Part shown: piece after piece, positions 1 through 64,000 of the stretch
How the letters are laid out: each line of letters opens with the position of its first letter
Position numbering within the stretch: position 1 is the first letter of the stretch
Assembly: GCA_024672275.1 (NCBI GenBank)
Contig: GCA_024672275.1_4536.1
From: a phage
Strand: one strand, 5' to 3'
Length of the DNA: 64,000 bases
The notes under the pieces: model-generated
Seen by the model: only the letters and a program-made list of their open reading frames with translations
What the model was told of the DNA's origin: nothing
The model's database searches: none
Program-made: the position numbers and the translations under genes

Positions 1-34
1 AAAAAAACATCATTCATCACCTGGAGTTAAAATC

Positions 35-232
35 ATGGCAACATTGCACATAGTAGCGAAAGCAGGACAAATCAGCGTCGTGGTAAACGGTTTTACTGAG
101 TTCAGTCATCCCCAGGATGATCATGAAACGGTTTTATCTTTCATTGATTCCCTGTTAGAAATGGGAGTCATTACAGAAGACCAGCACGCTACAAAATGCA
201 AGCGCGTTAATCAAATTGCAGGAATAGAATAA
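35..232 (+). CDS. hypothetical small protein (65 aa)
   Basis: ATG at 35 preceded by purine-rich SD-like tract; same strand as following gene array; no recognisable motif. Confidence 0.45.
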   Translation: MATLHIVAKAGQISVVVNGFTEFSHPQDDHETVLSFIDSLLEMGVITEDQHATKCKRVNQIAGIE

Positions 233-238
233 AAAGTA

Positions 239-296
239 TTGACAACAAACAACAACCTGATAAGATGTATCACGTAGGGCGGCAATGGTGCCGCTC
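239..296 (+). promoter_or_regulatory. sigma70/sigA-type promoter + 5'-proximal GC hairpin cassette
   Basis: TTGACA 239-244, 16-nt spacer, TGn-TAAGAT 261-266, conserved CACGTAGGGCGG box, hairpin GCGGC/GCCGC 277-296 (20-mer TAGGGCGGCAATGGTGCCGC), 23 nt before ATG 320. Confidence 0.7.
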
Positions 297-319
297 ACAA
301 CAGAAGAGAGATTATAATC

Positions 320-592
320 ATGGCATCATATAGCGCAACAATGATCGTAGCTGGCACCACTGGTAAACCTATGAGCGGTGGCGGATCTTTCGCAAATATC
401 AACATTGACGGGCGTTTATCCCTGGACGCAGCGATCACCGTGGCGCGGGAAACATTTAAGAAAGAATGTAAATTCAATAAACAAGATTATCTCGGTTTTG
501 CTATTGAAAAAACCGCGCGCTTTGTTGATTATAAAAGCCCAAAAATGGTTGATACTACACTAAAAGCGCAAGATGTAGCGTTTTTACTTTAA
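320..592 (+). CDS. hypothetical protein (90 aa)
   Basis: ATG 320 directly downstream of promoter-hairpin cassette and purine-rich RBS; ORF track. Confidence 0.6.
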   Translation: MASYSATMIVAGTTGKPMSGGGSFANINIDGRLSLDAAITVARETFKKECKFNKQDYLGFAIEKTARFVDYKSPKMVDTTLKAQDVAFLL

Positions 593-595
593 GGC

Positions 596-651
596 TTGAC
601 ATTAACGAATAATTTGTTTATATGTTACATAAAGCGGGAATAGTTCCCGCT
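596..651 (+). promoter_or_regulatory. sigma70-type promoter + GC hairpin cassette
   Basis: TTGACA 596-601, 17-nt spacer, TATATG 619-624, hairpin AGCGGGAA-TAG-TTCCCGCT 633-651. Confidence 0.65.
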
Positions 652-668
652 ATTTGTAAGGTGGTAGA

Positions 669-926
669 ATGTTTTACATCAAATTAAAAGGTCACGTGAT
701 CGCGTTCAAAGATAACGCTTTTTACAGATTAGCAAAATATGCGTTAATACATCCCCACTATGTTTATATAAGGGGGCGTGATGAAATAAATATCTTTGAT
801 CAAACAACATGCGAAAACATCGAGATCCGCAAGGTTGGCGTACGTGATTATCGTACATCTTTCTACCCTTGCAAGGATTCAGCAAGTCTTTTTAAAGTAT
901 GCCAATTGTTGAAAAAAGGTGGTTAA
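669..926 (+). CDS. hypothetical protein (85 aa)
   Basis: ATG 669 after cassette; RBS GGTGG; ORF track. Confidence 0.6.
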   Translation: MFYIKLKGHVIAFKDNAFYRLAKYALIHPHYVYIRGRDEINIFDQTTCENIEIRKVGVRDYRTSFYPCKDSASLFKVCQLLKKGG

Positions 927-927
927 T

Positions 928-1485
928 ATGGGCCGCGAATATGTGATCCAGTCTTGGGTAAAACATGAAGCAGATGATCCGCGCATCATTCCCAATCATC
1001 TTATCGATGAATCCACGGGATATAGCGGTGAGCAAATAGGTAACAGATTAGCACGTAGTAACGGCAACGTAAAAGCGCGTTATGTGCGCCCTGGTTGGCT
1101 GGCAAATGGTAACGCTGATTTATCCAGTGCGGAAGATGCGAGCGACGGCGCGAAAGATAATCCTTTGTACAAAGTTGATCCGGCTTTTCGTGTCCTGGAT
1201 GAATACCCCAGCAAGATAGCGGCGCTCGATCAGGCCCTGGAAAGTAAGCGCATCACCTGGACCGCTTACAACATGGCAAAAAACGTACTTGATGGTAAAT
1301 TGATTCAAGCTGAAAGAAAATTAGCCAAAATTGCAGCCATAGCCCAGGAGGAAGACGAGGAGACAACGGAAGAGGAAGAGTACGAAGAGATCCCGCCGTT
1401 GTTGTGCGTTGATGCTTTTCCTGATTATCAGCCGACAGAGGAAGAAAAAAGGATCGCACTAGAAAACTTTGAAAATAGTCTTTGA
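928..1485 (+). CDS. hypothetical protein with acidic C-terminal tract (185 aa)
   Basis: Internal ATG 928 with RBS AAAAAGGTGG (track ORF begins at GTG 919); translationally coupled to 669..926. Confidence 0.6.
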   Translation: MGREYVIQSWVKHEADDPRIIPNHLIDESTGYSGEQIGNRLARSNGNVKARYVRPGWLANGNADLSSAEDASDGAKDNPLYKVDPAFRVLDEYPSKIAALDQALESKRITWTAYNMAKNVLDGKLIQAERKLAKIAAIAQEEDEETTEEEEYEEIPPLLCVDAFPDYQPTEEEKRIALENFENSL

Positions 1486-1540
1486 CATATCGCCGCCACT
1501 GGCATAATATTTACCACGTAGGGCGGCAATGGTGCCGCTC
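1482..1540 (+). promoter_or_regulatory. sigma70-type promoter + GC hairpin cassette
   Basis: TTGACA 1482-1487, N17, TAATAT 1505-1510, TTACCACGTAGGGCGG box, exact 20-mer hairpin 1521-1540. Confidence 0.7.
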
Positions 1541-1567
1541 ATAGTGAAATTATGCAAGAGGTTTACA

Positions 1568-1663
1568 ATGATTAATAAAGAAAATAGCTTGACGGTTGGA
1601 ACGATTAACGCTATCATTTTCGCCGTTCCATTTTGGGTTGTAGTAGCGGCTATTATTTTCTAA
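1568..1663 (+). CDS. small hydrophobic peptide (31 aa)
   Basis: ATG 1568 after cassette, RBS AGAGG; predicted single TM helix; below 60-aa ORF-track cutoff. Confidence 0.4.
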   Translation: MINKENSLTVGTINAIIFAVPFWVVVAAIIF

Positions 1664-1672
1664 AAAATATTC

Positions 1673-1733
1673 TTGACAACGTTTTTTAATCTGATAAGAT
1701 GTATCACATAGGGCGGCGGAATACTTCCCCGCC
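1673..1733 (+). promoter_or_regulatory. sigma70-type promoter + GC hairpin cassette
   Basis: TTGACA 1673-1678, N16, TGn-TAAGAT 1695-1700, hairpin GGCGGCGGAA-TAC-TTCCCCGCC 1711-1733. Confidence 0.7.
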
Positions 1734-1754
1734 AAAACAAAAAAGGGTAACACA

Positions 1755-2117
1755 ATGAGCAAGCAAATCAATACTATCATGTTTAATCTGGTATCTTTCC
1801 GCGATGATATGAAAAATTTACCACGTGAAACGGTTGATATTCATGTTTCAGCTTATCGCGCCCTTATTGACATGTTACCGCTAAAACGTGATCAACATGC
1901 CGCTAATATGATGCTTAATGCTATGCTTAAAAAGATGATTCAAACGGATCTCACCCTGGCGTATGAGTATCAAGGGCGCTTATATGCAACTTACAACAAG
2001 GCGGTACCTGGTCTGGGAAGTACCGAAGAGTTGCACGGCTTAAACCTGGATCAAAACACTTGGGATAGTATGCGCCGCGTTATGGTATGGGCTGAAAGCG
2101 GTAAAATTTACGAATAA
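1755..2117 (+). CDS. hypothetical protein (120 aa)
   Basis: ATG 1755 after cassette; ORF track. Confidence 0.6.
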   Translation: MSKQINTIMFNLVSFRDDMKNLPRETVDIHVSAYRALIDMLPLKRDQHAANMMLNAMLKKMIQTDLTLAYEYQGRLYATYNKAVPGLGSTEELHGLNLDQNTWDSMRRVMVWAESGKIYE

Positions 2118-2123
2118 AAACGG

Positions 2124-2183
2124 TTGACACTGTTTAAACTTCTGGTATAGTTTACCACATAGGGCGGGAAGTGGTTTCCCGCC
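2124..2183 (+). promoter_or_regulatory. sigma70-type promoter + GC hairpin cassette
   Basis: TTGACA 2124-2129, N16, TGn-TATAGT 2146-2151, hairpin GGCGGGAA-GTGGT-TTCCCGCC 2162-2183. Confidence 0.7.
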
Positions 2184-2205
2184 AACAATGAAAAAGGTTA
2201 TCATC

Positions 2206-2571
2206 ATGGCTATTAATATTAATGTTTCCTCTTATGCTACCCTGGCTGACACGGCTAAAATTGAATTATCCAGCATTGAGGCGGTGCATATTAGCGCCCG
2301 TCGCTGGTTTCAACAGTCCTACGGTAATACATATTTTTCTTTAATGGTTGACGTTGAGATCGGCGGTAAACTGATCGAGGTGGTTAACGTTCCGTTTCAA
2401 TATGGCTATGGTGATCATTTTGATACCGTCGCCCTGGAAGAATTTAGCAAGGTTGTTAATATGGAAGGTAAAGAGTTTTTACGCGGCGCGTATCTTTCCC
2501 GTTTTTGCCGTGACAATGGGATCACTGTATACAGTCATGCAAGCGATGTTAAACGTAAAAAAGATCTATAA
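2206..2571 (+). CDS. hypothetical protein (121 aa)
   Basis: Internal ATG 2206 with RBS AAAAAGG favoured over track start 2188; N-terminus MA.. like neighbouring genes. Confidence 0.55.
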   Translation: MAININVSSYATLADTAKIELSSIEAVHISARRWFQQSYGNTYFSLMVDVEIGGKLIEVVNVPFQYGYGDHFDTVALEEFSKVVNMEGKEFLRGAYLSRFCRDNGITVYSHASDVKRKKDL

Positions 2572-2577
2572 AAAGCA

Positions 2578-2637
2578 TTGACAACACGAATAAAAAGAGT
2601 AAACTGTATTACATAGAGAGCGGGAACACTTCCCGCC
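2578..2637 (+). promoter_or_regulatory. sigma70-type promoter + GC hairpin cassette
   Basis: TTGACA 2578-2583, N16, TAAACT 2600-2605, hairpin GCGGGAA-CAC-TTCCCGC about 2619-2637. Confidence 0.65.
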
Positions 2638-2660
2638 TCACTGAAAAAGAGAGAAAAATC

Positions 2661-2900
2661 ATGGCTAAATCTAAAATGTACAACGGTCACAAAAACAAAA
2701 CTCATTGGAATGTAAGCCTTTGGATTAATAACGATGAATCGTTATACCGGTTGGCCCAAGATTTTATTAACGCTAATGCTAATCGTAATGATGCGGCGCG
2801 GGATATGATGCTTTTTCTGGAACAAACTGGACAAGATAAAACGCCAGACGGTTTCAAATATAGCACTACTGCGATCCGTGCCGCGATGGTTGGAATGTAA
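2661..2900 (+). CDS. hypothetical protein (79 aa)
   Basis: ATG 2661 after cassette and AGAGAG RBS; ORF track. Confidence 0.6.
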   Translation: MAKSKMYNGHKNKTHWNVSLWINNDESLYRLAQDFINANANRNDAARDMMLFLEQTGQDKTPDGFKYSTTAIRAAMVGM

Positions 2901-2909
2901 TAAAAACAG

Positions 2910-2969
2910 TTGACAACGTTTAAAATTAGTGTAAGATGTATCACATAGGGCGGGAAGTGGTTTCCCGCC
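2910..2969 (+). promoter_or_regulatory. sigma70-type promoter + GC hairpin cassette
   Basis: TTGACA 2910-2915, N16, TAAGAT 2932-2937, hairpin identical to 2162-2183 copy (GGCGGGAAGTGGTTTCCCGCC) 2948-2969. Confidence 0.7.
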
Positions 2970-2990
2970 AAAACAGAGAGATTAAAGATT

Positions 2991-3218
2991 ATGGCTATCA
3001 ATATTGTTCGCGTATCCGGCACCGTTGGCACTTCCCAGGTCATTGCAGTTGTAACAAACAAAAAGATTAATGATGTATGTGAAAGCTTGAATAAGTGGGC
3101 TATTGCTAATTTTGGGGAATATGCAAGCGTTGAGTACATCGAATCCTACCAGGTGCCAACCATCAGCCTAACCGATCTCAACGTTGATCGCCTGTTATGC
3201 CTGGATGAATTAATCTGA
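2991..3218 (+). CDS. hypothetical protein (75 aa)
   Basis: ATG 2991 after cassette; ORF track. Confidence 0.6.
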   Translation: MAINIVRVSGTVGTSQVIAVVTNKKINDVCESLNKWAIANFGEYASVEYIESYQVPTISLTDLNVDRLLCLDELI

Positions 3219-3227
3219 AAAAGATTG

Positions 3228-3285
3228 TTGACACCGGAAAGAAAAAGAGTAAACTGTATTACGTAGGGCGGCAATAGTGCCGCTC
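3228..3285 (+). promoter_or_regulatory. sigma70-type promoter + GC hairpin cassette
   Basis: TTGACA 3228-3233, N16, TAAACT 3250-3255, hairpin GGCGGCAATAGTGCCGC (1 mismatch to 20-mer) 3266-3285. Confidence 0.7.
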
Positions 3286-3308
3286 ACAACAGAAGAGAGA
3301 TTATCACG

Positions 3309-3524
3309 ATGGCTAATATCCGTACACTGTTAAAAAATGCAAGTCAAGTTTTATTTTCAGATGACGAGTATTTCAATAAAGACATTACAGGCGTAAAAAA
3401 TCTTAAAGATGTAAAGGATGTGATAGGTATTCGCGGATCTTTACGTAAAGGTGACTACTACGGCAATAAAGTACAATATAAATTAAATCAGTCTTATGAT
3501 TTTACTTTGACAATTATTTCATAA
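3309..3524 (+). CDS. hypothetical protein (71 aa)
   Basis: ATG 3309 after cassette; ORF track. Confidence 0.6.
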   Translation: MANIRTLLKNASQVLFSDDEYFNKDITGVKNLKDVKDVIGIRGSLRKGDYYGNKVQYKLNQSYDFTLTIIS

Positions 3525-3530
3525 AACCGC

Positions 3531-3592
3531 TTGCAATCTTAATAAAATAAAGTAAACTGTATTACATCAAGGCGGCGGAATGGTCCACCGCC
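3531..3592 (+). promoter_or_regulatory. sigma70-type promoter + GC hairpin cassette
   Basis: TTGCAA 3531-3536, N16, TAAACT 3553-3558, hairpin GGCGGCGGAA-TGG-TCCACCGCC 3571-3592. Confidence 0.6.
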
Positions 3593-3616
3593 TAACAAAG
3601 AGAAGAGGAAAATATC

Positions 3617-3784
3617 ATGATCACTTTCGCTACCCGTGAAGCCGCTCGCAACGTTGCACGTAAAGTTAACGCCGCCAACCTGGGTGCTACTTTTAAAGCC
3701 CCGGTGAAAGATGAATCAGGAAAATGGATCTTCCCTGGTCTGCGTCATGCTGACAAGTTAGGTACTTTAAGCCTTAAAAAATAA
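3617..3784 (+). CDS. hypothetical small protein (55 aa)
   Basis: ATG 3617 after cassette, RBS AGAGGAAAA; below ORF-track size cutoff. Confidence 0.5.
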   Translation: MITFATREAARNVARKVNAANLGATFKAPVKDESGKWIFPGLRHADKLGTLSLKK

Positions 3785-3787
3785 TCG

Positions 3788-3824
3788 TTGACTTTTCGTT
3801 ATAGCGCCTTACAATGGGCGCTAT
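3788..3824 (+). promoter_or_regulatory. sigma70-type promoter with palindrome overlapping -10 (operator-like)
   Basis: TTGACT 3788-3793, N16, TACAAT 3810-3815; perfect inverted repeat ATAGCGCC/GGCGCTAT 3801-3824 straddles the -10 instead of lying downstream. Confidence 0.55.
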
Positions 3825-3858
3825 AGAGAAGAGAAACCACTACTAACAAGGAAACATC

Positions 3859-4080
3859 ATGATCACTTTCGCTATTGTCGCCGTTGTTGCTGGTCAGGTT
3901 TACATAAACGATACATTCACCACAGAAGACAAGGCCGCAGGAGACATAACCGCCGTTTACAATGAGTGCAAGGCAGTAGAAAGGATGTTAGCGCCTTGTA
4001 TGCTAATGAGTGAACGCCAGGACGGGATAACAGTATTTACTAACATTGAAACAGGGTACCAAATGGTAGTAACAAAATAA
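3859..4080 (+). CDS. hypothetical protein (73 aa)
   Basis: ATG 3859; ORF track. Confidence 0.6.
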   Translation: MITFAIVAVVAGQVYINDTFTTEDKAAGDITAVYNECKAVERMLAPCMLMSERQDGITVFTNIETGYQMVVTK

Positions 4081-4083
4081 AGC

Positions 4084-4141
4084 TTGACACGGATTTAATT
4101 TTCAGTAAATTGTTACACGTAGGGCGGGAATAGTTCCCGCT
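4084..4141 (+). promoter_or_regulatory. sigma70-type promoter + GC hairpin cassette
   Basis: TTGACA 4084-4089, N16, TAAATT 4106-4111, GTTACACGTAGGGCGG box, hairpin AGCGGGAA-TAG-TTCCCGCT 4121-4141. Confidence 0.7.
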
Positions 4142-4158
4142 AAAAAGAGAGAAAGACC

Positions 4159-4512
4159 ATGAAAGCACAAAATACAATTAAAGAGTACGTCCTTGCCGCT
4201 ATCGATTTTAATGATTACAGTATTACAACCGAAAAAGAGAAGATCGCGGAATTGATGCGCCGTTTTAATTCCGAGTACTGGTACCCTGATAACCAATCAC
4301 GTTTTAATTATAGTATTGTTAAAGCACTTGCATCATGGTTACAAGGTTTGCCATCAGATATCAATATCGCTTTCGAATATTGGGAAATTGATCGCTTGTT
4401 AACATCCTGGGGATACATTAAAGAGAATAGCAGCGATGATAAAATCCAACGAGAAAGGGAAAATTATTGGCTTTATATTGCAGGCGTGATCCTTGCTTGC
4501 TCTTATGAATGA
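4159..4512 (+). CDS. hypothetical protein (117 aa)
   Basis: ATG 4159 after cassette; ORF track. Confidence 0.6.
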   Translation: MKAQNTIKEYVLAAIDFNDYSITTEKEKIAELMRRFNSEYWYPDNQSRFNYSIVKALASWLQGLPSDINIAFEYWEIDRLLTSWGYIKENSSDDKIQRERENYWLYIAGVILACSYE

Positions 4513-4518
4513 TAAACC

Positions 4519-4572
4519 TTGACAATTTTACAAAACAGTTTAAATTAACAATATAGCGGCAATGGTGCCGCT
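4519..4572 (+). promoter_or_regulatory. sigma70-type promoter + GC hairpin cassette
   Basis: TTGACA 4519-4524, N16, TAAATT 4541-4546, hairpin AGCGGCAATGGTGCCGCT 4555-4572. Confidence 0.65.
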
Positions 4573-4591
4573 CATATGAAGAGGAAACAAA

Positions 4592-4738
4592 ATGAATACA
4601 TCTAATCGCGCAGAAAAAATTCAATCTTCCAAGATCCGCAAAGCCTGGAACGAGGAAGTGATCCGCAAAGGCGACAAGCGCAATAAAACAAAGCGCGGGA
4701 AGAGTGACAAATATAATTGGATGGATTTAGAGGATTAA
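4592..4738 (+). CDS. small basic protein (48 aa, K/R-rich)
   Basis: ATG 4592 after cassette; RBS AGAGGAAA; below ORF-track cutoff. Confidence 0.45.
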   Translation: MNTSNRAEKIQSSKIRKAWNEEVIRKGDKRNKTKRGKSDKYNWMDLED

Positions 4739-4744
4739 CATAAC

Positions 4745-4772
4745 AAGGGCGCACCAAGCGCCCTTTCTTTTT
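4745..4772 (+). terminator. rho-independent terminator
   Basis: Hairpin AGGGCGC-ACCAA-GCGCCCT followed by TTTCTTTTT; identical copy at 10451-10479. Confidence 0.7.
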
Positions 4773-4793
4773 ACATGTAGAGGATAAACAAAA

Positions 4794-4979
4794 ATGACTT
4801 TAAACGAGCTTAAAACAGCCTACAGCGCAACATTAAAAATAGCCGTGCGCTACCGTGACGAATACGGTTTTATTGCGCAGGGCGTGATCCTGGGCTTTTC
4901 TGACGATGGTTTGATCTATGTTGATGCACATCATAATAAGGTAAAACCTGAAAACGTCATTAGCATAAAATATCTTTAA
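4794..4979 (+). CDS. hypothetical protein (61 aa)
   Basis: ATG 4794 with RBS AGAGGA; ORF track. Confidence 0.5.
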   Translation: MTLNELKTAYSATLKIAVRYRDEYGFIAQGVILGFSDDGLIYVDAHHNKVKPENVISIKYL

Positions 4980-4985
4980 AAGTGG

Positions 4986-5045
4986 TTGACACCATAACTG
5001 GACCTGTTAAACTGTATTACATCAGGCGGGGAATAGTTCTCCACC
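4986..5045 (+). promoter_or_regulatory. sigma70-type promoter + GC hairpin cassette
   Basis: TTGACA 4986-4991, N16, TGn-TAAACT 5008-5013, imperfect hairpin GGCGGGGA-ATAGT-TCTCCACC 5025-5045. Confidence 0.6.
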
Positions 5046-5064
5046 ATACAAAAAGGTAAATATT

Positions 5065-5271
5065 ATGATCACCGCAAAACAAGAGAAAATCATTATCGAC
5101 GTTGCAGCCGTTGCCGCTATTGCTATTATTGGATCTTATTATGATACCCGTTTCCCGTCGGCTATGCATGAGGTCGCCGCCGTTGCATCAGTTGGCGTAC
5201 TGTTTTACGTTGGTAAACGCTATTTATCACCAATGATTAACAAGCTGACACCGTGGAAAAATAAAGGTTGA
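5065..5271 (+). CDS. hypothetical membrane protein (68 aa)
   Basis: ATG 5065; hydrophobic segment IIIDVAAVAAIAIIG; ORF track. Confidence 0.55.
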   Translation: MITAKQEKIIIDVAAVAAIAIIGSYYDTRFPSAMHEVAAVASVGVLFYVGKRYLSPMINKLTPWKNKG

Positions 5272-5325
5272 TCCTGTTTTATATTGTGTTATAGTTATCG
5301 TGTAGGGCGGCAATGGTGCCGCGCC
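5268..5325 (+). promoter_or_regulatory. sigma70-type promoter + GC hairpin cassette
   Basis: TTGATC 5268-5273, N16, TATAGT 5290-5295, exact 20-mer hairpin 5305-5322. Confidence 0.6.
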
Positions 5326-5342
5326 CTTTTGAGGATGCAATC

Positions 5343-5627
5343 ATGAGTAAAGCTAACACCGTGCTAATGTTTTCCCTGATTAATGATCCCGCTTACTTGT
5401 CCAACATGACGCAGGACGGTAACACATTAACGGCAACATTCACCAATAAGCTTGACCGGGTGATCATCGTCTCACTGAAAACAGTTAGTAAAGGCTTTTA
5501 CTCGTTAGCTTATCATTGGATCACCGATACCGATGAGACAAGCCAGGACTATAGCGCCCCTTTCCCTGAATCAATGGCACGGGAGATCATCGCCGCCGTT
5601 GTAAATGATGGTTTGTTTACTGCATAA
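5343..5627 (+). CDS. hypothetical protein (94 aa)
   Basis: Internal ATG 5343 with RBS GAGGAT; track start 5313 lies inside the promoter hairpin. Confidence 0.55.
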   Translation: MSKANTVLMFSLINDPAYLSNMTQDGNTLTATFTNKLDRVIIVSLKTVSKGFYSLAYHWITDTDETSQDYSAPFPESMAREIIAAVVNDGLFTA

Positions 5628-5644
5628 AATAATTTAGAAAAAGG

Positions 5645-5701
5645 CTTGCAATCATTTTGAGATAGTGTATATTTAATTCATAGGGCGGCGGGAATAGTTC
5701 C
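5645..5701 (+). promoter_or_regulatory. sigma70-type promoter + GC hairpin cassette
   Basis: TTGCAA 5645-5650, N16, TATATT 5667-5672, hairpin GGGAA-TAG-TTCCC within GGGCGGCGGGAATAGTTCCC 5682-5701. Confidence 0.55.
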
Positions 5702-5725
5702 CAAAGCAAACGAGAGGATTACACG

Positions 5726-5845
5726 ATGAGCAAGTACACAGTAGAATACACGGTAGAAAATCCGGCAGTATCCGAAGGTAAAAAGATGACATTTGCCATC
5801 AGTATAATCGCTTTCGTTGTCACTATCTTATCAATCATCTTATAA
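5726..5845 (+). CDS. small hydrophobic peptide (39 aa)
   Basis: ATG 5726 with RBS GAGAGGA; C-terminal TM helix; below ORF-track cutoff. Confidence 0.45.
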   Translation: MSKYTVEYTVENPAVSEGKKMTFAISIIAFVVTILSIIL

Positions 5846-5855
5846 GGTACATACC

Positions 5856-6017
5856 ATGAAAACAGCAGACATTATCAAAGAGATCGCCCTTGCCGCTGGT
5901 GTTGAAGTCGAGGAAGTGATCGCGCTCAATCTTACAGAAAACGATCTGCGCAACTATGAAGCGGAAAGCGTGAAAGCAAGCGGCGCGGTCCTGGTATATG
6001 ATCCGGCTAACAAGTAA
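5856..6017 (+). CDS. hypothetical small protein (53 aa)
   Basis: Internal ATG 5856 of track ORF 5817..6017; follows stop of previous peptide. Confidence 0.45.
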   Translation: MKTADIIKEIALAAGVEVEEVIALNLTENDLRNYEAESVKASGAVLVYDPANK

Positions 6018-6026
6018 GGGGATAAC

Positions 6027-6137
6027 ATGAATCCGAAAGATATGCAAGCATGGAAAGGGTACGACGATCTAAGCGCCTTGCGCAATAAGTCAAGCCGTAA
6101 CTTTAGACGGTTGGAAGCAAAGAAAAAGAAAAAATAG
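6027..6137 (+). CDS. hypothetical small basic protein (36 aa)
   Basis: ATG 6027 with RBS AAGGGG; ends TAG immediately before next promoter. Confidence 0.4.
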   Translation: MNPKDMQAWKGYDDLSALRNKSSRNFRRLEAKKKKK

Positions 6138-6138
6138 T

Positions 6139-6196
6139 TTGACAAGTCCGCCTAGTCTGATAATATATATCTTGTAGGGCGGCAATGGTGCCGCTC
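6139..6196 (+). promoter_or_regulatory. sigma70-type promoter + GC hairpin cassette
   Basis: TTGACA 6139-6144, N16, TGn-TAATAT 6161-6166, exact 20-mer hairpin 6177-6196. Confidence 0.7.
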
Positions 6197-6215
6197 ACAA
6201 GAAGAGAGAAAAATT

Positions 6216-6500
6216 ATGAAAATCACAAAAAGCCTAACTAATTATGCAGCACGTCGCGGATTATGTTTAACCGTTGAAAACTTAGGGAAAGAAGACTTTT
6301 TGTGTTTTTGGGAGCTTGAAAACGATTGCGAGTGGATGTTTTCCTATTCTATCTGCGAAGATCAAAACGGTTGTTTGTTAACCTGGCGCGGTAATATCTA
6401 TTTACCGGAAGAAATTAAAGAAGAGTTACCAGGTACGATCATGACAGAGAGACAGCTTAAGGAAGTGATCAATTTTGTAGGGCAAAACATTAAAAAATAA
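6216..6500 (+). CDS. hypothetical protein (94 aa)
   Basis: ATG 6216 after cassette; ORF track. Confidence 0.6.
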   Translation: MKITKSLTNYAARRGLCLTVENLGKEDFLCFWELENDCEWMFSYSICEDQNGCLLTWRGNIYLPEEIKEELPGTIMTERQLKEVINFVGQNIKK

Positions 6501-6501
6501 T

Positions 6502-6564
6502 TTGACAGTAGGCAAACAACGTAGTAAAGTTTATTACATAGAGCGGCGGAATGGTCCACCGCTC
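6502..6564 (+). promoter_or_regulatory. sigma70-type promoter + GC hairpin cassette
   Basis: TTGACA 6502-6507, N17, TAAAGT 6525-6530, hairpin GAGCGGCGGAA-TGG-TCCACCGCTC 6541-6564. Confidence 0.65.
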
Positions 6565-6585
6565 ACAACAGAAGAGAAACAAATC

Positions 6586-6756
6586 ATGATCCCGACTATG
6601 TTTTATGTATCGCGCAAAGGTCACAATATTTTTTGGTCTGAAGATTTAAATGAAGCTATGACGTTTGCCCGTGATCGTGTTGCTATCGGTGGCGTTAACA
6701 TCACCGTAACCGATGAAAATGGCATTGAATACTATAACGGCGACGATGAAGAATAA
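6586..6756 (+). CDS. hypothetical small protein (56 aa)
   Basis: Internal ATG 6586 downstream of hairpin and AGAAGAGA RBS; track start 6502 is the TTG inside the -35 box. Confidence 0.55.
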   Translation: MIPTMFYVSRKGHNIFWSEDLNEAMTFARDRVAIGGVNITVTDENGIEYYNGDDEE

Positions 6757-6763
6757 TTAATGA

Positions 6764-6784
6764 GGCGGGGGAGTATTCCCCGCC
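6764..6784 (+). promoter_or_regulatory. GC hairpin of cassette type without recognisable promoter
   Basis: Hairpin GGCGGGGGAG-TAT-TCCCCGCC 20 nt upstream of ATG 6804; no -35/-10 found upstream. Confidence 0.45.
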
Positions 6785-6803
6785 GTCAATAAAGAGGTAA
6801 ATC

Positions 6804-7073
6804 ATGAAAATATCATTGGACGTTGCAATCAAGGCCATCGAGTCCGGTTACATCCTGGTAAAAGATGATAAGGCTAAAATAGTGCATCATGTTAACAAGG
6901 AAACAGGCGAAAGCATGATCACATATAAAGCCGCCTACTTTCTCCAATCAGTAGCAGATCCGCGCGTACAACGCCAGGTTACGGCGACTATTGCTAAAAA
7001 ATTATGTGCTTTACAGGGTGCAAGTTTTAACGAGATCGCCCCGTGTTTTGAGTGGTCAAGCTTGAAAAAATAA
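6804..7073 (+). CDS. hypothetical protein (89 aa)
   Basis: ATG 6804 with RBS AAAGAGG; ORF track. Confidence 0.6.
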   Translation: MKISLDVAIKAIESGYILVKDDKAKIVHHVNKETGESMITYKAAYFLQSVADPRVQRQVTATIAKKLCALQGASFNEIAPCFEWSSLKK

Positions 7074-7074
7074 T

Positions 7075-7136
7075 TTGACAACAATTATAAATCGGGTAGA
7101 ATGTATTTCGTAGGGCGGGGCAATAAGGCAACGCCC
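7075..7136 (+). promoter_or_regulatory. sigma70-type promoter + GC hairpin cassette
   Basis: TTGACA 7075-7080, N16, TAGAAT 7097-7102, hairpin GGGCG..CGCCC 7113-7136. Confidence 0.6.
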
Positions 7137-7154
7137 ATTAATGAGGGTAGAATC

Positions 7155-7259
7155 ATGTTAGAGAAAATTTTCACGGTTGTAATAGTGGGCCTGGCGTTAT
7201 CGGTTGGAGTGGTTGCAACTATGGCTAATATGATCCTATCTTCCCACGGTATCGGTTAA
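7155..7259 (+). CDS. small hydrophobic peptide (34 aa)
   Basis: ATG 7155 with RBS GAGGG; predicted TM helix. Confidence 0.45.
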   Translation: MLEKIFTVVIVGLALSVGVVATMANMILSSHGIG

Positions 7260-7269
7260 GGTGAAACAA

Positions 7270-7431
7270 ATGATCACGAACAAAACAGGCAAAACGGAAT
7301 TTTTACGCGGCTTACAAGTTGGTAAGCCTGAGATCTGGCATTGCACGAAGTCCGCGCATAATGAAATGAAAGATTTTACCGCTACTTTACAACGTGTTAA
7401 AATATCTATCACACAGAAAAAGCCTTGTTAG
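7270..7431 (+). CDS. hypothetical small protein (53 aa)
   Basis: ATG 7270 with RBS AAGGTG; below ORF-track cutoff. Confidence 0.4.
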   Translation: MITNKTGKTEFLRGLQVGKPEIWHCTKSAHNEMKDFTATLQRVKISITQKKPC

Positions 7432-7480
7432 TAGTAGAAAACGAGATCCCGCAAACTATTATTATTGTCGAGCGTACAGC

Positions 7481-7867
7481 ATGAAAACAGAAATCATTAT
7501 TGAAATCATCAACGGCTATAAAGAAGCCTTTATTTTTGCTGAATCAGCAAGGGATCATGAAGGTAATTTTATTGATAACTTAGACGATTATGATTTTTCT
7601 CCTAGCGCGGACGAACGGATCGCCCAGGATGTAACAGCCTTTATTAATGCTAATCTTGCCGCTATCTCTGAGGCAATGAGCGACGGCGCAACAGCCAACC
7701 AGATCGGGAATGATTTACATTTTACCCGTAACGGTCACGGCGTAGGCTTTTGGGATCGCCCTGAGATATACACCACTAACACGGCGAACCGCCTAACCAA
7801 TGCAGCTAAGTTTATGCCGAACGTGTCGGCTTACATTGGTGAAGATAATTTGATTTATATTGAATAA
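7481..7867 (+). CDS. hypothetical protein (128 aa)
   Basis: Internal ATG 7481 of track ORF 7394..7867 (track start is GTG inside previous ORF); start uncertain, weak RBS. Confidence 0.5.
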   Translation: MKTEIIIEIINGYKEAFIFAESARDHEGNFIDNLDDYDFSPSADERIAQDVTAFINANLAAISEAMSDGATANQIGNDLHFTRNGHGVGFWDRPEIYTTNTANRLTNAAKFMPNVSAYIGEDNLIYIE

Positions 7868-7873
7868 AAAGTA

Positions 7874-7931
7874 TTGACACAGATCGCCAGTGTGCTAATA
7901 TTTACCACGTAGGGCGGCAATGGTGCCGCTC
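7874..7931 (+). promoter_or_regulatory. sigma70-type promoter + GC hairpin cassette
   Basis: TTGACA 7874-7879, N16, TGn-TAATAT 7896-7901, TTACCACGTAGGGCGG box, exact 20-mer hairpin 7912-7931. Confidence 0.7.
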
Positions 7932-7950
7932 ACTGTAAAAGGTAAACATT

Positions 7951-8142
7951 ATGAAAACTATCACCTATCTGGAATCGAATAACATGTTTTTTGCGCCCGT
8001 TGATGAAATCATCGAAGCATTAAACAACGAGGAAGGGATCAAAGGTTTATCTTATAGCCAACTTTTAGGAATGGTTGCAGCAAATGTAGAGCTTGCTTAC
8101 TATGTTGAAAATTTTGATGAAGCTGTAATCTTTACAAAATAA
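7951..8142 (+). CDS. hypothetical protein (63 aa)
   Basis: ATG 7951 after cassette; ORF track. Confidence 0.6.
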   Translation: MKTITYLESNNMFFAPVDEIIEALNNEEGIKGLSYSQLLGMVAANVELAYYVENFDEAVIFTK

Positions 8143-8145
8143 TCC

Positions 8146-8202
8146 TTGATCTAATCTCTTAAATAACTTATATTTAATGCGTAGGGCGGCAATGGTGCCG
8201 CC
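8146..8202 (+). promoter_or_regulatory. sigma70-type promoter + GC hairpin cassette
   Basis: TTGATC 8146-8151, N17, TATATT 8169-8174, exact 20-mer hairpin 8183-8202. Confidence 0.6.
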
Positions 8203-8220
8203 GATAATGAGGAAAGTAAA

Positions 8221-8520
8221 ATGGAAACTATCGCTATTGTTACCGTAGAAAAACTGGTTGTTGGTGATGTATTCGCGTTAATGGTGCCTAACAGCAGCAA
8301 GCTGGGCGCTTATGAAGTAATGGATCATAAAAATGAATCATTTGGCGACGGTTGCACAATGGCGGTAAAATCTTTAAAGGATGGAATTATCCGCCAGGCT
8401 AACTGGCACAAAGGGAATCAAGTCGGTTTAATATCAGCTAATTTCTTGCCAGAAGAGCAAACATTAGATCAACTATCAGGCGGTAAGACGTTAGCCGAAC
8501 TACTGGAAACAGCGATCTAA
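8221..8520 (+). CDS. hypothetical protein (99 aa)
   Basis: ATG 8221 with RBS GAGGAAAG; ORF track. Confidence 0.6.
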   Translation: METIAIVTVEKLVVGDVFALMVPNSSKLGAYEVMDHKNESFGDGCTMAVKSLKDGIIRQANWHKGNQVGLISANFLPEEQTLDQLSGGKTLAELLETAI

Positions 8521-8527
8521 TCGACAA

Positions 8528-8545
8528 GGGGGCGGCAACGCCCCC
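8528..8545 (+). promoter_or_regulatory. GC hairpin with GNRA-type loop, no recognisable promoter
   Basis: GGGGGCG-GCAA-CGCCCCC 30 nt upstream of ATG 8575. Confidence 0.4.
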
Positions 8546-8574
8546 ATTAAACGCAATAGAAAGAGGATAGACAC

Positions 8575-8859
8575 ATGAAAAAGATGATCGCAGTAGTTGC
8601 CCTGGTTGTTGGTATTAACGCGCCTGTAATGGCGAAAGAGTTGCCAGAATCCATCACGTTAACCGATATTAACGCAGTGAACCGGATCGGTGTTAATTAT
8701 CGCCTATGCCTTGCCGCTAAAACTTTCCAGGACGGCACAACAGAGTACTACGGATTCGAGGGTATCCGCTGCGGTGAGCTTTCACGCGACCTTAAGGAAG
8801 ATCCAGACCTTGAGGCCATACCGATGACCGTAAACGGTAAAGCCCAGGTAAACCGCTAA
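8575..8859 (+). CDS. secreted/periplasmic small protein (94 aa)
   Basis: N-terminal Sec-type signal peptide MKKMIAVVALVVGINAPVMA; RBS AGAGGA. Confidence 0.6.
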   Translation: MKKMIAVVALVVGINAPVMAKELPESITLTDINAVNRIGVNYRLCLAAKTFQDGTTEYYGFEGIRCGELSRDLKEDPDLEAIPMTVNGKAQVNR

Positions 8860-8882
8860 CCATGAGAAAGGTAATCATCACA

Positions 8883-8996
8883 ATGGGGATCGTAGTAGCA
8901 ACGCTGGCGCTAATCCCCTTCCTGATTAAATATGTGCTAATCAGTGTTGTTCTGGTAGTCAGTGACCTATTGGAAACGGTTGGCACCTGGTTTTAA
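8883..8996 (+). CDS. small hydrophobic peptide (37 aa)
   Basis: ATG 8883 with RBS AGAAAGG; alternative start ATG 8862; one predicted TM helix. Confidence 0.4.
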   Translation: MGIVVATLALIPFLIKYVLISVVLVVSDLLETVGTWF

Positions 8997-9008
8997 GGAG
9001 TAATAAAA

Positions 9009-9200
9009 ATGAATGCAGAACAAGTTAGAAAGGTATTAGCAGCGTTGCGGTATCACAACCATAGCAAGGTAAAGAATGATCCTGACTATGTGGATTCAAG
9101 CCTGGAAGAAGACACATTGCAAGCTATAAGCCATATGCAAAAATTGCTTAAGCGTATGACAGAAAAGAATAGATCTGATTATATAGGTGACGAGATCTAA
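9009..9200 (+). CDS. hypothetical protein (63 aa)
   Basis: ATG 9009 with RBS AAGGAG; ORF track. Confidence 0.55.
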   Translation: MNAEQVRKVLAALRYHNHSKVKNDPDYVDSSLEEDTLQAISHMQKLLKRMTEKNRSDYIGDEI

Positions 9201-9206
9201 AATAGC

Positions 9207-9264
9207 TTGCACAATGTATCGGATAGTGTAAGATGTATCACGTAGGGCGGCAATGGTGCCGCCC
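9207..9264 (+). promoter_or_regulatory. sigma70-type promoter + GC hairpin cassette
   Basis: TTGCAC 9207-9212, N16, TAAGAT 9229-9234, exact 20-mer hairpin 9245-9264. Confidence 0.65.
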
Positions 9265-9284
9265 ACTGAAAAAGGTAAATCATC

Positions 9285-9473
9285 ATGGCAATCGTAAAAG
9301 CAAAAGATCTCAAGGTCGGTATGGAACTGGACACGGGCGCGATGGTAGTGACCGTTATTATCATCGATGCGGATCTCGTAGAGCTTGAATTACAGGTTTA
9401 TGATCCTGATTGCGGGGAGGTTGACTTTTTATCTTTCCAGGAGAACGCCGAGGAAACGTATAACATCAACTAA
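9285..9473 (+). CDS. hypothetical protein (62 aa)
   Basis: ATG 9285 after cassette; ORF track. Confidence 0.6.
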   Translation: MAIVKAKDLKVGMELDTGAMVVTVIIIDADLVELELQVYDPDCGEVDFLSFQENAEETYNIN

Positions 9474-9492
9474 AACACTGATAAAAAACAAG

Positions 9493-9521
9493 GTTGACGA
9501 AAGTCAGCCTTTTTGTTATGC
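9493..9521 (+). promoter_or_regulatory. putative sigma70-type promoter followed by long structured leader
   Basis: TTGACG 9493-9498, N17, TATGCT 9516-9521; about 200-nt leader with GC-rich element GGGCGGCACTGGCAACGGGGGAGG before ATG 9729. Confidence 0.35.
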
Positions 9522-9728
9522 TTATTGAACGGGCGGCACTGGCAACGGGGGAGGTAATCACCGGAAGACCCCGCTATATATTGATAGCTAACATCTATCA
9601 AACAACAAAACATCAAAGAGATAAACTATCAAATCTTTACAATTCTACCTATTGACCAATAAATCACAACAGTTTAATATTGTTTTTAGAGGTTAAAATA
9701 TTCCCCAAACGAAAACAGGAAAAAGAAA

Positions 9729-9965
9729 ATGAAAGAAGTCATGATCCTCAAAAAATCACCTATTTTACGTGGCGGTTTTATCGCTTACTCTGATGATTTG
9801 TTAATTGCAACAGTTGCAAAAATACTAAAATCAGAAGATGACAGTAAAAACGGCGTTTATCGTATCTGTTTCACCCGTGGAAAATTACAAGGTAAGATCG
9901 CTTATGCCTTTGATTTACAAGATGTAAACGATAAAATATGCGCTGTTATTGATTATGCAAAATAG
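9729..9965 (+). CDS. hypothetical protein (78 aa)
   Basis: ATG 9729 with RBS ACAGGAAAAAG; ORF track. Confidence 0.55.
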   Translation: MKEVMILKKSPILRGGFIAYSDDLLIATVAKILKSEDDSKNGVYRICFTRGKLQGKIAYAFDLQDVNDKICAVIDYAK

Positions 9966-9977
9966 TTAATTTTCTTA

Positions 9978-10020
9978 TTGACACCGGATCACGCTTGCAT
10001 TATTATTTATCACGTAGGGC
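9978..10020 (+). promoter_or_regulatory. sigma70-type promoter with conserved box but no hairpin
   Basis: TTGACA 9978-9983, N17, TATTAT 10001-10006, conserved TTATCACGTAGGGC box retained but second hairpin arm absent. Confidence 0.6.
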
Positions 10021-10052
10021 AAATCATTTTAAACGGTAAACGAGGAATCACC

Positions 10053-10436
10053 ATGAGCAATATCATCAACCTGGCAGCGACTGTAAACGGTAAAGACTTT
10101 AACGGCGCTGTAGACCGTGATCCTATGTGGTGCTTATCAGTGTTTAAAGGCGACCTGGTTGAAGTTAGAACAACCGAAGGTTATAGCGACGATTATAAAT
10201 GCGAGATCCATTTACATAACTGGTACACGGGTAAAACTTATGCGCTGAATCACGCGTTTATCGGAAAAATCGAATATCGTGAGATGATCGACGAAGAAAC
10301 GGGGCAAGATTTTAGCGAAAACGTTTATATTCGTTCAGAAACATTGGCCGAACGTTTGATCGAGAAAATGAAAGCAAAAAATAAAATTAATTTATCTCAT
10401 TGGATTGATATAACAAACGATCCAGCTTATCAATAA
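10053..10436 (+). CDS. hypothetical protein (127 aa)
   Basis: Internal ATG 10053 with RBS ACGAGG; track start 9978 is the TTG of the -35 box. Confidence 0.6.
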   Translation: MSNIINLAATVNGKDFNGAVDRDPMWCLSVFKGDLVEVRTTEGYSDDYKCEIHLHNWYTGKTYALNHAFIGKIEYREMIDEETGQDFSENVYIRSETLAERLIEKMKAKNKINLSHWIDITNDPAYQ

Positions 10437-10450
10437 ATAACATTTCATAC

Positions 10451-10479
10451 CAGGGCGCACCAAGCGCCCTTTCTTTTTG
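10451..10479 (+). terminator. rho-independent terminator
   Basis: AGGGCGC-ACCAA-GCGCCCT + TTTCTTTTT; identical to 4745-4772; closes the + strand early-like array. Confidence 0.7.
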
Positions 10480-12057
10480 CCCGAACAATGTTGATAGCTT
10501 TCGCCTATGAAAAACCGACACAGAACAAAATTGAATAAATCGCGGTATCGAGCTAATCAACCATTAAACGAATAACCATACCTCCCAGGGTAACAGGCTG
10601 TTAGAGAGCCATTTATAGCGGTTAAAATCGATCAACAACCAACAACAAACCATCAAAAACACCCTTTTACCTCCTTTCTAGTGCAATGATAACCATTATC
10701 ATCTATACATGATTATATATGCAATATAAGTGCATAACTATAATGTTGATAATAGTTCGCAACAACTAACTAACCAACAACCTAAAACAATAAGCAAACT
10801 AATTATAATCAAAGGAATAATAGCAAGATGATTGATAACGACAAACAATCAAACCATGATGAATACTAAGCAAGATAACGATAACACGACAAAACAACCA
10901 ACTAACGAACAATAACAAACGAAATCATTAAAATAATAACTATTGCCATAATAGTGACTGAATGAATCATTACAAAACGAATCATTCCCAAGATCATCAT
11001 TAGCACGCTATGCCGGACACATAGCGAGCTAATAATAAGCCAACTACACCCCAACAATCATAACCATCGGTGATGGTTATTTCTTGTTACTGCGTAGCTT
11101 GCAATAATTGCAAGCGTAATGACGCTTACACTTATTGCGCTGGCTTATTATTAGCATTATATGTAATTACCAAGATCATAACATTAGCGCAATAACAATA
11201 ATCATTGTAATTGTTACAAGATGAGATTATTAGCATGGCAATAATTATTGGGGGGCAATGGGAGGATGATTATCATCATTCCGATACATTGCACACTATG
11301 CACATAATAGAATAAAAGTCAATAATTTTGGGGCGAAATGTTACCGCCACGGGCGGGAATGTTGAGCACTAAGAAAAGAGATAAACCTTAATCATGGGGG
11401 CGTAAATATCCGAGGATTGCCAACGGCGATCCGGTAGGATGTTGAGCAAGTTTTCTTAAACGTAAATAAAATCAGAAAATTCTTGATTTATTTTAGTTTT
11501 TATGTTAATAAACGTTTAAATAATAATCATTCTCATATGAATAATAGTCCGTCTGTCATGCGCGGGATCAGTTGACATTGTTCCGTCATATGATGAAGTT
11601 GCCAAACCATTGATAAATAAGCGTTTGTGTGATTTATAATCAAGTGGCCCACCTTGTCGCTATGTTGGCATGAGCCTTGCATAAGTCATTGAATACGAAT
11701 GATAATTATTCTCATTCGCATGATATTTGGGAATTGTCGCTGCGTGGACCTGACGGCCCGAAAATTCGCGTTAAGCACTTCTTACGTATGCGCCATGATT
11801 TTTGCCATATCATATTGATTCTATTAGATATTCTTGCCATGATTGCCATGAAACAGGGTGTGTCGAAATAATCTCTCCCCGTAGATATTTTGGGTTACTT
11901 TTTATACAAGAGTGGGGTGTCAAAAATAATCGATATATATGGGATAATTAATAGGAATCCCCTATGGTAATTCGATTGTAATTGCCGAAGATTGATCGTA
12001 TGATGTTGGTGATTGATGATTGCCATGAAAGATGGCTAACGATGAGAGGAGATTGTC
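10480..12057. other. ORF-free, strand-skewed, repeat-rich spacer between gene modules
   Basis: No credible ORF; 10600-11000 is A+C-rich with CAACAA/AAC repeats; ATTAGC/AATAAT repeats 10980-11260; direct repeats GGAATGTTGAGCA (11358, 11428), TTGCCATGAAA and GTGTC(G/A)AAA..AATC (11838-11870, 11913-12030). Confidence 0.5.
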
Positions 12058-12402
12058 ATGCAAGAGAGTAAAAATGTTCCCTTGAGTAGCTTACGTCTAA
12101 TGAAGTTTTACAAAGCTTGGCTTGCTGGTGAGGTAGAAGGTCACACAACGAGTGGTTTGTGCATATGTCTGATTAAGTATGTAGAGGGAACATACCCTGA
12201 TGAACTGTTACCTCGTCTACAACAGGAGATGAAATCACAGTTTATTAGTGCAGGATTGGATTACAATTTCCCGTTTAATGAAGGTGGTTATGAAGAATAC
12301 ACCTTCGAACATAAAAAACTTATTTGCCATAAAAACAAACATCGTATACAATGGGTGCTAGATAGAATTCAGGATTACGAAGGAGAGAAAAATGACAAAT
12401 AG
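12058..12402 (+). CDS. paralog family member 1 (FY..W / GLC.CL / PF / WV.DR motifs), 114 aa
   Basis: RBS GAGAGGAG + ATG; shares conserved motif set with 12392, 17031, 20375, 23213, 24518. Confidence 0.65.
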   Translation: MQESKNVPLSSLRLMKFYKAWLAGEVEGHTTSGLCICLIKYVEGTYPDELLPRLQQEMKSQFISAGLDYNFPFNEGGYEEYTFEHKKLICHKNKHRIQWVLDRIQDYEGEKNDK

Positions 12403-12760
12403 TATTCCGTTGAGCAGTGCAACATTGCTTCGCTTCTATAAAGCATGGATTGCCAACTATCCTGCAATGAATCGCACAACGAGTGGCTTATGTGGTTGTC
12501 TGGTAGATTATGTAAATGATTTTGTTGGTGAGACAACTAGAGAAGAAGATAGAAGATGGCGGGATAGTTTGTTAGACCGTTTGAAATATGAAATGAGGAA
12601 ACAATTTACATGTGCAGGGCTGGACTACAATCTTCCGTTCAATGCAGATTGCATGGATTACCTTTCAGAGTGTATAAACTTGGCGTGTCATACCAACACG
12701 TTACGTCTTCAATGGGTGAAAGATCGCATTGAAGATGCAAATAATTCTTGCATTGAATAA
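12392..12760 (+). CDS. paralog family member 2, 122 aa
   Basis: RBS GAAGGAGAG + ATG overlapping previous gene; motifs LRFYKAW, GLCGCL, PFN, LQWVKDR. Confidence 0.65.
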   Translation: MTNSIPLSSATLLRFYKAWIANYPAMNRTTSGLCGCLVDYVNDFVGETTREEDRRWRDSLLDRLKYEMRKQFTCAGLDYNLPFNADCMDYLSECINLACHTNTLRLQWVKDRIEDANNSCIE

Positions 12761-12819
12761 AAATGTCTGTATGATAGTTTGCATACCGCGCATAACAGAT
12801 AGCCAATGAGGAGATTGAA

Positions 12820-13029
12820 ATGTCAAATATGAAAACTGTATCCTTGTATTTAGCTAACACTGATCGTGTGCACACCCTTGCTAATGCAAGTCGTGTACTC
12901 GTGCAGTTCCGAAACTTAGCACCGTCCGTTGTGACAGGCAGTGAAACGTGTGTGATCGATTTCATCAATGAATATTTCCACGGGAATCCTGTTGCTCGTC
13001 ACTTCGTGGAGAATATGAAAGATGCATAA
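12820..13029 (+). CDS. hypothetical protein (69 aa)
   Basis: RBS GAGGAG + ATG; ORF track. Confidence 0.5.
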   Translation: MSNMKTVSLYLANTDRVHTLANASRVLVQFRNLAPSVVTGSETCVIDFINEYFHGNPVARHFVENMKDA

Positions 13030-13252
13030 CATGAAACGTATGAAAATTCGTATTGAGAATGATGGTGGTTATAAAGGATTGGCACATGCAAAATTTCCAC
13101 TTGTGTTGGAAGCTACAGTGGAATACAGTGGGCTTGCTCATGTGCGATTCTCGAAGATGATGGAAGTGCAGGACTGGTTTTGGGACGAGATAGATGCACG
13201 AGAAGGGGAAGATTATGTTTTCTTTCCTCACGAATATGAAATTGTCTATTAA
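13022..13252 (+). CDS. hypothetical protein (76 aa, start uncertain)
   Basis: ORF track; alternative in-frame ATGs at 13031/13040; overlaps upstream stop. Confidence 0.45.
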   Translation: MHNMKRMKIRIENDGGYKGLAHAKFPLVLEATVEYSGLAHVRFSKMMEVQDWFWDEIDAREGEDYVFFPHEYEIVY

Positions 13253-13264
13253 AGGTTGTGTGCA

Positions 13265-13504
13265 ATGATCACACCACAACAGAACGAAGCAGCAATGGAT
13301 CTTCTTGATAGTTTGTATTTCGATAATTGGTACTCCGAATGTGAATGGATGAATATGCAAACTCTGAAAGAGAAAACAGAAGCGTTGATTACAGTAGATC
13401 AATTTCTTGCAGAGACGGAAAGAATGAACTATGATATGGCATCTCGCGCACGACGCGTTTCCATTTTCAATAGAATGTTAGCATTATGGGGAGGTAGAAA
13501 ATGA
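13265..13504 (+). CDS. hypothetical protein (79 aa)
   Basis: Internal ATG 13265 with RBS AAAGG (track start is TTG 13256). Confidence 0.55.
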   Translation: MITPQQNEAAMDLLDSLYFDNWYSECEWMNMQTLKEKTEALITVDQFLAETERMNYDMASRARRVSIFNRMLALWGGRK

Positions 13505-13962
13505 GACAATTCACTATACTGGCAGCTTATGTGCAATGTGTTCACGATTATGTTAGTGCTCATACAGGTTTGCTGGAAGTTACCAGTAAAATTGAAGGTA
13601 ATATGGGTACTGTCTGTGTGCAACATACTTTATCCAATGTGCCGTTTAAAGTGTTCACTGTTGTAGCTGCCGATTACAATCGTGTAGATGTGCGTTTCTT
13701 GGATCATAATTTTCGTAACGCACTAGATAATATCGAAGATTATCTTCCCGTGAAACCTTTGTCATTTCCACCGAGTCGTGCAAATAATGTAGTGACAAAC
13801 CTTAATGAAAGGAATGTGACTATGCACAAAAAAGTCCGTCAACTGAAAACGCTGATGGAAATGCAAGAAGAGATTGAAAAAGAACTGAAAGAAGATTTTG
13901 GTATGCTTCCAAAAGACGCTTTGAAATGGTATGATGAGTTAGGAGGAGAAAGTTATGAATAA
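13501..13962 (+). CDS. hypothetical protein (153 aa)
   Basis: RBS GGGAGG + ATG overlapping upstream stop (ATGA). Confidence 0.6.
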   Translation: MRQFTILAAYVQCVHDYVSAHTGLLEVTSKIEGNMGTVCVQHTLSNVPFKVFTVVAADYNRVDVRFLDHNFRNALDNIEDYLPVKPLSFPPSRANNVVTNLNERNVTMHKKVRQLKTLMEMQEEIEKELKEDFGMLPKDALKWYDELGGESYE

Positions 13963-14149
13963 AGGAACTACTGTATATTTAGTGACTAAGAACACCCCAG
14001 GGTGGAGCCAATGCAGCACTGTTCCTTACAAGATCTGTGCAACATTAGAACTAGCACAACGCGCAGAAGCAGAAGTGGATGCCATGCAACACAGCTATGG
14101 TGAGATCATTCCTTTTACTCTTGAACAAGAAGGAGCACATCATGTTTAA
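13955..14149 (+). CDS. hypothetical protein (64 aa) consisting of a repeated about 50-aa domain
   Basis: RBS AGGAGGAG + ATG; domain VYLV..C..V...A...A...A....E shared with C-termini of 14142 and 14603 genes. Confidence 0.55.
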   Translation: MNKGTTVYLVTKNTPGWSQCSTVPYKICATLELAQRAEAEVDAMQHSYGEIIPFTLEQEGAHHV

Positions 14150-14597
14150 AGTAGGGTTTACTTATAAATTCAAAAGCGTTGCTGACCAAGGAGATATGGC
14201 AACACATGACAAAGCAAATATTGCTGTTTGCCAAGCGATTGGAAACGAAGTTTTCAAAGTTATGAATACAGATGATAAGTATGGTCATGTTCTTGAGTTT
14301 TATATCAATGGTACCCTCTATACAGCAGGTGTTACCCCAGGGTTTAATTCGTATACTTATTTGATTGATAACGAAGAATTTAAATATTTTGAAGAAGTAA
14401 AGGAGGAAACAATGGGTAAAGCAGAACCACAATGGCATGTTGTGATCGTAGGATCAGAGTGTGTAGATGTTTGTTCTAGTTTTGAAAAAGCTTCTGAAGT
14501 CGCTACAAAAGCTAAGAAGGATTATCCGTCGAAGACGGTTGAGATTTACGCTCGTGTTGCAGTAGCAAACGCCACAATCACTATTGATAAGGAGTAA
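14142..14597 (+). CDS. hypothetical protein (151 aa), MFK-start paralog with shared C-terminal domain
   Basis: Internal ATG 14142 with RBS GAAGGAG; N-terminus MFKVGFTYKF like next two genes. Confidence 0.6.
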   Translation: MFKVGFTYKFKSVADQGDMATHDKANIAVCQAIGNEVFKVMNTDDKYGHVLEFYINGTLYTAGVTPGFNSYTYLIDNEEFKYFEEVKEETMGKAEPQWHVVIVGSECVDVCSSFEKASEVATKAKKDYPSKTVEIYARVAVANATITIDKE

Positions 14598-14602
14598 AGC
14601 CA

Positions 14603-15061
14603 ATGTTCAAAGAAGGTCATGTCTACCGTTTCCAGGATGAAGATTATATGCGACTATATTCTACCTTTGATAACAGTATTGCTGCTATCATTGGAGAGAA
14701 TTTTTTCGAGGTGTTGAGCACTGATGCAAATGGTAATATCTTGTCAATGGTTGTAATAGGTATGAGAGACGGTATTATCACTGCTGGTGACGGGGATCGT
14801 TACATAATCAATTCTGCTCATATAGATTATTTTGTTGATGGTGGTGTTCGTGGTGGTCGTGGAAAACCCCAAGAAGAACCTGTTGATACAACAAAAGAAG
14901 AGTGGTATGTTGTAATGACTGATGACACCTGTATTTCTGGATTTGAAAGTTATGAAGAAGCCTTGAAAGAAGCAGCAGAGCATAAAATGGCTAATCCTAC
15001 AGAAGAGGTTGAAGTTTATAAACGTTTGGTTGTTGCTACCATCGGCGTATCTTTTGTTTAA
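14603..15061 (+). CDS. hypothetical protein (152 aa), MFK-start paralog
   Basis: RBS AAGGAG + ATG; C-terminal WYVVMTDD..C...FESYEEA domain parallels 14142 gene. Confidence 0.6.
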   Translation: MFKEGHVYRFQDEDYMRLYSTFDNSIAAIIGENFFEVLSTDANGNILSMVVIGMRDGIITAGDGDRYIINSAHIDYFVDGGVRGGRGKPQEEPVDTTKEEWYVVMTDDTCISGFESYEEALKEAAEHKMANPTEEVEVYKRLVVATIGVSFV

Positions 15062-15073
15062 AAGGGGAATGTT

Positions 15074-15511
15074 ATGTTTAAAGTTAATGCTGTTTACTGT
15101 TTCAAAAGTAAAGCTGCCTGTGAAGCTTTCTCTATGATCTCTGATGAAAATTTCAAAATGGCAGCTTTGATTGAAGGGTCTTGTTTCCGCGTCGAAGATG
15201 TTAGTGAATCAGGGTCCGTTTGCTCATTGACTTTATTGGACAGCGGAGATATTATTGAAGCTGGACAGTATCCGTTCAGGAGTTGGGAGATATTGTTAGC
15301 TCGCGGAGAGCGTAACTTTTTTATGTGCGTGTCTGCGGGGGAAGTTGTGAAAGAAACTAAAGATGTTTCTGTTTACAATTCTGAATTTATAAGTTATAGT
15401 GAGTATCAACATCTGGAAGGCATTGTTGGTCACTTGTTATCTCTGATTGACGTTGAATGTGACCTGCCTGAATCATTGAAAGAAGAGTTGAAAGCATTAG
15501 ATCTGTTATAA
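15074..15511 (+). CDS. hypothetical protein (145 aa), MFK-start
   Basis: RBS AAAGGGGAA + ATG; ORF track. Confidence 0.6.
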   Translation: MFKVNAVYCFKSKAACEAFSMISDENFKMAALIEGSCFRVEDVSESGSVCSLTLLDSGDIIEAGQYPFRSWEILLARGERNFFMCVSAGEVVKETKDVSVYNSEFISYSEYQHLEGIVGHLLSLIDVECDLPESLKEELKALDLL

Positions 15512-15538
15512 TGTTTCGCACAACGAAAGGAGAATAAG

Positions 15539-15838
15539 ATGAATCTGACCGAACAGTTACGCCGTATTGCAAAAGAAGCTTCCTTCAACTTCCCTGTTGA
15601 AGAAGTGATCGAGACATGCTTTGCTGAAGCACGAGCGGGAAACTCTTCAAGAAATTTCACGCCATCTGATTTTGGTCTGAATAATTCTCCCACTCACCCA
15701 GAGCAGATCTACAATCAGGTGAAGTGGATGGATGAAGCAGTAGCAATTCTTCGTGAGCGTGGGCTTGTTGTTTATAAAGAAATGGATCTGAACGGGGCAT
15801 ACGAGTGGATCACTATTGATTGGTCCGAGGTGAAATGA
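15539..15838 (+). CDS. hypothetical protein (99 aa)
   Basis: RBS AAAGGAGAA + ATG; ORF track. Confidence 0.6.
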   Translation: MNLTEQLRRIAKEASFNFPVEEVIETCFAEARAGNSSRNFTPSDFGLNNSPTHPEQIYNQVKWMDEAVAILRERGLVVYKEMDLNGAYEWITIDWSEVK

Positions 15839-16071
15839 TGAAAGGTAACAAGATGAAAGTTAATCAAGTGCCGAGCGCATACACTTTGTGGCTTGCGCGA
15901 GCGTTACACCAGACGATCAAAGACCCTAAGAAGCCAATGAAGAGCGGGAAGAAGTTTATGTCTAAGGGCAAAACAACCTTTGGCTTCACTCGTATGTCTG
16001 TTAAGATGAAAAGGCTGGGGTATAAGCCAAACTATGCGCGTTACCCTTCCGAATATAACTGGTTCGACTAA
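15835..16071 (+). CDS. hypothetical basic protein (78 aa)
   Basis: Internal ATG 15835 with RBS GAGGTG overlapping upstream stop; K/R-rich. Confidence 0.5.
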   Translation: MMKGNKMKVNQVPSAYTLWLARALHQTIKDPKKPMKSGKKFMSKGKTTFGFTRMSVKMKRLGYKPNYARYPSEYNWFD

Positions 16072-16083
16072 AAGGAGAAAGCA

Positions 16084-16557
16084 ATGGCAGGTTTGAAACT
16101 GGAAATGTTGACAAAGCAAGAATTTGTTCCCGAACATGGTGAAACTTACATTGCTTTCTTGATCAGTGATTTTTATGGGGATTTAGAATACGTTGAACTG
16201 GAATGTGAATTTCACTACCAGATGATCGACGCAGAAACTGGCTATTGCCTTTCTATGTCTGCGGTGTATAATGGGGATAACGGGATTCCTTTTCATACCG
16301 CAATGCGTTACGAAGCGAAAAACCGATTCAAACTTCTCACCGAAGAAGAGAAAGAGACATACAGGTATCACGAAGAAGAGGATCAACGCTTCTGGTGGGA
16401 GAAAACTTGGTTCCTGTCTGATCGCCGTAATCTCCAGATACACCCAGAAGAACTGGATGAAATGTCTATCGGGATTATGAAGAAGAAAGACTTCATGTTC
16501 CAGGTGAGAGAAGCTAATAAGTTCCGTATTGCAATTAAAGAGGAGAACAAAACATGA
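16084..16557 (+). CDS. hypothetical protein (157 aa)
   Basis: RBS AAAGGAGAAAG + ATG; ORF track. Confidence 0.6.
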   Translation: MAGLKLEMLTKQEFVPEHGETYIAFLISDFYGDLEYVELECEFHYQMIDAETGYCLSMSAVYNGDNGIPFHTAMRYEAKNRFKLLTEEEKETYRYHEEEDQRFWWEKTWFLSDRRNLQIHPEELDEMSIGIMKKKDFMFQVREANKFRIAIKEENKT

Positions 16558-16838
16558 AAACATCTATTCGCGTAAAACATGATCCAAACAGCAGTTACCC
16601 ATACGCGGATGTTGAACGTCATGAAGGAGACTATTACACCATAAAACGTAAAGTCCCAACTGATACAGGGTTTAACTTTGATGTTATTGCGCTGGATGAT
16701 CAAGGTGTTGATAATCTGGTGAATGCATTACTCGCATTGAAGGAAGTGCGATATGAAAATCAGACTAAAGGTAAAGTGGCTTTCGATTCTTGTGATCGTT
16801 TAGCCGAAGAGATTGCCGAATGGCGTGACACTAACTAA
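16554..16838 (+). CDS. hypothetical protein (94 aa)
   Basis: RBS AGAGGAG + ATG overlapping upstream stop. Confidence 0.6.
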   Translation: MKTSIRVKHDPNSSYPYADVERHEGDYYTIKRKVPTDTGFNFDVIALDDQGVDNLVNALLALKEVRYENQTKGKVAFDSCDRLAEEIAEWRDTN

Positions 16839-16853
16839 AACAGGAGAAAGATT

Positions 16854-17030
16854 ATGGCTACTTTTCAACAATTGAAAGATGTTTCACGTTTAGTAAGAAA
16901 AATCCGAGAAGCAGACGCTGCTGTGCGGAATGCATTAACGCCAGCAGAGCGTGAAGATCTTGAAGAGGAGGTGAAAACAGCCGAGAATGCTTTTGCTGTG
17001 TATCTTTCAACACTGTATACAGGAGGTTAA
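16854..17030 (+). CDS. hypothetical small protein (58 aa)
   Basis: RBS ACAGGAGAAAG + ATG; stop TAA abuts ATG 17031; below ORF-track cutoff. Confidence 0.5.
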   Translation: MATFQQLKDVSRLVRKIREADAAVRNALTPAEREDLEEEVKTAENAFAVYLSTLYTGG

Positions 17031-17345
17031 ATGTCAGAAGAACTTAAAGAATTTTATCAGGCATATCATAACTGGCTATTAGCTGGTGCTCCAGATAATA
17101 ATCCTTTCTGGCATGATAAAGGATTATGTAGTTGCCTCTACCTTTGGACTGGTGGTTACGATGATCTAAATTATGAAATGCAAATGCAATTTCGAGAAGC
17201 AGGGTTGTCTGAAGAATACCCGTTTGATGACGGAGACTGGTTTAAATATGATTTTGCACAAAGAAACGGGCTATTGCATTTGAATGCTGCCCGTATAAAA
17301 TGGGTAAAAGATCATGCTACACAGGAGGATGTGCAATGCCAATAG
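17031..17345 (+). CDS. paralog family member 3, 104 aa
   Basis: RBS ACAGGAGG + ATG; motifs LKEFYQAYHNWL, GLCSCL, PFD, RIKWVKDH. Confidence 0.65.
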   Translation: MSEELKEFYQAYHNWLLAGAPDNNPFWHDKGLCSCLYLWTGGYDDLNYEMQMQFREAGLSEEYPFDDGDWFKYDFAQRNGLLHLNAARIKWVKDHATQEDVQCQ

Positions 17346-17536
17346 TGTTTAGTTTCTTGATAATTGTTATGGTTGTTCTTTTCGCGGCATGGCTTTGGGA
17401 TTTTGACCCAGGAGCAGCGCAGCAAAGAGCTACAGACTGGAAAGAACAATGTATTGTGCTCAAACATGAACGAAATGCGGAGAAATTTCTTGACCTAGAG
17501 TGTGATCGCCTTGTAAGATACAAGCAAGATAAATAA
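17336..17536 (+). CDS. small membrane protein (66 aa)
   Basis: Internal ATG 17336 with RBS CAGGAGGAT; N-terminal TM helix PIVFSFLIIVMVVLFAAWLW. Confidence 0.55.
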   Translation: MPIVFSFLIIVMVVLFAAWLWDFDPGAAQQRATDWKEQCIVLKHERNAEKFLDLECDRLVRYKQDK

Positions 17537-17550
17537 CCTTGAGGTGCAAA

Positions 17551-17739
17551 ATGGTAATTGAGATTAAACTTGAATATGCTGGGGCTGTTGCTCTGATCGC
17601 ACAAACGCTTGGAGCAAAGATTGAAGAAGTGTATATCAATGCCTGGAGCGTAGAGATTGATGTTCCTATGGACAACATTGCTAATCGCTTGCTGGTGGCA
17701 GAGTGTGAACGCACCAACATAATCTACAAAGGAGCATAA
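17551..17739 (+). CDS. hypothetical protein (62 aa)
   Basis: Internal ATG 17551 with RBS GAGGTG. Confidence 0.5.
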   Translation: MVIEIKLEYAGAVALIAQTLGAKIEEVYINAWSVEIDVPMDNIANRLLVAECERTNIIYKGA

Positions 17740-17740
17740 T

Positions 17741-17962
17741 ATGAAAATTAGAGTTTGCGATGTATTGGGTTATGTTGGTTTTGAGAATGTTCAGATTCCT
17801 TTTGTTGTTGAAGCACATCTTGTTAGCGATGACATGACTACATTCTTTGTTACGATAGAAGAAATGTCCAAAGTTGAGGGATGGGAGTGGTTTGAAGAAG
17901 ATGTTTGGGAAGGTTGTGATTACGTATTTTTCTCTGATGAAGTGAATGTTCTTTCGGAGTAG
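17741..17962 (+). CDS. hypothetical acidic protein (73 aa)
   Basis: RBS AAAGGAG + ATG; ORF track. Confidence 0.55.
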   Translation: MKIRVCDVLGYVGFENVQIPFVVEAHLVSDDMTTFFVTIEEMSKVEGWEWFEEDVWEGCDYVFFSDEVNVLSE

Positions 17963-17964
17963 GT

Positions 17965-18171
17965 ATGTCTTGTTTTACAAAAGCAGTGTCCATATGTAAG
18001 AAACAATATGAAAGTGATTACGGAATATTTAATATTCCAGTGGATCATATAGAGTATTGTTCATGTGGTGGCAGAATGAAGAAAACAGTGATTTATGCGG
18101 ATAATGGAGATGAACTTGTTCCGGTTATGGTTTGCAAAGCTTGTCATTCTGTTAAAACATTAAAAGCGTAA
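17965..18171 (+). CDS. zinc-ribbon small protein (68 aa)
   Basis: Two Cys pairs (C-x-C-G-G ... C-K-A-C); ATG 17965. Confidence 0.5.
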   Translation: MSCFTKAVSICKKQYESDYGIFNIPVDHIEYCSCGGRMKKTVIYADNGDELVPVMVCKACHSVKTLKA

Positions 18172-18174
18172 GGA

Positions 18175-18215
18175 GTCGGGACACCCGACGATTGGAGCTA
18201 AAAATTTTGCGTACA
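18175..18215 (+). terminator. putative hairpin terminator
   Basis: Hairpin GTCGGG-ACAC-CCGAC right after stop 18171, followed downstream by A/T run; precedes gene with own RBS. Confidence 0.3.
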
Positions 18216-18266
18216 ACCCTTTCCGCCCAACAGGGGCGCGTCGGGTAAATAAAGAGGAGAGTTTAT

Positions 18267-18665
18267 ATGAAAAAGATCATTGTAGGTTTATTGTTACTCA
18301 TTGCATCACTTGGAACAGCAAATGCGTCTCAAGTTTATGAGTGTGTGTCAGAGGTGGTTGTTAAAAATCTGAAAGGTGAAGTTATTTCTGGTCCTAAGAA
18401 AATGGCTTCTGTTGTCATTAACAAAGATAACTCCTTTATCCTTAAAAATTCAGGTGGTGCTTTGATGAGTGGCATTCTGCAATACACAGGAGAAAAAAGT
18501 AAAGATGGTAGTGCTATGTACGGTTCACAACAGTTTATTGGCACTACTGAAGTAGTAATGATGCGCACAGAGTATCGAGACACTTTGGCTTGGTTTGCAT
18601 TTCTAAAAAATGATAAAACAATAACGAATGTTCTTACTCTAGAAGCTGATTGTACGCAACGATAA
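18267..18665 (+). CDS. secreted protein or lipoprotein (132 aa)
   Basis: Sec signal peptide MKKIIVGLLLLIASLGTANA; RBS AAAGAGGAG. Confidence 0.6.
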   Translation: MKKIIVGLLLLIASLGTANASQVYECVSEVVVKNLKGEVISGPKKMASVVINKDNSFILKNSGGALMSGILQYTGEKSKDGSAMYGSQQFIGTTEVVMMRTEYRDTLAWFAFLKNDKTITNVLTLEADCTQR

Positions 18666-18675
18666 GGGGGTATTT

Positions 18676-19131
18676 ATGACTAAAATGCGACATTATGCTG
18701 TAAACTGCAACGATGTTTGGCGTTTATGTCCTGATGATCCGACAGAAGGCACATTTGTAAGATATGAGGATTATAAAGAGTTATCGGATGCTGTGATCGC
18801 ATTGTTAACTGATATCCGTTCACGTTATCCAGGACAAGATTTCACTTGCCCTCACATCAAACTTCTTGCCCTTCTGGTAGAAGGGGAGGAACAAGTGGAA
18901 GATGGCTTCAAGCGTGTAGAGTATCAAGGTGAAACTTTAGAGGTTCCTGAATTTGTTAATTATATTGCAACAGATTCGAATGGCGAGCGTTATGGTTACA
19001 GTCATAAACCGGAGATTCCAGATTTCGCTTATGCGTGGCGTATTCCTTATCAAGTTTTTAATGCTGCGGATTACTGGTATTTAGGAGAAGGAGATAGCCG
19101 TAATTGGCGTGACTCCTTGGCTCAGGTTTAA
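18676..19131 (+). CDS. hypothetical protein (151 aa)
   Basis: RBS AAGGGGG + ATG; ORF track. Confidence 0.6.
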   Translation: MTKMRHYAVNCNDVWRLCPDDPTEGTFVRYEDYKELSDAVIALLTDIRSRYPGQDFTCPHIKLLALLVEGEEQVEDGFKRVEYQGETLEVPEFVNYIATDSNGERYGYSHKPEIPDFAYAWRIPYQVFNAADYWYLGEGDSRNWRDSLAQV

Positions 19132-19135
19132 TACT

Positions 19136-19399
19136 ATGAAAGAAACATTACCAGCAGCCTACCGTCTGAATGATGAACGTATTTGGGAGTGGACCGACGT
19201 TTCTTGTTTTTACCCTGAAATAGTTCAATATTGGCGAGCGAAAGGGTGTGTTGTAGTTATCAACCCTTGTGGACCAGTAGATGAAGATTGTTTGTATCTC
19301 AATGGAAAATGGCACAGTTATTGTCGCTGGCCTTTTGAGTGGATGTGTAAAGAAGATCTCCCAGAGGGTTGGGAGTATCCTAAAGCAAATAGGAGATAA
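19136..19399 (+). CDS. hypothetical Cys/Trp-rich protein (87 aa)
   Basis: Internal ATG 19136 (track start is GTG 19109 inside previous gene); weak RBS. Confidence 0.45.
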   Translation: MKETLPAAYRLNDERIWEWTDVSCFYPEIVQYWRAKGCVVVINPCGPVDEDCLYLNGKWHSYCRWPFEWMCKEDLPEGWEYPKANRR

Positions 19400-19400
19400 T

Positions 19401-19763
19401 ATGTCTAAAGATTTTGTTGAAGTATTTGTCAAAGATGAAGAAACTGGTTTAGGCACGGGTTTCATTTGTGAAGAAACTTTTAAGCGTGAACAAGAAAAAG
19501 CTATTCTTATGCACCGCTATGATCATGCACTAGAACAATGGAAAAATGCAGAACAAAAATGCAAAAACCTTTACGCAGAAAATAGAAAACTACAAGATCA
19601 AATGGAGTTGTTAGCTATCAGTTTACGATCTCTCATTTTGGCTGTAGAAGATGGCTTTAAAAATCCAGATGGTTTTCCTGTGAGCGATATTGAACATGAT
19701 TTGTATCTTGCTCGTGGTGCTTACTTTTATGTTAAACAGAAGTCTGTAGAAGGAGAGAAATGA
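19401..19763 (+). CDS. hypothetical coiled-coil protein (120 aa)
   Basis: Internal ATG 19401 with RBS AGGAGATAAT. Confidence 0.55.
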   Translation: MSKDFVEVFVKDEETGLGTGFICEETFKREQEKAILMHRYDHALEQWKNAEQKCKNLYAENRKLQDQMELLAISLRSLILAVEDGFKNPDGFPVSDIEHDLYLARGAYFYVKQKSVEGEK

Positions 19764-19936
19764 TGGAAGAAAAACTGGAACGTATTATCGAGTTAGCCAT
19801 GTCTATTGGCTACGACGATTGTTTTCTCCAAACCATTGGAGAATCAGAGAAAGATTACGACTCTTGGGTGAAAGAGTTGGAAGAACTCAAAACTTCCTTG
19901 ATTGCTGACTTTGCTGAAGCAGAGGAGGATGAATAA
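19763..19936 (+). CDS. hypothetical acidic small protein (57 aa)
   Basis: ATG overlapping upstream TGA (TGATG), RBS AAGGAGAG; ends in TAATG overlap with next gene. Confidence 0.5.
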   Translation: MEEKLERIIELAMSIGYDDCFLQTIGESEKDYDSWVKELEELKTSLIADFAEAEEDE

Positions 19937-20163
19937 TGTCGGATTATAACTGGTATGAACTTGAAGCTGTTTGTCAGTTTTATGATTCAATAGTTCTACG
20001 TGATCCAATCTGTCAAGAATTAAGTCGCCGTGCAAGTGCATTGGCAATCCGTGTTAAAATAAATGGTTGGGACGCAGATCTGGAAAAAGAATTGGAATTC
20101 CTTTTGGAAACAACTCGTGTCTTCCGTAAAGTATTCCCTCAATGGTTTAAGATGGAGGAATAA
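19936..20163 (+). CDS. hypothetical protein (75 aa)
   Basis: ATG 19936 with RBS GAGGAGGATGAA; ORF track. Confidence 0.55.
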   Translation: MSDYNWYELEAVCQFYDSIVLRDPICQELSRRASALAIRVKINGWDADLEKELEFLLETTRVFRKVFPQWFKMEE

Positions 20164-20165
20164 TC

Positions 20166-20378
20166 ATGTGGATTGTCCGTCTTAAGTATGATGGCAAGTT
20201 TCCGTGGGAGAAAGATGTTTGTGCCTGTGATTCGGCAGCACATGCCAAAGCAGCGGGTCAGGCAGTAGTTGACATGTATAACAACACTTCCGTTGATCCA
20301 GAAATGGGAGGTGTTACAATGAGCATGTTCACTTACTATTCTTTTGAGGTTTACTATCATGAAGGAGAGTGGAAATGA
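20166..20378 (+). CDS. hypothetical protein (70 aa)
   Basis: RBS GATGGAGGAA + ATG; ORF track. Confidence 0.55.
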   Translation: MWIVRLKYDGKFPWEKDVCACDSAAHAKAAGQAVVDMYNNTSVDPEMGGVTMSMFTYYSFEVYYHEGEWK

Positions 20379-20695
20379 GCGAAGAACTATTAACATTTTA
20401 CCGCACGTATTTGGCATGGTTGGAAGCTGGTGCTCCTGAAGGTGAACCGTTCACCCGTTGCACAGGATTGTGCTCGAACCTCTATGATTTTTACGATATA
20501 GGGGAAAACGAACGATACGAACCTGTACTGGATGAAATGCATGAGCAGTTCTACCGCAAAGGTTTGGTTATGGTGTTGCCTTTCAACAGTAATTTTGGAA
20601 AGTACACCTTAGAAGCGGAAAGAAGCCGTTGTCATTTGAATGTGGATCGTGTGAACTGGGTAAAAGAACGTGTAGCAGAAGAAATAATTGGTTGA
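20375..20695 (+). CDS. paralog family member 4, 106 aa
   Basis: Internal ATG 20375 with RBS GAAGGAGAG; motifs LLTFYRTYLAWL, GLCSNL, PFN, RVNWVKER. Confidence 0.65.
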   Translation: MSEELLTFYRTYLAWLEAGAPEGEPFTRCTGLCSNLYDFYDIGENERYEPVLDEMHEQFYRKGLVMVLPFNSNFGKYTLEAERSRCHLNVDRVNWVKERVAEEIIG

Positions 20696-20720
20696 CAGAA
20701 GGATCTATCTTTGTCACAAT
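20692..20720 (+). promoter_or_regulatory. putative internal promoter
   Basis: TTGACA 20692-20697 (overlaps stop of upstream gene), N17, CACAAT; shares TTGACAGAAG start with 21160 element. Confidence 0.35.
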
Positions 20721-20749
20721 CATCTCATCGAAACAGAGAGGAGAAAATC

Positions 20750-21163
20750 ATGAAACAGTTTATCTGCACCCGTTCCACTAACAGTGATATCCTTGTAGGT
20801 AAGGTTATCAAAGGAGAACTCTTCCATGCAAACGGTAAGAAATATATTCTGCTGAAAGATTCTTTCAACGGGGAATATCCGCGCTGCACTTTCTTCAATT
20901 ACAACACTCCGTTTGCTTTAGAAGGAGATGCTTGGGAATGGGCTGAACTCAATCCTTGTTGTGAGGAAGAAGAATCTATGTTCTTAGGTTTAAACGTTTA
21001 CCGTGTAGATTACACCATGTGCGGAGCGGAACATTCTGTTCGCGTAGAAGCCGAATCCAAACTACAAGCACCTTTCAAGGCGGGATTGACTTTGGGTCAT
21101 TGTTTGGCAAACATTGAAGATGTTGTGATCCAAAAGGTTGTTTTAGAGAAAGAGGCTATTTGA
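20750..21163 (+). CDS. hypothetical protein (137 aa)
   Basis: Internal ATG 20750 with RBS GAGAGGAGAAAA. Confidence 0.6.
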   Translation: MKQFICTRSTNSDILVGKVIKGELFHANGKKYILLKDSFNGEYPRCTFFNYNTPFALEGDAWEWAELNPCCEEEESMFLGLNVYRVDYTMCGAEHSVRVEAESKLQAPFKAGLTLGHCLANIEDVVIQKVVLEKEAI

Positions 21164-21188
21164 CAGAAGACGGCACAATATTTAAATA
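21160..21188 (+). promoter_or_regulatory. putative internal promoter
   Basis: TTGACA 21160-21165, N17, TAAATA 21183-21188. Confidence 0.35.
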
Positions 21189-21215
21189 TAAAGATTAACC
21201 ACAAAGGAGATAGAT

Positions 21216-21515
21216 ATGCAAGTTGAAGACCTGATCAAAATTTTGAATGAAGCCAAAGAGAAAGGTGCTATCAAGGACTGGAAACGTGAAACAAGTGAAG
21301 ACCTATCTCACTGTTGCCGAGAATTTTACATCGAAGGTATTGCTGACGATCATTATATTATCGAATGGTATATCAACTTAATGACTCTTAAGCACGGTTC
21401 GTTTGAGGTTTGGTTTGATGACATTGATGTAAATGGTTTTCATCCTGGCTATAAAATCGCTATGCAGTTGTCTTATCGTAGAGAAGTTGTAGCACATTTG
21501 GGTTTACATAATTAA
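21216..21515 (+). CDS. hypothetical protein (99 aa)
   Basis: RBS AAAGGAGA + ATG; ORF track. Confidence 0.6.
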   Translation: MQVEDLIKILNEAKEKGAIKDWKRETSEDLSHCCREFYIEGIADDHYIIEWYINLMTLKHGSFEVWFDDIDVNGFHPGYKIAMQLSYRREVVAHLGLHN

Positions 21516-21525
21516 GGAGAAAAGA

Positions 21526-21849
21526 ATGCAAGCAGTTGTTAACGAAGCTATTATGAACTTATCCTTCTTGTTAGCTGGTTTAGGAGGTGTTCTCATAGGT
21601 TTGGCTCTTATCTGGTGTATTCGTCGATTAATCGGGTACCGACAAAAAGGTGTTTCATGTTTTGTATCTTACAATTTTACAACTGCTTACAGCAATGAGG
21701 TTGGATCTGGCAATGCTCAAGCATTTTTACCAACATATCCTCCTACGGTGGAAGATATTCGAAACTTGGAAGTAGAACTTATGGGACTAAGTGATAACTA
21801 TACATCTCTCGTTATTCAAAATATTTTTCGACTAAAACAGGAGGCGTGA
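21526..21849 (+). CDS. membrane protein (107 aa)
   Basis: RBS TAAGGAGAAAAG + ATG; N-terminal TM helix LSFLLAGLGGVLIGLALIW. Confidence 0.6.
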   Translation: MQAVVNEAIMNLSFLLAGLGGVLIGLALIWCIRRLIGYRQKGVSCFVSYNFTTAYSNEVGSGNAQAFLPTYPPTVEDIRNLEVELMGLSDNYTSLVIQNIFRLKQEA

Positions 21850-22062
21850 ATGAAGGCACATTACCCTCATCCCTTTGATCCTAAAAACAAAGCCGTAATT
21901 CTTCGTCAGTGGCAACGGGTTTGTCGTACTAAATGTCCAATTAATAGCCAACACGATGTGGACAAGGACTATCTTGGGACATTTGTTGAATACACTTACA
22001 TAGACAAAAACAAGCGTAAACAACATGTCGAGGAATACTGCTTAAGAGTAGAATGGCTGTAA
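21850..22062 (+). CDS. hypothetical basic protein (70 aa)
   Basis: RBS CAGGAGG + ATG; ORF track. Confidence 0.55.
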   Translation: MKAHYPHPFDPKNKAVILRQWQRVCRTKCPINSQHDVDKDYLGTFVEYTYIDKNKRKQHVEEYCLRVEWL

Positions 22063-22074
22063 ATAATAAATACC

Positions 22075-22103
22075 TTGACAAGTGTTTATTCGTTTTGTAA
22101 AGT
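22075..22103 (+). promoter_or_regulatory. sigma70-type promoter upstream of recombinase gene
   Basis: TTGACA 22075-22080, N17, TAAAGT 22098-22103. Confidence 0.45.
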
Positions 22104-22132
22104 GAGAATACAGCAATGGTTTAGGAGTGGTT

Positions 22133-22804
22133 ATGAAAAAGTTTGTTGTTTACAGTCGTCTTTCTAAACAGAAAAAAGGTGAGGCACAATATGGTATGGA
22201 GAGCCAAGAGAACGATATCCGTTACTTCTTAGACTCTGTGCCTGATGCGGAAGTTATTGGTCAATTTTCTGAATACTATTCGGGTAAGGGCGATTGGAAG
22301 CAACGTAAAGAACTGGTTAAAGCGGTTGAAATGTGTAAAGCTACCGGAGCAACTTTATTGGTAGCTAAAGTTGACCGCTTGGGTCGTAACAACGCCTCCG
22401 TAGCAACTCTTCTGGAGATGATCGATGTTAAGATAGCCATCATGCCAGACGCAGATAAAATGGTTATACAGCTTCTATCTGTTCTGGCTGAACAAGAAGT
22501 TAGAGGTATTGCTGATCGTATTAAAAAGGGTCTTGCTGTAGCAAAAAGTAAAGGTGTTTTATTAGGTAGTGCTAATCCTAAAACTGCCGCTGCACGTAGA
22601 AAAGGAAAAATGGAATACAACTCTGTTAAAGCAGACGCTTTTGCAGAGACATTCCGTGAACGCTTGGAGATCCTTAGAGATTTAAATACACCTTACAAAA
22701 CTATTGCTGAAAAATTCAATAGTAAGAAAATAGCAACAGCACGTGGTGGTAAATGGGATGCTAAAACTGTTTCTCGTTTGTGTGCCAGACTTAACATTAA
22801 ATAG
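22133..22804 (+). CDS. small serine recombinase (resolvase/invertase family), 223 aa
   Basis: N-terminal catalytic motif VYSRLS (Ser nucleophile) and LLVAKVDRLGRN box; C-terminal HTH-like segment; ATG 22133 with RBS TAGGAGTGG. Confidence 0.75.
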   Translation: MKKFVVYSRLSKQKKGEAQYGMESQENDIRYFLDSVPDAEVIGQFSEYYSGKGDWKQRKELVKAVEMCKATGATLLVAKVDRLGRNNASVATLLEMIDVKIAIMPDADKMVIQLLSVLAEQEVRGIADRIKKGLAVAKSKGVLLGSANPKTAAARRKGKMEYNSVKADAFAETFRERLEILRDLNTPYKTIAEKFNSKKIATARGGKWDAKTVSRLCARLNIK

Positions 22805-22812
22805 GAGAGGAT

Positions 22813-23223
22813 ATGAAACAAGAAAATGAATCTGTAGATCACTTAATCATGCTGTCAGCCCTTTTTGCCGGATGGGACGTATTTTTTGAAAATTTGTTCA
22901 ATTCTGCTACAGATGGTTCCGATTTTATGCGGCAGTTTAAACGACGAACTGTTGAGGACTATGCTTTCTATTCAGGTCGGATTGAAAAAGGTTACGAAGA
23001 TACAAATACAACACTCACCATTAAAGTTTTAGATGTGATGTTTAGTGTTATAGATGCTATCGACGAAAGTCTTCCGATCCTAGACAATTGTAATACGAAA
23101 GCCTATGTTTACAAAATAGCTCGTGCTTATGTGTCTGCAAACAGTTGTCTTCTTTCCACGCAGATTGCCGTGAACAATCTTGCCAACTTGTTCGACGAAG
23201 GAGAAACTTTTTATGACAATTGA
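22813..23223 (+). CDS. hypothetical protein (136 aa)
   Basis: RBS ATAGGAGAGG + ATG; ORF track. Confidence 0.6.
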   Translation: MKQENESVDHLIMLSALFAGWDVFFENLFNSATDGSDFMRQFKRRTVEDYAFYSGRIEKGYEDTNTTLTIKVLDVMFSVIDAIDESLPILDNCNTKAYVYKIARAYVSANSCLLSTQIAVNNLANLFDEGETFYDN

Positions 23224-23578
23224 TTTGAAGTGTAAAAGGATTCTTTTAGATTTCTATAATAATTGGTTAGAACACCTCCGTCTCTTTCCAAGAGAAAGTG
23301 GTTACGCTGATGTTGGCTTATGCCGAGGTCTACGTATGTATATAAGTGATGAATTTCGGGCCGAGCATTCTTTAGCATATTCTGTTTATGGTATGCAATT
23401 AGCCAGTTTTGAAAACGCTGGTTTAGATACAACTTTCCCATTTAACACAGCAAAATCTTTTGAGCAAGAGTGTAAGGAAAAACGTTGCATGTTTAATGAA
23501 AAACGTGTACAGTGGGTTAAGGATCGAGTTAAACAATTGGAACAAGAGTTGGATTTCTTCTATGATGAGGCAGAATAA
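23213..23578 (+). CDS. paralog family member 5, 121 aa
   Basis: Internal ATG 23213 with RBS GAAGGAGAAA; motifs LLDFYNNWL, GLCRGL, PFN, RVQWVKDR. Confidence 0.65.
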   Translation: MTIDLKCKRILLDFYNNWLEHLRLFPRESGYADVGLCRGLRMYISDEFRAEHSLAYSVYGMQLASFENAGLDTTFPFNTAKSFEQECKEKRCMFNEKRVQWVKDRVKQLEQELDFFYDEAE

Positions 23579-23850
23579 TGGATAGACAAACCTTAAAAAC
23601 AATGGCAGATGCTACCAATTCCCCGTACTTTGAAAAAGTAAGTAAATTGGTAGCTCAAGCCGCAGAGGAAGGATATTATAACATAAACATCCACAACCCA
23701 AGTCTTATACTAGAAATGCCAAGTGATAAGAAGATACAAGAGAGTATTTGTGAAGGTATTGTTAGTTACTGGCGCGAGCGTGGGTGTGGTGCAAACATGG
23801 CTTTAGACAGTGCAAACATTGTAAGATATATAAATATTTCTTGGGGGTGA
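23578..23850 (+). CDS. hypothetical protein (90 aa)
   Basis: ATG overlapping upstream stop (TAATG), RBS GAGGCAGAA; ORF track. Confidence 0.55.
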   Translation: MDRQTLKTMADATNSPYFEKVSKLVAQAAEEGYYNINIHNPSLILEMPSDKKIQESICEGIVSYWRERGCGANMALDSANIVRYINISWG

Positions 23851-23854
23851 TTTT

Positions 23855-24466
23855 ATGATTCAATGCACTCATATCCAAATTACTTGGAGAGATGAACTTT
23901 ACCATTTGGGACAATTTACTGTAGGGGAAACATACCCTATCATTAAACATAATCCTAACATCGCAAACTTTGACAAGATGGTTCTTGTTGAGGACGATCT
24001 AGGTCAAACTTATTCTTTAGATCTAAAATATCCGTTTTCTTACGGCTACGATTGGATCGTTACTTTTGAAGACGTGGAGGAAAATAAAACAATGAACGAA
24101 AAAAATTCTTGGTATTATCGTTGTGAACTGCCGCCAGTAGGTGAAAAGGTTATCTTTGTTCCTGATTTGGAAAGATATTCTTGGGACAGTTCTTATTCTG
24201 TTCCTAAAGAAGGCACCGAAGTTGAAGTTATTGCACATCGCACAACTTCGCATGGTAACGACGTAGCAGTTGTTTTCTGGGATGATGAAGGTGCTGCTTG
24301 TGCAGGTGGCTTTGTTGCAGGTAATTTTGAACCCCTGCCAGATCCTTTAAAGGAGGCAATTTTAGGCGTAGCTTCTTTTGGACTCTCTTACACGTCTGCA
24401 CAAGAGATCGTAGAAGGTATTTTAAACGGTACCGTTCCAAACGAAATTTTTAAACAGATTAAATAA
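23855..24466 (+). CDS. hypothetical protein (203 aa)
   Basis: RBS GGGGGTGA + ATG; ORF track. Confidence 0.6.
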   Translation: MIQCTHIQITWRDELYHLGQFTVGETYPIIKHNPNIANFDKMVLVEDDLGQTYSLDLKYPFSYGYDWIVTFEDVEENKTMNEKNSWYYRCELPPVGEKVIFVPDLERYSWDSSYSVPKEGTEVEVIAHRTTSHGNDVAVVFWDDEGAACAGGFVAGNFEPLPDPLKEAILGVASFGLSYTSAQEIVEGILNGTVPNEIFKQIK

Positions 24467-24470
24467 CAGT

Positions 24471-24500
24471 TGCACCCCGTTCTGCGGGGTGTTATTGTAT
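24471..24500 (+). terminator. rho-independent terminator
   Basis: Hairpin CACCCCG-TTCTG-CGGGGTG followed by TTATTGTAT. Confidence 0.55.
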
Positions 24501-24517
24501 ATGTAAAGGAGGCGCTA

Positions 24518-24856
24518 ATGTATTACACTGAAGACTACATACTGTATAACTTTTTTAAAGGTTGGTTAGAATGGGCGGAAAAAGCTCCTGTTGGAGATTG
24601 TGTTTTTCCTTGGGATTCTCGTCAAGGTTTGTGTCGTTGTTTGGAAGATTGGCTTATAACCACAAACTACAACTCAGAAACTAAGAAATCTACATCACAG
24701 AGACTAAAAATGTTATTTGAAGAAGATGGTTTAGATCCGATTTATCCTTTCGGTGAGGAAAGTTTCCACAATGGTCTTTTCCTTGGCACTCAACATTATG
24801 ATAAAGATCGTGTAGATTGGGTAAAAGAAAAGGTAGCACAGTATGAATGGGGTTAA
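24518..24856 (+). CDS. paralog family member 6, 112 aa
   Basis: Internal ATG 24518 with RBS AAAGGAGG; motifs ILYNFFKGWLEW, GLCRCL, PFG, RVDWVKEK. Confidence 0.65.
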   Translation: MYYTEDYILYNFFKGWLEWAEKAPVGDCVFPWDSRQGLCRCLEDWLITTNYNSETKKSTSQRLKMLFEEDGLDPIYPFGEESFHNGLFLGTQHYDKDRVDWVKEKVAQYEWG

Positions 24857-25046
24857 GAATTATCACCGCTGGTTAGAAAGCTATCTTAAGAAATGCGAAC
24901 TTGGTGTTCCAGGTTATACTTACGACACGGACGAGATTCTTGATGAAATGGAAGTTTGGTTTAAAGAGCCTCGTGAACTATTGGCAAATATTCTAATGGC
25001 TTGGGATGGTACGGCACAAAGCATCGAAGGAGGTAGAAATGAGTAA
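24843..25046 (+). CDS. hypothetical protein (67 aa)
   Basis: ATG 24843 overlapping end of upstream gene; weak RBS. Confidence 0.45.
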   Translation: MNGVKNYHRWLESYLKKCELGVPGYTYDTDEILDEMEVWFKEPRELLANILMAWDGTAQSIEGGRNE

Positions 25047-25173
25047 GAAATTGTTTAATATTCGTGAGAATCGTGATGGATCGTTCTCTGTAGTCAATGA
25101 ATTTAACGTTTCGGTTGGGACTTTTATTACTAAACGTCAAGCAGAACAAGTAAGAGATACTTTAAACAAGTAA
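25039..25173 (+). CDS. hypothetical small protein (44 aa)
   Basis: RBS GAAGGAGG + ATG 25039; below ORF-track cutoff. Confidence 0.45.
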   Translation: MSKKLFNIRENRDGSFSVVNEFNVSVGTFITKRQAEQVRDTLNK

Positions 25174-25190
25174 GTTTTTAAGGGGGACTT

Positions 25191-25610
25191 ATGTTAGGTA
25201 AGATCAAAGCTTTTTTCAAACATATTATTGAAGGAAGTCCAACAGAAGGTGCATTAGGAAGATCTCTAACAGGAGAACCACTTGCCATAATTTCTATCAG
25301 TCGTCATGGTGGATATTCCATTCGACAAACACCTTTAGGTATAGAAGGTAGTATGCTTTCTTGGACAATATCTCAAGTTGGTGATAACAGACTTGCAGCT
25401 ATAGCGTTACTTCGTGGGGAGTATGACTATTGTTTATCAGCATCTTGTAAAAAGCACCTCATAGAGCACATTAGAGACAGAGTAGAAAGAGAAGGCGGAT
25501 ACTTCTTCGAAACTAAGAGAAACGAACAAGGAACTCTTGACTTCACTAAGGTTTACTGGGACAATCATACTCGTCAAACTGTTGAACAACTTCTGGAGGA
25601 AAGATGTTAA
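25191..25610 (+). CDS. hypothetical protein (139 aa)
   Basis: RBS AAGGGGGA + ATG; ORF track. Confidence 0.6.
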   Translation: MLGKIKAFFKHIIEGSPTEGALGRSLTGEPLAIISISRHGGYSIRQTPLGIEGSMLSWTISQVGDNRLAAIALLRGEYDYCLSASCKKHLIEHIRDRVEREGGYFFETKRNEQGTLDFTKVYWDNHTRQTVEQLLEERC

Positions 25611-25813
25611 AAGCTTTTGCTGTATACTCTACTGTAGGATTCTTTTATTGGATTATCGTTATTGTCGGATGTTGGTTAGGTTCTTGTGTTGTGATGGGAG
25701 AATGGTTAACATACAATGTATTCGAATGGGATGTAGTTTGTAGATCATTACTTGTTATATGGACTGCTATTGTTTGTTGGATAACTGTTAGTCTAACATT
25801 AGATCTATATTGA
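25604..25813 (+). CDS. small membrane protein (69 aa)
   Basis: RBS GGAGGAAAG + ATG; two predicted TM helices. Confidence 0.55.
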   Translation: MLKAFAVYSTVGFFYWIIVIVGCWLGSCVVMGEWLTYNVFEWDVVCRSLLVIWTAIVCWITVSLTLDLY

Positions 25814-26106
25814 TTAATAGATGGTAGATAGATGATCATAGTTTATCTACCTTCACTTACGTTTCATACCTCACTATCGTGAGTAACATGAAACATTATT
25901 ATATAGAAATCTACTACTCGCTATCGCTCGTAAACATATGTTTAGGGTACCATACTTTTTTGAAAAAGTCAATGGTGACTCACCTATCAATTATCTGTTT
26001 AAGATAAGTCTTACCTATCAATCTAACTCTTAACTAGTATTGCACCTATAGTAAGACTATTCCTATAGTTATTAACCCTCTTCTTCTGTAGAATGTAATT
26101 AGATCC
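25813..26106. repeat. intergenic region with nested inverted repeats and direct repeats
   Basis: Inverted repeats GGTAGAT..ATCTACC (about 25822-25850) and GTTTCAT..ATGAAAC (about 25861-25895); direct repeats CCTATCAAT (x2) and CCTATAGT (x2) about 25980-26080. Confidence 0.45.
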
Positions 26107-26135
26107 TTGACAAACTCACAAAACTTGTGTTACAT
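26107..26135 (+). promoter_or_regulatory. putative sigma70-type promoter
   Basis: TTGACA 26107-26112, N17, TTACAT 26130-26135; upstream of ATG 26174. Confidence 0.4.
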
Positions 26136-26173
26136 TGTGTCTCACAGGTGAATAATACCGAACAGGAGGAAGA

Positions 26174-26389
26174 ATGAGTTCCAATTTTCTATACAAAGCA
26201 AAAGATTCACGAGATGGAGAGAACCATTGGTGGTTGATCACAGAAGATGGTGTTATCATCCTACCGTGGGACGGAGAGACGAAAGTTCAAATATTAGAGA
26301 AAGTAAAAGGTGTTAGTTTTAATGTTAGTCATGACATAACAACTTTCAAAGCTTTTGCTATGAATCCTAATCTTGTTGCTGAATGGTAA
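26174..26389 (+). CDS. hypothetical protein (71 aa)
   Basis: RBS ACAGGAGGAAG + ATG; ORF track. Confidence 0.6.
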   Translation: MSSNFLYKAKDSRDGENHWWLITEDGVIILPWDGETKVQILEKVKGVSFNVSHDITTFKAFAMNPNLVAEW

Positions 26390-26402
26390 TCCAGGAGAAA
26401 AT

Positions 26403-26621
26403 ATGACTAAAATGTATGCAGCCGTTGATAAGCTGGATGGGTCTGATTCTGTTTTTATTTTGAATAAAATGGGTGTCTTAGTTTATGCCCGAACTTCTCA
26501 AAACATAGAACACCAAGTGGAAGCAGCACAAATTTTAGAGCAAATAACCCCTCCATACCTATACTCAAATGTTGAGCGTTTTAACGATGCACTTGGTTTG
26601 ACGTTAATAGCGGAATGGTAA
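26403..26621 (+). CDS. hypothetical protein (72 aa)
   Basis: Internal ATG 26403 with RBS CAGGAGAAAA. Confidence 0.55.
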   Translation: MTKMYAAVDKLDGSDSVFILNKMGVLVYARTSQNIEHQVEAAQILEQITPPYLYSNVERFNDALGLTLIAEW

Positions 26622-26623
26622 TA

Positions 26624-26821
26624 ATGGCGAAAATGTTGGAAATTGATAATGTCGTAACAATCACTACGTCCATACCTTGCCATCCTATGCCTTGCCCCTA
26701 TTGTGGTGGTGCAGGATATGTTATGGCGGATGTAGGTCAAATTTACGAGTGTAACCCGTGCAAAACCACAGGTTATATCGAAATAGAATCAGAGGAGAAA
26801 CACTATGAGCCAAAACGCTAA
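26624..26821 (+). CDS. zinc-ribbon small protein (65 aa)
   Basis: Internal ATG 26624; Cys pairs CPYCGG ... CNPCK. Confidence 0.5.
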   Translation: MAKMLEIDNVVTITTSIPCHPMPCPYCGGAGYVMADVGQIYECNPCKTTGYIEIESEEKHYEPKR

Positions 26822-27254
26822 AGAAAAAGAAGTAATCACGGTAATCCGTCAGATGGAAGGTGCCGAAAACAATGCTTTTGTTACTAAGATTCTTCTTAAT
26901 ATCTTTGAAGATATTATTTTAAACAATCCTGGTCATAAAGATTATCAGTATGATGTTATGATGGGTGCTTTGCTTGAGATTAACAAAAACACTTTTGCTG
27001 AATATGAGCAACACATGCTTTTACCAGAGGAAGATCAGGATTATTTGTTATCTGGTGCTTTAAGTGCACAAGAAAATTTCTACCACGTTCTTAATATGGC
27101 TTATGCAGATGAACTTGCTGTTTCCCTTGAAGAGCGTATTCAAATGGTTCGTGATGTGATGAATGAACAAATCCAAGAAGTTGAAGACTTGGTGGCAGAA
27201 CCTTTAGCAGAAATTCGTGCAGCTATTGAAAAACAAAAAGGAACTCAATCATGA
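26805..27254 (+). CDS. hypothetical protein (149 aa)
   Basis: RBS GAGGAGAAA + ATG; ORF track. Confidence 0.6.
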   Translation: MSQNAKEKEVITVIRQMEGAENNAFVTKILLNIFEDIILNNPGHKDYQYDVMMGALLEINKNTFAEYEQHMLLPEEDQDYLLSGALSAQENFYHVLNMAYADELAVSLEERIQMVRDVMNEQIQEVEDLVAEPLAEIRAAIEKQKGTQS

Positions 27255-27418
27255 TGCAAGTAGGTGATGTGGTTTGTCTTAAAGGTGCAAACAAACAAAT
27301 GACAGTAATAGAAAGTTATGGTGAATCTTGTAAAGTAACTTGGTTCGATGAAAACGGGGAATTGCAACACGCCATATTCGATCAAAAAGCTTTGAGGAAG
27401 GTTGAAGAAAAAGAATGA
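27251..27418 (+). CDS. hypothetical small protein (55 aa)
   Basis: ATGATG overlapping upstream TGA; ends in ATGA overlap with next gene; below ORF-track cutoff. Confidence 0.45.
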   Translation: MMQVGDVVCLKGANKQMTVIESYGESCKVTWFDENGELQHAIFDQKALRKVEEKE

Positions 27419-27678
27419 GACATCCGTCAATATTTTTCTGTTTTGTCGATCTTGAAAACGAGTCTTTAATCGTTGATAGTGAGGGTTACTTCACTTATTG
27501 GGAATCCGAGCACGAAACTATAAGTGTAGTGAAAGAAATTATGCAAACCAATCCAAATCTACCAGCGCATAAGTACGGTATTGCAAAAGTGTTTGTTACT
27601 AAAACAGAGTACACAAAAGAGCGAAGCACTTTGTACCATAATATTGAAGTGATTCACTATTTCAAAGATGTTATTTAG
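27415..27678 (+). CDS. hypothetical protein (87 aa)
   Basis: ATG 27415 overlapping upstream stop; ORF track. Confidence 0.55.
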   Translation: MRHPSIFFCFVDLENESLIVDSEGYFTYWESEHETISVVKEIMQTNPNLPAHKYGIAKVFVTKTEYTKERSTLYHNIEVIHYFKDVI

Positions 27679-27686
27679 GAGGTTAT

Positions 27687-28295
27687 ATGGAAGAGAAGAT
27701 TTGGGATGGTAAAGATCCTTTAGAAGTTGGACACGTAGCGCGTGTCAAAAAATCTACTACAGGTCCTGGTTTTTCTGGTTTGTATCATATACCAGAAGAA
27801 GGTCAGCACGTTACAATTTTGGCTCGTGACAAACAAAACGGAGCAACGCCTGTGTGGATTGTTCGTTGGTATGACAAAGATCTTAACATTTGCTTGTCAC
27901 CTATTATGGCTCATTTGCTGGAAGCCCCTTGCTCTGAAGAAGCTCTAATTTTTGTTTCAGCTTTTCAGAAAGCCACAGGTTTAACATTAGATGCAAAAGA
28001 TGTGCAAAAAGCATTTGACATTATTCAGGAAGACAACGATACTACATCTAACGACGAACTGGTTGAAGTTACAATCTTATCTTCAGCAGATATCCGAGAG
28101 ATTGATAATTGTGATTTTCCAATCACATTTAAAATGTCGCAGAAAGACATACAGTCATCTGGAAGTTGTTTTGGTATACCTCGTTGGTTTTTTGATTCTA
28201 TCAAAAATTCTACTACAGAGGGATCAGACTATGATCAAGATGACATGCTTTGGTTCTTAAAAAACCGAGAGATTGTTCTCTCACCACTTAAATAA
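27687..28295 (+). CDS. hypothetical protein (202 aa)
   Basis: RBS TAGGAGG + ATG; ORF track. Confidence 0.6.
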   Translation: MEEKIWDGKDPLEVGHVARVKKSTTGPGFSGLYHIPEEGQHVTILARDKQNGATPVWIVRWYDKDLNICLSPIMAHLLEAPCSEEALIFVSAFQKATGLTLDAKDVQKAFDIIQEDNDTTSNDELVEVTILSSADIREIDNCDFPITFKMSQKDIQSSGSCFGIPRWFFDSIKNSTTEGSDYDQDDMLWFLKNREIVLSPLK

Positions 28296-28304
28296 GGAGA
28301 AATA

Positions 28305-28406
28305 ATGGTTTCATTTATCGTAGGTGTAGTTGTAGGCTATCTTATTAACAAATATCAAGACGTTATCACGGCAAAAGTAAAAGACATTTTAGACTCATCT
28401 AAATAA
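28305..28406 (+). CDS. small hydrophobic peptide (33 aa)
   Basis: RBS AAGGAGAAA + ATG 28305; predicted TM helix. Confidence 0.4.
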   Translation: MVSFIVGVVVGYLINKYQDVITAKVKDILDSSK

Positions 28407-28412
28407 TCTATC

Positions 28413-28446
28413 AAAGCTGCATCTTCAATAGGTGCAGCCTTTTAAA
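28413..28446 (+). terminator. putative rho-independent terminator
   Basis: Hairpin GCTGCA..TGCAGC followed by CTTTT. Confidence 0.4.
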
Positions 28447-28458
28447 AGGAGATATGGC

Positions 28459-28632
28459 ATGACTAAACGCACTGATTTTAAATGTATGCATTGTGGGAAA
28501 TCTTTTGGGGATCATCAAGCTCGCACATTCAACTGTCCACGTAAAGGTCGCGGAAATTTTAAAGGTTTTAATCCCGCACATGTTTATTCTCCAGATTACG
28601 ATAAGCCAGAAGAAGAAAAATTTGTTATTTAA
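28459..28632 (+). CDS. zinc-finger small protein (57 aa)
   Basis: Internal ATG 28459 with RBS AAAGGAGA; CMHCG ... CPRKG motif. Confidence 0.5.
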   Translation: MTKRTDFKCMHCGKSFGDHQARTFNCPRKGRGNFKGFNPAHVYSPDYDKPEEEKFVI

Positions 28633-28644
28633 TAAGGAGGTCAT

Positions 28645-28926
28645 ATGGAACTCGTTCAAGAATTGTATAATGCTTTAGGAGCAAAAGGAAAAGATTGGCC
28701 CGAACATGCGCTTATTGCTATAAGAGACTCCGATGGTGAGATTAAGTTTTCAAGCGTAAGTAAAGAGCACATCGTAGAAACAAAACTGGGTATTTACATG
28801 CGTGGAACTTATTGCTTATTCAACACCAGAATGGTAGAAGCCCCTGTTATCGAGGATGGAACAAAAGATTGTCCCACAATCGTAACAAAATCTGAATATG
28901 AGAAGTTTTTCTACGCTAAGGCTTGA
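28645..28926 (+). CDS. hypothetical protein (93 aa)
   Basis: RBS TAAGGAGG + ATG; ORF track. Confidence 0.6.
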   Translation: MELVQELYNALGAKGKDWPEHALIAIRDSDGEIKFSSVSKEHIVETKLGIYMRGTYCLFNTRMVEAPVIEDGTKDCPTIVTKSEYEKFFYAKA

Positions 28927-28960
28927 CACAGAAACAATACTATAGGATAGTGATCCTATC
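28923..28960 (+). promoter_or_regulatory. putative promoter with operator-like palindrome
   Basis: TTGACA 28923-28928; palindrome GATAG-TGATC-CTATC about 28945-28960; -10 assignment ambiguous. Confidence 0.3.
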
Positions 28961-28967
28961 GTAGCAA

Positions 28968-28993
28968 TAGAACCCGCTTCGGCGGGTTTTTTC
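28968..28993 (+). terminator. rho-independent terminator (UUCG tetraloop)
   Basis: CCCGC-TTCG-GCGGG followed by TTTTTT. Confidence 0.65.
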
Positions 28994-29044
28994 ATATCTG
29001 TAGCAATAGGAGGTCGTGTGTTAAATAAAATCGAAGAAGGTTGT

Positions 29045-29248
29045 ATGGCATTTTTGGTAGATAACCCGTTTCCCTTTATGGTTAAGGTCCATGTAGGAGA
29101 GTATTTAGGTTATGACGAATGGGATTGTAGTATCAATAGTGAAATGCACCACTACCAACCAACAATACTTAAGACGGATCAAATGGCGCGTATTACAGTA
29201 GAGGATGAATTGATCATTGAGTTATACGAGAGAGCACTACACAAGTAA
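29045..29248 (+). CDS. hypothetical protein (67 aa)
   Basis: Internal ATG 29045 with RBS GAAGAAGG; alternative GTG 29018. Confidence 0.5.
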   Translation: MAFLVDNPFPFMVKVHVGEYLGYDEWDCSINSEMHHYQPTILKTDQMARITVEDELIIELYERALHK

Positions 29249-29287
29249 GCTAGAACCCACCTAAATCGAACAGAGACGCTCTAAAAT

Positions 29288-29320
29288 AGAAAAGGCACCC
29301 ACTTGGGTGCCTTTGTTTTA
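29288..29320. terminator. bidirectional rho-independent terminator at convergence point
   Basis: Hairpin GGCACCC-ACTT-GGGTGCC flanked by A-run upstream and T-run downstream; + strand block ends, - strand block begins. Confidence 0.65.
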
Positions 29321-29590
29321 TTCTTCGTTAGATTGCGTCTCAGACGCGTTAAATTCGGTTTCAGTACAACTTGCTAGGTAACTTATATTTTGCATCACTA
29401 CAACTACAGGTGTTTGAAGTTTATCTTCTAGCCCCGCAGCCACTTGAGCCAAGGCATTATCAATATTTGATTTCCTAACGCCTGTTCCATGTCCTGTTGC
29501 CAAGTAAAGATTACCTTCCCCTTTTTGTGTAGCATTGGCAAAGTAGTAAACGTAATGTGCAAGGTAGTAATCACGGATTTCTTCAGTCAT
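29318..29590 (-). CDS. hypothetical protein (90 aa)
   Basis: RBS AGGAG + ATG at 29590; ORF track. Confidence 0.55.
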   Translation of the reverse strand: MTEEIRDYYLAHYVYYFANATQKGEGNLYLATGHGTGVRKSNIDNALAQVAAGLEDKLQTPVVVVMQNISYLASCTETEFNASETQSNEE

Positions 29591-29605
29591 TTTATTCTCC
29601 TAATA

Positions 29606-29628
29606 AGAAAGGGGCCGAAGCCCCTTGA
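29606..29628 (-). terminator. UUCG-tetraloop hairpin terminator (family copy 1)
   Basis: AAGGGGC-TTCG-GCCCCTT on - strand followed by UUUCUUAUU and the next RBS; identical hairpin at about 41715 and 46005. Confidence 0.6.
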
Positions 29629-29633
29629 GTGGT

Positions 29634-30449
29634 TTATTTGTTTAAGTGGTCTTCGACCATTTTAATGAAACCTTCATTGCTGAAGGCTGTTGCAGCTTTT
29701 TCTCGGTAAACAAAAACTCCACGATCTTCATAGAGAAGTGTTTCTTCGTAATTAACTCCAGGGTTAACTACAACCATTTTTGTACCCATACTAAGTGCAG
29801 GAAATAATTCCCAATTAAAATTGATAACTTGGTTTGAACATCCTACTACTACAACCAAATCTTGCATGGTCAAAGTATCGAACAAGTGAGCCATATCTGC
29901 ATACAAAGGTGCAGCCTCACCAAAAAATACAACATTAGGCTTCACCCAGTTATAATCATCTATGTTTATACTATTGTAACCAATATCTACCAGTGTTTTG
30001 TAATCTCCAGGATGCATACGGTAAACTACTTCAGGAAGATATCCGTGTACGTGAATAACAGAATCTCTGTCTACACCTGCTCGCTCTAGTAGATCATCAA
30101 CGTTTGTTGTCAAGTTTACTATTTGGTTAGGATATTCCTTAAACCACTTTGCTATTTGAATATGTGCAGCATTAGGTTGTACATCTTTAAGCTCAACACG
30201 TCTTTTGTTATAAAATTCGTGTGTTTTGGCATACAAATCCATACCGTTCTCGTCTACACCACCGACCACTGGAAGATCTGGAGATGTTCTAACACGATAA
30301 CCTGCCTGGAAAGCTCCAATATCGCAGACCTCTTCTAAATCATATTCTTCCCATAAGGCACGACCACTATCGGTGTCTGTTCGGAATGTTCTAATCCCAC
30401 TATCTGCACTTAAACCTGCACCGCTTACAAAAATCACTCGTCTTGGCAT
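29634..30449 (-). CDS. Sir2-family NAD-dependent deacylase/ADP-ribosyltransferase-like protein (271 aa)
   Basis: Sirtuin motifs GAGLSADSGIRTFR, TTNVDDL, HVHG, VFFGE, LVVVGCS; no Cys4 zinc ribbon; RBS GAGGAGG. Confidence 0.6.
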   Translation of the reverse strand: MPRRVIFVSGAGLSADSGIRTFRTDTDSGRALWEEYDLEEVCDIGAFQAGYRVRTSPDLPVVGGVDENGMDLYAKTHEFYNKRRVELKDVQPNAAHIQIAKWFKEYPNQIVNLTTNVDDLLERAGVDRDSVIHVHGYLPEVVYRMHPGDYKTLVDIGYNSINIDDYNWVKPNVVFFGEAAPLYADMAHLFDTLTMQDLVVVVGCSNQVINFNWELFPALSMGTKMVVVNPGVNYEETLLYEDRGVFVYREKAATAFSNEGFIKMVEDHLNK

Positions 30450-30925
30450 TCTTCCTCCTCATAATCATCATAATCTTCGTCATCCAAATCGTACACTTCG
30501 TCTTGAGAATAACTCACTTCAAAGTAAATATCAAACTCCGCAAACAAACGTAGAATGTTGGACATGCTATAATAATTATCGTAGGCAGATTCAGCTTCAT
30601 AGTAAACATAAAGCAAATGGTTAGCCTTATCATCTTCCAAATATTTCCCGTCTGCATACGCATAGTCTGCATATGCTTTACCTGCATCTTCCACAAGAGA
30701 ACGATCAAGCAGAGTAGGAAATGGTTTCTCTTTTTCTTTTAGTTTGCTCACCAACCAGTGTGCAATATTATGCCAATCTGCATCCTCTCCGCTGAAGCAG
30801 CTTGCGACTTCGCCAAACTTGGCATCTCCTAAGTCCCCGCTGATAGTGATCATGGTTGAACTATTGTAACCACAAGTTTCGCAATTTGAACAACTGTTGT
30901 GCACATGAATTTCTACTTGAAACAT
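30434..30925 (-). CDS. hypothetical protein with N-terminal Cys cluster and acidic C-terminus (163 aa)
   Basis: Internal ATG 30925 with RBS GGGAGG; CSNCETCG motif. Confidence 0.5.
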   Translation of the reverse strand: MFQVEIHVHNSCSNCETCGYNSSTMITISGDLGDAKFGEVASCFSGEDADWHNIAHWLVSKLKEKEKPFPTLLDRSLVEDAGKAYADYAYADGKYLEDDKANHLLYVYYEAESAYDNYYSMSNILRLFAEFDIYFEVSYSQDEVYDLDDEDYDDYEEEECQDE

Positions 30926-30942
30926 ATTTCCTCCCATAAAAG

Positions 30943-30970
30943 AAAAGCCCCCTGAAACAGGAGGCTTTGT
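30943..30970 (-). terminator. putative rho-independent terminator
   Basis: - strand hairpin AGCCUCCUG..CAGGGGGCU followed by UUUCUUUU. Confidence 0.45.
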
Positions 30971-30983
30971 TCAGATGCTGGCA

Positions 30984-31637
30984 CTATACCAGACTTTGTA
31001 GGTATTTGTCAAGGGCTTCTTGATCGCCTTGACAAACATAGCAACGGAAGTCTTGAGCCGAAGGTTGTTTATTTTCATCCCAGTCCCAATAAACATTACC
31101 CTTATAACGTGAACCAGGAAACTCAAAAGAGGCTGTATGTGTAATGTATCCTGGGCCACCAGTGAAATCACAGAATGAGAATTGGGGGTATGCCGCCTTT
31201 ACTGCCTCAATAAACCAAGCTTTACGATCTAAGGCTTCATTGATGCTATATGCATGTCTCTCCATTTCTTCCCAAGTTTTCCAGACACTTCTCTCATCAG
31301 GAGAAAAGACAAGCCATTCTGGAAGGTAGAGAGTGTCATAGTAATCATCATATTCGATCTCGGAGGCGCACGAAGCTGACTCCTCCAGTTTTGAGTAATC
31401 AAAAGCAGAATATACCCACCAACCATCTTCCAGTAAGGCTTTGATAGGGACGAAGCCTTTATCAGCATATTGATCGAAGTGTTTGACACGGTGGCTTGTG
31501 CAGTCTTCAAACTCACATTCTAAACGATATGCACCTTTTCGACGAGCCTCAAGACCGTGTGTACTGAAAATAACAACACTTCCTTCACCATCATTACGAT
31601 CTACTTGATAAGCAACTACTGGTTTTGAATTTGACAT
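30984..31637 (-). CDS. hypothetical protein (217 aa)
   Basis: RBS AAGGAG + ATG at 31637; ORF track. Confidence 0.6.
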   Translation of the reverse strand: MSNSKPVVAYQVDRNDGEGSVVIFSTHGLEARRKGAYRLECEFEDCTSHRVKHFDQYADKGFVPIKALLEDGWWVYSAFDYSKLEESASCASEIEYDDYYDTLYLPEWLVFSPDERSVWKTWEEMERHAYSINEALDRKAWFIEAVKAAYPQFSFCDFTGGPGYITHTASFEFPGSRYKGNVYWDWDENKQPSAQDFRCYVCQGDQEALDKYLQSLV

Positions 31638-32320
31638 TATTTCTCCTTATCTAGAAGATTGTTAGACAAAAACACGGCACGAGCAAAACCACGTGCGGTT
31701 AGGGATCTAAGTTGTTTTGTTTTTGCACTAGCTCCACCTAAGCTTTTCCAACCCCAGAAGCAGCCTATATGATCTACTGGTTTCTTCACTGGTTGAACAA
31801 AACCATTGCCGTGCCAAATACAAGTTTTCTTTGTATACCCATCACGGGTAGGCATTTTAGGATGAAAGCTTCCTTCCTCTTCAAACAAATACCCACCATA
31901 CTCATAAGGATCAAAGTAAAAATCGGGTTTACGCCATAAGGTTGAAAGTTTACCTACTGGGTTTTCAATCATCCAAGGAACATTATATTTGTTACCCAAA
32001 GCTTCCACTACACGAATATTAGCTAAAGCTTCATCTAATTCCTCTGTGCTACGTTCGTGTTTGCTACCACTACCTGCTAACATAGTGCAAGGTGGAAATC
32101 CAAAAATAATATCGGGTTTAGGTATCCCATGATCTTCAGGGTTGAATGTAGAATCTATCCAGGCATTCACATAGGTTATGTTTGGGTGCTCCATCCTAAC
32201 CTCGTATTTACCGTGATCCCCTTCATCAGCGTTTACACAAAAACACTTGTGACCTGCTTCGGCATAACGTAACACCATGATCCCAGATCCGTCAAACATA
32301 GACAAAACTGTTTTACTCAT
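31637..32320 (-). CDS. C5-cytosine methyltransferase-like small protein (227 aa)
   Basis: Motif I-like FDGSG, motif IV-like GFPPCT, motif VI-like ENPVG; no obvious target-recognition domain; internal ATG 32320 with RBS GGAGGGG. Confidence 0.4.
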   Translation of the reverse strand: MSKTVLSMFDGSGIMVLRYAEAGHKCFCVNADEGDHGKYEVRMEHPNITYVNAWIDSTFNPEDHGIPKPDIIFGFPPCTMLAGSGSKHERSTEELDEALANIRVVEALGNKYNVPWMIENPVGKLSTLWRKPDFYFDPYEYGGYLFEEEGSFHPKMPTRDGYTKKTCIWHGNGFVQPVKKPVDHIGCFWGWKSLGGASAKTKQLRSLTARGFARAVFLSNNLLDKEK

Positions 32321-32708
32321 TACCCCTCCATTCAAGACAAGCCATAACTTTACGCCAATCACTTTCTGTAAGAAAAATCTCGTTTGCTTTCTTCCACAAA
32401 TCTAAATCGTGAAGGGTTGGAATACGATATGTTAGTTCACAGAATCTATGCTCTTCTTCTGTAATATAACCAAAATGCAGAGCCACATCGTGAAACCAAC
32501 ACCAACCATGCATCTCTCGAACAACATGGTCATGTTGAGACATTGTTTTATGCCGTAAACCTAACCAACAAGGAACAGATACTTTAGTAGTCTTTAATCT
32601 GTGATCAACAGTATTAGAGTATTCAATAATAGCTGTCAGTTTCAATCGTGCTTTTTCTAAATCCTCGTGCGTCACTTTGAAATAACTTTCTGAAAGATAT
32701 CCACACAT
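32313..32708 (-). CDS. hypothetical protein (131 aa)
   Basis: Internal ATG 32708 with RBS AAGGAGG. Confidence 0.5.
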   Translation of the reverse strand: MCGYLSESYFKVTHEDLEKARLKLTAIIEYSNTVDHRLKTTKVSVPCWLGLRHKTMSQHDHVVREMHGWCWFHDVALHFGYITEEEHRFCELTYRIPTLHDLDLWKKANEIFLTESDWRKVMACLEWRGNE

Positions 32709-32709
32709 A

Positions 32710-33651
32710 TTAATAACCTCCTTCAAAAGGCTTTACTACATGTTGATTAGCTTTAAAACGTTCAACATAATCGTTTTCGCCCATGTTTTCATATAGCTTA
32801 GTAACAACATAAAAGTTTTCCCAAGCATATTCCCTAAACCAACCACTAGTGATGGATGTGCAGACTTTAGATAAAGCCATTATAAAACTTTGCTTAGGGG
32901 TTGGACCTCCGATCTCTCCACCGAAAGGAATTTGTGAACGTTCCAAAGCCAAAACACACGCTTCTTCATAAACACCTAACAGGCGCACATGTTTTGGTTG
33001 AGCAAAAAACTTTTCTTTGCTGGTCATAACTTCACTTCCATCTTTCATATAAGATTTATATGCCGGAGCATCCATTACCGCGATTGCTTCATGGATAGAA
33101 TCATGATCATAAACATACGGAACCTCATCACCTTTAAAAAAGTCTTTACTTTTTACGTTTAAGTTCGGATGAGAGTAAGTGTATGTTTCTTTCTCACGCA
33201 ACTCATAAATACTCTTAAGATTTTCTGGGATCTTTGCGCCCAGTGACCGCATGAAATGAATATCTTTCATAGTTTTAAAGAAGTGAGGACTATCCTTTTT
33301 AAAACGATGACTCATTTTAAGAAGGTAGAGCACATCTAAAGGAGCAACAACATGTCCAGCGTAAGTTCGACGAACATCATCAGAATCTTCACAATAACTA
33401 ATCAAAGCTTCTGTGCTATCTCCTTGAGAAGCAATATCGTATTCCAAATGTGCACCAGCTATCATTTTGACATGGCCTTTGTTTCCTTTACGTTCTACAA
33501 GTTCAACAAACTCATCTTGAGAGAACATTTTTGATAATTCTTCCCACTCTTGTTCTGTACACAGGTAATCTAAATCTACACAAGGGCGATACAAGTCTTT
33601 TCCCATGTCCATAGCATGAATTTGCAATGCACGGCTACCAATTAACACCAT
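32710..33651 (-). CDS. hypothetical protein (313 aa), weak nucleotidyltransferase-like N-terminus
   Basis: RBS AGAGGAG + ATG; N-terminal GS...(19)...DLD pattern reminiscent of Pol-beta-type NTases (weak). Confidence 0.55.
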   Translation of the reverse strand: MVLIGSRALQIHAMDMGKDLYRPCVDLDYLCTEQEWEELSKMFSQDEFVELVERKGNKGHVKMIAGAHLEYDIASQGDSTEALISYCEDSDDVRRTYAGHVVAPLDVLYLLKMSHRFKKDSPHFFKTMKDIHFMRSLGAKIPENLKSIYELREKETYTYSHPNLNVKSKDFFKGDEVPYVYDHDSIHEAIAVMDAPAYKSYMKDGSEVMTSKEKFFAQPKHVRLLGVYEEACVLALERSQIPFGGEIGGPTPKQSFIMALSKVCTSITSGWFREYAWENFYVVTKLYENMGENDYVERFKANQHVVKPFEGGY

Positions 33652-33681
33652 AATATTTCTCCTCTATTGGTTGATAGGTTA

Positions 33682-33710
33682 AGTTTATCAAGCTTCCAGA
33701 TTCCTGTCAA
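33682..33710 (-). promoter_or_regulatory. sigma70-type promoter (- strand)
   Basis: On - strand TTGACA, N17, TAAACT immediately after terminator hairpin and upstream of ATG 33651. Confidence 0.5.
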
Positions 33711-33711
33711 T

Positions 33712-33737
33712 AAAAAACCCGCCGAAGCGGGTTATTA
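33712..33737 (-). terminator. rho-independent terminator (UUCG tetraloop)
   Basis: - strand AACCCGC-UUCG-GCGGGUU followed by UUUUUAUU. Confidence 0.65.
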
Positions 33738-33741
33738 TTTA

Positions 33742-34014
33742 CTAACACATTGAGGAAGAAGAGATCCAAACACCTCTTGTGGTTAAACCATTTTCATCCA
33801 ACTCTACACCATAATCTTCACAAATGAAATCAATATAGTGATCTGCGGCTGGCGTTCCTGTAGGGTAATAAGTTTCTCCGTTACCGTAGTCACCTATCCA
33901 AGCTTGTTCCTGAAACTGTTCACAAAGTTCTTCAATCTCCTTACGAAACTTTCTTTGTGCTTGTTCCATCTCTTTAACTTTCTTTTTTATCAGCAGTTCG
34001 CCTTCAGACTCCAC
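33742..34014 (-). CDS. small acidic protein, C-terminal W-x-SSS-x-C family (90 aa)
   Basis: RBS AAGGAGAG + GTG start; C-terminus GVWISSSSMC. Confidence 0.5.
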   Translation of the reverse strand: MESEGELLIKKKVKEMEQAQRKFRKEIEELCEQFQEQAWIGDYGNGETYYPTGTPAADHYIDFICEDYGVELDENGLTTRGVWISSSSMC

Positions 34015-34023
34015 AATCTCTCC

Positions 34024-34242
34024 TTAACAGCTACTACTGTGCCAAACGCCTTGAGAATTAACGACGAAACCATCATCACCTTCACCATAACAAGAAGAGG
34101 ATTGCCAATCTTCAAAACAGATTGCGTCATTTTCTAAACTAAGACCAAAACCAGCATCTTCAGCTTCTTTTGTAAGTTCGTCCACTAAAGCCATAATAGC
34201 TTGGGCTTTTTCAGTTAATTCTTCAACATTACGATCACTCAT
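34024..34242 (-). CDS. small acidic protein, C-terminal W-x-SSS-C family (72 aa)
   Basis: Internal ATG 34242 with RBS AGAGGAGAAA; C-terminus GVWHSSSC. Confidence 0.5.
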   Translation of the reverse strand: MSDRNVEELTEKAQAIMALVDELTKEAEDAGFGLSLENDAICFEDWQSSSCYGEGDDGFVVNSQGVWHSSSC

Positions 34243-34517
34243 TAGTATTTCTCCTCTGGTTGGAAAACTGAACGACAAGCCCACATACTAGCTTCTTTTA
34301 AATGTTTAATAGCACAACGGATTTGATCAATACGTTCGTATGCAAAATCTAATTCTTTCTCTGTGCCGTCAAAAGACCCATGATATGCTTCACAATACTC
34401 TTCCTCTAAAGCTTTGAAGATTAAACCTAAACGCTCTTCTGCATCTTTAATAGCGTTAACCTTGCCAATCTTATCGTCAGTATGCGCCTTATAACCTTTG
34501 ATATCTTCGATTCCCAC
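34242..34517 (-). CDS. hypothetical acidic protein (91 aa)
   Basis: GTG 34517 with RBS TAGGAGG preferred over track ATG 34556. Confidence 0.45.
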   Translation of the reverse strand: MGIEDIKGYKAHTDDKIGKVNAIKDAEERLGLIFKALEEEYCEAYHGSFDGTEKELDFAYERIDQIRCAIKHLKEASMWACRSVFQPEEKY

Positions 34518-34528
34518 TTTACCTCCTA

Positions 34529-34726
34529 TTAACAACTTAAAGAAGATGGATGCCAATTTGTTCCAGTATTCTCATTTTCATCTTCTGGATCATAATAACC
34601 ACCCATCCCATATTCAGGGGAGAAACGGAAACCTTTACCAGTCTCATCTGCTAACTGCTCTGCTTCCGCTAAAGCCTCATAAGCTGCTTTTACGGCTTCT
34701 TCTACTGTTTTAAACTTGGTCGTCAT
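34529..34726 (-). CDS. small acidic protein, C-terminal W-x-SS-x-SC family (65 aa)
   Basis: RBS AGGAGAGGAGAAA + ATG; C-terminus NWHPSSLSC. Confidence 0.5.
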   Translation of the reverse strand: MTTKFKTVEEAVKAAYEALAEAEQLADETGKGFRFSPEYGMGGYYDPEDENENTGTNWHPSSLSC

Positions 34727-35000
34727 AAAATTTCTCCTCTCCTAAAGACATGTTGACATGAAATGCACGATATGTAAATTCGTTGTCCGTTGTGTTTGAA
34801 TAAAACTCAAATTGAACAACACCATCTTGAGAAGACAGATACATGCCAATTTGAACTGTTCCTTCTGGTACCAGGTAAGCATACTCTGGACGTAGTGTTA
34901 CATTGTAAAAATAAAGTTCCCCAACACCCATTTCATCCCAAGCTTCCCAAGCGGTAACGAAGTTACTTTCAAAACTTGTTACTGATCTGAACTCTGCCAT
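34710..35000 (-). CDS. hypothetical protein (96 aa)
   Basis: RBS GAGGAGG + ATG; ORF track. Confidence 0.55.
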   Translation of the reverse strand: MAEFRSVTSFESNFVTAWEAWDEMGVGELYFYNVTLRPEYAYLVPEGTVQIGMYLSSQDGVVQFEFYSNTTDNEFTYRAFHVNMSLGEEKFYDDQV

Positions 35001-35491
35001 AAAACCTCCTCAATCTTGTAGTTTGACTCCATCTCCAACACATTTCCACGAACGTCTCTCCGAAGAAAGGCATAAGCTTTATTAGGTATTGTAGACTCAT
35101 ATTTAACCATATCTGGCACAGCAAAAGATACTACTACTCCTGCTGGGCTTCTGTCAAGAGCCTTATTAATATTTCTAAGGATATCGTTAGCCAAGATTTC
35201 TGCCAATTCTCCAAGAACAGTTTCGGTTATATCTTTATATCCCATTAAGTATTTGTTGATATCTTTCATCTCTGTATTGTTCAGAGTATAGTCCAAAGGA
35301 TAGAAATTCAAAGCGGAGTCACTTTTATGTGTCCACATGAAATGCACCCGATCAGAGCAGAATCGTAACCCTCTATGAAGAATATCTTCTACAACAGGGA
35401 GAATTTCTTTTGTCACATCATTAACCATGTTGTAATCTAAGATTTCTGCCAAGTTTGTTCTTTGTTCACCACGTTTACGTTTAGGAATCAC
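34979..35491 (-). CDS. hypothetical protein (170 aa)
   Basis: GTG start, weak RBS; ORF track. Confidence 0.5.
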   Translation of the reverse strand: MIPKRKRGEQRTNLAEILDYNMVNDVTKEILPVVEDILHRGLRFCSDRVHFMWTHKSDSALNFYPLDYTLNNTEMKDINKYLMGYKDITETVLGELAEILANDILRNINKALDRSPAGVVVSFAVPDMVKYESTIPNKAYAFLRRDVRGNVLEMESNYKIEEVLWQSSDQ

Positions 35492-36062
35492 TTGTTATTG
35501 CCCTCATTACCAAAGGTCGTAGAAAATCGTAAATCTCTTGTTTTGTTTTCCCACGAATGTTTAAACAAGGAACATTATTGGCTTTAGCTATCTTCCAAGC
35601 CGTAGCTGTTCCACCTTTTGCATCTCCATGTTTATCAGTATTAGCACAAGCCAACAAGAAACAGGATGGAGCAGGATTTTCCAAATCTCTACCTAACACT
35701 TGATGCACATTACGTTGGTGCAATTTTCTAGCACCCTGCTTAAGCTTTTCATAGGCTGGGTGAACATCTTTGATCCATTGCACAGAGATAGCATAGTTCA
35801 TTGTATCTGGTTTTGCAAGAACAATAACATCCCCTGGAATCTGATTACCTTTGAAATTTTCCCAAGGAACATAAATCTCCTTGTTAGTAGGATTTTCAGA
35901 CTCTTGGACACCTGTTTCAAAAGCAGAATCACTACCCTCTGCCTTCCCAGACCTTAATTTAAACCCAAGGTTTGAAAGCCATTTCCCTATGCCTACCATC
36001 AAAGCCCACTCTTCTTCGGATATATCTCTACTTCCAACTCCCGTATAGAACAGTTCTGCCAT
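35481..36062 (-). CDS. Rossmann-fold DprA/SLOG-like nucleotide-binding protein (193 aa)
   Basis: Internal ATG 36062 with RBS GAGGTG; GVGSRD ... SGKAEGSDSA pattern resembles DprA/SLOG motifs (weak). Confidence 0.35.
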   Translation of the reverse strand: MAELFYTGVGSRDISEEEWALMVGIGKWLSNLGFKLRSGKAEGSDSAFETGVQESENPTNKEIYVPWENFKGNQIPGDVIVLAKPDTMNYAISVQWIKDVHPAYEKLKQGARKLHQRNVHQVLGRDLENPAPSCFLLACANTDKHGDAKGGTATAWKIAKANNVPCLNIRGKTKQEIYDFLRPLVMRAITSDS

Positions 36063-36069
36063 AATCACC

Positions 36070-36378
36070 TCAACAAGTAATTTCAAAAGGTGTATAGGGT
36101 TCCGTATTTCTCATGATCCAAGGACTGCTAGGATTGCTCGGATCATAAGGACCAAAAGGTTTTATGGTAGGTTGTGTTTCTTTCTTCTGAATCTCTTCAA
36201 AAATACGACGAAGTTCAGAATATTCTTGATCCACCATAAGATTCGGTGCATCTGATTCTACAGCTTGCAGGTTATCTTCCTTAAGAACAATCTCACGAAC
36301 AAGATTAACATCTTCTGTTTCTAAGATAACTTCTTTACGGATATTGCCTACACTTTGAATAATTGTAACCTTATACAT
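36070..36378 (-). CDS. hypothetical protein (102 aa)
   Basis: RBS GAGGAGG + ATG; ORF track. Confidence 0.55.
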   Translation of the reverse strand: MYKVTIIQSVGNIRKEVILETEDVNLVREIVLKEDNLQAVESDAPNLMVDQEYSELRRIFEEIQKKETQPTIKPFGPYDPSNPSSPWIMRNTEPYTPFEITC

Positions 36379-37121
36379 TAATCCTCCTCAAGAGTTGAAT
36401 AAAATTGAAGACCACCGTCCATATCGAAATAAGCAAATGTTAAGTTATTATTGAACACAGATCCAGTATCCATATAAACACGATTCGCATTGATAATAGG
36501 TGTTTTTACATAAGAGTGTCCATGAAACACATAATCCACACCCATCACAACAGGAAGTTTCATTCCCTCTTTAGCACAATCCACCATATCTCTGTCCCAC
36601 ATAAGTGCTTCAGCAAAACGGTTTTCCTGTGTTTTTGTCATCTTCGAAGTGTATTCTGGAATATCTGTTACAGGGAGATATTCCAAAGAAGACGGATACC
36701 CACCATGAATAAACGCAAGTTTCATGCCTCTGTAGTTAACAATGAGAACAACAGGTAAATCTTCTGTCATCATTGCTAAGGCTGTAGCTCCTTCTTCACC
36801 ACATTCTTCAAGGACCGTATATCCTCCATTTTGATACCAACACTCGAAGTAGCTACGATCTCCTTCCAGCATACCTTTAATCATCATGTCTTCATGATTT
36901 CCACGAATAGCGTAGCGATTGTGTTTACGAGTAAATTCTAAAACACAACGAAAGTTTTGCTTTCCACGGTCAGTAAGATCTCCTAAAGATACAACTACAT
37001 CTGTATCTCGGATACCTAACTTTGCCTTTCCTTTTTCATACAAATTATAACAACCGTGTAGATCTCCAATTATAAAAAGATCTTGATCGCTTTTAACAGT
37101 AATTTCTCTGTGTATGATCAC
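36378..37121 (-). CDS. Ser/Thr protein phosphatase (calcineurin-like metallophosphatase), 247 aa
   Basis: PPP-family motifs GDLHG, GDLTDRG, GNHE; GTG start with RBS GAGGAGG. Confidence 0.75.
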   Translation of the reverse strand: MIIHREITVKSDQDLFIIGDLHGCYNLYEKGKAKLGIRDTDVVVSLGDLTDRGKQNFRCVLEFTRKHNRYAIRGNHEDMMIKGMLEGDRSYFECWYQNGGYTVLEECGEEGATALAMMTEDLPVVLIVNYRGMKLAFIHGGYPSSLEYLPVTDIPEYTSKMTKTQENRFAEALMWDRDMVDCAKEGMKLPVVMGVDYVFHGHSYVKTPIINANRVYMDTGSVFNNNLTFAYFDMDGGLQFYSTLEED

Positions 37122-37447
37122 TTATCCTCCTCAAAATCTAAGAAAATAAAAATATTCACCTTTCCTTCAATCTCTTGTTCTAAAACAAGATCGGCAAATT
37201 CTGCATAAGCTTTCTCTTCAACTTTTTCAATATGTTCTGCGGCATCTTTAAAAGGTGTATCCCCATCCACCTTTACTAATAAGAAAAGAGATCGCATTTC
37301 GACGCTTTTACTGTTACGAGGAAGGAAATCTACAGCTTCAACAATTCTCCAACCCAAATAGCCAGGGGTTTTATGAATCTCCCCTAAATACTTTTCTAAG
37401 ATTTTACGACCCTCGTCGATAAGGGCTTGTTCTGTAGTAATTTCCAT
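37118..37447 (-). CDS. hypothetical protein (109 aa)
   Basis: RBS GAGGAGGAAGG + ATG; ORF track. Confidence 0.55.
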   Translation of the reverse strand: MEITTEQALIDEGRKILEKYLGEIHKTPGYLGWRIVEAVDFLPRNSKSVEMRSLFLLVKVDGDTPFKDAAEHIEKVEEKAYAEFADLVLEQEIEGKVNIFIFLDFEEDK

Positions 37448-37457
37448 TCCTTCCTCC

Positions 37458-38030
37458 TCAAATTATTAACGAAACCGCATGACTAAATCTTGGTTCAGAT
37501 ATAACCTCTGCTACAGTCACATATGTATCGTGCAGCCAAAAAGATTCTACTCTACAAACACAAATACCGTTGATAATGAAATCTACACAGGATTTATTAT
37601 TTTCGCACACTTGTTGACTATAAACAACCCCTAAAGAGTCATAAAGTGATCTCACTGTTGCTACCATCTCATCTGTTTCGTCTTCCTGTGAAACAAAGAA
37701 AACGAATACAGACAAGTTATTAGCGAAAGTATTGCTATTCTCTACTTCAACCGACTTACAAGGTAAAAAGGAGTAATATTTACCGTTAGGTATCAATTTC
37801 GCCTCAACCTGGTTAAGTATGCTTTGAGATGGTTTTGTTACATAAAAAAGATTTTCTGTTGGGTTTTCAACATTGCTCCTTACTATGCAACGAGTGGGGT
37901 TCGAAGGATCAAAAACATGATCGAAATCGACACACACAGGTAAGTTAACAACTTTAAACTTTTTGCTAAGAATGCTTACTGCTGTAAAAATCAAACCAGC
38001 ATTTATTTTGCCAGTGAAAGTTGAACGCAT
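37458..38030 (-). CDS. hypothetical protein (190 aa)
   Basis: Internal ATG 38030 with RBS CGAGGAG. Confidence 0.5.
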   Translation of the reverse strand: MRSTFTGKINAGLIFTAVSILSKKFKVVNLPVCVDFDHVFDPSNPTRCIVRSNVENPTENLFYVTKPSQSILNQVEAKLIPNGKYYSFLPCKSVEVENSNTFANNLSVFVFFVSQEDETDEMVATVRSLYDSLGVVYSQQVCENNKSCVDFIINGICVCRVESFWLHDTYVTVAEVISEPRFSHAVSLII

Positions 38031-38044
38031 AACTACTCCTCGGA

Positions 38045-38239
38045 TCATTCTACCAAAGAGAATTCCGCCTCTTCCAGGTAGATTACAGACCTTGTTGCAT
38101 GATATTTAACGCTCCAGAAATTACCTTCGCGCCGTAAAAGTATCTCATTCACATCAAGATTGCTTAGAAAAACCATATAACTTAAAGCTTGTTGACGCGT
38201 TGAGAATTGTTTCTCTAAAAGTTCTTCTCCGCTCTGCAT
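38045..38239 (-). CDS. hypothetical protein (64 aa)
   Basis: RBS AAGGAGGG + ATG; ORF track. Confidence 0.55.
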   Translation of the reverse strand: MQSGEELLEKQFSTRQQALSYMVFLSNLDVNEILLRREGNFWSVKYHATRSVIYLEEAEFSLVE

Positions 38240-38284
38240 AATCCCTCCTTAAAATACTCCCTCCGAAAAGGGAGTATAAGTATA

Positions 38285-38488
38285 TCACGTAGTTGTTATG
38301 TTGTCTTCTTGGATACTAGAATCCACTTCTGCAAACATATCTTCTGCACTGTAATTATTTCCAGTCCAGCGTGATAAAAGGATAGCAGCAATCTCTTTCG
38401 CATGAGATTCGGACTCTGCATAAACGTTAGTCCCAGTGTCACCTTTTTTCTTTTCATGTGCATAAATGCAGTAATAATTGTAAGCCAT
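38285..38488 (-). CDS. hypothetical protein (67 aa)
   Basis: ATG overlapping upstream stop (TAATG); ORF track. Confidence 0.5.
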   Translation of the reverse strand: MAYNYYCIYAHEKKKGDTGTNVYAESESHAKEIAAILLSRWTGNNYSAEDMFAEVDSSIQEDNITTT

Positions 38489-38724
38489 TAATCTTCCCAG
38501 TCATTGCCCTCGGTAGAGTGAACTAAAGCTCGCACGATACCACCGTAATCTACTGCCTGATTTGCAGCATGTTCGGCATAAACTTCAATGGCTTTTTTGA
38601 AGAAAAGAGCAGTAGCTGCTTCAATATTATCCATTTCGCCATCTACGTCAGTAGAAAGTGAAAGGTTGAGGCTTTCATCTACTTCATCAAAATCAATAGC
38701 CACTGTCATAATTAGTTTACCCAT
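38488..38724 (-). CDS. hypothetical acidic protein (78 aa)
   Basis: RBS TAAGGAG + ATG; ORF track. Confidence 0.55.
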   Translation of the reverse strand: MGKLIMTVAIDFDEVDESLNLSLSTDVDGEMDNIEAATALFFKKAIEVYAEHAANQAVDYGGIVRALVHSTEGNDWED

Positions 38725-38736
38725 AGTTCACACTCC

Positions 38737-39246
38737 TTAAACAAAATAAAATGGTTGAGAGAGGCCCAAACGATTCTTTGGGTCGTATACATACCAAGCG
38801 TATGCTGTCTTATCTGTTCCACCTGCAACAAACGAAGGCCGTTCTGAAAGGACTATAAGGTTTGTTGGTGGATTCTTTTGATGGAACTCTCGTCGTTTCT
38901 TTGACTCCAAGAAGCCCAACCGAAGAAGATAAATACAAACATCCGCCTCTTTTAAGCTCTTTTCCAAGAACTCCATTGCTAACTTAAATGGAGGATTTGT
39001 GATTATAATGTCGGGACGATTTTCCCATTCATGACTAAAATAATCTTTACCTTCTTCAAGTTCGCAATATTCTGAACCTTCAGGAAAATGGCGATAAATC
39101 GCTTCAGCTTCACCTCTGCAAGGTTCTGCAAAAACCCAACCTTCTTCCTTTAGATTTTTGAAATCTATAACACTAAACAAACTATTGATTGCTTTTTGCG
39201 GTGTCGGATAATAATCGCTCGTTGGGCGATCATAATCTAATGCCAT
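38737..39246 (-). CDS. small methyltransferase-like protein with NPPF motif (169 aa)
   Basis: TNPPF resembles N6-adenine/amino-MTase motif IV (D/N-PP-Y/F); RBS AGAGGAG. Confidence 0.35.
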   Translation of the reverse strand: MALDYDRPTSDYYPTPQKAINSLFSVIDFKNLKEEGWVFAEPCRGEAEAIYRHFPEGSEYCELEEGKDYFSHEWENRPDIIITNPPFKLAMEFLEKSLKEADVCIYLLRLGFLESKKRREFHQKNPPTNLIVLSERPSFVAGGTDKTAYAWYVYDPKNRLGLSQPFYFV

Positions 39247-39664
39247 CTAAAATCTCCTCTTTTGTAATATTATCCAACTCTTTAAAGGATGAAATCTCGT
39301 TTAATAATCCTATTTGATCAGCTTCTAGAGGATAAGTGTTTTTATCTGTTTTTCTAGACAGAATATCTTCAACAAACTTATCAATAGCCAAAGAAGAATC
39401 ATAAAATTTTAAAAGTTGGTAATCCATAGGAGATATTTTGTCATCTCTTAGAAATATTTCTAACATGTTTTCAGGAGTGTCATGGTTTAGTTTATGTTCA
39501 CCAAAAATATTAACTTCATAAACATCTTTGCCAAACCAACGTTTCTTCTTTTCAACAGTATAGGTTTTTGCCACCAGACCATCTAAACAGTTTCTTGCCC
39601 TCTTACATGTTTGACGGTAAGAGTGGATAGCGCCTTCAACAAACTTAGCAGGAACTTGTAACAT
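39230..39664 (-). CDS. hypothetical protein (144 aa)
   Basis: RBS ATAGGAGA + ATG; ORF track. Confidence 0.55.
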   Translation of the reverse strand: MLQVPAKFVEGAIHSYRQTCKRARNCLDGLVAKTYTVEKKKRWFGKDVYEVNIFGEHKLNHDTPENMLEIFLRDDKISPMDYQLLKFYDSSLAIDKFVEDILSRKTDKNTYPLEADQIGLLNEISSFKELDNITKEEILDGIRL

Positions 39665-39685
39665 TATTAATCTCCTATGTTTAAG

Positions 39686-39706
39686 AAATGCCCCCGAAGG
39701 GGCAGT
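39686..39706 (-). terminator. rho-independent terminator
   Basis: - strand UGCCCC-UUCG-GGGGCA followed by UUUCUUAAA. Confidence 0.6.
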
Positions 39707-39709
39707 TTG

Positions 39710-40402
39710 TTAAATAGCGGTTCCTTCGAAATCCGCCACATTTACGAGATTAATATTTTCAGATTTAGAAGTCAAGTTGTTTTCTGCAACAGATTTTTCT
39801 TCAGTATCCGCCTCGTTACCTGCCACGTTACGAGGTTCTTCTTCACCGTAGGGATTACCGAATTTCAAAAGATTGATCAATTCTTCTTTGGAGAAGTTTT
39901 CTAAATCATCATCTGTTAATTCAATAATCTCGTCTTGTTCTTCAATAAATGTTTCACCACCAGAAAAAGCATCTCGCTTTTTAGCTACTTCCATAGCCTG
40001 TTCTGGTGTTGCCCCTGCATCAAGAGCAGCTAAAGCAAAATCTGACCCACTCCCTACTGCATAATATTCTTCATCAATCGGATATGCACGTGTTGGGTTG
40101 TTACCTTCGTGCAGGAAAATACGTCCGTCTGGATGAACAACAAGTGCAATAAACTCTTCATCTTCTTTATCTGGATCAGAGTGAATCATCAAACCAGGGA
40201 CAGCATCACGTGCTGCTTCGCACTGTAGATTTTGTTCAAACCATTGAAAGAAAGAAAGCACGGAGGTCAGACGACCAGCACCACCTACAAGGTAATCTCC
40301 AATTTTTCGGACCTTTTTGAAATTAATAGAATCTACACGTCCACCAAAAGTTACCTTACCGTCACTCAAAATCTTATTTTTGGTTGCAATAATTGTCGTC
40401 AC
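39710..40402 (-). CDS. HslV/proteasome beta-like Ntn-hydrolase protein (230 aa)
   Basis: GTG start giving N-terminus (M)TTIIATKN with Thr after initiator, followed by GG.......KKVRK...GGAG pattern like HslV; RBS GGAGGAAGAA. Confidence 0.45.
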   Translation of the reverse strand: MTTIIATKNKILSDGKVTFGGRVDSINFKKVRKIGDYLVGGAGRLTSVLSFFQWFEQNLQCEAARDAVPGLMIHSDPDKEDEEFIALVVHPDGRIFLHEGNNPTRAYPIDEEYYAVGSGSDFALAALDAGATPEQAMEVAKKRDAFSGGETFIEEQDEIIELTDDDLENFSKEELINLLKFGNPYGEEEPRNVAGNEADTEEKSVAENNLTSKSENINLVNVADFEGTAI

Positions 40403-40905
40403 TATTCTTCCTCCTCTGTTAATGTTTTAAGAACCGCTTTCCCGCCATTCACGTATTTGCAGATGTATTCTATCGCACGTAGCGTCTCTTTGTCAACAAA
40501 AATTTGATCAGACGTTGCGAGCGGGTTATTAAGAAGATCACTGCAATCACGAACAAGCAGTGCTTTCTTATTAAACAAATTACTTAAGAACAGTAACTTC
40601 GCCTCTTCTTCTGTTATGTGCAGAAGGCTAGGATCGGAGCCAGCTATTCCTATTATACAATCAAACAAGCTTTCTTTACTATCAGAAAGTTCTTGAAAAT
40701 GGTTTAAAAGCCAATCTTCTCCTAGACACCAACATTTAAACATTTCCAGTTTATCTCGGAGGGTCATATTCTCTAAAGTAAGAGCAATCTCTTTTTCAAT
40801 ATGGTTTACACAAATTTGACGAAATTCGTTAGGTTTTACGAGTCCCGTTTGATAGCACTCATCTATACCGCTTCTTCCGATAGCTATTGTTGCTACACCC
40901 ATCAA
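40402..40905 (-). CDS. hypothetical protein (167 aa)
   Basis: RBS AAGGAGG + ATG; ORF track. Confidence 0.55.
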   Translation of the reverse strand: MMGVATIAIGRSGIDECYQTGLVKPNEFRQICVNHIEKEIALTLENMTLRDKLEMFKCWCLGEDWLLNHFQELSDSKESLFDCIIGIAGSDPSLLHITEEEAKLLFLSNLFNKKALLVRDCSDLLNNPLATSDQIFVDKETLRAIEYICKYVNGGKAVLKTLTEEEE

Positions 40906-40937
40906 TCCTCCTTATAAATGGCTTCCCTGCCATGTTA

Positions 40938-41696
40938 TTAAATAAACACTTCAGTAATCAGTTTAGACAAACGTCCACGTTTATTATCGTCCGTTGTCAG
41001 TTCAACGTATCCAATAAAATCTACAATTGGCTCACGAACACCTTCTTCATTTTCTGGATATAAAAGTTCCAAAATTTGATGCAGACCATTGCTACGTTTT
41101 TTAATTGCATATGTCTGGCGAACATCGCCTAATACAATAACATGCGTATTAATACCTGCACGTTCAATAAGAAGTTTAAGTGTTTCTGTTGACATAAGTT
41201 GTGCTTCGTCAATAATGACGATTGTATTATCCAGGGTAGCCCCTAACAAATAGTTAGGAATATTCAATTCGATCTTACCTGATCCAATATCGTTTTCCAA
41301 TTTGTTGGCTGTCATGAATTGCTGGAAAATACGTTTTGTAGATTCATAGTGTGCTGCTAGTTTATCTGTTTTATCCCCCGACAAGAAACCAATCTGATCA
41401 TCTCCGACTTCAGTAGGGTTCTTGATAAAAAGTAGTTTACGGAAGTCTCCTGAACGAAGCATCTGCAAAGCTTTCCATAAAGCAACAGAGGTTTTACCAG
41501 TCCCTGCCGGAGCATTTACAACAGTCAGATCATTCCAAATCATGCTTTGAACAATCTTATTTTGGTCCCCTTCAGGCATAAATTCATCTAAACGGTAATC
41601 GTCATTACCTACCGCTTTTGCTGCATAACGGCTTTCAATCTTTGCTGAATTAGCCAGTTTCTGCCGTTGTGTTTTAGCTGCGGTTTTATTTCCCAT
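40938..41696 (-). CDS. phoH: PhoH-like ATPase (252 aa)
   Basis: Walker A APAGTGKTSVAL, Walker B IIDEAQ, PhoH-like C-terminus; internal ATG 41696 with RBS AAAAGGAG just after hairpin. Confidence 0.8.
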   Translation of the reverse strand: MGNKTAAKTQRQKLANSAKIESRYAAKAVGNDDYRLDEFMPEGDQNKIVQSMIWNDLTVVNAPAGTGKTSVALWKALQMLRSGDFRKLLFIKNPTEVGDDQIGFLSGDKTDKLAAHYESTKRIFQQFMTANKLENDIGSGKIELNIPNYLLGATLDNTIVIIDEAQLMSTETLKLLIERAGINTHVIVLGDVRQTYAIKKRSNGLHQILELLYPENEEGVREPIVDFIGYVELTTDDNKRGRLSKLITEVFI

Positions 41697-41711
41697 AGTA
41701 GCACTCCTTTT

Positions 41712-41735
41712 AGAAGGGGCCGAAGCCCCTTTATT
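41712..41735 (-). promoter_or_regulatory. UUCG-tetraloop hairpin (family copy 2), terminator/processing site
   Basis: Identical AAGGGGC-TTCG-GCCCCTT between lysozyme stop (41734) and phoH RBS; weak U-tract, so may be attenuator or stability element. Confidence 0.5.
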
Positions 41736-42234
41736 AGTTGTAAGCATCTAAAGTTCCAGAAGTCAGAACTTTAATTACTCGTTCAGCACGGTTTGGCGTC
41801 TGGCTATACCATCGGCTTTTACGCATGTTTTTACCTGCTTGAGTATAATATGCATTGCTGATTAAAGTCAAGCTATTTTGAAACCCTTCAGCACCTTTTA
41901 ACCCCAACTGGAAAACCATGTTGATTATTCCCAATTTACGAGTATCACTAACCTTATCATAGATTGGTGATAAGATAGTACTGTTTTTTATGTCTCTCTT
42001 CACTTTTGCAACATCATCAGCAAAGATTTGACGGGCTTCTTTTTCTGTGATAACTCCATTAGTCTTACGACCAAGAAGATTATCTAAGATTTGAATAGCC
42101 TTTGCTTTATCTTTTATTTTAGTCAGAAGGTGTCCTATGCCGACTGTCCAATAACCAAGATGGTCTTGATAAACAGTAAGCTTCAGTCCTTCATCGACTC
42201 GTAGCATATCAAACTCATCTACTACTTTAGCCAT
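41734..42234 (-). CDS. T4-type lysozyme (GH24 endolysin), 166 aa
   Basis: Near-colinear with T4 gene e lysozyme: catalytic region MLR.DEGL.L..Y.D..GYWTIGIGHLLTK, C-terminal SRWY.QTPNRA..VI. Confidence 0.9.
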   Translation of the reverse strand: MAKVVDEFDMLRVDEGLKLTVYQDHLGYWTVGIGHLLTKIKDKAKAIQILDNLLGRKTNGVITEKEARQIFADDVAKVKRDIKNSTILSPIYDKVSDTRKLGIINMVFQLGLKGAEGFQNSLTLISNAYYTQAGKNMRKSRWYSQTPNRAERVIKVLTSGTLDAYN

Positions 42235-42241
42235 TTACTTC

Positions 42242-42391
42242 CTATTCGTCGTCTCCTACTCCGTGATCCAACTCGTTAAACAACAGATGTTCTGGAGAAG
42301 TTTCACGTTTTGGTTTCGTTTTCTTTATGTTGGACTTCAGCTCATTTGCCAAAGCACGAGAAAAGATCTTACGTTTCTGTTTACTTTTCAT
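42242..42391 (-). CDS. small basic protein (49 aa)
   Basis: ATG 42391 with RBS GGAG; K/R-rich; below ORF-track cutoff. Confidence 0.35.
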   Translation of the reverse strand: MKSKQKRKIFSRALANELKSNIKKTKPKRETSPEHLLFNELDHGVGDDE

Positions 42392-42396
42392 AATTG

Positions 42397-42657
42397 TTAC
42401 TCCGCAATTTGAGCCATGAGATCACGCAGTTCGGTAAAACCGCCTACGTATGTTACCTCCCCGTTCACTTCAGACAGAATTTGTGGAAATGTGCGTGGAG
42501 GAACTCCGGTAAGATCAACAACTGTTTTAGTCATTGATTCTAAATCATAGTCTTGATCAAGACTTAAATATTCAAACTGTTTATTGCGCATGGTTAATAG
42601 TTGTTTTGACATTTCGCAAAATTGACAGTTAGGTTTACCAAAAATTACAAATTCCAT
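42397..42657 (-). CDS. glutaredoxin-like redoxin (NrdH/Grx-type), 86 aa
   Basis: Active-site CQFC in thioredoxin-fold context FGKPNCQFCE; location beside nrdAB. Confidence 0.7.
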   Translation of the reverse strand: MEFVIFGKPNCQFCEMSKQLLTMRNKQFEYLSLDQDYDLESMTKTVVDLTGVPPRTFPQILSEVNGEVTYVGGFTELRDLMAQIAE

Positions 42658-43499
42658 TACCTCTCCTTATTAAGTAATACTGCTAAAGACTGTTCAATAC
42701 CTTTATTTAAATCTGATTTTGTAAGATAGTGACTGGTTACTAATTGTGACTTCACCGGACGTGCTGCTGGAGCATTATAGGTTGAAGCTGATACCGCCGA
42801 TATCTTAACAGGTTCTGGCATCTGTGTCAAGATCTTTTCCGCAAACTCCGCCCAAGAAATAAAATGGCTTCCTGCAAAATGGTAAGTCTTAACAGACCTT
42901 GACCAACCTGTTTTTAATACTTCAAAAATAGCTTCTGCTAAATCTGGAGCATATGTTGGACAAGAGAACTGATCAGCAACAATAATAAAATCACGTTGTC
43001 CATCGTTATAGCGAGACAACATCGTTTTTAGAAAGTTATTTCCAAATTCACTATATACCGAGGCTGTTCGAATAATATATGCATTTGGGTTAACTCCTCG
43101 CACCATTTTTTCACCAAGTTCTTTCGTATACCCATAATTGTTTATTGGGTTAGGTGTAGTATCTTCAAAAATAGGATGAGAATAATTAAAAATATAGTCT
43201 GTAGAAATATGCACAAAATCAATTTTAAGTTTGCTGCACACTGCCGCAATATTCGCAGGTCCATAAGCATTAACAGCCAAAGCAGTAGCAAAATCATGTT
43301 CTGCTTTATCTACAGCCGTATAAGCGGCGCAATTAATAACACCATCTACATAATCTTCAATAATAGCGTTTCGCACAGCTTCAAAATTTGTAATATCTAC
43401 ACGTTCTTTAGGATAAATTAAAGATACATTTGAAGGAGCCACTTTACGTAAAGCTTGTCCCAGTTGTCCATTACCACCCAATACCAGATATGTTAGCAT
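42657..43499 (-). CDS. rmlD: dTDP-4-dehydrorhamnose reductase RmlD (280 aa)
   Basis: N-terminal Rossmann LVLGGNGQLG, YTAVDKAE, STDY..Y.K...E catalytic region; overlaps rmlC stop. Confidence 0.85.
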   Translation of the reverse strand: MLTYLVLGGNGQLGQALRKVAPSNVSLIYPKERVDITNFEAVRNAIIEDYVDGVINCAAYTAVDKAEHDFATALAVNAYGPANIAAVCSKLKIDFVHISTDYIFNYSHPIFEDTTPNPINNYGYTKELGEKMVRGVNPNAYIIRTASVYSEFGNNFLKTMLSRYNDGQRDFIIVADQFSCPTYAPDLAEAIFEVLKTGWSRSVKTYHFAGSHFISWAEFAEKILTQMPEPVKISAVSASTYNAPAARPVKSQLVTSHYLTKSDLNKGIEQSLAVLLNKER

Positions 43500-44059
43500 A
43501 CACCCTCACTACGCAACTGTTGAAAAGATTTAGCCATTGCATCTTTTGTTGATAAGATAGGTTTAAAACCTTCGTCAAAAATCATATCGAAGCCCCAATC
43601 GATCCCTATGTCAGGATCATCCCAACGTAAACTTTGTTCGCTAGAAGGGTCGTATGGAGTTGTGCATTTGTATTCAAAGATAGCGTCCATACTCAAAACT
43701 ATAAAACCATGTGCCAAACCAGGGGGAAGCCAAAACTGCGTATGGTGTCGTGCACGAAGAACAACACCGTCCCAAGCACCGTAAGTTGGACTATCTTTAC
43801 GTAAATCTACAGCGAAATCCAATACTTCTCCACTTACACAACGAACAAGCTTACCTTGCGGGTTATTTGTTTGAAAGTGCATTCCTCGCAAAACACCGAA
43901 GTTTGATTTAGACATATTGTCTTGAACGAAAGTTTGTTTACCAATGATATCTTCGTATTTTTGTTCATTGTATGTTTCTAAAAAGAAACCACGATCATCT
44001 TTATAAACGTCTGGTTTGATAATTACCGCACCTTCAATTTTTGTTTTTTCTACTTTCAT
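43493..44059 (-). CDS. rmlC: dTDP-4-dehydrorhamnose 3,5-epimerase RmlC (188 aa)
   Basis: Cupin signature DDRGFFLETYN, VQDN.SKS..GVLRG.HFQ, GKLVRCV.GEV.D.AVD.RK.SPT.G, DP.IGIDW. Confidence 0.9.
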   Translation of the reverse strand: MKVEKTKIEGAVIIKPDVYKDDRGFFLETYNEQKYEDIIGKQTFVQDNMSKSNFGVLRGMHFQTNNPQGKLVRCVSGEVLDFAVDLRKDSPTYGAWDGVVLRARHHTQFWLPPGLAHGFIVLSMDAIFEYKCTTPYDPSSEQSLRWDDPDIGIDWGFDMIFDEGFKPILSTKDAMAKSFQQLRSEGVC

Positions 44060-44068
44060 TTTCTCTCC

Positions 44069-44395
44069 TTACCAGACATGTTGAGAAATAATAGTTTCCG
44101 TTTTAATGTTATATTTTTCAAGTAGCTCTACATAGGCTTCTTTTGCATTCTCATTTACTTGCTCAAGATCTACAGCTACGCTTCCTTCTCCGCCTTCTAA
44201 ATAAATACCATATATGCAATAAGACTCATCAGCATCGTAGAAAGGAGAGATGCGACTTAAGTCAAGACCTTCTTGTAAGAACCAGTTAAAATCTCCATCA
44301 AATTCTTCTTCAATTCTAGGATCTTCTCCTACAACCTCTTCCCACTTATTAAAAGGTGCACCCTGTAACATACGCCATTCGATATCAATACCCAT
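44069..44395 (-). CDS. hypothetical acidic protein (108 aa)
   Basis: RBS AGGAGGAG + ATG; ORF track. Confidence 0.55.
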   Translation of the reverse strand: MGIDIEWRMLQGAPFNKWEEVVGEDPRIEEEFDGDFNWFLQEGLDLSRISPFYDADESYCIYGIYLEGGEGSVAVDLEQVNENAKEAYVELLEKYNIKTETIISQHVW

Positions 44396-44549
44396 TTTTC
44401 ATCTCCTCCTCTTCTTGAGCAGCTTTAATAATTGCTTCATAAATATCGTAAGCAATGCCTCCACAACATCTAGCTTCGAAAGCTATTGCTTCTGCAATAT
44501 GATCTGTTAATTCTCGTGGAATTCGGACATACTCTTTTTCACTCTCCAT
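44385..44549 (-). CDS. hypothetical small protein (54 aa)
   Basis: RBS GGAGGTAGAAG + ATG 44549; overlaps both neighbours; below ORF-track cutoff. Confidence 0.45.
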   Translation of the reverse strand: MESEKEYVRIPRELTDHIAEAIAFEARCCGGIAYDIYEAIIKAAQEEEEMKNGY

Positions 44550-44691
44550 CTTCTACCTCCAACCCTTCTTTTTCAAAGACTACTACTCGTCCTTCACCAT
44601 GACAATTCAGGCAAGGAAATGTTACCATAATTTCCACTTCCATCTGTCCAGTCCCACCACACACAGGACAAAAAATAAGTTTTTCAGCCAT
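44539..44691 (-). CDS. zinc-ribbon small protein (50 aa)
   Basis: RBS AAGGAGGAATA + ATG 44691 (TAATG overlap); CPVCGG ... CLNCHG. Confidence 0.45.
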   Translation of the reverse strand: MAEKLIFCPVCGGTGQMEVEIMVTFPCLNCHGEGRVVVFEKEGLEVEDGE

Positions 44692-44900
44692 TATTCCTCC
44701 TTAATTATTTCAAACTTGGCAACACCATTTACAATAATATGACCACAAGACATAACTCCTAGCCAAGGATCGCCGTTTTTCTTCAGGCGTTTACCGAATA
44801 CATCACAAAAACCATTCTTCATTTCGGAGGCTTCATAAGAAGCCCCTTTGTCAAAAACGTCTTTGAATGTGTCGATTATACCAACACATCTCAAAATCAT
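44691..44900 (-). CDS. hypothetical protein (69 aa)
   Basis: ATG overlapping nrdB stop (TAATG); ORF track. Confidence 0.5.
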   Translation of the reverse strand: MILRCVGIIDTFKDVFDKGASYEASEMKNGFCDVFGKRLKKNGDPWLGVMSCGHIIVNGVAKFEIIKEE

Positions 44901-45985
44901 TAGAAGTCAAGCTCCTCATCATCAGAGAGATCTTTGTTAGCTGAATTCAATTTGTAATTAGTTAACTGAATCTCTTGGGCTGCTGACTGAATCAAATCAG
45001 GATTCAACCATTTTTCCATCCAAGCTAAAGGACTATGTTTAGGTGCTTTAAACTTAGCTTTCATTTTCAATCGACGATAAATAGGAGCAGCATTGAAATA
45101 AACCCACTGTTTAGACAATTCAGCGTTAAGACCTACAATAAAACGACCTTCACTAAACAGGTAGTCACACCACTGTTCCTCTTGTTCAACAACAGTGTCG
45201 AGGATCAAAGTCAACTCTTCAATATTGTCTTCGTAAATTTTACGCCAAATTGGGTCATGCAGCAATGCATCAATTACAGCATAATCCATCTTAACATGCA
45301 AGATTTCATCTAGCATAATTTTCTGGATCAGTTTACAAGCCCCAACAAACAGTTGTTGTTCTGCCATAGCAAAAGTAGCAGAGAAGGAAGATATAAACTG
45401 AATACCTTCTAATCCAATCAGGGCTACCATCCCTTTAAGAATCAGCAGTCGAAGTTCATCGTTAGCTTCAATCAATCCTAGAGCATACTTATGACCAGCT
45501 TCTTCCAACTGACCCATGATATCAGCAATGATACCCATACGATTGAAAATTTTATCATTAATCATAATCTGATTGATGACTTCAATTGGATCTGGAGTAC
45601 ATTGACGGATTATTTCAGAATACGTTAACGCATGGAGAACTTCCATTTCACTCTGCTTCATCATCATAGCACAGGCTTCATTGTTACTCAAGAATGGAGA
45701 GAACAAAGTGATGATTGATTTTGCAAGAGAATCATTTTCCCATTGGAACGATAAGTTTTTAATCATAACATCATAGTTGTTTTTAGAACAAGCTACGAAA
45801 TCTTTACGTGTCTGATCCAGATTAACTTCGTTTTCATCCCAATCTTGTGCTTTTTGAAGTTTGTAGAGTTTGTGCATTTCTGGATAAGTTACGTTAACAG
45901 AATCAAAGATCCCTAATTGTTCCCCTAAAAATACTGGATATTTTCCTGTTTTGTAAACTTCGTTATGTAAATTAATTGCTGCCAT
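44900..45985 (-). CDS. nrdB: ribonucleotide reductase class Ia small subunit NrdB (361 aa)
   Basis: Colinear with E. coli NrdB: N-terminal PVFLGE...Y....KLYKLQKAQDW..NEV, di-iron ligand region, C-terminal acidic tail DDEELDF. Confidence 0.9.
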   Translation of the reverse strand: MAAINLHNEVYKTGKYPVFLGEQLGIFDSVNVTYPEMHKLYKLQKAQDWDENEVNLDQTRKDFVACSKNNYDVMIKNLSFQWENDSLAKSIITLFSPFLSNNEACAMMMKQSEMEVLHALTYSEIIRQCTPDPIEVINQIMINDKIFNRMGIIADIMGQLEEAGHKYALGLIEANDELRLLILKGMVALIGLEGIQFISSFSATFAMAEQQLFVGACKLIQKIMLDEILHVKMDYAVIDALLHDPIWRKIYEDNIEELTLILDTVVEQEEQWCDYLFSEGRFIVGLNAELSKQWVYFNAAPIYRRLKMKAKFKAPKHSPLAWMEKWLNPDLIQSAAQEIQLTNYKLNSANKDLSDDEELDF

Positions 45986-46001
45986 TTAAATCCTCCTCAA
46001 T

Positions 46002-46024
46002 AAAAGGGGCCGAAGCCCCTTTAC
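46002..46024 (-). terminator. UUCG-tetraloop hairpin terminator (family copy 3)
   Basis: Identical AAGGGGC-TTCG-GCCCCTT between nrdA stop and nrdB RBS; - strand U-tract UUUUAUU. Confidence 0.6.
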
Positions 46025-46051
46025 GTTTACCCTTCTTCACCTGTTCTCCTA

Positions 46052-48295
46052 CTACATTTTACAGGCACTACACCCTTCGTCTTCAGAATCTTCTTGTGCT
46101 AAAGAGTCTGCTGATTTTGTTCTACTATTAAGGTAATACAATGACTTGCCACCCAATCTGGCAAAATTCAGAATAAACTGCATCTCAGCTTTCACTGATA
46201 AACGTCCACCTACCAATTTAGAATAATCTAGCCAAGAATCACAAGAAATTCCTTGGTCCGTGAATTTGGTAAAGATACCATACATTTCTGCAAGATCTTT
46301 AGCCGGAGTATCCCAGGCGGATTGGTAGAACATTTTCAGTTTTTCGTAGTCTGGAACAATAAATAATACACTACCTTTCTGACTTTGTTTATACATGATA
46401 GTATCACGAACAGGATACAGAGAGTTAGTAGTATTGCTTACCAAACTGCTGGACTCATTAGGTGCAATAGCAGCCAAAACACTGTTACGGATACCACCTT
46501 GTTCAATGATTTCAGCACGTAAGCCTTCCCAGTCCATTTTAAGATCGAAATTACCGATACTATCTACTGTTTTAGCATAAGTATCAATTGGTAGCCAACC
46601 TTGAGGCCATTTGGTCTTATCGATCCACTCCGCATTACCTTTTTCCTTAGCCAGGCGCAGAGAGGCTTTTGCCAACCAAAAGTAATGACGTTCTGCAAGT
46701 TCATGCATTAATTTTTTAGCATAAGCATCTGAATAATTTACAAAATTACTTGCCAAGTAATGCGCTAAGTTTGTAATGCCTACACCAATAGATCTACGTG
46801 CTTTAGCAGTTATTTCGTTATGTTTAAATGGATAATCCATTGTTTCAATAACGTTGTCAATTGTCAATACAGCGTAGTATGCAACATCTTCATATTCTTC
46901 AGGTAATACACGACCAGCAACAATAGAAGATAAGAAACATAAAGCCAATTCTTGATCTTCAGTATTCTCACCAGTAAAGAGATCCGGCATATTGTGGAAA
47001 GCTTTAGTCGGTAAGAAAATCTCTTGACACAGATTTGATTGATACACCGTATCCAGGAAAGGTGTATGGTTGTTAACGTTGTCAGCAAAGAACATGTAAA
47101 TACGTCCTGTTTCTGCACGTTGAACAATAATCTCTGTCAGAAGATCACGAGCCTTAACAAATTTTTTCTTAATGCGACGACGGCTTACTTTGTCATAAAC
47201 TGCATCAAACTCTTCTTCACTTTTATACAAAGCTTCATAAAGTTCAGGAGCATCATCACAACTAACTAACATCCAATCTTCGTTTTTTGCTGCTCGACGC
47301 AAGAATGAACGGTTAACAACAATAGAATAATCCAGTTTGTCTACTCGTTTATCTATAGGTGTTGTTGGATTCTTCAGTCGAATCAGATCATCAAAGTCTG
47401 GTTCAAGTATGGTGAAGGTAACTGTAGCACTACCTCCACGGCTTGCTTGCTTCGAAGCTCCAACACTATCTTCCATCCATTTCAGATACGGAAGAAGACC
47501 ACCATGAATAATACGATTATTCTTAACACCTTGACCTGTGGCACGAGTTTGAAGATTAACACCAATACCTGCGTTATTCAACGTATACTCATGAGCTAAG
47601 TAGTTAGCAATGGCTAAAGACTCTGCCGTATCGTCTGCACGGAATAAACAACAAGACGCACTTCCTTTGATTGGAGTTCGTAGAGTTGTCAGATACGGCG
47701 ATGGCAGATTAATCTTAAGATCGCTAACATAAGTATAAAGTTTTTTAATATCTTCTATACGGCGTTCTTTTGGTTGGATCTCCATAACCTTCATTGCGAT
47801 ACCAATGAAAAGAAACTGTGGAGACTCATGCACAACATCGTTTACTGCATCTCGAATAAGATATTTATCTACCATCTGACGTAAAACAGAATAACCATAA
47901 GTTAGATTTTTATTATGCTTTACAATCTTACCGATTTCTTTGATCTCTTCATCAGTATAATCCATTTTAGCCCAATGTCCACGTTCTACCATATCATGAT
48001 AAAAGGTATTCAGTGAAGGGATACTGTGGTATCCCCCATGAGCCTGTTTGTAAATCATACCCAGAAGAAGTCTTCCTGCCATATCACTGTAAGCTTGTGT
48101 TTTCTTGTCAATACACGCTGCAATCATTGCTTTATGCAGATCACGTGTAGACACACCGTCATAACACCGCTTCACAGCTTCTAATTCAATTTCAGACCAG
48201 TTTAGTTTACCTGCTGCAAATTCAGACCACTTGCGAAGTTTTTCTGGATTAAACTCCTCTGTCTTACCGTTAGATTTAGTTACAAAACGAATCAA
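46052..48295 (-). CDS. nrdA: ribonucleotide reductase class Ia large subunit NrdA (747 aa)
   Basis: ATP-cone N-terminus (VTKSNGKTEEFNPEK), active-site region SNLCQEIFLPT, C-terminal redox Cys pair CSACKM; TTG start with RBS AGGGAGGAG. Confidence 0.95.
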   Translation of the reverse strand: MIRFVTKSNGKTEEFNPEKLRKWSEFAAGKLNWSEIELEAVKRCYDGVSTRDLHKAMIAACIDKKTQAYSDMAGRLLLGMIYKQAHGGYHSIPSLNTFYHDMVERGHWAKMDYTDEEIKEIGKIVKHNKNLTYGYSVLRQMVDKYLIRDAVNDVVHESPQFLFIGIAMKVMEIQPKERRIEDIKKLYTYVSDLKINLPSPYLTTLRTPIKGSASCCLFRADDTAESLAIANYLAHEYTLNNAGIGVNLQTRATGQGVKNNRIIHGGLLPYLKWMEDSVGASKQASRGGSATVTFTILEPDFDDLIRLKNPTTPIDKRVDKLDYSIVVNRSFLRRAAKNEDWMLVSCDDAPELYEALYKSEEEFDAVYDKVSRRRIKKKFVKARDLLTEIIVQRAETGRIYMFFADNVNNHTPFLDTVYQSNLCQEIFLPTKAFHNMPDLFTGENTEDQELALCFLSSIVAGRVLPEEYEDVAYYAVLTIDNVIETMDYPFKHNEITAKARRSIGVGITNLAHYLASNFVNYSDAYAKKLMHELAERHYFWLAKASLRLAKEKGNAEWIDKTKWPQGWLPIDTYAKTVDSIGNFDLKMDWEGLRAEIIEQGGIRNSVLAAIAPNESSSLVSNTTNSLYPVRDTIMYKQSQKGSVLFIVPDYEKLKMFYQSAWDTPAKDLAEMYGIFTKFTDQGISCDSWLDYSKLVGGRLSVKAEMQFILNFARLGGKSLYYLNSRTKSADSLAQEDSEDEGCSACKM

Positions 48296-48311
48296 CTTCT
48301 CCTCCCTATTA

Positions 48312-48554
48312 TTAATGCATATTCAAAACATCTACATCATAACCGAACTTCATTTCATTAAAAAGTCCATTAGCATATAGAAAACCTTCAAAATGAGTTA
48401 TGTCATCAAACCCTTTTGCTTTTGCTCGACGATCTGCTTCTTGTCTTTTAGGAGATAAACGTTTTGAAGTGTCTAGAATTACAGTTACATTACAACCAAC
48501 AGTTTCATCAAAATAGACTTCGATTTCACAGCCTTCATATTTATTATCAGTCAT
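48312..48554 (-). CDS. hypothetical protein (80 aa)
   Basis: Internal ATG 48554 with RBS GAGAGGG; track ATG 48566 overlaps upstream stop. Confidence 0.5.
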   Translation of the reverse strand: MTDNKYEGCEIEVYFDETVGCNVTVILDTSKRLSPKRQEADRRAKAKGFDDITHFEGFLYANGLFNEMKFGYDVDVLNMH

Positions 48555-48562
48555 TGTCCCTC

Positions 48563-48973
48563 TCATTGATTAGTATCATCTGCTTTCGCAGGATCATAAG
48601 AGTTACCGAAATCATCCATCTTAATATGTGACGCACCCCAACCTGTAAATTCTTCATCACCAAAATGAAAAATATCATTTTCTTGGTAGATTCGTTTAAA
48701 ACCACAATTAGGTGAAACAGGGAAAGTGAAAAGCGTTGTATTTGCAAACACTACTCGCTTATCGTTATTGCTTCGGATATTCACATTACGCTCAACAGAA
48801 TAGTGTGAATCTTCAGCCATACCCAGCATTACAAGCGACGCTCTAATAACAGCATTTTGTTTCTCGTGTGGGATATTACCATTGTGTTTATTTGATTCTA
48901 GTTTCCAGATAGGGGTAGACATTACAGTAGACATGCTTACGGTAGCCCAAGTTGTAGTATTTACTAATGACAT
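48563..48973 (-). CDS. dUTPase-like protein (divergent), 136 aa
   Basis: Internal ATG 48973 with RBS GAAGGAG; alignable to trimeric dUTPase motifs (SNKHNG..IP ~ RSG.G.KHG; LGMAEDSHY ~ GLIDSDY; RVVFANTTLFTFPV ~ RIAQMIFVPV) with substitutions. Confidence 0.45.
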   Translation of the reverse strand: MSLVNTTTWATVSMSTVMSTPIWKLESNKHNGNIPHEKQNAVIRASLVMLGMAEDSHYSVERNVNIRSNNDKRVVFANTTLFTFPVSPNCGFKRIYQENDIFHFGDEEFTGWGASHIKMDDFGNSYDPAKADDTNQ

Positions 48974-49027
48974 ATTTTCTCCTTCATTTTGAATGGGAGG
49001 ACTCACCTCCTCCCAGTATTGTGCTAT

Positions 49028-49055
49028 ATTATACTAAAACTAATACTAAAGTCAA
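49028..49055 (-). promoter_or_regulatory. sigma70-type promoter (- strand)
   Basis: On - strand TTGACT, N16, TATAAT upstream of dUTPase-like gene. Confidence 0.5.
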
Positions 49056-49071
49056 TAACTATTTAAACAGA

Positions 49072-50070
49072 TCACCATTTAGTATGATTTGTTAAAAGTT
49101 GACGATGTTGAATCCAGCCTTTGAAATTGCCAGACCAAAACTTACCATTACGATCTACATGGGTAATACCTGGTTCCCAAGAGTTAGAATCCCAAGGAGC
49201 ATTGATAAACAAATCTTCAAAACAGTTCTCTCCATATTGTTCGCATGTTTCTTGCATTGGAGTGGCTTGATGTTCAAACGGAGAAGCATGAACCTTGCGC
49301 CCAGTCAGCAAACGACCATAGATATCTAAAGCTTTATCTTTAGTTGCATTTAAACGACGATAGCTAACCTGTGCACAACACGAAGCTGAAATAGCTTTGG
49401 CTTCTTCCAAAGTAAGCACAACAACTTCTCCAGATTCATCTTGAACGTAGTATCCACCAAAAACAAAATGATCGTCACCTTCTGTGCCAATATTATCATA
49501 GAAATGGTCTACATAAGGTGTGTGCCATTGCCCTGGTTTCAGCACTTCTGGTGTAGATTCTTCATACTCTTTGTGCATCTCTTTAGCCAAAGCTTCGATA
49601 GTAGGATCGGCTTCTTTGTCATCACGTAGCCACCAGAAATTTTCATATTCTGTTGCTGTCAGAACTGTTTTAATTCGTTGGAAAGGTTCCAGAAGACGGT
49701 TTGCAACTTGTTTGTGGTACCCTGCCAAAGAGAATTCTTCTGCAAAACGTGCTGCACTAAGCGCGGCAAGATCCCACCACTCTTGAGCAGTATAACCTGC
49801 ATCAATAAGAGCGTCATGATCAACACCTTTATCCTGCATACCAGGTTGGTTAGCCCCAAAACGATAAGGACGAGCAGGTTGATTTCGCACCATTTCAATC
49901 AGTGTTTTAACAGGTATAGCACGGCTAGAAGCAGCATTACGACTGAACAGGCGGTGAGTCATCAATTCTGAATGAATAATACGTGGATATTCTAGTTCAA
50001 AAGTTACAATCTCTTTTCCGTCTTCAGTGATGGAATGCGCAATAATACTAGCCGAAATCTGTTTTGTCAT
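49072..50070 (-). CDS. thyX: flavin-dependent thymidylate synthase ThyX-like protein (332 aa)
   Basis: ThyX signature region FELEYPRIIHSELMTHRLFSRNAASSR matches FTFH...P.....RQ.RHR..S.N..S.RY pattern; extra C-terminal domain. Confidence 0.55.
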   Translation of the reverse strand: MTKQISASIIAHSITEDGKEIVTFELEYPRIIHSELMTHRLFSRNAASSRAIPVKTLIEMVRNQPARPYRFGANQPGMQDKGVDHDALIDAGYTAQEWWDLAALSAARFAEEFSLAGYHKQVANRLLEPFQRIKTVLTATEYENFWWLRDDKEADPTIEALAKEMHKEYEESTPEVLKPGQWHTPYVDHFYDNIGTEGDDHFVFGGYYVQDESGEVVVLTLEEAKAISASCCAQVSYRRLNATKDKALDIYGRLLTGRKVHASPFEHQATPMQETCEQYGENCFEDLFINAPWDSNSWEPGITHVDRNGKFWSGNFKGWIQHRQLLTNHTKW

Positions 50071-50079
50071 TTTTTCTCC

Positions 50080-50688
50080 TTAGTTTTTAAAATTGTTCAA
50101 AGTGTTAAAAACATCCAAACATGTTAGCCACTGATCTTCTAAACTTGTGATCACAACATTTGGTTTTTTCTTTAGTTCTTCTAGATGGTTATCTTTATAA
50201 GGCGTATTAAAATATATTTTAACCACTTCATCTGGAAAATATAGTAGGTTATCAGCCCTGTCATCTATTGCTATGTCACAAGGCAATAAGTATTTTTCTT
50301 TCGTAGCAAAAAAGCCGTTGCCAGATCCTTTGCTAAAATCAATCGTATCTAATGTTCTTAAAACATGCTTATGTTTAGAACTTAAGTGACCACCTTTTGT
50401 CACACTTGCGATCAAAAGATTGCTACCTTTTCTTGAAACATACTTTAAGAAATCTGGCATACCTGTAACAAAACCCATCGTATCATAGAGATGAGGATTA
50501 TCCAGAAATCCGTAAGGATCTATGTTGAACTCTTCCCTGAAACCAGGAAAATAGTTGGTAAGATCGTAATCTGCATTTTTTGTGAATGTGTCGATTTTAA
50601 CACCAAGGCCACTAATCTTATTCAACCATTCTAACCAAGCAACATCTAACGGAGCCACAACTAAATCCCAATCACATACTATCTGCAT
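50080..50688 (-). CDS. HAD-family 5'(3')-deoxyribonucleotidase-like protein (202 aa)
   Basis: N-terminal DxD motif (VCDWDLV) of HAD phosphatases; location in dNTP metabolism cluster. Confidence 0.4.
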   Translation of the reverse strand: MQIVCDWDLVVAPLDVAWLEWLNKISGLGVKIDTFTKNADYDLTNYFPGFREEFNIDPYGFLDNPHLYDTMGFVTGMPDFLKYVSRKGSNLLIASVTKGGHLSSKHKHVLRTLDTIDFSKGSGNGFFATKEKYLLPCDIAIDDRADNLLYFPDEVVKIYFNTPYKDNHLEELKKKPNVVITSLEDQWLTCLDVFNTLNNFKN

Positions 50689-50706
50689 AAAACCTCCTCT
50701 CTCTTT

Positions 50707-50735
50707 TAGTATAGTTATCTTATACTAACTTTCAA
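50707..50735 (-). promoter_or_regulatory. putative sigma70-type promoter (- strand)
   Basis: On - strand TTGAAA, N16, TATACT upstream of HAD gene RBS. Confidence 0.35.
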
Positions 50736-51300
50736 TTTCCTGCAATAGGATTTTGACTATTTGTTTACGGCGTTTTGCTACTGTGCTTTCAGGTTCTATT
50801 TTACGCTTCTTCAACCAAGCTTTATCTTTCTTAGCTCTACACAAAGCTATTGCTTCTTTTTCAGCTTTTGCTTCTTCAAAAGATATGCCTTGCTTGTCTG
50901 CATAAGCAAGAATAGAGTTGCACAATTTACAAACCATTCGCAAATCTTCTTCTTTCACATAGATTAAACGGAAAACAAAAAGAGGAATATCATCAAAACA
51001 TTGAAGTTGTTTTGCTGCGTGAATATGATCCACTTGGAAGTCTTTCATTCCTCCTCTATGTCCACATATTTCGCACTCACAATTCCAAACTTGTTTTGGT
51101 TTTCCAGTTTTCTTGTCTATCATCACATTGCCGTCTTTATCTACTCGATCAACTTTAAAACGCCTTGCATTGATAACCTTAATTTTATTAGGGTGTCTCA
51201 TCCATGCTTTTCTAAAACATCCCCTAAGATAAGTATAAAATTCAGCTTGTGTTTTCCAGGGTGTTCCTTCACCCCACATTATTTTTGGTTCACCTGCCAA
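50725..51300 (-). CDS. HNH endonuclease (homing-endonuclease-like), 191 aa
   Basis: HNH motif CECEICGHRGG...DHIH...CKLCN; start ambiguous (TTG 51300 or ATG 51279). Confidence 0.6.
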   Translation of the reverse strand: MAGEPKIMWGEGTPWKTQAEFYTYLRGCFRKAWMRHPNKIKVINARRFKVDRVDKDGNVMIDKKTGKPKQVWNCECEICGHRGGMKDFQVDHIHAAKQLQCFDDIPLFVFRLIYVKEEDLRMVCKLCNSILAYADKQGISFEEAKAEKEAIALCRAKKDKAWLKKRKIEPESTVAKRRKQIVKILLQEIES

Positions 51301-51347
51301 TATTGCTCACCTTTTTAGCTGTATATTCCCCTGGTGGGATATTGTGT

Positions 51348-51380
51348 TTAAAAAACAAAAGGCGGTCTAACCCCGCCTTG
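51348..51380 (-). terminator. rho-independent terminator
   Basis: - strand AAGGCGG-GGUUAGA-CCGCCUU followed by UUUGUUUUUU. Confidence 0.55.
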
Positions 51381-51467
51381 CACATTGTTTCTGGAATAGT
51401 CAAAGTTAGTAAAAGTTTATCACCTTTTCGGTTGAATATTTTATAAACTTCTCCTGCTCCATATTGT

Positions 51468-51869
51468 TTAGTATTGCTCGCCACTAATACGTTCCTTAAG
51501 TTGTTTAATAGCTTCAACTGCATCTACATAAGAAGAGTTATACATGTGTTTCAGTGCCACTCGGATTAAAGGATCTTTTGTGAAGAAATCAATAAGAAGC
51601 ATAGCTTGATCATGTTTAGCTGCATTTGTCATAGATGGATAATTTTCACGAACCATATACGTGTTATTTTGCATAAGGGTTCTTTCTAGTTCAATACAAT
51701 GAATAGCTTTATCTAGGTTAATCTGACGTTCACCTTTAATACGTGTTGCGTATTTTGCCAATTTGCAAAAACAAGGTGTACCACCAACCAAATAAGCTAG
51801 TTCAATAGGTTGCATTGCCATTTTTGTGTAGTGATCACCGTCAACCTGATTATCAAAAGCATTAGACAT
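51468..51869 (-). CDS. hypothetical protein (133 aa)
   Basis: RBS CAGGAGGAAA + ATG; ORF track. Confidence 0.55.
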   Translation of the reverse strand: MSNAFDNQVDGDHYTKMAMQPIELAYLVGGTPCFCKLAKYATRIKGERQINLDKAIHCIELERTLMQNNTYMVRENYPSMTNAAKHDQAMLLIDFFTKDPLIRVALKHMYNSSYVDAVEAIKQLKERISGEQY

Positions 51870-52089
51870 AATTTTCCTCCTGAATTCCTACTGCGCCTTC
51901 TTCTGGGTAGTCTGTATAATAAGCTACCCTACCTTGATAGATAACATCACCATCATCATTGTAGATTGCTGTATCTTCTTGAATTGTTATTTCAACGTCA
52001 AGTAAATCTGGGTCTTTCTCGATGGTATAGTTTAGACCTAACATTTCAAACAGTTCGAAAATTTCGTTACCTGTTAATGTAATGCTCAT
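51862..52089 (-). CDS. hypothetical acidic protein (75 aa)
   Basis: Internal ATG 52089 with RBS AAAGGAGGAAAT (track start 52134 lacks RBS). Confidence 0.5.
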   Translation of the reverse strand: MSITLTGNEIFELFEMLGLNYTIEKDPDLLDVEITIQEDTAIYNDDGDVIYQGRVAYYTDYPEEGAVGIQEENYV

Positions 52090-52175
52090 ATTTCCTCCTT
52101 TTATTGTGGTTAGCAGAGTATACACTAATATCAAATTTTTGTCAATAAAAAAGGGAGCAATAAGCTCCCTGATTA

Positions 52176-53135
52176 TTAGATTCCAATAATAGTTGCTGCT
52201 CGTTTATCTTTGGATCTGGTGTTTGCTCTACTACGTGACAAACCTCCACAAGATTCACAACGAATGATATCGAAAGAACTTACCGCAGTGTGGTATTGCT
52301 TACCAGTAACAACGTGAACATGATCACTGCCGCAACGAGAACAACGGACTTTCTCATCTGGGTAATAAGCGGATAAGTTAGGATGCTGTGGAATCCACGG
52401 AAGGATTTTCATATACAAATCACGGAGTGAAACAACATCGCCATCATTGTAAATCTGCATACGTTCAAAAGCATCACGATCACCTTCACAACATGCTTTC
52501 CATAAAGGGAACCCCTCGTTATCCAGTTTTTCACTTTCTGTTTCAAAATACGCTCCCATTTCTTTAAGAGAATTGGAAGGAAGTGCAAACTGTTTCTTAG
52601 CTGCCTTCAAGGTATCAACAACTACATAGTTAGAAGGTGGAGCCATATCATGATATGCGAAGCGTTGGTTAATGTATGCACGGTCAAACTTATACCCGTT
52701 GTGTGCCACAACTACATCTGCCTCGTTCAGAAGGTTCCAAAGATCTTGGCAAAGCTCCCAATCATCCGTATGATCAATATCAAAAAGAGGATAAGAAGAC
52801 AAGTTCTTACCTTCCACTTCGCCAGTATACAGGTCAGCAGAAGAGTAGGATAACAAATAACCTCTGCGAATCACCTGGTCTGGAGAAATGAAGGCTTTGA
52901 ATCGACGGAAAGTATATGCAATCTCTGGTGCAGTTTCAACATCAATAATTTTAATAACTGGTTGTTTCTTTTTAACTGGCTCTTGTTTACTTGCTCCAAA
53001 TCGTGCAAGGAAATCGTTCACTGTGCTTTTTCTTGTTGGACTACCTAAAACAATTGCTGCAATATTACGAGAAGACATACCCTCTGCACTCATACTAAGG
53101 ATATCTGCTTTCTGCTCTTCTGTTAATCTGCTCAC
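52176..53135 (-). CDS. DnaQ-like (DEDD) 3'-5' exonuclease with N-terminal HTH and C-terminal zinc ribbon (319 aa)
   Basis: Exo I IDVETAP, Exo II VVAHNGYKFD, Exo III YNDGD; C-terminal CSRCG...CESCG; GTG start with RBS CAGGAGG. Confidence 0.6.
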   Translation of the reverse strand: MSRLTEEQKADILSMSAEGMSSRNIAAIVLGSPTRKSTVNDFLARFGASKQEPVKKKQPVIKIIDVETAPEIAYTFRRFKAFISPDQVIRRGYLLSYSSADLYTGEVEGKNLSSYPLFDIDHTDDWELCQDLWNLLNEADVVVAHNGYKFDRAYINQRFAYHDMAPPSNYVVVDTLKAAKKQFALPSNSLKEMGAYFETESEKLDNEGFPLWKACCEGDRDAFERMQIYNDGDVVSLRDLYMKILPWIPQHPNLSAYYPDEKVRCSRCGSDHVHVVTGKQYHTAVSSFDIIRCESCGGLSRSRANTRSKDKRAATIIGI

Positions 53136-54250
53136 TCTGCCTCCTGTTGTGAGATGTATGACTGAAGCATACTCTCAAATGTTGTATCGTCATTATCCCA
53201 GCGTTTCATGTATACCAACTGGAAAATTGTTTCTATCCATTCATCTGTTGTCATATGGACTTCTTCTCCATCCCAAGAAGTAAAATTAACACCATCTGGG
53301 AACCACGAGTAGTAAGTATCTTTAACTGTTTGGAAAAGTTCTGCTTGAGTTTTACAAGCTGAAAGAAGATTAAAACAAGTAATATCTCCGAACTTAATAT
53401 CAAAATCTTGATAAGGTCGGATACTATCTGTTTTATCTCCCATTAGCATCTGATATGCTAACCAGTAACTGCCCCAACCTTTAACTTCTTTCTTTTTACC
53501 TTTATCTACAATCCATATATCGCCAATAGACTCGTCAATAAGAATTATATCTGGATTTTTAAATACTCCATCCTCTTTGTAGAAATTAAAAAGGATACTA
53601 GGAGTATGTAAACTATCTTTATCTATAGACACTACGATATAAGAAAATTTACCCGTCCTTTTATAATCTTTATAACCTTGGAAACCATACTTCTCTAACT
53701 CATCGTCAGCCTCTATTACAGTAACAACATCACCATTGTGGAACTCCACAAGATAATCTTTGGTTTCTGAAAGCTGAAGTGGTTTGATATCTAATCGTTC
53801 AGATTTATATTCTACAGGCATTTTGAAGGCGTGTCTGAAAGTTTTTCCTACGCCAATAACTCCGCAATATTTTTCTAAACGTAGATGTTTTAGAATACCT
53901 AAGACTTTTGTTTTAGCTGCTTGGAAGGTGTGTCCGATATCTTCTGGCGGGTATTGCTTATCAATGATTTCGAACTCTTCCTTTGTGAAGGGACGTTTGT
54001 TTTTGGAGGCTCTTTCTGCATTTGTATCTCCTAGCCAACCTCCAATTTTAGTCTTGCTTTTACCCCAAAACTCTGTCTTATTTTTAAATTCCTTTTGAGC
54101 ACCTGAAGGGATGTGCTTCGCAATGATTGTTCTTTTCTCTAACGCAGACGCTGCTTGGAAAGCGATCTGATCATAATCAATTGCAGCTATTGTTTCTTCG
54201 TTGACATATAAATGAAGATCTTCAGGTTTAATTAAAATATAACCGCTAAT
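53132..54250 (-). CDS. T4 RNase H-like 5'-3' exonuclease / flap endonuclease (about 372 aa) with non-canonical start
   Basis: C-terminal half (track ORF 53132..53821) has FEN motifs EADDE, VVSIDKDS, MLMGDKTDSIRPY; 146 stop-free in-frame codons upstream encode N-terminal IAAIDYDQIAF (cf. T4 RNase H ICLIDFSQIAL) but contain no ATG/GTG/TTG; candidate AUU start at 54250 after AGGGGG. Confidence 0.65.
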   Translation of the reverse strand: MSGYILIKPEDLHLYVNEETIAAIDYDQIAFQAASALEKRTIIAKHIPSGAQKEFKNKTEFWGKSKTKIGGWLGDTNAERASKNKRPFTKEEFEIIDKQYPPEDIGHTFQAAKTKVLGILKHLRLEKYCGVIGVGKTFRHAFKMPVEYKSERLDIKPLQLSETKDYLVEFHNGDVVTVIEADDELEKYGFQGYKDYKRTGKFSYIVVSIDKDSLHTPSILFNFYKEDGVFKNPDIILIDESIGDIWIVDKGKKKEVKGWGSYWLAYQMLMGDKTDSIRPYQDFDIKFGDITCFNLLSACKTQAELFQTVKDTYYSWFPDGVNFTSWDGEEVHMTTDEWIETIFQLVYMKRWDNDDTTFESMLQSYISQQEAE

Positions 54251-54262
54251 ATTTCCCCCTAA

Positions 54263-54472
54263 TTATTCATCGTCATCCTCTGTTGAGAATGTTTTAGTAT
54301 ACGGACATTGACGACTTTTCGGGATTGCTATAACTTCATCTTGGTTAGCGTTAGAATAGTAGCAATATTTTGTATTGCCATTAACTTCAGAATCAGACAA
54401 GATTAAAGTAATTTGACCTGCTGCTACTGTGAAACTAAAAGCTAAAAGAACGACTGTCAGAATCTTTTTCAT
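54263..54472 (-). CDS. secreted small protein (69 aa)
   Basis: Signal peptide MKKILTVVLLAFSFTVAAGQ; RBS AGGAGG; stop codon in frame with downstream FEN reading frame. Confidence 0.55.
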   Translation of the reverse strand: MKKILTVVLLAFSFTVAAGQITLILSDSEVNGNTKYCYYSNANQDEVIAIPKSRQCPYTKTFSTEDDDE

Positions 54473-54483
54473 AACGCCTCCTA

Positions 54484-54512
54484 AAAAGCCTACCTCATTA
54501 AGTAGGTAGGCA
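54484..54512 (-). terminator. rho-independent terminator
   Basis: - strand 8-bp stem GCCUACCU/AGGUAGGC followed by UUUUUAGGAGG. Confidence 0.6.
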
Positions 54513-54544
54513 TAATATCATAACTAATCCCGCAAGTCAAGAAC

Positions 54545-55423
54545 TTATTTAAGGATTGTTGCTTTGGTTAAATCTTCCATCAGACCTCGAATCTCATTGA
54601 AGCACAGAAGGACCGAAGCTTCAATACTACCTTCTTCGTCTGCAAAATATTTCGGAAAACGTAGTTTAGAAAGTTTAAACTCTTTATCCACTACAAAATC
54701 TACAACACCGTCATATTCAAGACCGATTGCAACAACATCTTTACCATCTTCTTTTAGTTCGACAGCTTTAGACTCGTATAGGGATTCTTTACTCCAAACA
54801 ACAACGCCCTCGCTATCCTCCATTTTGATATAATTTCCGAGAGTAATACGATCTGCTTCATGATTCTCCAGCAATTCACCAAAACCTTTTACAATAGCTT
54901 CTTCGTGCACACTAAAACCTACCGAAGGGAAAGTCCCCAGAACGGAACGGAGGAAAGAAGTAATCTCTTCTGCAACCTTTTTACTTCCATTAAGAACATA
55001 AAGAAGATTCGTAGTTTTATCCAAGACAACATAGTTAAAGAAATCTTCAGGTTCTGTTTCAGGCAATAGTGCAAATTCAATATCTTCCTTCATTGCTTTG
55101 ACTACTTCTTTATCGACATAAAACTCTTTACCTTCGCTCTCCATGTCCTGACGCATTTCTTCTAGACGTTCATTCAGAATACGTTTAACTTTCTTTTTAT
55201 CTACCTTCTTCACAGATTGACCTACATTAAGTAGTTCAAGATCTGAAAACTCTTTTACAAATTTAGAGTCATCTTCGAAACGAACAAGACCGATAGTGTG
55301 TGACTGGGAGCCTTCTGCTGTTACAAATTCCAGAGGAATATCTGTAATGCTGTTAAGGGATGCTACAGAAGCATTGTCACCAACAACCATAGGCAGAGCG
55401 GATTTAAAAGATTTTACAAACAT
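54545..55423 (-). CDS. RdgC-like recombination-associated protein (292 aa)
   Basis: Size and segment ITSFLRSVLGTFPSVGFS resembling RdgC LALLRKSLGSLPVVPLS; RBS ATAGGAGGAAA. Confidence 0.4.
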   Translation of the reverse strand: MFVKSFKSALPMVVGDNASVASLNSITDIPLEFVTAEGSQSHTIGLVRFEDDSKFVKEFSDLELLNVGQSVKKVDKKKVKRILNERLEEMRQDMESEGKEFYVDKEVVKAMKEDIEFALLPETEPEDFFNYVVLDKTTNLLYVLNGSKKVAEEITSFLRSVLGTFPSVGFSVHEEAIVKGFGELLENHEADRITLGNYIKMEDSEGVVVWSKESLYESKAVELKEDGKDVVAIGLEYDGVVDFVVDKEFKLSKLRFPKYFADEEGSIEASVLLCFNEIRGLMEDLTKATILK

Positions 55424-55453
55424 GTTTCCTCCTATTTAATACATCTCACATTA

Positions 55454-55470
55454 CCGCCCGTAAAGGGCGG
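55454..55470 (-). promoter_or_regulatory. GC hairpin upstream of RBS (- strand)
   Basis: CCGCCC-TTTAC-GGGCGG between stop 55480 and RBS of 55423 gene; resembles + strand cassette hairpins; no U-tract. Confidence 0.4.
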
Positions 55471-55479
55471 CTTACAACA

Positions 55480-56205
55480 TTACTTGTTAATAATACCTGC
55501 GATATTAGGTTTAATGAAACCTGACCACTTCATGATCTTACCTTTATCATCAAAGAACACATACACTTTCTGTTTTTCATTATAAACAGCATGGACACCA
55601 GTGTATGCCCCTTCTGGACGATTGGCATTTCGTTCTTCAATTGCAGCGCATTCTTGTGCAATGGCTGAATCGATATCTGAAGTTTTCCAAGTTTTCAGCA
55701 ACTGTTGTTTAGTTGGATACTTGGAATCATTACTTTTCAATACCTCTTTAATAACTTTCTTTTCTGGATATTTTGAACGGATCAGAGTGTCACGAGACAT
55801 ACGCATAATACCCGCAGCCATTAGCGCCATTTGAACTGGCTCTGTAAATGTTTGTTCCAAAGCATCGAAATCGGTATACACAGTTGGAGTAAAAACATCG
55901 CCTACAGCATAGTCCAAGAAATTCAGCGTATGTTCTTCACCAAAGAACATGTAAGTAAGATAACTGGATACTACAAAAATATCCGCTGCTGCATCCAAGA
56001 GTTCTACATGATCGTTTACTTTCGCGGCTGTTTCATACTCTTTAAGCTCTTCACGAACGAACCCGATTTGGGACATAAATAACTCTTGAGTGAATTCAGG
56101 TTGTTCACCACCTCGTGCTTTGGCATTCCAATCAATTACGTGCTTTGCTGCATTTTTGAAAAATTCAGTATCGAATTTAATATCTTTAAAAAAATTCTCG
56201 ATCAT
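55480..56205 (-). CDS. MazG-like all-alpha NTP pyrophosphohydrolase-like protein (241 aa)
   Basis: EE..E...A......VELLDAAADI pattern typical of MazG/HisE fold (weak); RBS TAAGGAGAAA. Confidence 0.35.
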   Translation of the reverse strand: MIENFFKDIKFDTEFFKNAAKHVIDWNAKARGGEQPEFTQELFMSQIGFVREELKEYETAAKVNDHVELLDAAADIFVVSSYLTYMFFGEEHTLNFLDYAVGDVFTPTVYTDFDALEQTFTEPVQMALMAAGIMRMSRDTLIRSKYPEKKVIKEVLKSNDSKYPTKQQLLKTWKTSDIDSAIAQECAAIEERNANRPEGAYTGVHAVYNEKQKVYVFFDDKGKIMKWSGFIKPNIAGIINK

Positions 56206-56218
56206 TGTTTCTCCTTAT

Positions 56219-56407
56219 TTAAAAATATTGTTTTGTAAATTCCACCAGATATACAACAACTGCACCCATTTGTGTACCTGCTGCACCGTAGACAATAATT
56301 AGACTAACCTTCTGCCACCATGTTGGGTGAGAGAAAGTTGATGCGCCAATTATACCACAAGCAACAATAGAAAGGAACACAAGAACCAGAATAACTTCAA
56401 TGCTCAC
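56219..56407 (-). CDS. small membrane protein, holin-like (62 aa)
   Basis: Two predicted TM helices; GTG start with RBS AAGGAGG. Confidence 0.45.
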   Translation of the reverse strand: MSIEVILVLVFLSIVACGIIGASTFSHPTWWQKVSLIIVYGAAGTQMGAVVVYLVEFTKQYF

Positions 56408-56418
56408 TGCAACCTCCT

Positions 56419-57048
56419 TTATGTTTTAATCTTGCCAAAATACAATACTTCAGCTTCCTGTCTTGCTGATATAGCATCTTCAATATCAGTAAATGCTCCA
56501 AGACGGATATCTTTTCCTTGATAGGATATACGAGCAATCCATCTTTTTTCTTTCTCGCTCCACACAACACCTGTTTTACCAGAAGTGTTGTTTTTCTGTT
56601 TTCGTGTATTGTATGACTGGACAGACCTTGTAGCCCAGCGACAATTTTCTTTACTGTAATCTTTTTCCGAGTCTATTCTGTCAAGAGATAAACCTTTAGG
56701 TCTATCTCCCATATCCTCAAAAAATGCAGAGAATGAATTTCTCCAAGCATCGCAGACCTTAATACCACGACCACCGTAGTATTCAAAGTGAGTATTGTTT
56801 TTGTTATAGCATCTCCCTAACATAGCTTCCCACGATTTGTATGCTCCTGTTTGTGTTGTTTGCGGTCTACACTTCGAACAATAAGAACTTTTATTCTTCC
56901 TAAGTGTTGCCATAGTTACCGTGCAAATATTACCACAATCACAAGAACAAGTAAAACGTCTTTTGCCATGCTTGTCCCTTTCAATCTCTTCTAAGACAGT
57001 ATAACAACCACATTTCTTACCTACAAGGTCTACTCTCTTGGCTCCCAT
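56419..57048 (-). CDS. homing-endonuclease-like protein with AP2-type DNA-binding repeats (209 aa)
   Basis: N-terminal Cys cluster; AP2-like repeats W.AMLGRC....YGGRGIKVCD.W and GVVWSEKEKRWIARISYQGKDIRLGAFTDIEDA; paralogous to 62751..63356. Confidence 0.5.
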   Translation of the reverse strand: MGAKRVDLVGKKCGCYTVLEEIERDKHGKRRFTCSCDCGNICTVTMATLRKNKSSYCSKCRPQTTQTGAYKSWEAMLGRCYNKNNTHFEYYGGRGIKVCDAWRNSFSAFFEDMGDRPKGLSLDRIDSEKDYSKENCRWATRSVQSYNTRKQKNNTSGKTGVVWSEKEKRWIARISYQGKDIRLGAFTDIEDAISARQEAEVLYFGKIKT

Positions 57049-58145
57049 GTTCCCTCCACCATTTCCCGTAAACGGACACCTGTTGGTTTAGTAGGTATTC
57101 CACCATCAGAAAACTCTTCATACTCAATCTCAACAAATTTACCAATTAACATTTCGGCATTCTCTGCTTTACGATAATTGATAGTCTCATGAGCATCTTT
57201 ACGCATTAAGAATTCGACTACTTTACCATTTTCCATCTCACCTGTCAACACTCCATCGCCATTTTTATCACTTTTTGAATTTGTTACTTTAACTTCAAGG
57301 GTATGGCGAGGCTTACGTTTAATAACGTCATAAGAACGTTTATCAAATTCGTAAACTCCGTGAGCATTACGATATACTACACCTTCAGCTTTCTCAAGTA
57401 AAGCTTTTTCATAGAAAGCATCAAACTGTTCTTGGTTTTCAATATACTCTGTATGAACTACACAAATAAGCTCGTCAAGACCATAATCTTCAACTACTGC
57501 CTTAAGAGCAGCAAGAACATCAACACGTTTTTCAAACGGTAGATCTGGAACTGGAATATCGTATACGTAATAGTTCAGCAAAGGTGTATTTGCATTATGC
57601 TTCTTCCAGGCACTGTTAATTTGTTGTAGACTAAGGACACCTAACCCAGCAAACACTTCACCATCAAGAGGATGACCAACAACTTCACTAATAAAGTTTG
57701 GAATACCTTTCCAATGAGGTGGCAGGTTATACACTTCCCCAGCTTTTGATAAACACTCTCCTTTCATGTTAATCATAGAACGTAACCCGTTCAGTTTGTA
57801 TTGTGCATAACCAGGGAACACAACCCTTTCAGGATAATCTTTATAATCCTGGCATTTCATTGGTGTGGAAGGAACATGGTTTTCAGCTTCTTCTTTTGTT
57901 TTATAATAGCCATTCTTTAACTGTTTTGTCCATTTGGCAAAAGCTTCAAGTTCAGCTTGTTCTTCTGGTGTTGTTTCATTGGAACGACCAATGTTTTTTG
58001 CTTCTGCTGTATAAGATTTTTCTGTGATTTTTCCACCTACCCTTCCATGAGCTACAGTAACAACTGCACCATCTGTATACACTGTCCACTGTTTAAGTTT
58101 TCCTTTTGAATCTTTACCATACAGCGTTTGATTTGTTTGTTGCAT
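57030..58145 (-). CDS. ATP-dependent polynucleotide ligase-like nucleotidyltransferase (371 aa)
   Basis: Motif I variant YAQYKLNGLR (KxNG), motif IV-like EGVVYR, motif V-like KRKPR; internal ATG 58145 with RBS GGGAGGA. Confidence 0.5.
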   Translation of the reverse strand: MQQTNQTLYGKDSKGKLKQWTVYTDGAVVTVAHGRVGGKITEKSYTAEAKNIGRSNETTPEEQAELEAFAKWTKQLKNGYYKTKEEAENHVPSTPMKCQDYKDYPERVVFPGYAQYKLNGLRSMINMKGECLSKAGEVYNLPPHWKGIPNFISEVVGHPLDGEVFAGLGVLSLQQINSAWKKHNANTPLLNYYVYDIPVPDLPFEKRVDVLAALKAVVEDYGLDELICVVHTEYIENQEQFDAFYEKALLEKAEGVVYRNAHGVYEFDKRSYDVIKRKPRHTLEVKVTNSKSDKNGDGVLTGEMENGKVVEFLMRKDAHETINYRKAENAEMLIGKFVEIEYEEFSDGGIPTKPTGVRLREMVEGTWEPRE

Positions 58146-58366
58146 TAGTCCTCCCATTTAAAAACTGAAATTTTCAATCTGTTACACACTTCATCCAAAT
58201 CTGCGTCGAGTAACGTTGTAGATGTTGCCAACATATAATCAATGCTTGTGAAACCTTGCCCTTTGGCATAGTCAAGCATATCTTCATACATATCTTCAAG
58301 ATCACCGTCATCAAAAGTAGCTAGAAAATCCTCGTCCCCACTACGAACATAAAATGCAGTACTCAT
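58145..58366 (-). CDS. hypothetical acidic protein (73 aa)
   Basis: ATG overlapping upstream TGA; ORF track. Confidence 0.5.
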   Translation of the reverse strand: MSTAFYVRSGDEDFLATFDDGDLEDMYEDMLDYAKGQGFTSIDYMLATSTTLLDADLDEVCNRLKISVFKWED

Positions 58367-58554
58367 TCATCTTCATCCCAAGATTCAAAAACGCAGCAAT
58401 CATCGGTTTCTATAATACCAACACGTCCGCAGGTATTGCAAGTGATTTTATCACCGTAGAATAAATAATTTTTATCACCCTCTGTGTTTACAGTTATGTC
58501 ATTACTACCACAAGGGCAAGTCAGCCAACCAACAACAACGATATCTTTTTTCAT
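58363..58554 (-). CDS. zinc-ribbon small protein (63 aa)
   Basis: CPCGSN ... CNTCG; RBS AAGGAGGGATT. Confidence 0.5.
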   Translation of the reverse strand: MKKDIVVVGWLTCPCGSNDITVNTEGDKNYLFYGDKITCNTCGRVGIIETDDCCVFESWDEDE

Positions 58555-58563
58555 AATCCCTCC

Positions 58564-58890
58564 TTAAGCGTTAAGTTCGTTGTTGAGTTCGTAAATCTCT
58601 TCTTGAAGAGCATCAATCTCTTCCTCCAAACGGGAGATCTCTTCTTTTAGATATACCATTTCGGATTCTTTCTCTTCTAATTCATTTTCAAATTTTACTT
58701 TATTAGCCTCATTTTCATAATGCAGTTCAGCGTAATCATCACGCATTTGTTCAATAAGATGAATCAGAGACAAGATATAATTGTCTCCCGTTTCATCACG
58801 CCACTCTTCACCGTGACGGAGAACGGTAATTCGTCCAGTATCTTCATCTAAAATTGTCTCATATTTACGATCATCTGTATAAATCTGCAT
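58564..58890 (-). CDS. hypothetical coiled-coil protein (108 aa)
   Basis: RBS AAGGAGAAATA + ATG; heptad-rich C-terminus. Confidence 0.55.
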   Translation of the reverse strand: MQIYTDDRKYETILDEDTGRITVLRHGEEWRDETGDNYILSLIHLIEQMRDDYAELHYENEANKVKFENELEEKESEMVYLKEEISRLEEEIDALQEEIYELNNELNA

Positions 58891-58899
58891 TATTTCTCC

Positions 58900-59304
58900 T
58901 TATTGAAGTTTAAGTGAACCACGAAGACGTTTCTCTTGCTGATCACGGATATATTGTGGAACCTCGTGAATTGAATCATTACCGTGCCTATTTTCAACAA
59001 CTAAAGAGATAACTTGATAACCAAATTCTTCAGCAAGAGCTAGATAAGGTTTAAGTTCTTTCTCTGTGGTTGAAGTATTAGAAACAATAATCTTGTTAAG
59101 ATTAGATGCCATAGCATCACGAACAATACCCTGACACCATGCGTGTGCTTTACCTACATTTTCTGGCTTCCAATCGTAAACACCACTCTCTGTGTAATGA
59201 TATTGATCTGCCTCACAGATAGGCCAATAACCTTCAGAAATAATTTCTGCTACTGTAGATTTACCAGCACCTGAAACACCACGTAAAATGATAAGTTGTT
59301 TCAT
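58900..59304 (-). CDS. P-loop polynucleotide kinase-like protein (134 aa)
   Basis: Walker A GVSGAGKST at N-terminus as in T4 Pnk kinase domain; directly follows RNA ligase gene. Confidence 0.55.
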   Translation of the reverse strand: MKQLIILRGVSGAGKSTVAEIISEGYWPICEADQYHYTESGVYDWKPENVGKAHAWCQGIVRDAMASNLNKIIVSNTSTTEKELKPYLALAEEFGYQVISLVVENRHGNDSIHEVPQYIRDQQEKRLRGSLKLQ

Positions 59305-60237
59305 TTATCCTCCAAAAAAGTTTTCGATTTTTTCACGTCGCTCTTGCTGATTTAAAGCAGCCCATTGAATCTTCGTAAAATTATTTCGAATCCATTCTAA
59401 CAAAGCGTAATATTCTTCGTCAACCATTTGTTTGGCATTTTTTGGATTATCCCAAATCAGATCCCACTTTTTATCTCCACCGCGCATAAGAAACTTCTTA
59501 GTAAGATAGTGTGGTGATTTAATTTTTAAAAGTAAGTTGAACGGATAGTTTGTTTCACGAACTACAAACCCTTCGTGTTTACAATGTTTAGACATTTCAA
59601 CAACATCTGAAAACTTAACCATTGGATGAACTTCAGGACGCTTAAATTTGGTGACAGAAGCAATTCCATCAAGAGCACCTTCAGGTAACATAAAACTTGT
59701 CCCATCAGGATTTTGAATTCTGGCACCAATTAAGTATGCACCTGGTTCTTCTTCGACAATATGCGGATCAGAAGGATCACAGATTTCAAACAGGAAAGTT
59801 GCTTTTGCACTCTCTGCCCATTTGATGAAATGTTCTATGTCATCGCACTCTGAAACAATATGATTCTTTGCAATACTTGCAAAATCTGATTCAAGGCTTC
59901 CTGTTGTCGATACAATAAGTTGACCTTTATATACACCTACAGAGGCCATAAAACCATTTACTTTACGAACCACATCTACAAGTTCATCCGCTGGTAGATC
60001 TGTGCCATTCTCAAAACGATTAAAAATCTTAGTGAAAGGCCAAATAACAACATTGTCATCAGCATCAACAACGATTCCGCGACATTCTAGAAGACGAGAA
60101 TCAATGCTCCATAAGTTATCCCAGAAAACTTTGTTCTTATACTTAAGAACAGATAGGCCAGAATACTCTCCTTCTTTATATGTTTTCTTATGAACTAAAC
60201 CTTTTTCAACCAAATCGTCGCAATTAAATTTAGTCAC
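59305..60237 (-). CDS. RNA ligase, T4 Rnl1-like (310 aa)
   Basis: Colinear with T4 RnlA N-terminal half: LLECRGIVVDADDNVVIWPFTKIFN (cf. [29 protein letters not shown]), motif I KVNG, EGFVVRE, LLLKIK; GTG start with RBS AAAGGAGAG. Confidence 0.75.
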   Translation of the reverse strand: MTKFNCDDLVEKGLVHKKTYKEGEYSGLSVLKYKNKVFWDNLWSIDSRLLECRGIVVDADDNVVIWPFTKIFNRFENGTDLPADELVDVVRKVNGFMASVGVYKGQLIVSTTGSLESDFASIAKNHIVSECDDIEHFIKWAESAKATFLFEICDPSDPHIVEEEPGAYLIGARIQNPDGTSFMLPEGALDGIASVTKFKRPEVHPMVKFSDVVEMSKHCKHEGFVVRETNYPFNLLLKIKSPHYLTKKFLMRGGDKKWDLIWDNPKNAKQMVDEEYYALLEWIRNNFTKIQWAALNQQERREKIENFFGG

Positions 60238-60238
60238 A

Positions 60239-60790
60239 TTACTCTCCTTTGATTATTTTGTGATGGTCTACAGTCACGATATCTCGTTTACCCATCATAG
60301 AAATTATCTCATCAAAATGCAAGATTTTTCCGTGTGCATCCCAACCCACATCTAACATTTTACCATAAGCTTCATCAGGGAAAGATCCGTGGGAATGCCC
60401 GTGTAGCATGATTGATCCACGCCCTTGTTTATTCCAGGAGGCTATAGGGTAATGGCTTAAGACGAAGAACAGCTTCTGATATTTCACTTCGTCATAATAC
60501 ACCACTTCTCCATACTCTGCAAGCACTTCTCGGTGTTTGCTGTAATCATGGTTCCCAACACAGTAGGTGATATCTCCTTGGAGACGGGAAGCAATTTTAC
60601 GGGTATCTTCTTCAGTTCCGAAACAGAAGTCGCCCAAATGCCACATCTTAACACCAGGAGTAGTAGCACATTTGTTCCATGCTTCGATCAAGGCTTCTGT
60701 CATGTGGTCCATATCTTCCCACGGACGATATTCAGGAGCAAACTCTCGAATACGTTTATGCATAAAATGCAAATCGCTTGTAATAAACAT
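60239..60790 (-). CDS. calcineurin-like metallophosphoesterase, candidate polynucleotide 2',3'/3'-phosphatase (183 aa)
   Basis: MPE motifs SDLHFMH, HLGDF, GNHD, LHGHSHG; immediately upstream of RNA ligase and kinase. Confidence 0.6.
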   Translation of the reverse strand: MFITSDLHFMHKRIREFAPEYRPWEDMDHMTEALIEAWNKCATTPGVKMWHLGDFCFGTEEDTRKIASRLQGDITYCVGNHDYSKHREVLAEYGEVVYYDEVKYQKLFFVLSHYPIASWNKQGRGSIMLHGHSHGSFPDEAYGKMLDVGWDAHGKILHFDEIISMMGKRDIVTVDHHKIIKGE

Positions 60791-61146
60791 TAGTATAATC
60801 CCTCGCTAAATAATTCATGGTCGTGACCATTACGCTCATGGTCGATCTGGTCCGCATTTTCCGCGATGATGTAAGCATCCGCACGACTCCACCAATTGTA
60901 ATACTGATCGATAAAGCCTTGATTATCTGGTGTGCACAAAGTTTTGTTGATTACACCTGCTTCTTTCAACACGCTTAACTGTGCATATAGTACAGGATTT
61001 GCATGTCGAACACAAGGAATAATTAACTCTTCACCATTATTCAAAATATACTTATTCGCAGCACAGACGATAACACGTTGCGCATAATGACCCTCACCAA
61101 TCCAGGTAAGAGGTTGGTAACAAATGTTGTTTTCAATACCACTCAT
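60790..61146 (-). CDS. hypothetical protein (118 aa)
   Basis: RBS GAGGAGGATT + ATG; ORF track. Confidence 0.55.
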   Translation of the reverse strand: MSGIENNICYQPLTWIGEGHYAQRVIVCAANKYILNNGEELIIPCVRHANPVLYAQLSVLKEAGVINKTLCTPDNQGFIDQYYNWWSRADAYIIAENADQIDHERNGHDHELFSEGLY

Positions 61147-61296
61147 TGTTTCCTAATCCTCCTCTCTTAAGTTATCCTCGAAAAAACTAGTGTCTGGAAG
61201 TAAAAGATCATTACTTGTGTCGGGCCAATCCTCTTCTTCTCGGTAGATAAAGTAACCTTCGTCCTCTTCTTGTTCCGACCAAACCGAATGATGCAT
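61147..61296 (-). CDS. hypothetical acidic small protein (49 aa)
   Basis: RBS TAAGGAGAAAAC + ATG about 61296; fills gap between flanking genes; below ORF-track cutoff. Confidence 0.4.
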
Positions 61297-61305
61297 GTTT
61301 TCTCC

Positions 61306-61650
61306 TTAGTAGTGCACACGAATCATTTTAATACCATAACGCAGCATGGATTCTTTTGCAAGCATGAATTTATCCCCAGCGGCGGGATTAGAAGTATGCA
61401 CGAAAATGGTAGGTGAACCAAAGCAAGGTTTACCAAACGCCAGAAGTTCTTCCAGGTGCAGGAAAACATCATACCCATCTTGGTCTGACTCCATACCTAA
61501 ATCATTGTCAAAAGACCACTCGGTTACTCTTCGATACAGTTTAGCAGGATCATTGAGAAAGGTCATAGCTTCTTGTGACGTTTTAAACCAAATTGCGTCT
61601 TCCTGTCCATAGTCGGCTGGGTTCCGCATATCATCTATCCAAACTTTCAT
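61306..61650 (-). CDS. hypothetical protein (114 aa)
   Basis: RBS AAAGGAGG + ATG; ORF track. Confidence 0.55.
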   Translation of the reverse strand: MKVWIDDMRNPADYGQEDAIWFKTSQEAMTFLNDPAKLYRRVTEWSFDNDLGMESDQDGYDVFLHLEELLAFGKPCFGSPTIFVHTSNPAAGDKFMLAKESMLRYGIKMIRVHY

Positions 61651-61660
61651 ATAACCTCCT

Positions 61661-62131
61661 TTAAGCTGGCATGATCAAAAAAGAACTTTCCACTTCAAAA
61701 TGCCAATCATCAACAAGCCCTGATTCCCAATCTTTCTCTTCATGGAAAGAGCAAATCCAACGGTACATACCTGGCGGTGTATTCTCAACATCTTCTGGCA
61801 ACCCATAATCCAAAGCTGTCTTACCGTTCTCTGTAAAACCAGGATGGAGATTAGGAGCTTTCAGTACAGAAACCATACCTCCAACATCCACAGCTACGAT
61901 CCACTCTGTCATGTATGGGCTGTCATATTGAGGCTCATCAGAACCTACCTCAACAGCCTCTGTGCGTAAGATGATAATAGCCTGCTCTGTGATTGGGGCT
62001 TTGACAATATACCCGTGATCCTCAAAAAGATCGATAACCTCGAACTCATCGCCGTTTTCTACACCATAACTCTTATTCAAAGAGATAAACTTCGGGTTAT
62101 CATCGTAAGCTTTAGTTACTTTAATTCTCAT
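61661..62131 (-). CDS. hypothetical protein (156 aa)
   Basis: RBS GAAGGAGG + ATG; ORF track. Confidence 0.55.
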   Translation of the reverse strand: MRIKVTKAYDDNPKFISLNKSYGVENGDEFEVIDLFEDHGYIVKAPITEQAIIILRTEAVEVGSDEPQYDSPYMTEWIVAVDVGGMVSVLKAPNLHPGFTENGKTALDYGLPEDVENTPPGMYRWICSFHEEKDWESGLVDDWHFEVESSFLIMPA

Positions 62132-62334
62132 TTTTCCTCCTTCACTTTAACCTCAAATTCTACAGGATTACCCTCAATGTAAAAACACTGATACTCTGCC
62201 TTATCATCCTCATCATGAGGCCAAGTTACCAAAGAGTTATAGCAATCTTCTGGTGCTTTGAAGATGGTTTTAGTCTCCACAGTAACATTCCCATTGAGTG
62301 TTGCCAATACCACCCACCCAGCTACAGGGATCAT
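62128..62334 (-). CDS. hypothetical protein (68 aa)
   Basis: Internal ATG 62334 with RBS GTGGAGG. Confidence 0.5.
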   Translation of the reverse strand: MIPVAGWVVLATLNGNVTVETKTIFKAPEDCYNSLVTWPHDEDDKAEYQCFYIEGNPVEFEVKVKEEK

Positions 62335-62513
62335 AGTGCCTCCACTTTCCACGTTTTACCATTATCAACCAAGGTCTTTGCTACAGCATACTCCTTCCCA
62401 TTAACAAGGAAATAATAAACGATAAAAGATTTCCCGATTGTTACTGTCTTAGTAACCTCTACACGTTTAACACCTTGCATGTATTTTGCCTTACCGGAAT
62501 AGAGTAAAATCAT
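62331..62513 (-). CDS. hypothetical protein (60 aa)
   Basis: RBS AGAGGAAT + ATG; ORF track. Confidence 0.5.
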   Translation of the reverse strand: MILLYSGKAKYMQGVKRVEVTKTVTIGKSFIVYYFLVNGKEYAVAKTLVDNGKTWKVEAL

Positions 62514-62791
62514 TTTGCATTCCTCTTGTTGTTGATAACATCCATAGCAGTATATGGTTTATTAGTGCCATGATACTCCAGAATCATTGGAGAGCCTTCT
62601 TGCACTACTTCAAAGATACCATAAACAGAACTTTCAGCAAATACCATTTGCTTCGTGCCTTCATCGTTTACAACGAGAGAAAACTTCTTGCCTGTCCCGT
62701 TGAGGATCTCATATTTCTTGCCAGCAGTGAATAATCCAGAGTACCACTCATTATCTGTTGCTTTTACACACTTCAGGAAAGTCTTGATCAT
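62510..62791 (-). CDS. hypothetical protein (93 aa)
   Basis: RBS AGAGGAGATAAA + ATG; ORF track. Confidence 0.55.
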   Translation of the reverse strand: MIKTFLKCVKATDNEWYSGLFTAGKKYEILNGTGKKFSLVVNDEGTKQMVFAESSVYGIFEVVQEGSPMILEYHGTNKPYTAMDVINNKRNAK

Positions 62792-63356
62792 TTCTTTTTA
62801 TCTCCTCTTTTAATCTATCTACTATACGAACATCATAGACGCCCTCTGTATACATGTCAATAACTTCTTCAAGATAAACTTTTTTAGCTTTTCTGTAAGC
62901 TTCTTTTGCTGCCTCTTCTGTAGAAAAACTTCCAAGATAGAAGCCCTTACCGAACTTACGGATGCTCGCTTGGTAGACCTTATCTCTCTTGTGATATGTA
63001 ACACCCCTATAAGATGTCGAACCCATAAGTGCAAAATTCACATACTCTGGTATAAAGACACACGTGCTTGGTGAATAAACTTTAGAATCGGAAAGAAAAT
63101 CCTTATCTAAAACTTTACCTTCCCAAGATTGACTCTCCATCCAGTTTTTGAAGTTAGAGAAGACCAACCATTCATCACAAACTTGAGCATTTTTGTATGC
63201 TGGCATCCTTGCCAACTGCTTCTCACAGTAACACCTACGCAACATATCCGTCCATCTCTCGTAATAAGGGCATGTCTTCCTTTTACCATCTTCTCCCCAA
63301 AAAGTAACTGGAACTTTTGAATCATTTATTCCTTTTCCGAACACTAGTTTTTTCAT
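62751..63356 (-). CDS. homing-endonuclease-like protein with AP2-type DNA-binding domain (201 aa)
   Basis: AP2-like segment YRGVTYHKRDKVYQASIRKFGKGFYLGSFSTEEAAKEAY; W..MLRRCY box shared with 56419..57048. Confidence 0.5.
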   Translation of the reverse strand: MKKLVFGKGINDSKVPVTFWGEDGKRKTCPYYERWTDMLRRCYCEKQLARMPAYKNAQVCDEWLVFSNFKNWMESQSWEGKVLDKDFLSDSKVYSPSTCVFIPEYVNFALMGSTSYRGVTYHKRDKVYQASIRKFGKGFYLGSFSTEEAAKEAYRKAKKVYLEEVIDMYTEGVYDVRIVDRLKEEIKRNDQDFPEVCKSNR

Positions 63357-63675
63357 AAATTTTTAATACTCCGTTTTCTTTTGCACAGGTTGGTACTGTC
63401 TTAAGTCCTCTTCGTTTTGCATCTGGAAGATTGAGTGTCCACCATCCGAACCAATAAATTTGGTCTGCCGTGAGTGGTTCAGCCATTGGATCTGCCTCCT
63501 GCTCCTCAAGACGTTGCAACGCTTCTTCAATCTTCTCGATTGGTGTGTCAAAGACGAATGCCTCCGTATCAAATTTATCTTTCTTAGGAACTGATTTAGC
63601 TACTTTGAGAACCTCGTTTTTCGGTTTCTTAGTAACGTTCTTTGGCTTTGATAACTTCTTCGGTGTTTTCGCCAC
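63322..63675 (-). CDS. hypothetical protein with basic N-terminus (117 aa)
   Basis: GTG start with RBS GGAGGTAGTAA; K-rich N-terminal 40 aa. Confidence 0.5.
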   Translation of the reverse strand: MAKTPKKLSKPKNVTKKPKNEVLKVAKSVPKKDKFDTEAFVFDTPIEKIEEALQRLEEQEADPMAEPLTADQIYWFGWWTLNLPDAKRRGLKTVPTCAKENGVLKIYEKTSVRKRNK

Positions 63676-63868
63676 TTACTACCTCCATACGATCTAAAAA
63701 GTCATTCACAAATCTCCAGTAACGTTGACCTGTTCTAAGATCTTCATAGATAACCACAGGATCAAACACTTTAGATATTCCGGCAGGTTTTGGAAATTCC
63801 ACTACTGTATATAAACCACCTTTTGCTACACAAGAATAGGTTACGCCTGTAATTGGATAGTTGCTCAT
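63629..63868 (-). CDS. hypothetical protein (79 aa)
   Basis: ATG overlapping upstream TGA (ATGA); ORF track. Confidence 0.5.
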   Translation of the reverse strand: MSNYPITGVTYSCVAKGGLYTVVEFPKPAGISKVFDPVVIYEDLRTGQRYWRFVNDFLDRMEVVSGENTEEVIKAKERY

Positions 63869-64000
63869 TTCTTTACGTACTCCATGATTGGGGTATGGTC
63901 GCCAGTAAGCGTAACACGGCTGTAGGACACATCTTGTGTCTTCAGTGTATCAATCCACTCTAAGAAGTGTTCTTTCGCTTCTGTGTAGTTCTGTGTGCCT
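63865..64000 (-). CDS. hypothetical protein, 3' end only (continues beyond window)
   Basis: Stop-free - strand frame from window edge to TGA at about 63865 that overlaps ATG of next gene. Confidence 0.4.
   Translation of the reverse strand, partial: GTQNYTEAKEHFLEWIDTLKTQDVSYSRVTLTGDHTPIMEYVKK

Follow-up and report, generated by a model that had tools for sequence, protein, structure and literature searches.

Two free-standing IPA-HNH-type genes and a conserved zinc-HNH nuclease gene in the replication region of a Phapecoctavirus

The class of genes named "IPA-HNH" was defined bioinformatically, with ICP1 gp59, gp115/116 and gp209 as members (Barth et al., 2023; PMC10448857). Two other lines of work bear on what such genes can do. 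In PacI, a tyrosine of the Omega loop stands in for the catalytic histidine (PMC5714182; PMC4081073), and His-Me fingers without the histidine can be pure DNA binders, as exemplified by the MH1 domain of Smad (PMC5714182). CasPRs, which combine a CapR domain with an AP2 domain, repress without any nuclease activity; their CapR cysteines are reported at C33/35/37/56/58, a spacing matched by the family of one of the genes described here.

The window, a stretch of 64,000 nucleotides, comes from the genome of a Phapecoctavirus (phAPEC8-like), a lytic phage of E. coli. An earlier note had flagged in it three HNH or AP2-type homing-endonuclease-like genes interspersed among replication genes, and all three open reading frames are present on the minus strand at exactly the coordinates given in Table 1, where they are numbered 1 to 3. 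Two of them, genes 2 and 3, are probably selfish, free-standing IPA-HNH genes that move horizontally, and the third, gene 1, a vertically inherited, conserved nuclease of the phage's own replication module. The homing-endonuclease reading is thus retained for genes 2 and 3 and given up for gene 1. The mobility of genes 2 and 3 is deduced from the variable presence of each at one fixed site in genomes that are otherwise almost identical, and from sharply bounded, hyper-divergent flanks that enter the neighbouring genes; in the case of gene 2, the element is moreover far better conserved between genera than the backbone that carries it.

Table 1. Features of the three loci (window coordinates)
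Feature	Position	Strand	Evidence
Gene 1, core zinc-HNH nuclease, not mobile, 191 aa	50725..51300	-	
Gene 1 HNH catalytic core, aa 76-128 (C76xxC79...D91-H92...C124xxC127-N128)	50917..51075	-	family conservation
Imported patch (co-conversion tract), Justusliebigvirus origin in Phapecoctavirus backbone	56189..57161		informative sites
ORF of a small membrane protein, 62 aa, transferred along with gene 2	56219..56407	-	phrog_19851 match
Gene 2, free-standing IPA-HNH-type element, 209 aa	56419..57048	-	phrog_374 E=1e-72
Gene 2 AP2 DNA-binding domain, aa 157-205	56434..56580	-	
Gene 2 His-less beta-beta-alpha unit, aa 119-147 (LSLD123-R124-ID...Y131...N135-C-R-W138...Q144..N147)	56608..56694	-	AF2 model, hhalign
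Gene 2 N-terminal Cys-rich zinc ribbon, aa 10-60, C34/C36/C38/C57/C60	56869..57021	-	Cys spacing, AF2 model
DNA ligase gene, last 42 codons, converted to donor allele	57030..57156	-	C-terminus comparison
Gene 3, free-standing IPA-HNH-type element, 201 aa	62751..63356	-	phrog_953 E=8e-77; Pfam AP2
Left-flank substitution cluster, 7/8 nt, linked to gene 3 presence	62800..62807		column comparison
Insertion carrying gene 3, 564 nt	62812..63375		blastn vs ESCO37 and 10C3; junction sequences
Gene 3 AP2 domain, aa 115-161	62874..63014	-	Pfam PF00847; phmmer match to WRI1
Gene 3 His-less beta-beta-alpha unit, aa 82-108 (VLD84-K85-D86...Y94...T98-C-V-F101...N107)	63033..63113	-	subfamily conservation, hhalign
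Hyper-divergent flank, candidate target or immunity region	63373..63449		column-by-column comparison

Gene 2 lies in a patch of ~960 nt with ~99.5% identity to contigs of Justusliebigvirus (~5 of ~950 nt differ), whereas the backbone round it is 99-100% Phapecoctavirus and 70-87% identical to Justusliebigvirus. Against reference genomes, the window is 99-100% ESCO37-like outside the patch, and the patch itself is 96-99% VEcB-like. Between backbone and donor type, the informative sites change cleanly at both ends (56188|56207 and 57156|57162), with more than 210 consecutive donor-type sites in the patch and backbone-type flanks of more than 100 sites on the left and more than 50 on the right. 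Ordinary homologous recombination at conserved islands could yield the same patch pattern. The breakpoints are identical in two further contigs (L011 and L017), which documents a single transfer into Phapecoctavirus. Its direction was from Justusliebigvirus, because the patch includes sequence common to VEcB and to HEG-less phi92; within the donor genus, these two phages are separated by the same cassette boundaries. In the phage collection the segment was found in only six records, among them ESCO8 and three classified in Justusliebigvirus (VEcB, muut and PaulScherrer), and public assemblies contain the exact 209-aa protein on both backbone types. The small ORF transferred with it is ~90% identical to VEcB gp085 and unlike the 60-aa and 64-aa ORFs of ESCO37; HEG-less Phapecoctavirus genomes have two resident small ORFs where it now stands. 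On the other side, the ligase C-terminus is that of VEcB (...REMVEGTWEPRE) and differs from that of ESCO37 (...REMIPGTWEPAE), and the Shine-Dalgarno sequence (GGAGGG) and ATG of gene 2 lie inside this converted 3′ end, in the HEG+ allele only. One recent conversion from Justusliebigvirus to Phapecoctavirus therefore brought in gene 2 together with 42 codons of the ligase gene and the small ORF.

Gene 3 presents the other outcome of a homing-type process, an insertion found in a minority of relatives. HEG-less relatives have ~31 nt in place of the inserted segment. The gene occurs in ~8% of close relatives (5 of ~65 close records, at 99-99.8% identity) and, in the whole phage collection, in only five records representing four phages (REC, ESCO5, 536P1 and EF1-1), always at the same locus. 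Flank columns of the window, REC and EF1-1 were compared with those of ESCO37 and 10C3. Between HEG+ and HEG- genomes, 25 of 77 nt differ in the right-hand flank, where the upstream gene (63322-63675) has its 3′ end, and this comparison revealed no further fixed difference after 63449 until 63806. The flank allele linked to gene 3 was not found in HEG-less phages, the best among the matches listed being 84.6% identical. Further, the two elements assort independently: of the two, L017 carries gene 2 alone and REC gene 3 alone.

Comparison of the two proteins by BLASTP gave 28% identity over 141 aa (E=1e-9), and an HMM of the gene-2 family matches gene 3 (E=1.5e-14) and has no convincing match to other ORFs of the window. 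The box that the earlier note had seen in both is indeed common to them (YKSWEAMLGRCY and YERWTDMLRRCY). Its description of the pair as paralogous is correct in so far as they are homologous; they are not recent paralogues but distant family members, separately acquired, and each has a single AP2 domain rather than AP2-like repeats. In their predicted architecture both fit the IPA-HNH class, with an atypical HNH-like beta-beta-alpha unit and a C-terminal AP2 domain. Gene 2 begins with a Cys-rich zinc ribbon, followed by a helical domain with the W..M..RC box, the His-less beta-beta-alpha unit and AP2. It has no match in Pfam, and its AF2 model (pLDDT 89.7) contains a three-strand ribbon, a beta-beta-alpha unit (E121-124, E136-139, H141-146) and an AP2 fold. 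The family pattern C-x-C-x-C-x18-C-x-C makes the zinc ribbon CapR-like by spacing. By hhalign, gene 2 matches canonical HNH_3-AP2 proteins with a probability of 99.8% (E=8.7e-28), its unit columns corresponding to HNH_3 D54/H55/N63/N67/N76/N79, and R124, Y131, N135 and W138 are each found in 120/120 family members. Gene 3 consists of the W..ML.RCY box domain, the His-less unit and AP2, without a zinc ribbon; its hhalign probability is 97.6%, with N107 on the metal-binding Asn, and K85, D86, Y94 and N107 are each conserved in 45/45 subfamily members. Its match to Pfam AP2 (E=1.3e-7, 32.2 bits) falls just below the 33.3-bit cutoff. Relatives occur in 1788 phage records, many of them in or beside DNA polymerase genes, and further members occupy different intergenic sites of the same module in 10C3 and phi92; as a whole, the family acts like a population of elements.

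The HNH label given to genes 2 and 3 calls for a reservation about the catalytic histidine, whose position is taken by an invariant Arg124 in gene 2 and an invariant Lys85 in gene 3. Because this replacement is found in every member examined, DNA cleavage by the two proteins is something that we infer. The first acidic metal-ligand position is kept as Asp in both, the Omega-loop Tyr is invariant (Y131 and Y94), as in PacI, and the metal-binding Asn has its counterpart in Gln144 of gene 2 and Asn107 of gene 3. The combination of a replaced His, a kept Asp and an invariant Tyr makes a PacI-like chemistry the most likely by analogy, in which the Tyr would serve as base or nucleophile and the Arg or Lys would stabilise the phosphate. 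Arg, Lys and Tyr are also typical phosphate contacts, so that their conservation is no proof of catalysis, and the Gln at the metal-binding position of gene 2 speaks against it.

It is possible, though unlikely, that genes 2 and 3 are nuclease-dead, sequence-specific DNA binders, domesticated derivatives of HEGs that would repress, for example, host-defence, competitor-phage or satellite genes in the manner of CasPRs or PLE CapR. Their patchiness would then reflect selection on an accessory "moron" moved by ordinary homologous recombination. The family-wide absence of the His, the behaviour of Smad MH1, the CapR-type Cys spacing of gene 2 and the ability of CasPRs to silence cas genes with CapR and AP2 alone all agree with this, as do the single documented transfer into Phapecoctavirus and the bioinformatic nature of the IPA-HNH class, for no His-less member of which biochemical cleavage has been reported. 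However, the beta-beta-alpha unit is kept, with absolute conservation of its acidic metal-ligand position, Omega-loop Tyr and N135/N107, whereas CasPRs are described with only helical linkers between CapR and AP2. The family occupies several different intergenic sites of the same module, each of them polymorphic, and is embedded in or beside DNA polymerase genes in many phages. Hyper-divergent flanks reaching into neighbouring ORFs are what cleavage and repair with immunity substitutions would leave, and an accessory repressor needs none; finally, the genes lie outside an acr locus, the phage is lytic and PADLOC matches none of them. Far less probable is a state of decay, in which genes 2 and 3 would be what is left of formerly active HNH homing endonucleases, stranded after fixation and nearing deletion. 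The missing His, the additional loss of the structural Asn in gene 3 (T98) and the post-fixation degeneration predicted by the classical HEG life cycle would fit, but the substitutions are invariant (R124 in 120/120, K85 in 45/45, Y131/Y94 in 100%) among sequences only 40-50% identical, which indicates purifying selection rather than decay. Each of the two ORFs is intact, gene 2 crossed genera very recently (99.5% identity) and neither element is fixed in the host population.

As free-standing homing elements, genes 2 and 3 might work as follows. AP2, assisted in gene 2 by the CapR-like zinc ribbon, would read a long DNA site next to the divergent beta-beta-alpha-metal unit. In a mixed infection, the protein would cut the DNA of a co-infecting relative at the allele that lacks the element, close to where the insertion lies, putatively at the ligase gene 3′ end or the small-ORF region for gene 2 and at the 3′ end of the gene at 63322-63675 for gene 3. 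Repair from the element-bearing genome would copy the element with a short stretch of flank, whose substitutions would render the new allele uncuttable.

Gene 1, by comparison unrelated to the other two, has an intact D-H...N core within the motif CxxC...DH...CxxCN (D91-H92 in 53/54 family sequences, N/H128 in 53/54). It matches phrog_1985, annotated "HNH endonuclease" (E=8.5e-66), and its matches to Pfam HNH and Endonuclease_7 are both sub-threshold. As the earlier note had it, the gene lies between nucleotidase and exonuclease genes: an NT5C-type gene (50080-50688) on one side and, beyond three small ORFs, a DnaQ-like gene (52176-53135) on the other. It was found in 134 related records (133 at a coverage of at least 80%), with no presence/absence polymorphism, and its neighbourhood is unchanged in phages at only 37-55% protein identity; these two findings identify it as a core gene and not a homing element. 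It diverges together with its flanks (~74% identity to the Justusliebigvirus counterpart, flanks ~70%), which are not hyper-divergent in four close relatives, and it lacks a sequence-reading module such as AP2 or NUMOD. Conservation in place with loss of catalytic residues had been proposed as the sign of a gene that does not home; the conservation is there and the catalytic decay is not. Inherited vertically, the gene encodes a zinc-HNH nuclease of the module that serves replication, recombination and nucleotide supply. Its fold and neighbourhood suggest that it most likely processes DNA for the phage's own ends, either resolving branched DNA in the manner of T4 endonuclease VII or breaking down host DNA to feed the adjacent nucleotide-salvage enzymes. 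That all three genes are homing endonucleases marking sites of marker exclusion is hardly credible: the intact HNH core, the annotation and the essential replication genes around gene 1 would suit it, but the unchanged position, joint divergence and missing reading domain of gene 1 do not.

Among known systems, gene 1 compares with the GVE2 and HK97 gp74-type phage zinc-HNH nucleases and T4 endonuclease VII, to which it adds a conserved N-terminal region (WGEGTPWKT..YLRGCLRKAW) and C-terminal helical regions with SAP-like fold matches; gp74-type enzymes adjoin terminase and gene 1 does not. Canonical HNH_3-AP2 proteins (I-HmuI group, His-Me group 2), such as VIP0052 of Salmonella phage Vi II-E1 and gp78 of phage tonn, share with gene 2 the homologous unit, AP2 and the motif order D-x...N...N..N. 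In genes 2 and 3, H55 has become Arg or Lys and N63 Tyr, N76 is Gln in gene 2, a helical W..M..RC / YGGRGI domain replaces the N-terminal beta-sheet region (..YWKI..VHRIIWE..), and Pfam HNH_3 gives neither a score. PacI (His-Me group 20; PDB 3m7k/3ldy) likewise has a beta-beta-alpha-metal unit with an Omega-loop Tyr in place of the general-base His, metal bound by Asp and Asn, and zinc-bound motifs flanking the site. It is a homodimeric 8-bp cutter without AP2, its fold score is weak and sequence homology undetectable. By topology, Y131 of gene 2 may correspond to its Tyr. Gene 2 has the domain pair of CasPRs, with the Cys pattern C-x-C-x-C...C-x(1-2)-C and a C-terminal AP2, and both derive from DNA-binding modules of HEGs. 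In contrast, CasPRs, as described, have helical linkers in place of the beta-beta-alpha unit and sit in acr loci of Bacillota prophages, and gene 3 lacks the ribbon. T4 free-standing HEGs (SegG, MobE, marker exclusion of the I-TevIII type, with distant cleavage and co-conversion) also stand between essential genes, are co-inherited with flanking markers and have element-bearing alleles that differ in neighbouring coding sequence; they belong to other nuclease families (GIY-YIG or canonical HNH), and their cleavage and super-Mendelian inheritance are known from experiment, while what is seen of genes 2 and 3 is the genomic footprint. A term search of PMC10448857 returned no mention of a missing His with invariant Arg/Lys and Tyr, and one of its supplementary files none of phAPEC8/phi92-like coliphages. 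In its searched text, a CapR-like zinc ribbon, which gene 2 adds at its N-terminus, is tied to T5orf172 HEGs. The ICP1 genes, as presented there, resemble genes 2 and 3 in architecture and setting: an HNH-related domain missed by Pfam HNH_3 and found by profile-profile comparison, then a C-terminal AP2, in free-standing genes near replication and nucleotide-metabolism genes, placed where patches of recombination between related phages begin or end. The two elements described here belong to an already known kind and are a clean example of it.

Among the three genes that an earlier note had read as free-standing homing endonuclease genes (HEGs), genes 2 and 3 behave as homing elements, being polymorphic at a fixed site with converted or divergent flanks, whereas gene 1 is core and syntenic. 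This distinction came from the comparison with relatives lacking the genes that the note had proposed, which located insertion points for genes 2 and 3 and found gene 1 conserved in place. The three ORFs were recovered exactly as described (191, 209 and 201 aa), as was the W..ML.RCY box common to genes 2 and 3. The suggested paralogy of these two genes was retained only in part. They are homologous (28% identity over 141 aa, E=1e-9), and an HMM of the gene-2 family recognises gene 3 at E=1.5e-14 with no other convincing match within the window, but their level of identity, unlike domain sets and separate donor lineages rule out recent paralogues. Gene 1 is unrelated to either in sequence comparison.

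A search with the 15-kb stretch around the three genes matched 141 phage records. Identity reaches 95-99% in 65 of these, and the ones listed at that level are all phAPEC8-like Escherichia myophages; the records of REC, ESCO37 and 10C3 are classified in the Stephanstirmvirinae, genus Phapecoctavirus. The region is a module for replication, recombination and nucleotide metabolism in which every gene lies on the minus strand. Genes 2 and 3 are considered free-standing because each sits between intact ORFs, and an intron or intein context was ruled out since Rfam gave no match at E<=1 across 50000-64000. NCBIfam returned no meaningful match and no curated family. The number of sigma-70-like sites (44 found, 41.5 expected) gave no enrichment of promoter-like sites that would indicate own promoters of the elements. 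Other parts of the module vary as well. The pair formed by the Rnl1-type RNA ligase and the AAA_33 kinase (58900-60237) is variable, because it is absent from some otherwise syntenic Phapecoctavirus-type contigs (L019 and L020). A segment of 146 nt (61153-61298) with an ORF of ~47-50 aa is missing in EF1-1 and apparently also in several metagenomic contigs.

Genes of the module, and parts of the gene 2 product in its AF2 model (nt positions are those of the window)
Feature	Position	Strand	Remark
RNR large subunit, ThyX, NT5C-type nucleotidase		-	module genes
DnaQ-like exonuclease, 5'-exonuclease, RdgC, MazG-like pyrophosphohydrolase		-	module genes
ATP-dependent DNA ligase, polynucleotide-kinase-like ATPase, T4 Rnl1-type RNA ligase, phosphoesterase		-	module genes
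Gene 1	50725-51300	-	zinc-HNH
Variant small membrane ORF	56219-56407	-	carried in patch
Gene 2	56419-57048	-
Gene 3	62751-63356	-
Gene 2, three-strand Cys-rich ribbon	aa ~10-60		AF2 model
Gene 2, helical domain	aa 63-113		AF2 model; W..M..RC and YGGRGI motifs
Gene 2, beta-beta-alpha unit	aa 121-146		AF2 model; strands 121-124 and 136-139, helix 141-146
Gene 2, AP2 fold	aa 157-205		AF2 model

The history of gene 2 could be followed at base-pair resolution. None of the four closest annotated relatives has it; in place of 56225-57030 of the window (806 nt), they have 374 nt with two small ORFs. Only six entries of the phage collection contain the 806-nt segment (~97% identity); three of them (VEcB, muut and PaulScherrer) belong to the genus Justusliebigvirus, and ESCO8 is also among the six. 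In a sliding comparison, the window is 99-100% ESCO37-like on both sides of a patch of ~960 nt and 96-99% VEcB-like inside it, and the informative sites switch cleanly at both crossovers. The left crossover (56188-56207) falls in 18 nt that do not differ between the two genera, at the start codon of the pyrophosphohydrolase gene, and the right crossover (57156-57162) lies within the ligase gene, 126 nt from its 3' end. Within Justusliebigvirus, VEcB carries gene 2 and phi92 does not, and the two are 97-100% identical save for one block with nearly the same ends. Two parts of the patch, 56207-56233 and 57069-57130, are common to VEcB and phi92 and differ from ESCO37. The presence of VEcB/phi92-type sequence inside the patch indicates that the transfer took place from Justusliebigvirus to Phapecoctavirus.

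Public assemblies bear on the timing of this transfer. The exact 209-aa protein is encoded on Justusliebigvirus-type contigs (L010, L012-L016) and, while no Phapecoctavirus record of the phage collection has gene 2, on two Phapecoctavirus-type contigs, one with gene 3 (L011) and one without it (L017). The three Phapecoctavirus-type sequences have common breakpoints and four derived substitutions. Between them and the Justusliebigvirus contigs, ~5 of ~950 patch positions differ (~99.5% identity), against backbones that are only 70-87% identical, an excess of element over backbone identity that is one of the marks of a HEG. Because of the common breakpoints and substitutions and the few differences relative to the backbones, these comparisons point to one very recent intergeneric event, after which gene 2 probably reassorted with respect to gene 3.

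A second mark of a HEG, co-conversion of the flanks, affects 42 ligase codons and one small ORF. The ligase C-terminus is rewritten by the patch from ...REMIPGTWEPAE to ...REMVEGTWEPRE. Both the Shine-Dalgarno sequence (GGAGGG) and the ATG of gene 2 lie within the rewritten ligase codons, and neither exists in the element-less allele. At 57030-57070 (minus strand), it is the element-specific C-terminal codons ATGGTGGAGGGAACATGG, in place of ATGATCCCAGGCACTTGG in phages without the gene, that create them. The ligase gene and gene 2 overlap by 19 nt, and this arrangement suggests that their translation may be coupled. At position 56221 the window has one additional A in a homopolymer compared with all seven other element-bearing sequences, which costs the small ORF one codon (..YF* instead of ..YFK*) and may stem from an error in sequencing or from a mutation private to the window.

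Gene 3 corresponds to a minority insertion. It was found only in REC, ESCO5, 536P1 and EF1-1, at 99-99.8% identity (5 of ~65 close records), always at the same locus, and it is absent from ESCO37, 10C3 and most others. ESCO37 and 10C3 have ~31 nt where the window has 62812-63375 (564 nt). On the right flank (63373-63449, the 3' end of gene 63322-63675), 25 of 77 positions distinguish alleles with and without gene 3; on the left (62800-62807) 7 of 8 positions do so, and past both tracts the sequences are essentially identical. The HEG character of gene 3 is based on this polymorphism at a fixed site and on the flank substitutions that separate both allele types. A donor of the divergent flank was not found in the phage collection, where the flank allele occurs in no element-less phage and the best match listed without the gene is 84.6% identical. 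Gene 3 overlaps its two neighbours by 35 and 41 nt. Inside the gene-3-specific insert there is a sigma-70-like promoter, TTGACA-17-TATGAT (11/12; 62832-62860, minus strand), directed at gene 62510-62791. The insert may thus supply transcription to this downstream gene, which it displaces from its upstream neighbour.

Contrary to this, gene 1 was rejected as a free-standing HEG. Related records that carry it number 134, with coverage of >=80% in 133. It shows no presence/absence polymorphism, and its phi92 homologue, gp081, occupies an unchanged position. Its identity is 95-99% within Phapecoctavirus and falls to ~74% in phi92-like Justusliebigvirus, in step with its flanks (~70%). Even homologues at 37-55% identity, in unrelated metagenomic phage contigs, remain among genes for DnaQ-like exonuclease, 5'-exonuclease, RdgC, TK, ThyX and RNR. 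Gene 1 matches phrog_1985 ('HNH endonuclease') over its full length (E=8.5e-66). Its Pfam scores are below cutoff (HNH 14.9 bits, cutoff 21.4; Endonuclease_7 14.4 bits, cutoff 23.6), and several homologues have a precomputed PF01844 match. In the gene-1 family, D91-H92 and N/H128 are each kept in 53 of 54 sequences and a CxxC...CxxC zinc site is present in most of the 54. The D-H pair, the N/H ligand, the zinc site and the beta-beta-alpha fold are those of HNH (PF01844) or endonuclease VII-type zinc-HNH enzymes, and no AP2- or NUMOD-type sequence reader was found in the protein. We read gene 1 as a housekeeping nuclease of the replication module rather than a homing element, and its role might be the resolution of branched DNA or the degradation of host DNA. 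In Justusliebigvirus, the homologue of gene 1 is separated from the nucleotidase gene by a thymidine kinase gene (L005:1883-2446; L007, the phi92 record, 8373-8936); neither the window (50689-50724) nor the other Phapecoctavirus genomes have it at that place.

The AF2 model of the gene 2 product (pLDDT 89.7) consists of four parts, the first three of which escaped Pfam. Against HNH_3 (PF13392), the full gene 2 and gene 3 proteins gave nothing at E<=0.1 and stayed below the gathering score, and neither the isolated central domains, the zinc ribbon nor a composed, consensus-like family sequence gave any Pfam match at E<=10; canonical HNH_3 relatives reach 75-78 bits on the same model. PDB searches by sequence retrieved only AP2 proteins as solved homologues, besides a spurious L31 zinc-ribbon match. 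Profile-profile comparison uncovered the relationship. With hhalign, the gene-2 family aligned to six canonical HNH_3-AP2 endonucleases over the whole unit with 99.8% probability (E=8.7e-28), placing LSLD123-R124-ID..Y131...N135-CRW..Q144..N147 on IDH55IN..N63...N67-LR..N76..N79. For the gene-3 subfamily the alignment starts at the second strand (97.6%) and pairs N107 with the metal-binding Asn; in a multiple alignment, its D84-K85 take the place of D-H and its Y94 faces Y131. Genes 2 and 3 thus have a beta-beta-alpha-metal fold homologous to HNH_3. An HNH-like domain missed by Pfam and found by profile-profile comparison, together with a C-terminal AP2, is what defines the IPA-HNH class bioinformatically (PMC10448857), and both genes have this combination.

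The active site of this unit is a variant one. At the general-base position, the end of strand 1, none of the 120 gene-2 and 45 gene-3 relatives has His, and the canonical D-H pair is therefore missing. Among the 120 gene-2 relatives, R124, Y131, N135 and W138 are invariant and D/E123 is kept in 119; the metal-Asn position holds Q144 in 106 and Ser in the others, and N147 after it is kept in 117. In the 45 gene-3 relatives, K85, D86, Y94 and N107 are invariant and D84 is kept in 44. Since these residues are invariant across relatives, the alignments indicate that the site is a different, strongly constrained configuration and not a decayed one.

Three His-Me groups without the histidine have been described (PMC5714182; also PMC4081073). 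Smad MH1, a His-less His-Me finger, only binds DNA (PMC5714182), whereas PacI is active, with an Omega-loop tyrosine in the role of His and the metal held by Asp and Asn (PMC5714182; PMC4081073). By analogy with PacI, the products of genes 2 and 3 would catalyse cleavage without His, the equivalence of Y131 and the PacI tyrosine being one of topology alone. A more far-reaching possibility, less likely than not, is that the gene 2/3 family is a distinct HEG class, a His-Me finger without His in which the Omega-loop Tyr, helped by the Arg/Lys at the old His position, could act as base or covalent nucleophile (PacI-like, or HUH/topoisomerase-like). The CapR-AP2 anti-CRISPR repressors would then descend from the same scaffold, without its beta-beta-alpha unit. 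Were the Tyr to become linked covalently to DNA, homing would proceed via a protein-linked break, unlike in any characterised phage HEG. In the literature searched (PMC10448857), no published demonstration of cleavage was found for this family or for the bioinformatically defined IPA-HNH class.

The main alternative, although an unlikely one, is that the products of genes 2 and 3 bind DNA without any nuclease activity and that both genes spread because they are useful accessories. CasPR anti-CRISPR proteins combine a CapR zinc finger with AP2 and silence cas genes by DNA binding alone, and their Cys spacing (C33/35/37/56/58) is the same as in the gene-2 family (C34/36/38/57/59 by the numbering of the family, C60 replacing C59 in gene 2). 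This CapR-like spacing together with AP2 is the reason why a binding role could be envisaged. However, the beta-beta-alpha unit is retained and strictly constrained, members of the family are inserted at several polymorphic sites, the family is associated with polymerase genes, and the hyper-divergent flanks extend into neighbouring ORFs. Further, the genes lie outside any anti-defence locus, and the defence and anti-defence models of PADLOC gave no match. Membership of the CasPR/CapR-AP2 repressor class itself, judged by the published description of CasPR proteins, was rejected because gene 2 has a beta-beta-alpha unit and gene 3 has no zinc ribbon.

The proposed histidine-less HEG class would be large. 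With gene 2 as tblastn query, relatives turned up in 1788 phage records, 233 Vibrio-phage records being among the matches, and many of these relatives lie within DNA polymerase genes or next to them. A protein search retrieved at least 7988 clusters, nearly all without Pfam annotation. Two further members lie close by. In 10C3, a protein of 161 aa (phrog_374; L003:7937-8422) is encoded between the RdgC and pyrophosphohydrolase genes, and in phi92 another His-less AP2 member, gp074 (L007:3107-3763), lies between nrdB and nrdA. The site of the 10C3 element corresponds to 55495-55530 of the window, at the 3' end of the pyrophosphohydrolase gene (55480-56205), and two allele types exist there in close relatives. 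The window and REC have the 10C3-type flank allele with no element, which may be the trace of an element that once resided there and was lost, or else an allele that resists insertion.

The presence of free-standing HEGs in essential-gene clusters, co-conversion and the location of nuclease genes at recombination boundaries are already established, and the class combining an HNH-like unit with AP2 has already been named IPA-HNH (PMC10448857). The same study (Barth et al., 2023) reports an 'Odn-like' anti-satellite nuclease (T5orf172+RepA_N) from the related phages Mt1B1_P17, Inny and Muut, and it is for this other gene that muut was used; phAPEC8, phi92, ESCO5 and VEcB were not found in its supplementary files as a prior description of gene 2. 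To this, the present comparison adds a transfer between genera of the phAPEC8/phi92 group that is resolved to the base pair and illustrates cleanly how a selfish nuclease-type gene passes in nature from one phage genus to another. The transfer rewrote the end of the essential DNA ligase gene and displaced two small resident genes, and shows how such elements make mosaic boundaries in the therapeutic coliphage genomes of this group. It also sets gene 1 apart as a core nuclease, and the blanket label 'HNH endonuclease' thus covers two very different kinds of proteins, one a housekeeping nuclease that is conserved, the other a very large family of putative nucleases that lack the histidine. As judged from the alignments, this family lacks the catalytic His and nevertheless has an invariant Arg/Lys and Omega-loop Tyr. 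The decision between Tyr-based cutting and binding only, once settled, would clarify thousands of phage annotations and also the origin of the AP2/CapR repressors, the CasPR anti-CRISPRs, to which gene 2/3-type elements are now linked by their architecture. By their published description, CasPR proteins have helical linkers only and are encoded in acr loci of Bacillota prophages, whereas genes 2 and 3 belong to the replication module of a lytic coliphage.

Follow-up and report, generated by a model that had tools for sequence, protein, structure and literature searches.

In Escherichia coli, infC and pcnB are the only two confirmed AUU-initiated genes (PMC5472188; bioRxiv 10.1101/063800). Near-cognate starts are repressed by IF3, and infC itself starts with ATT (PMC5472188); AUU, AUC, AUA, and CUG are exactly the four near-cognate codons that initiate at 1-2% of the AUG level in E. 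coli (bioRxiv 10.1101/063800). A comparable case is sigR of Streptomyces, which has a GTC start behind an extended ribosome binding site (RBS) and is repressed by IF3, and in which the start sets the protein level relative to that of a co-transcribed partner (PMC5472188).

The locus described here lies in 64,000 nucleotides of phage DNA (the window; GenBank assembly GCA_024672275.1, contig GCA_024672275.1_4536.1). Comparative data suggest with good confidence that it contains a gene for a 372-residue flap endonuclease (FEN) of the 5'-3' exonuclease family, the translation of which would begin at AUU 54250, and this start is best explained as a new example of the mechanism known from infC and pcnB. 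The likeness to these genes lies in an AUU codon placed behind a Shine-Dalgarno (SD) sequence, from which weak, IF3-repressed translation would be expected here as well. As in infC, which starts with ATT in E. coli and with ATC in Streptomyces (PMC5472188), a non-canonical codon is kept in orthologues. In contrast to infC and pcnB, the gene encodes a phage nuclease of DNA metabolism with no obvious autoregulatory logic, and its codon drifts among ATT, ATC, ATA, and CTG within one gene family. The locus shares with sigR a non-canonical start combined with an unusually strong RBS, conserved across species, as well as the systematic mis-annotation of that start (PMC5472188); it differs from sigR in codon, organism, and gene class, and the start and IF3 repression of sigR have been demonstrated experimentally.

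Organization of the Nuclease Locus

The features discussed below are all located on the minus strand:

54488..54540, minus: candidate promoter TTGACT-17-TATTAT with TG, and an adjoining hairpin and T-run (consensus match)
54263..54472, minus: 69-aa signal-peptide gene, phrog_4641 (ORF list, PHROG match, phi92 homologue gp086)
54255..54260, minus: Shine-Dalgarno sequence AGGGGG, 4 nt (AAAT) before ATT
54248..54250, minus: ATT, proposed AUU initiation codon (spacing and alignment)
54170..54178, minus: D25-Y26-D27 codons (GAT TAT GAT), conserved acidic motif (alignments A1 and A2; model)
53819..53821, minus: internal ATG, Met144, the start codon in most database records
53133..53135, minus: GTG start of a DnaQ-like exonuclease-subunit gene, overlapping the FEN stop (GTGA)
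53132..54250, minus: predicted full-length flap endonuclease / 5'-3' exonuclease CDS, 372 codons from ATT 54250 to the stop TGA 53134..53132

A preliminary description of this DNA had noted an ORF at 53132..53821, preceded by an open frame that begins after the TAA of the signal-peptide gene, lacks ATG, GTG, and TTG, and encodes the segment IAAIDYDQIAF. Each of these points is confirmed in the sequence, as is the order AGGGGG (54260..54255), AAAT, and ATT (54250..54248). Two figures require correction: the stop-free stretch devoid of canonical starts comprises 147 codons instead of 146, and the ORF from ATG 53821, although indeed truncated, covers 62% of the protein (229/372 aa) and not half.

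The frame is free of stops for 376 codons, from TAA 54265..54263 to TGA 53134..53132. Its first 4 codons precede the ATT, and no ATG, GTG, or TTG is encountered until 143 codons past the ATT; all 147 codons between the TAA and ATG 53821 lack these triplets. At local base composition a stop-free run of 147 codons has a probability of about 4.5e-5, and runs as long as the 376-codon frame account for only 2 of the 7128 stop-to-stop runs in the window. The long open frame is not due to chance. Given a coding background of 4.9% in the window, the absence of canonical start codons from 142 codons is likewise improbable (P about 7.5e-4). Selection against internal canonical starts was considered as a cause and rejected: other lineages carry 1-6 of them, yet none occurs in the 142 codons here, indicating that the depletion is lineage-specific.

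The TAA of the 69-aa gene lies 12 nt before the ATT, and in the window this gene shares the frame of the nuclease; its phi92 homologue, gp086, is annotated with a signal peptide. A scan of the coding strand revealed no terminator or good promoter between the two genes. The putative promoter found by a consensus scan at 54488..54540 lies upstream of the 69-aa gene, with the hairpin and T-run directly after it, and is the probable start of a transcript containing the small gene, the FEN gene, and the exonuclease-subunit gene, the product of which matches Pfam RNase_H_2 (9.5e-10). Comparable features are annotated in related records, as a terminator in ASO2A and as a promoter in FBKp34.

Identity and Conservation of the Nuclease

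In tblastn searches, homology of the stretch to the exonuclease genes of many phages begins at residue 1; the homologues include those of phi92 (78%) and the Vequintavirinae (37-42%) and the exonucleases of ICP1 and of the PAK_P5 type. Synonymous sites are saturated in most pairs, and selection was therefore assessed by comparing pN with pS, together with a few dN/dS ratios (0.04-0.15). Codons 2-143 have pN values of 0.09-0.34 against pS values of 0.70-0.90, and the first 24 codons behave alike, a pattern that points to purifying selection on this segment between lineages.

The window protein matches the PHROG family phrog_107 'exonuclease' (1.4e-55). No match to PF02739 was obtained in Pfam, even at an E value of 0.1, and phmmer and profile searches of the PDB returned no sequence match; a fold comparison was consequently needed. 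The AlphaFold2 model is a single compact domain (pLDDT 95.8), and the fold comparison identifies a PIN-like 5'-nuclease fold in it, bearing out at the fold level the earlier assignment to the FEN / RNase H type. The phage protein exceeds the PF02739 enzymes T5 D15, T4 RNase H, and ExoIX in length by about 100 residues and contains insertions, and its sequence similarity to members of this family falls below Pfam detection. PF02739 is matched by 15 of 50 aligned relatives (best 1.7e-6).

In the model a strand formed by residues 16-25 is followed by a helix (residues 26-37), placing D25-Y26-D27 at the end of the first core β-strand. Both aspartates of this motif are invariant in alignment A1 and nearly so in alignment A2. 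Across 50 sequences, E180, D182, D183, D210, D212, D272, and D275 are invariant and D25 and D27 nearly so; the conserved carboxylates may correspond to the metal-binding active sites of the T5 and T4 enzymes. The 229-aa product would contain neither D25 and D27 nor the modelled strands 16-25, 39-46, 93-100, and 127-137. Felix O1-type phages were examined as a naturally short form, as only residues 147-359 are matched, and were dismissed: their gene is a normal CDS of 346 aa with a divergent N-terminus.

The Proposed Start Codon and Its Context among Relatives

Comparison of the start region in related phages, proposed in the preliminary description, was carried out on 35 distinct start contexts; these were taken from isolates as well as metagenomes and include proteins with identities as low as 50%. 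A non-canonical codon stands behind an SD sequence in all 35. The aligned codon is ATT in 18 contexts, ATC in 10, ATA in 6, and CTG in 1, and never ATG, GTG, or TTG. The GGAGG/GGGGG core is separated from this codon by 4 nt in 25 contexts and by 5 nt in 10, and two G positions of the core are invariant (2.0 bits), while the bases between SD and start vary freely and the codons after the start show third-position wobble. The arrangement of SD and near-cognate codon recurs in genera other than the phAPEC8-like phages and is kept throughout their subfamily, and an exact-pattern scan of IMG/VR retrieved six ATH versions and no ATG version.

Drift among ATT, ATC, and ATA is, taken alone, also what is expected of a conserved Ile sense codon. 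Since the two look alike, the argument for a start codon rests on preceding stops, the SD sequence, and aligned canonical starts. Four contexts (loci L013/L032, L112, L113, and L115) have an in-frame TAA immediately 5' of the ATC, and consequently nothing upstream can be in frame there. In Vequintavirinae homologues, canonical ATG, GTG, or TTG starts occupy the aligned codon, giving M-G-Y in place of I-(S)-G-Y. Within the window, ATG starts are most often preceded by GGAGG/GGGGG and a 4-nt spacer (17 of 30), and no in-frame table-11 start codon other than ATT 54250 lies at this usual spacing. For E. coli, a spacer of this length would be short.

The first canonical codon of relatives is found elsewhere in the gene, at positions 6 to 80. 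In the clade with 53-57% identity an in-frame ATG is located 10-11 codons downstream of the start position, and a second start is possible there.

Alternative Explanations

Several other accounts of the missing canonical start have to be weighed against initiation at AUU 54250. A canonical start might have been lost through sequencing or assembly error, or the gene might be a decaying pseudogene that makes only the 229-aa product from ATG 53821, in keeping with the annotation of this ORF alone in most database records and with the remark of the phi92 annotators, 'No RBS identified; weak Prodigal statistics'. This account is highly improbable. The 60-nt start region is present in 127 records and 100% identical in 54 of them, and the occurrence of the feature in more than 100 independent genomes excludes a sequencing artefact; the sequence error entertained in the preliminary description is likewise removed by identical or near-identical sequence in 65 independently sequenced phAPEC8-like genomes. 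A pseudogene is at odds with the purifying selection on codons 2-143, seen between lineages whose synonymous sites are saturated, and the short product would lack the conserved aspartates and four strands named above. Furthermore, ATG 53821 has no SD sequence (the bases just upstream are ...CGCCTTCAAA), and in relatives a codon other than Met144 is the first canonical one. Stop-codon read-through, also raised earlier, would make the nuclease an extension of the signal-peptide protein through a suppressed TAA. The window does present the two ORFs in one frame with a single TAA between them, and a metagenome gene caller has output a 444-aa fusion (P0005); the contig DNA of P0005 has a TAG, however, so that this apparent natural loss of the upstream stop was rejected as a recoding artefact of the gene caller. 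In only 17 of 34 contexts is the upstream gene in the nuclease frame, which excludes read-through; this account deserves almost no credence. An extra G in the SD run between stop and ATT breaks the frame relation in the phAPEC8-like phages 536P1 and PNJ1809-36, the upstream gene of phi92 is in a different frame with an in-frame TGA upstream in addition, and four contexts have two in-frame stops. Joining a signal peptide to a DNA nuclease would also appear biologically senseless. Initiation at another non-canonical codon slightly downstream, such as the ATT at codon 5 or 7, is suggested by the several in-frame ATT and ATA codons within the first 7 codons but is very unlikely, as these lie at least 16 nt from the SD sequence and the spacing to the first codon is fixed at 4-5 nt in 35 of 35 contexts. 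Members of the 50-57% clade do not keep the downstream Ile codons, and codons 2-4 vary at the third position as coding triplets do.

Termination-reinitiation is a variant of the main explanation and compatible with it: the same AUU would be used but reached mostly by ribosomes restarting after the 69-aa gene, which would tie nuclease output to that gene. In 33 of 34 contexts an ORF of at least 45 codons terminates upstream at a distance of 8-20 nt from the start (12 nt here), the stop of this ORF often overlaps the SD sequence (e.g., TAGGAGG), and the uninterrupted stretch between the small gene and the nuclease gene also favors coupling. Ribosomes that re-initiate in E. coli do so with initiator tRNA, and IF2 and IF3 influence the process (PMC2268962); the reinitiation at non-canonical codons described in PMC4648390 is eukaryotic and was set aside. 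However, close gene spacing is normal in these genomes, which makes the geometry unspecific, and the SD sequence and ATT are still kept in the L193 lineage, with a gap of 119 nt, and in the L197 lineage, with a methyltransferase gene upstream. The conserved, strong SD sequence suggests the importance of de novo 30S binding. Predominant reinitiation is a tentative reading and somewhat unlikely. The comparative data support AUU initiation, the option ranked first in the preliminary description.

Proposed Mechanism

Initiation at AUU 54250 would proceed as follows. The strong SD sequence AGGGGG, at the standard 4-nt spacing of this phage, would place the 30S P site on the AUU, which initiator fMet-tRNA would presumably read with a third-position mismatch. 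Translation is predicted to be low and IF3-sensitive despite the strong SD sequence, because near-cognate starts reach about 1-2% of the activity of AUG in E. coli and are subject to IF3 repression. In this way a potentially harmful 5' nuclease would probably be kept scarce while being made from an mRNA shared with its neighbors, low dosage of a toxic nuclease offering a rationale for selection of such a start. The AUU start may in addition receive ribosomes that have just completed the small gene, which ends 12 nt upstream.

The start might further serve as a regulatory device, with nuclease synthesis following the initiation fidelity of the host, as set by the IF3-to-ribosome ratio, or translation of the upstream gene during infection, because AUU-class starts are gated by IF3 and ribosomes may be delivered from the upstream secreted-protein gene. 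This idea is rather doubtful. Were it correct, the 5' nuclease would be timed or dosed for replication or recombination, and the drift among four codons of the 1-2% class would reflect stabilizing selection on a set translation rate. The sister subfamily uses GTG, TTG, or ATG at the start.

Searches for additional elements were negative. No phage-encoded tRNA for decoding the start is present within the window, and folding of 80 nt around the start in five lineages gave z-scores of -1.1 to +1.6, none of them significant. Pairing of the SD sequence with a downstream CCU is recurrent and weak, and no better than in shuffled sequence.

Annotation and Significance

Searches of the literature turned up neither a paper describing this start codon nor any ribosome profiling or N-terminal proteomics of these phages. 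In the curated record GenBank KX552041.2 (Escherichia phage ESCO13), the 60-nt start region of which is identical to that of the window, CDS AQM50955.1 starts at the same ATT and an RBS feature is annotated; this precedent is confined to the annotation, the accompanying paper (PMC5374246) being silent on the ATT start. In all other inspected Stephanstirmvirinae records, RefSeq phAPEC8 and phi92 included, the exonuclease CDS is truncated or split, because standard gene callers accept only ATG, GTG, and TTG. The CDS starts further downstream in the other phAPEC8-, phi92-, and FBKp34-type records inspected, is split in vB_Eco_PATM, and is annotated as 229 aa from ATG 53821 in RefSeq phAPEC8 and others.

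The nuclease start would add a phage-encoded, evolutionarily conserved case to the AUU class, with natural ATT, ATC, ATA, and CTG variants, and could provide a natural system for studying near-cognate initiation, IF3 discrimination, and control of nuclease dosage in infection. The true gene boundary also matters for the engineering of therapeutic phAPEC8- and phi92-type phages. In some Stephanstirmvirinae records the apparent gap before the shortened CDS is filled with spurious small ORFs.

Start-site anatomy

The analysis covered the minus strand of 52900..54700, including a listing of its ORFs. Translation of 54475..53132 (-) in one frame yields a 69-aa signal-peptide protein, a single TAA, and then 376 sense codons that continue to the TGA at 53134..53132, and the listed 229-aa ORF is the tail end of this far longer open frame. 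The features of the locus and its neighbours are as follows.

54488..54540 (-), strong sigma-70-like promoter match (TTGACT-17-TATTAT, with TG), directly followed by an 8-bp GC-rich hairpin and T-run
54265..54263 (-), TAA stop of the small signal-peptide gene
54260..54255 (-), AGGGGG, followed by AAAT and then ATT
54250..54248 (-), ATT, proposed start codon of the predicted 372-codon flap endonuclease (FEN) gene
53132..53821 (-), 229-aa ORF with an ATG start, from the ORF listing
53133..53135 (-), GTG start of a DnaQ-like exonuclease-subunit gene, overlapping the FEN stop (GTGA)
48295 (-), TTG start of a 747-codon ORF, 5 nt after GGAGG

The preliminary description reported a start-less upstream stretch of 146 codons. 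This stretch is indeed free of stops and of ATG, GTG and TTG, but it spans 147 codons from the TAA to ATG 53821; the AGGGGG described 4 nt ahead of the ATT is present in the minus-strand sequence. With this base composition, the probability of 147 successive codons without a stop is ~4.5e-5, and only 2 of 7128 stop-to-stop runs in the window are as long as 376 codons, confirming the observation. The commonest Shine-Dalgarno (SD)-start layout in the window is GGAGG/GGGGG + 4 nt + ATG (17 of 30 ORFs of at least 80 codons), and the FEN ATT is the sole SD-anchored non-canonical codon in the window without an adjoining canonical start. No significant RNA structure was found around the FEN start, and no tRNA genes were found in the window. 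Weak starts also occur in neighbouring replication-module genes.

Coding status of the upstream codons

The 143 codons upstream of ATG 53821 are coding. When the 372-aa translation was used as a tblastn query, the alignments with phi92-type phages took in residues 1-370 (78% identity) and those with Vequintavirinae residues 1-363 (37-42% identity); ICP1-, PAK_P5- and PB1-like phages aligned over nearly the full length. The PHROG family phrog_107 ('exonuclease') matches residues 10-367 (1.4e-55), and the N-terminal 143 aa match it on their own (5e-7). Between lineages, codons 2-143 show non-synonymous differences of 0.09-0.34 versus pS of 0.70-0.90, values at which synonymous sites are near saturation; the first 24 codons are similarly constrained (for example, pN 0.06 and pS 0.38 against the homologous locus L190). 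An AlphaFold2 model made from 50 sequences (mean pLDDT 95.8, pTM 0.89) builds residues 5-141 into the fold. Acidic residues that are invariant include E180, D182, D183, D210, D212, D272 and D275; D25/D27 are nearly so. Links of the window protein to known families from sequence alone are weak: it has no Pfam match and no PDB match by sequence, and PF02739 is matched by 15 of 50 relatives.

In the phAPEC8-type N-terminal part (53822..54247 (-)), none of 142 codons is ATG, GTG or TTG, against a window coding baseline of 4.9% (P ~7.5e-4). Since the same stretch contains 1-6 such codons in other lineages, their total absence is lineage-specific, and consequently gene callers truncate the phAPEC8-type lineage most severely.

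Start codon in related phages

Start regions were gathered from GenBank phages, IMG/VR, JGI/ENA metagenomes and Logan assemblies and anchored on the conserved DYDQ motif, giving 35 distinct 66-nt contexts whose proteins range down to ~50% identity. In the alignment with ATT 54250, 18 contexts have ATT, 10 have ATC, 6 have ATA and 1 has CTG, and none has ATG, GTG or TTG. This comparison, proposed in the preliminary description, upholds its preferred interpretation of AUU initiation. The GGAGG/GGGGG core ends 4 nt upstream of the start codon in 25 contexts and 5 nt upstream in 10, and two G positions in the core are invariant; the spacer is free to vary, and third-position wobble is seen from codon 2 onward. 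In four contexts (loci L013/L032, L112, L113, L115) an in-frame TAA immediately precedes the ATC, so that nothing farther upstream is in frame there. The phAPEC8-like phages 536P1 and PNJ1809-36 carry an additional G in the SD run, which throws the upstream gene out of frame and leaves the ATT frame unaffected. An exact-pattern scan of IMG/VR returned 6 ATT/ATC/ATA versions and 0 ATG versions. Sister-group homologues have ATG (Certrevirus), TTG (rV5-like) or GTG (SSE121/PVP-SE1-like) at the aligned position, with M-G-Y-P aligned against I-(S)-G-Y-I.

A clade at 53-57% identity (L197 ~374-410, L198 ~43-75, L199 ~374-404) retains the SD and ATT/ATA and also has a conserved in-frame ATG without an SD 10-11 codons downstream (...TIS-M-[DSE][DE]L), a possible second or alternative start.

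Alternative explanations

The preliminary description also offered stop-codon read-through from the upstream ORF and a sequencing artefact. Read-through fails because the upstream ORF and FEN are in the same frame in just 17 of the 34 contexts, several of which have further in-frame stops. A 444-aa database protein (P0005; L189 401-1735, Logan SRR30397360 contig) has the signal-peptide protein and the nuclease in one chain, linked through a Gln. It was rejected as a natural fusion, as the contig DNA reads TAG there; the gene caller took this TAG as Gln, apparently using an amber-recoded genetic code on that contig. Sequence error is excluded, since the 60-nt start region is 100% identical in 54 records and recognisable in 127. 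Production of only the short protein from ATG 53821 is at odds with the modelled fold and with the constraint on the coding sequence; this 229-aa product would be without D25/D27 and several core strands, and no SD precedes its ATG.

A contribution of translational coupling to AUU initiation is plausible. In 33 of 34 contexts, 8-20 nt separate the end of an upstream ORF from the start, and the small gene is preceded by the promoter-like site and 5' hairpin with no terminator between it and FEN. However, the SD and ATT are kept at L193, where a 119-nt gap follows the upstream ORF (197-317; 67% identity lineage), and at L197, where a methyltransferase gene lies upstream. At 54488..54540 (-), the hairpin and T-run are followed by an SD and the ATG of the 69-aa gene; the layout resembles a terminator, a promoter and a 5' stem-loop combined.

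Proposed mechanism

All 64 codons have been tested as starts in E. coli; AUA, AUC, AUU and CUG are the four near-cognates at 1-2% of AUG, with GUG and UUG higher (at least 10%), and confirmed AUU starts are limited to infC and pcnB (Hecht et al., bioRxiv 10.1101/063800). The FEN start codons are exactly this 1-2% group. Near-cognate starts are repressed by IF3, infC retains ATT or ATC in distant bacteria, and Streptomyces sigR, which is mis-annotated everywhere, combines an extended RBS with GTC as its start codon (PMC5472188). Most likely, initiation at the FEN AUU is SD-directed and dependent on initiator tRNA, and would give low, IF3-sensitive synthesis of the 5' nuclease from an mRNA common to its neighbours. 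The gene carries further the weak-start tendency of the sister subfamily (TTG, GTG). The analysis establishes the anatomy of the start site, its conservation, the coding constraint and the fold; which tRNA is used, how strongly the gene is expressed, its dependence on IF3 and the selective reason for the near-cognate start are inferred. The FEN start adds a well-conserved new case to a known mechanism and does not represent a new one, and it offers a natural series of near-cognate variants for experiments.

Annotation in database records

Megablast of the region retrieves phAPEC8-like phages (Stephanstirmvirinae, Phapecoctavirus): 48 records match at 99% identity or more and a further 17 at 95-99%. 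In RefSeq phAPEC8, iGC_PHA_EC001 and EF1-1, the 229-aa ORF alone is annotated. The phi92 homologue is annotated from a GTG within the DYDQV motif ('No RBS identified; weak Prodigal statistics'), FBKp34 and KP13-16 from a TTG three codons ahead of it, and in vB_Eco_PATM the gene is split and an antisense ORF (PATM_014) added in the N-terminal region. The exception is ESCO13 (KX552041.2), whose CDS AQM50955.1 starts at exactly this ATT with an RBS feature; one database record already carries the ATT start as an annotation. The ESCO13 genome announcement is silent on it (PMC5374246), and literature searches found no published description of this start codon. The practical value lies in correcting truncated or split CDSs in most related genome records.

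The hypothetical 40-aa ORF G377_gp266 of RefSeq phAPEC8 (53899..54021 (-)) lies in another frame within the FEN N-terminal coding region and is therefore probably spurious. Records labelled 'Campylobacter phage' A150, A145, B15, C3 and A110a (MG065639, MG065645, MG065650, MG065656, MG065689), 'Pseudomonas phage PsgM04F' and 'Klebsiella phage ZCKP1' (OR584014; MH252123) contain sequence of phi92 or phAPEC8 type that is almost the same as in the coliphages compared here, and their host labels look doubtful.
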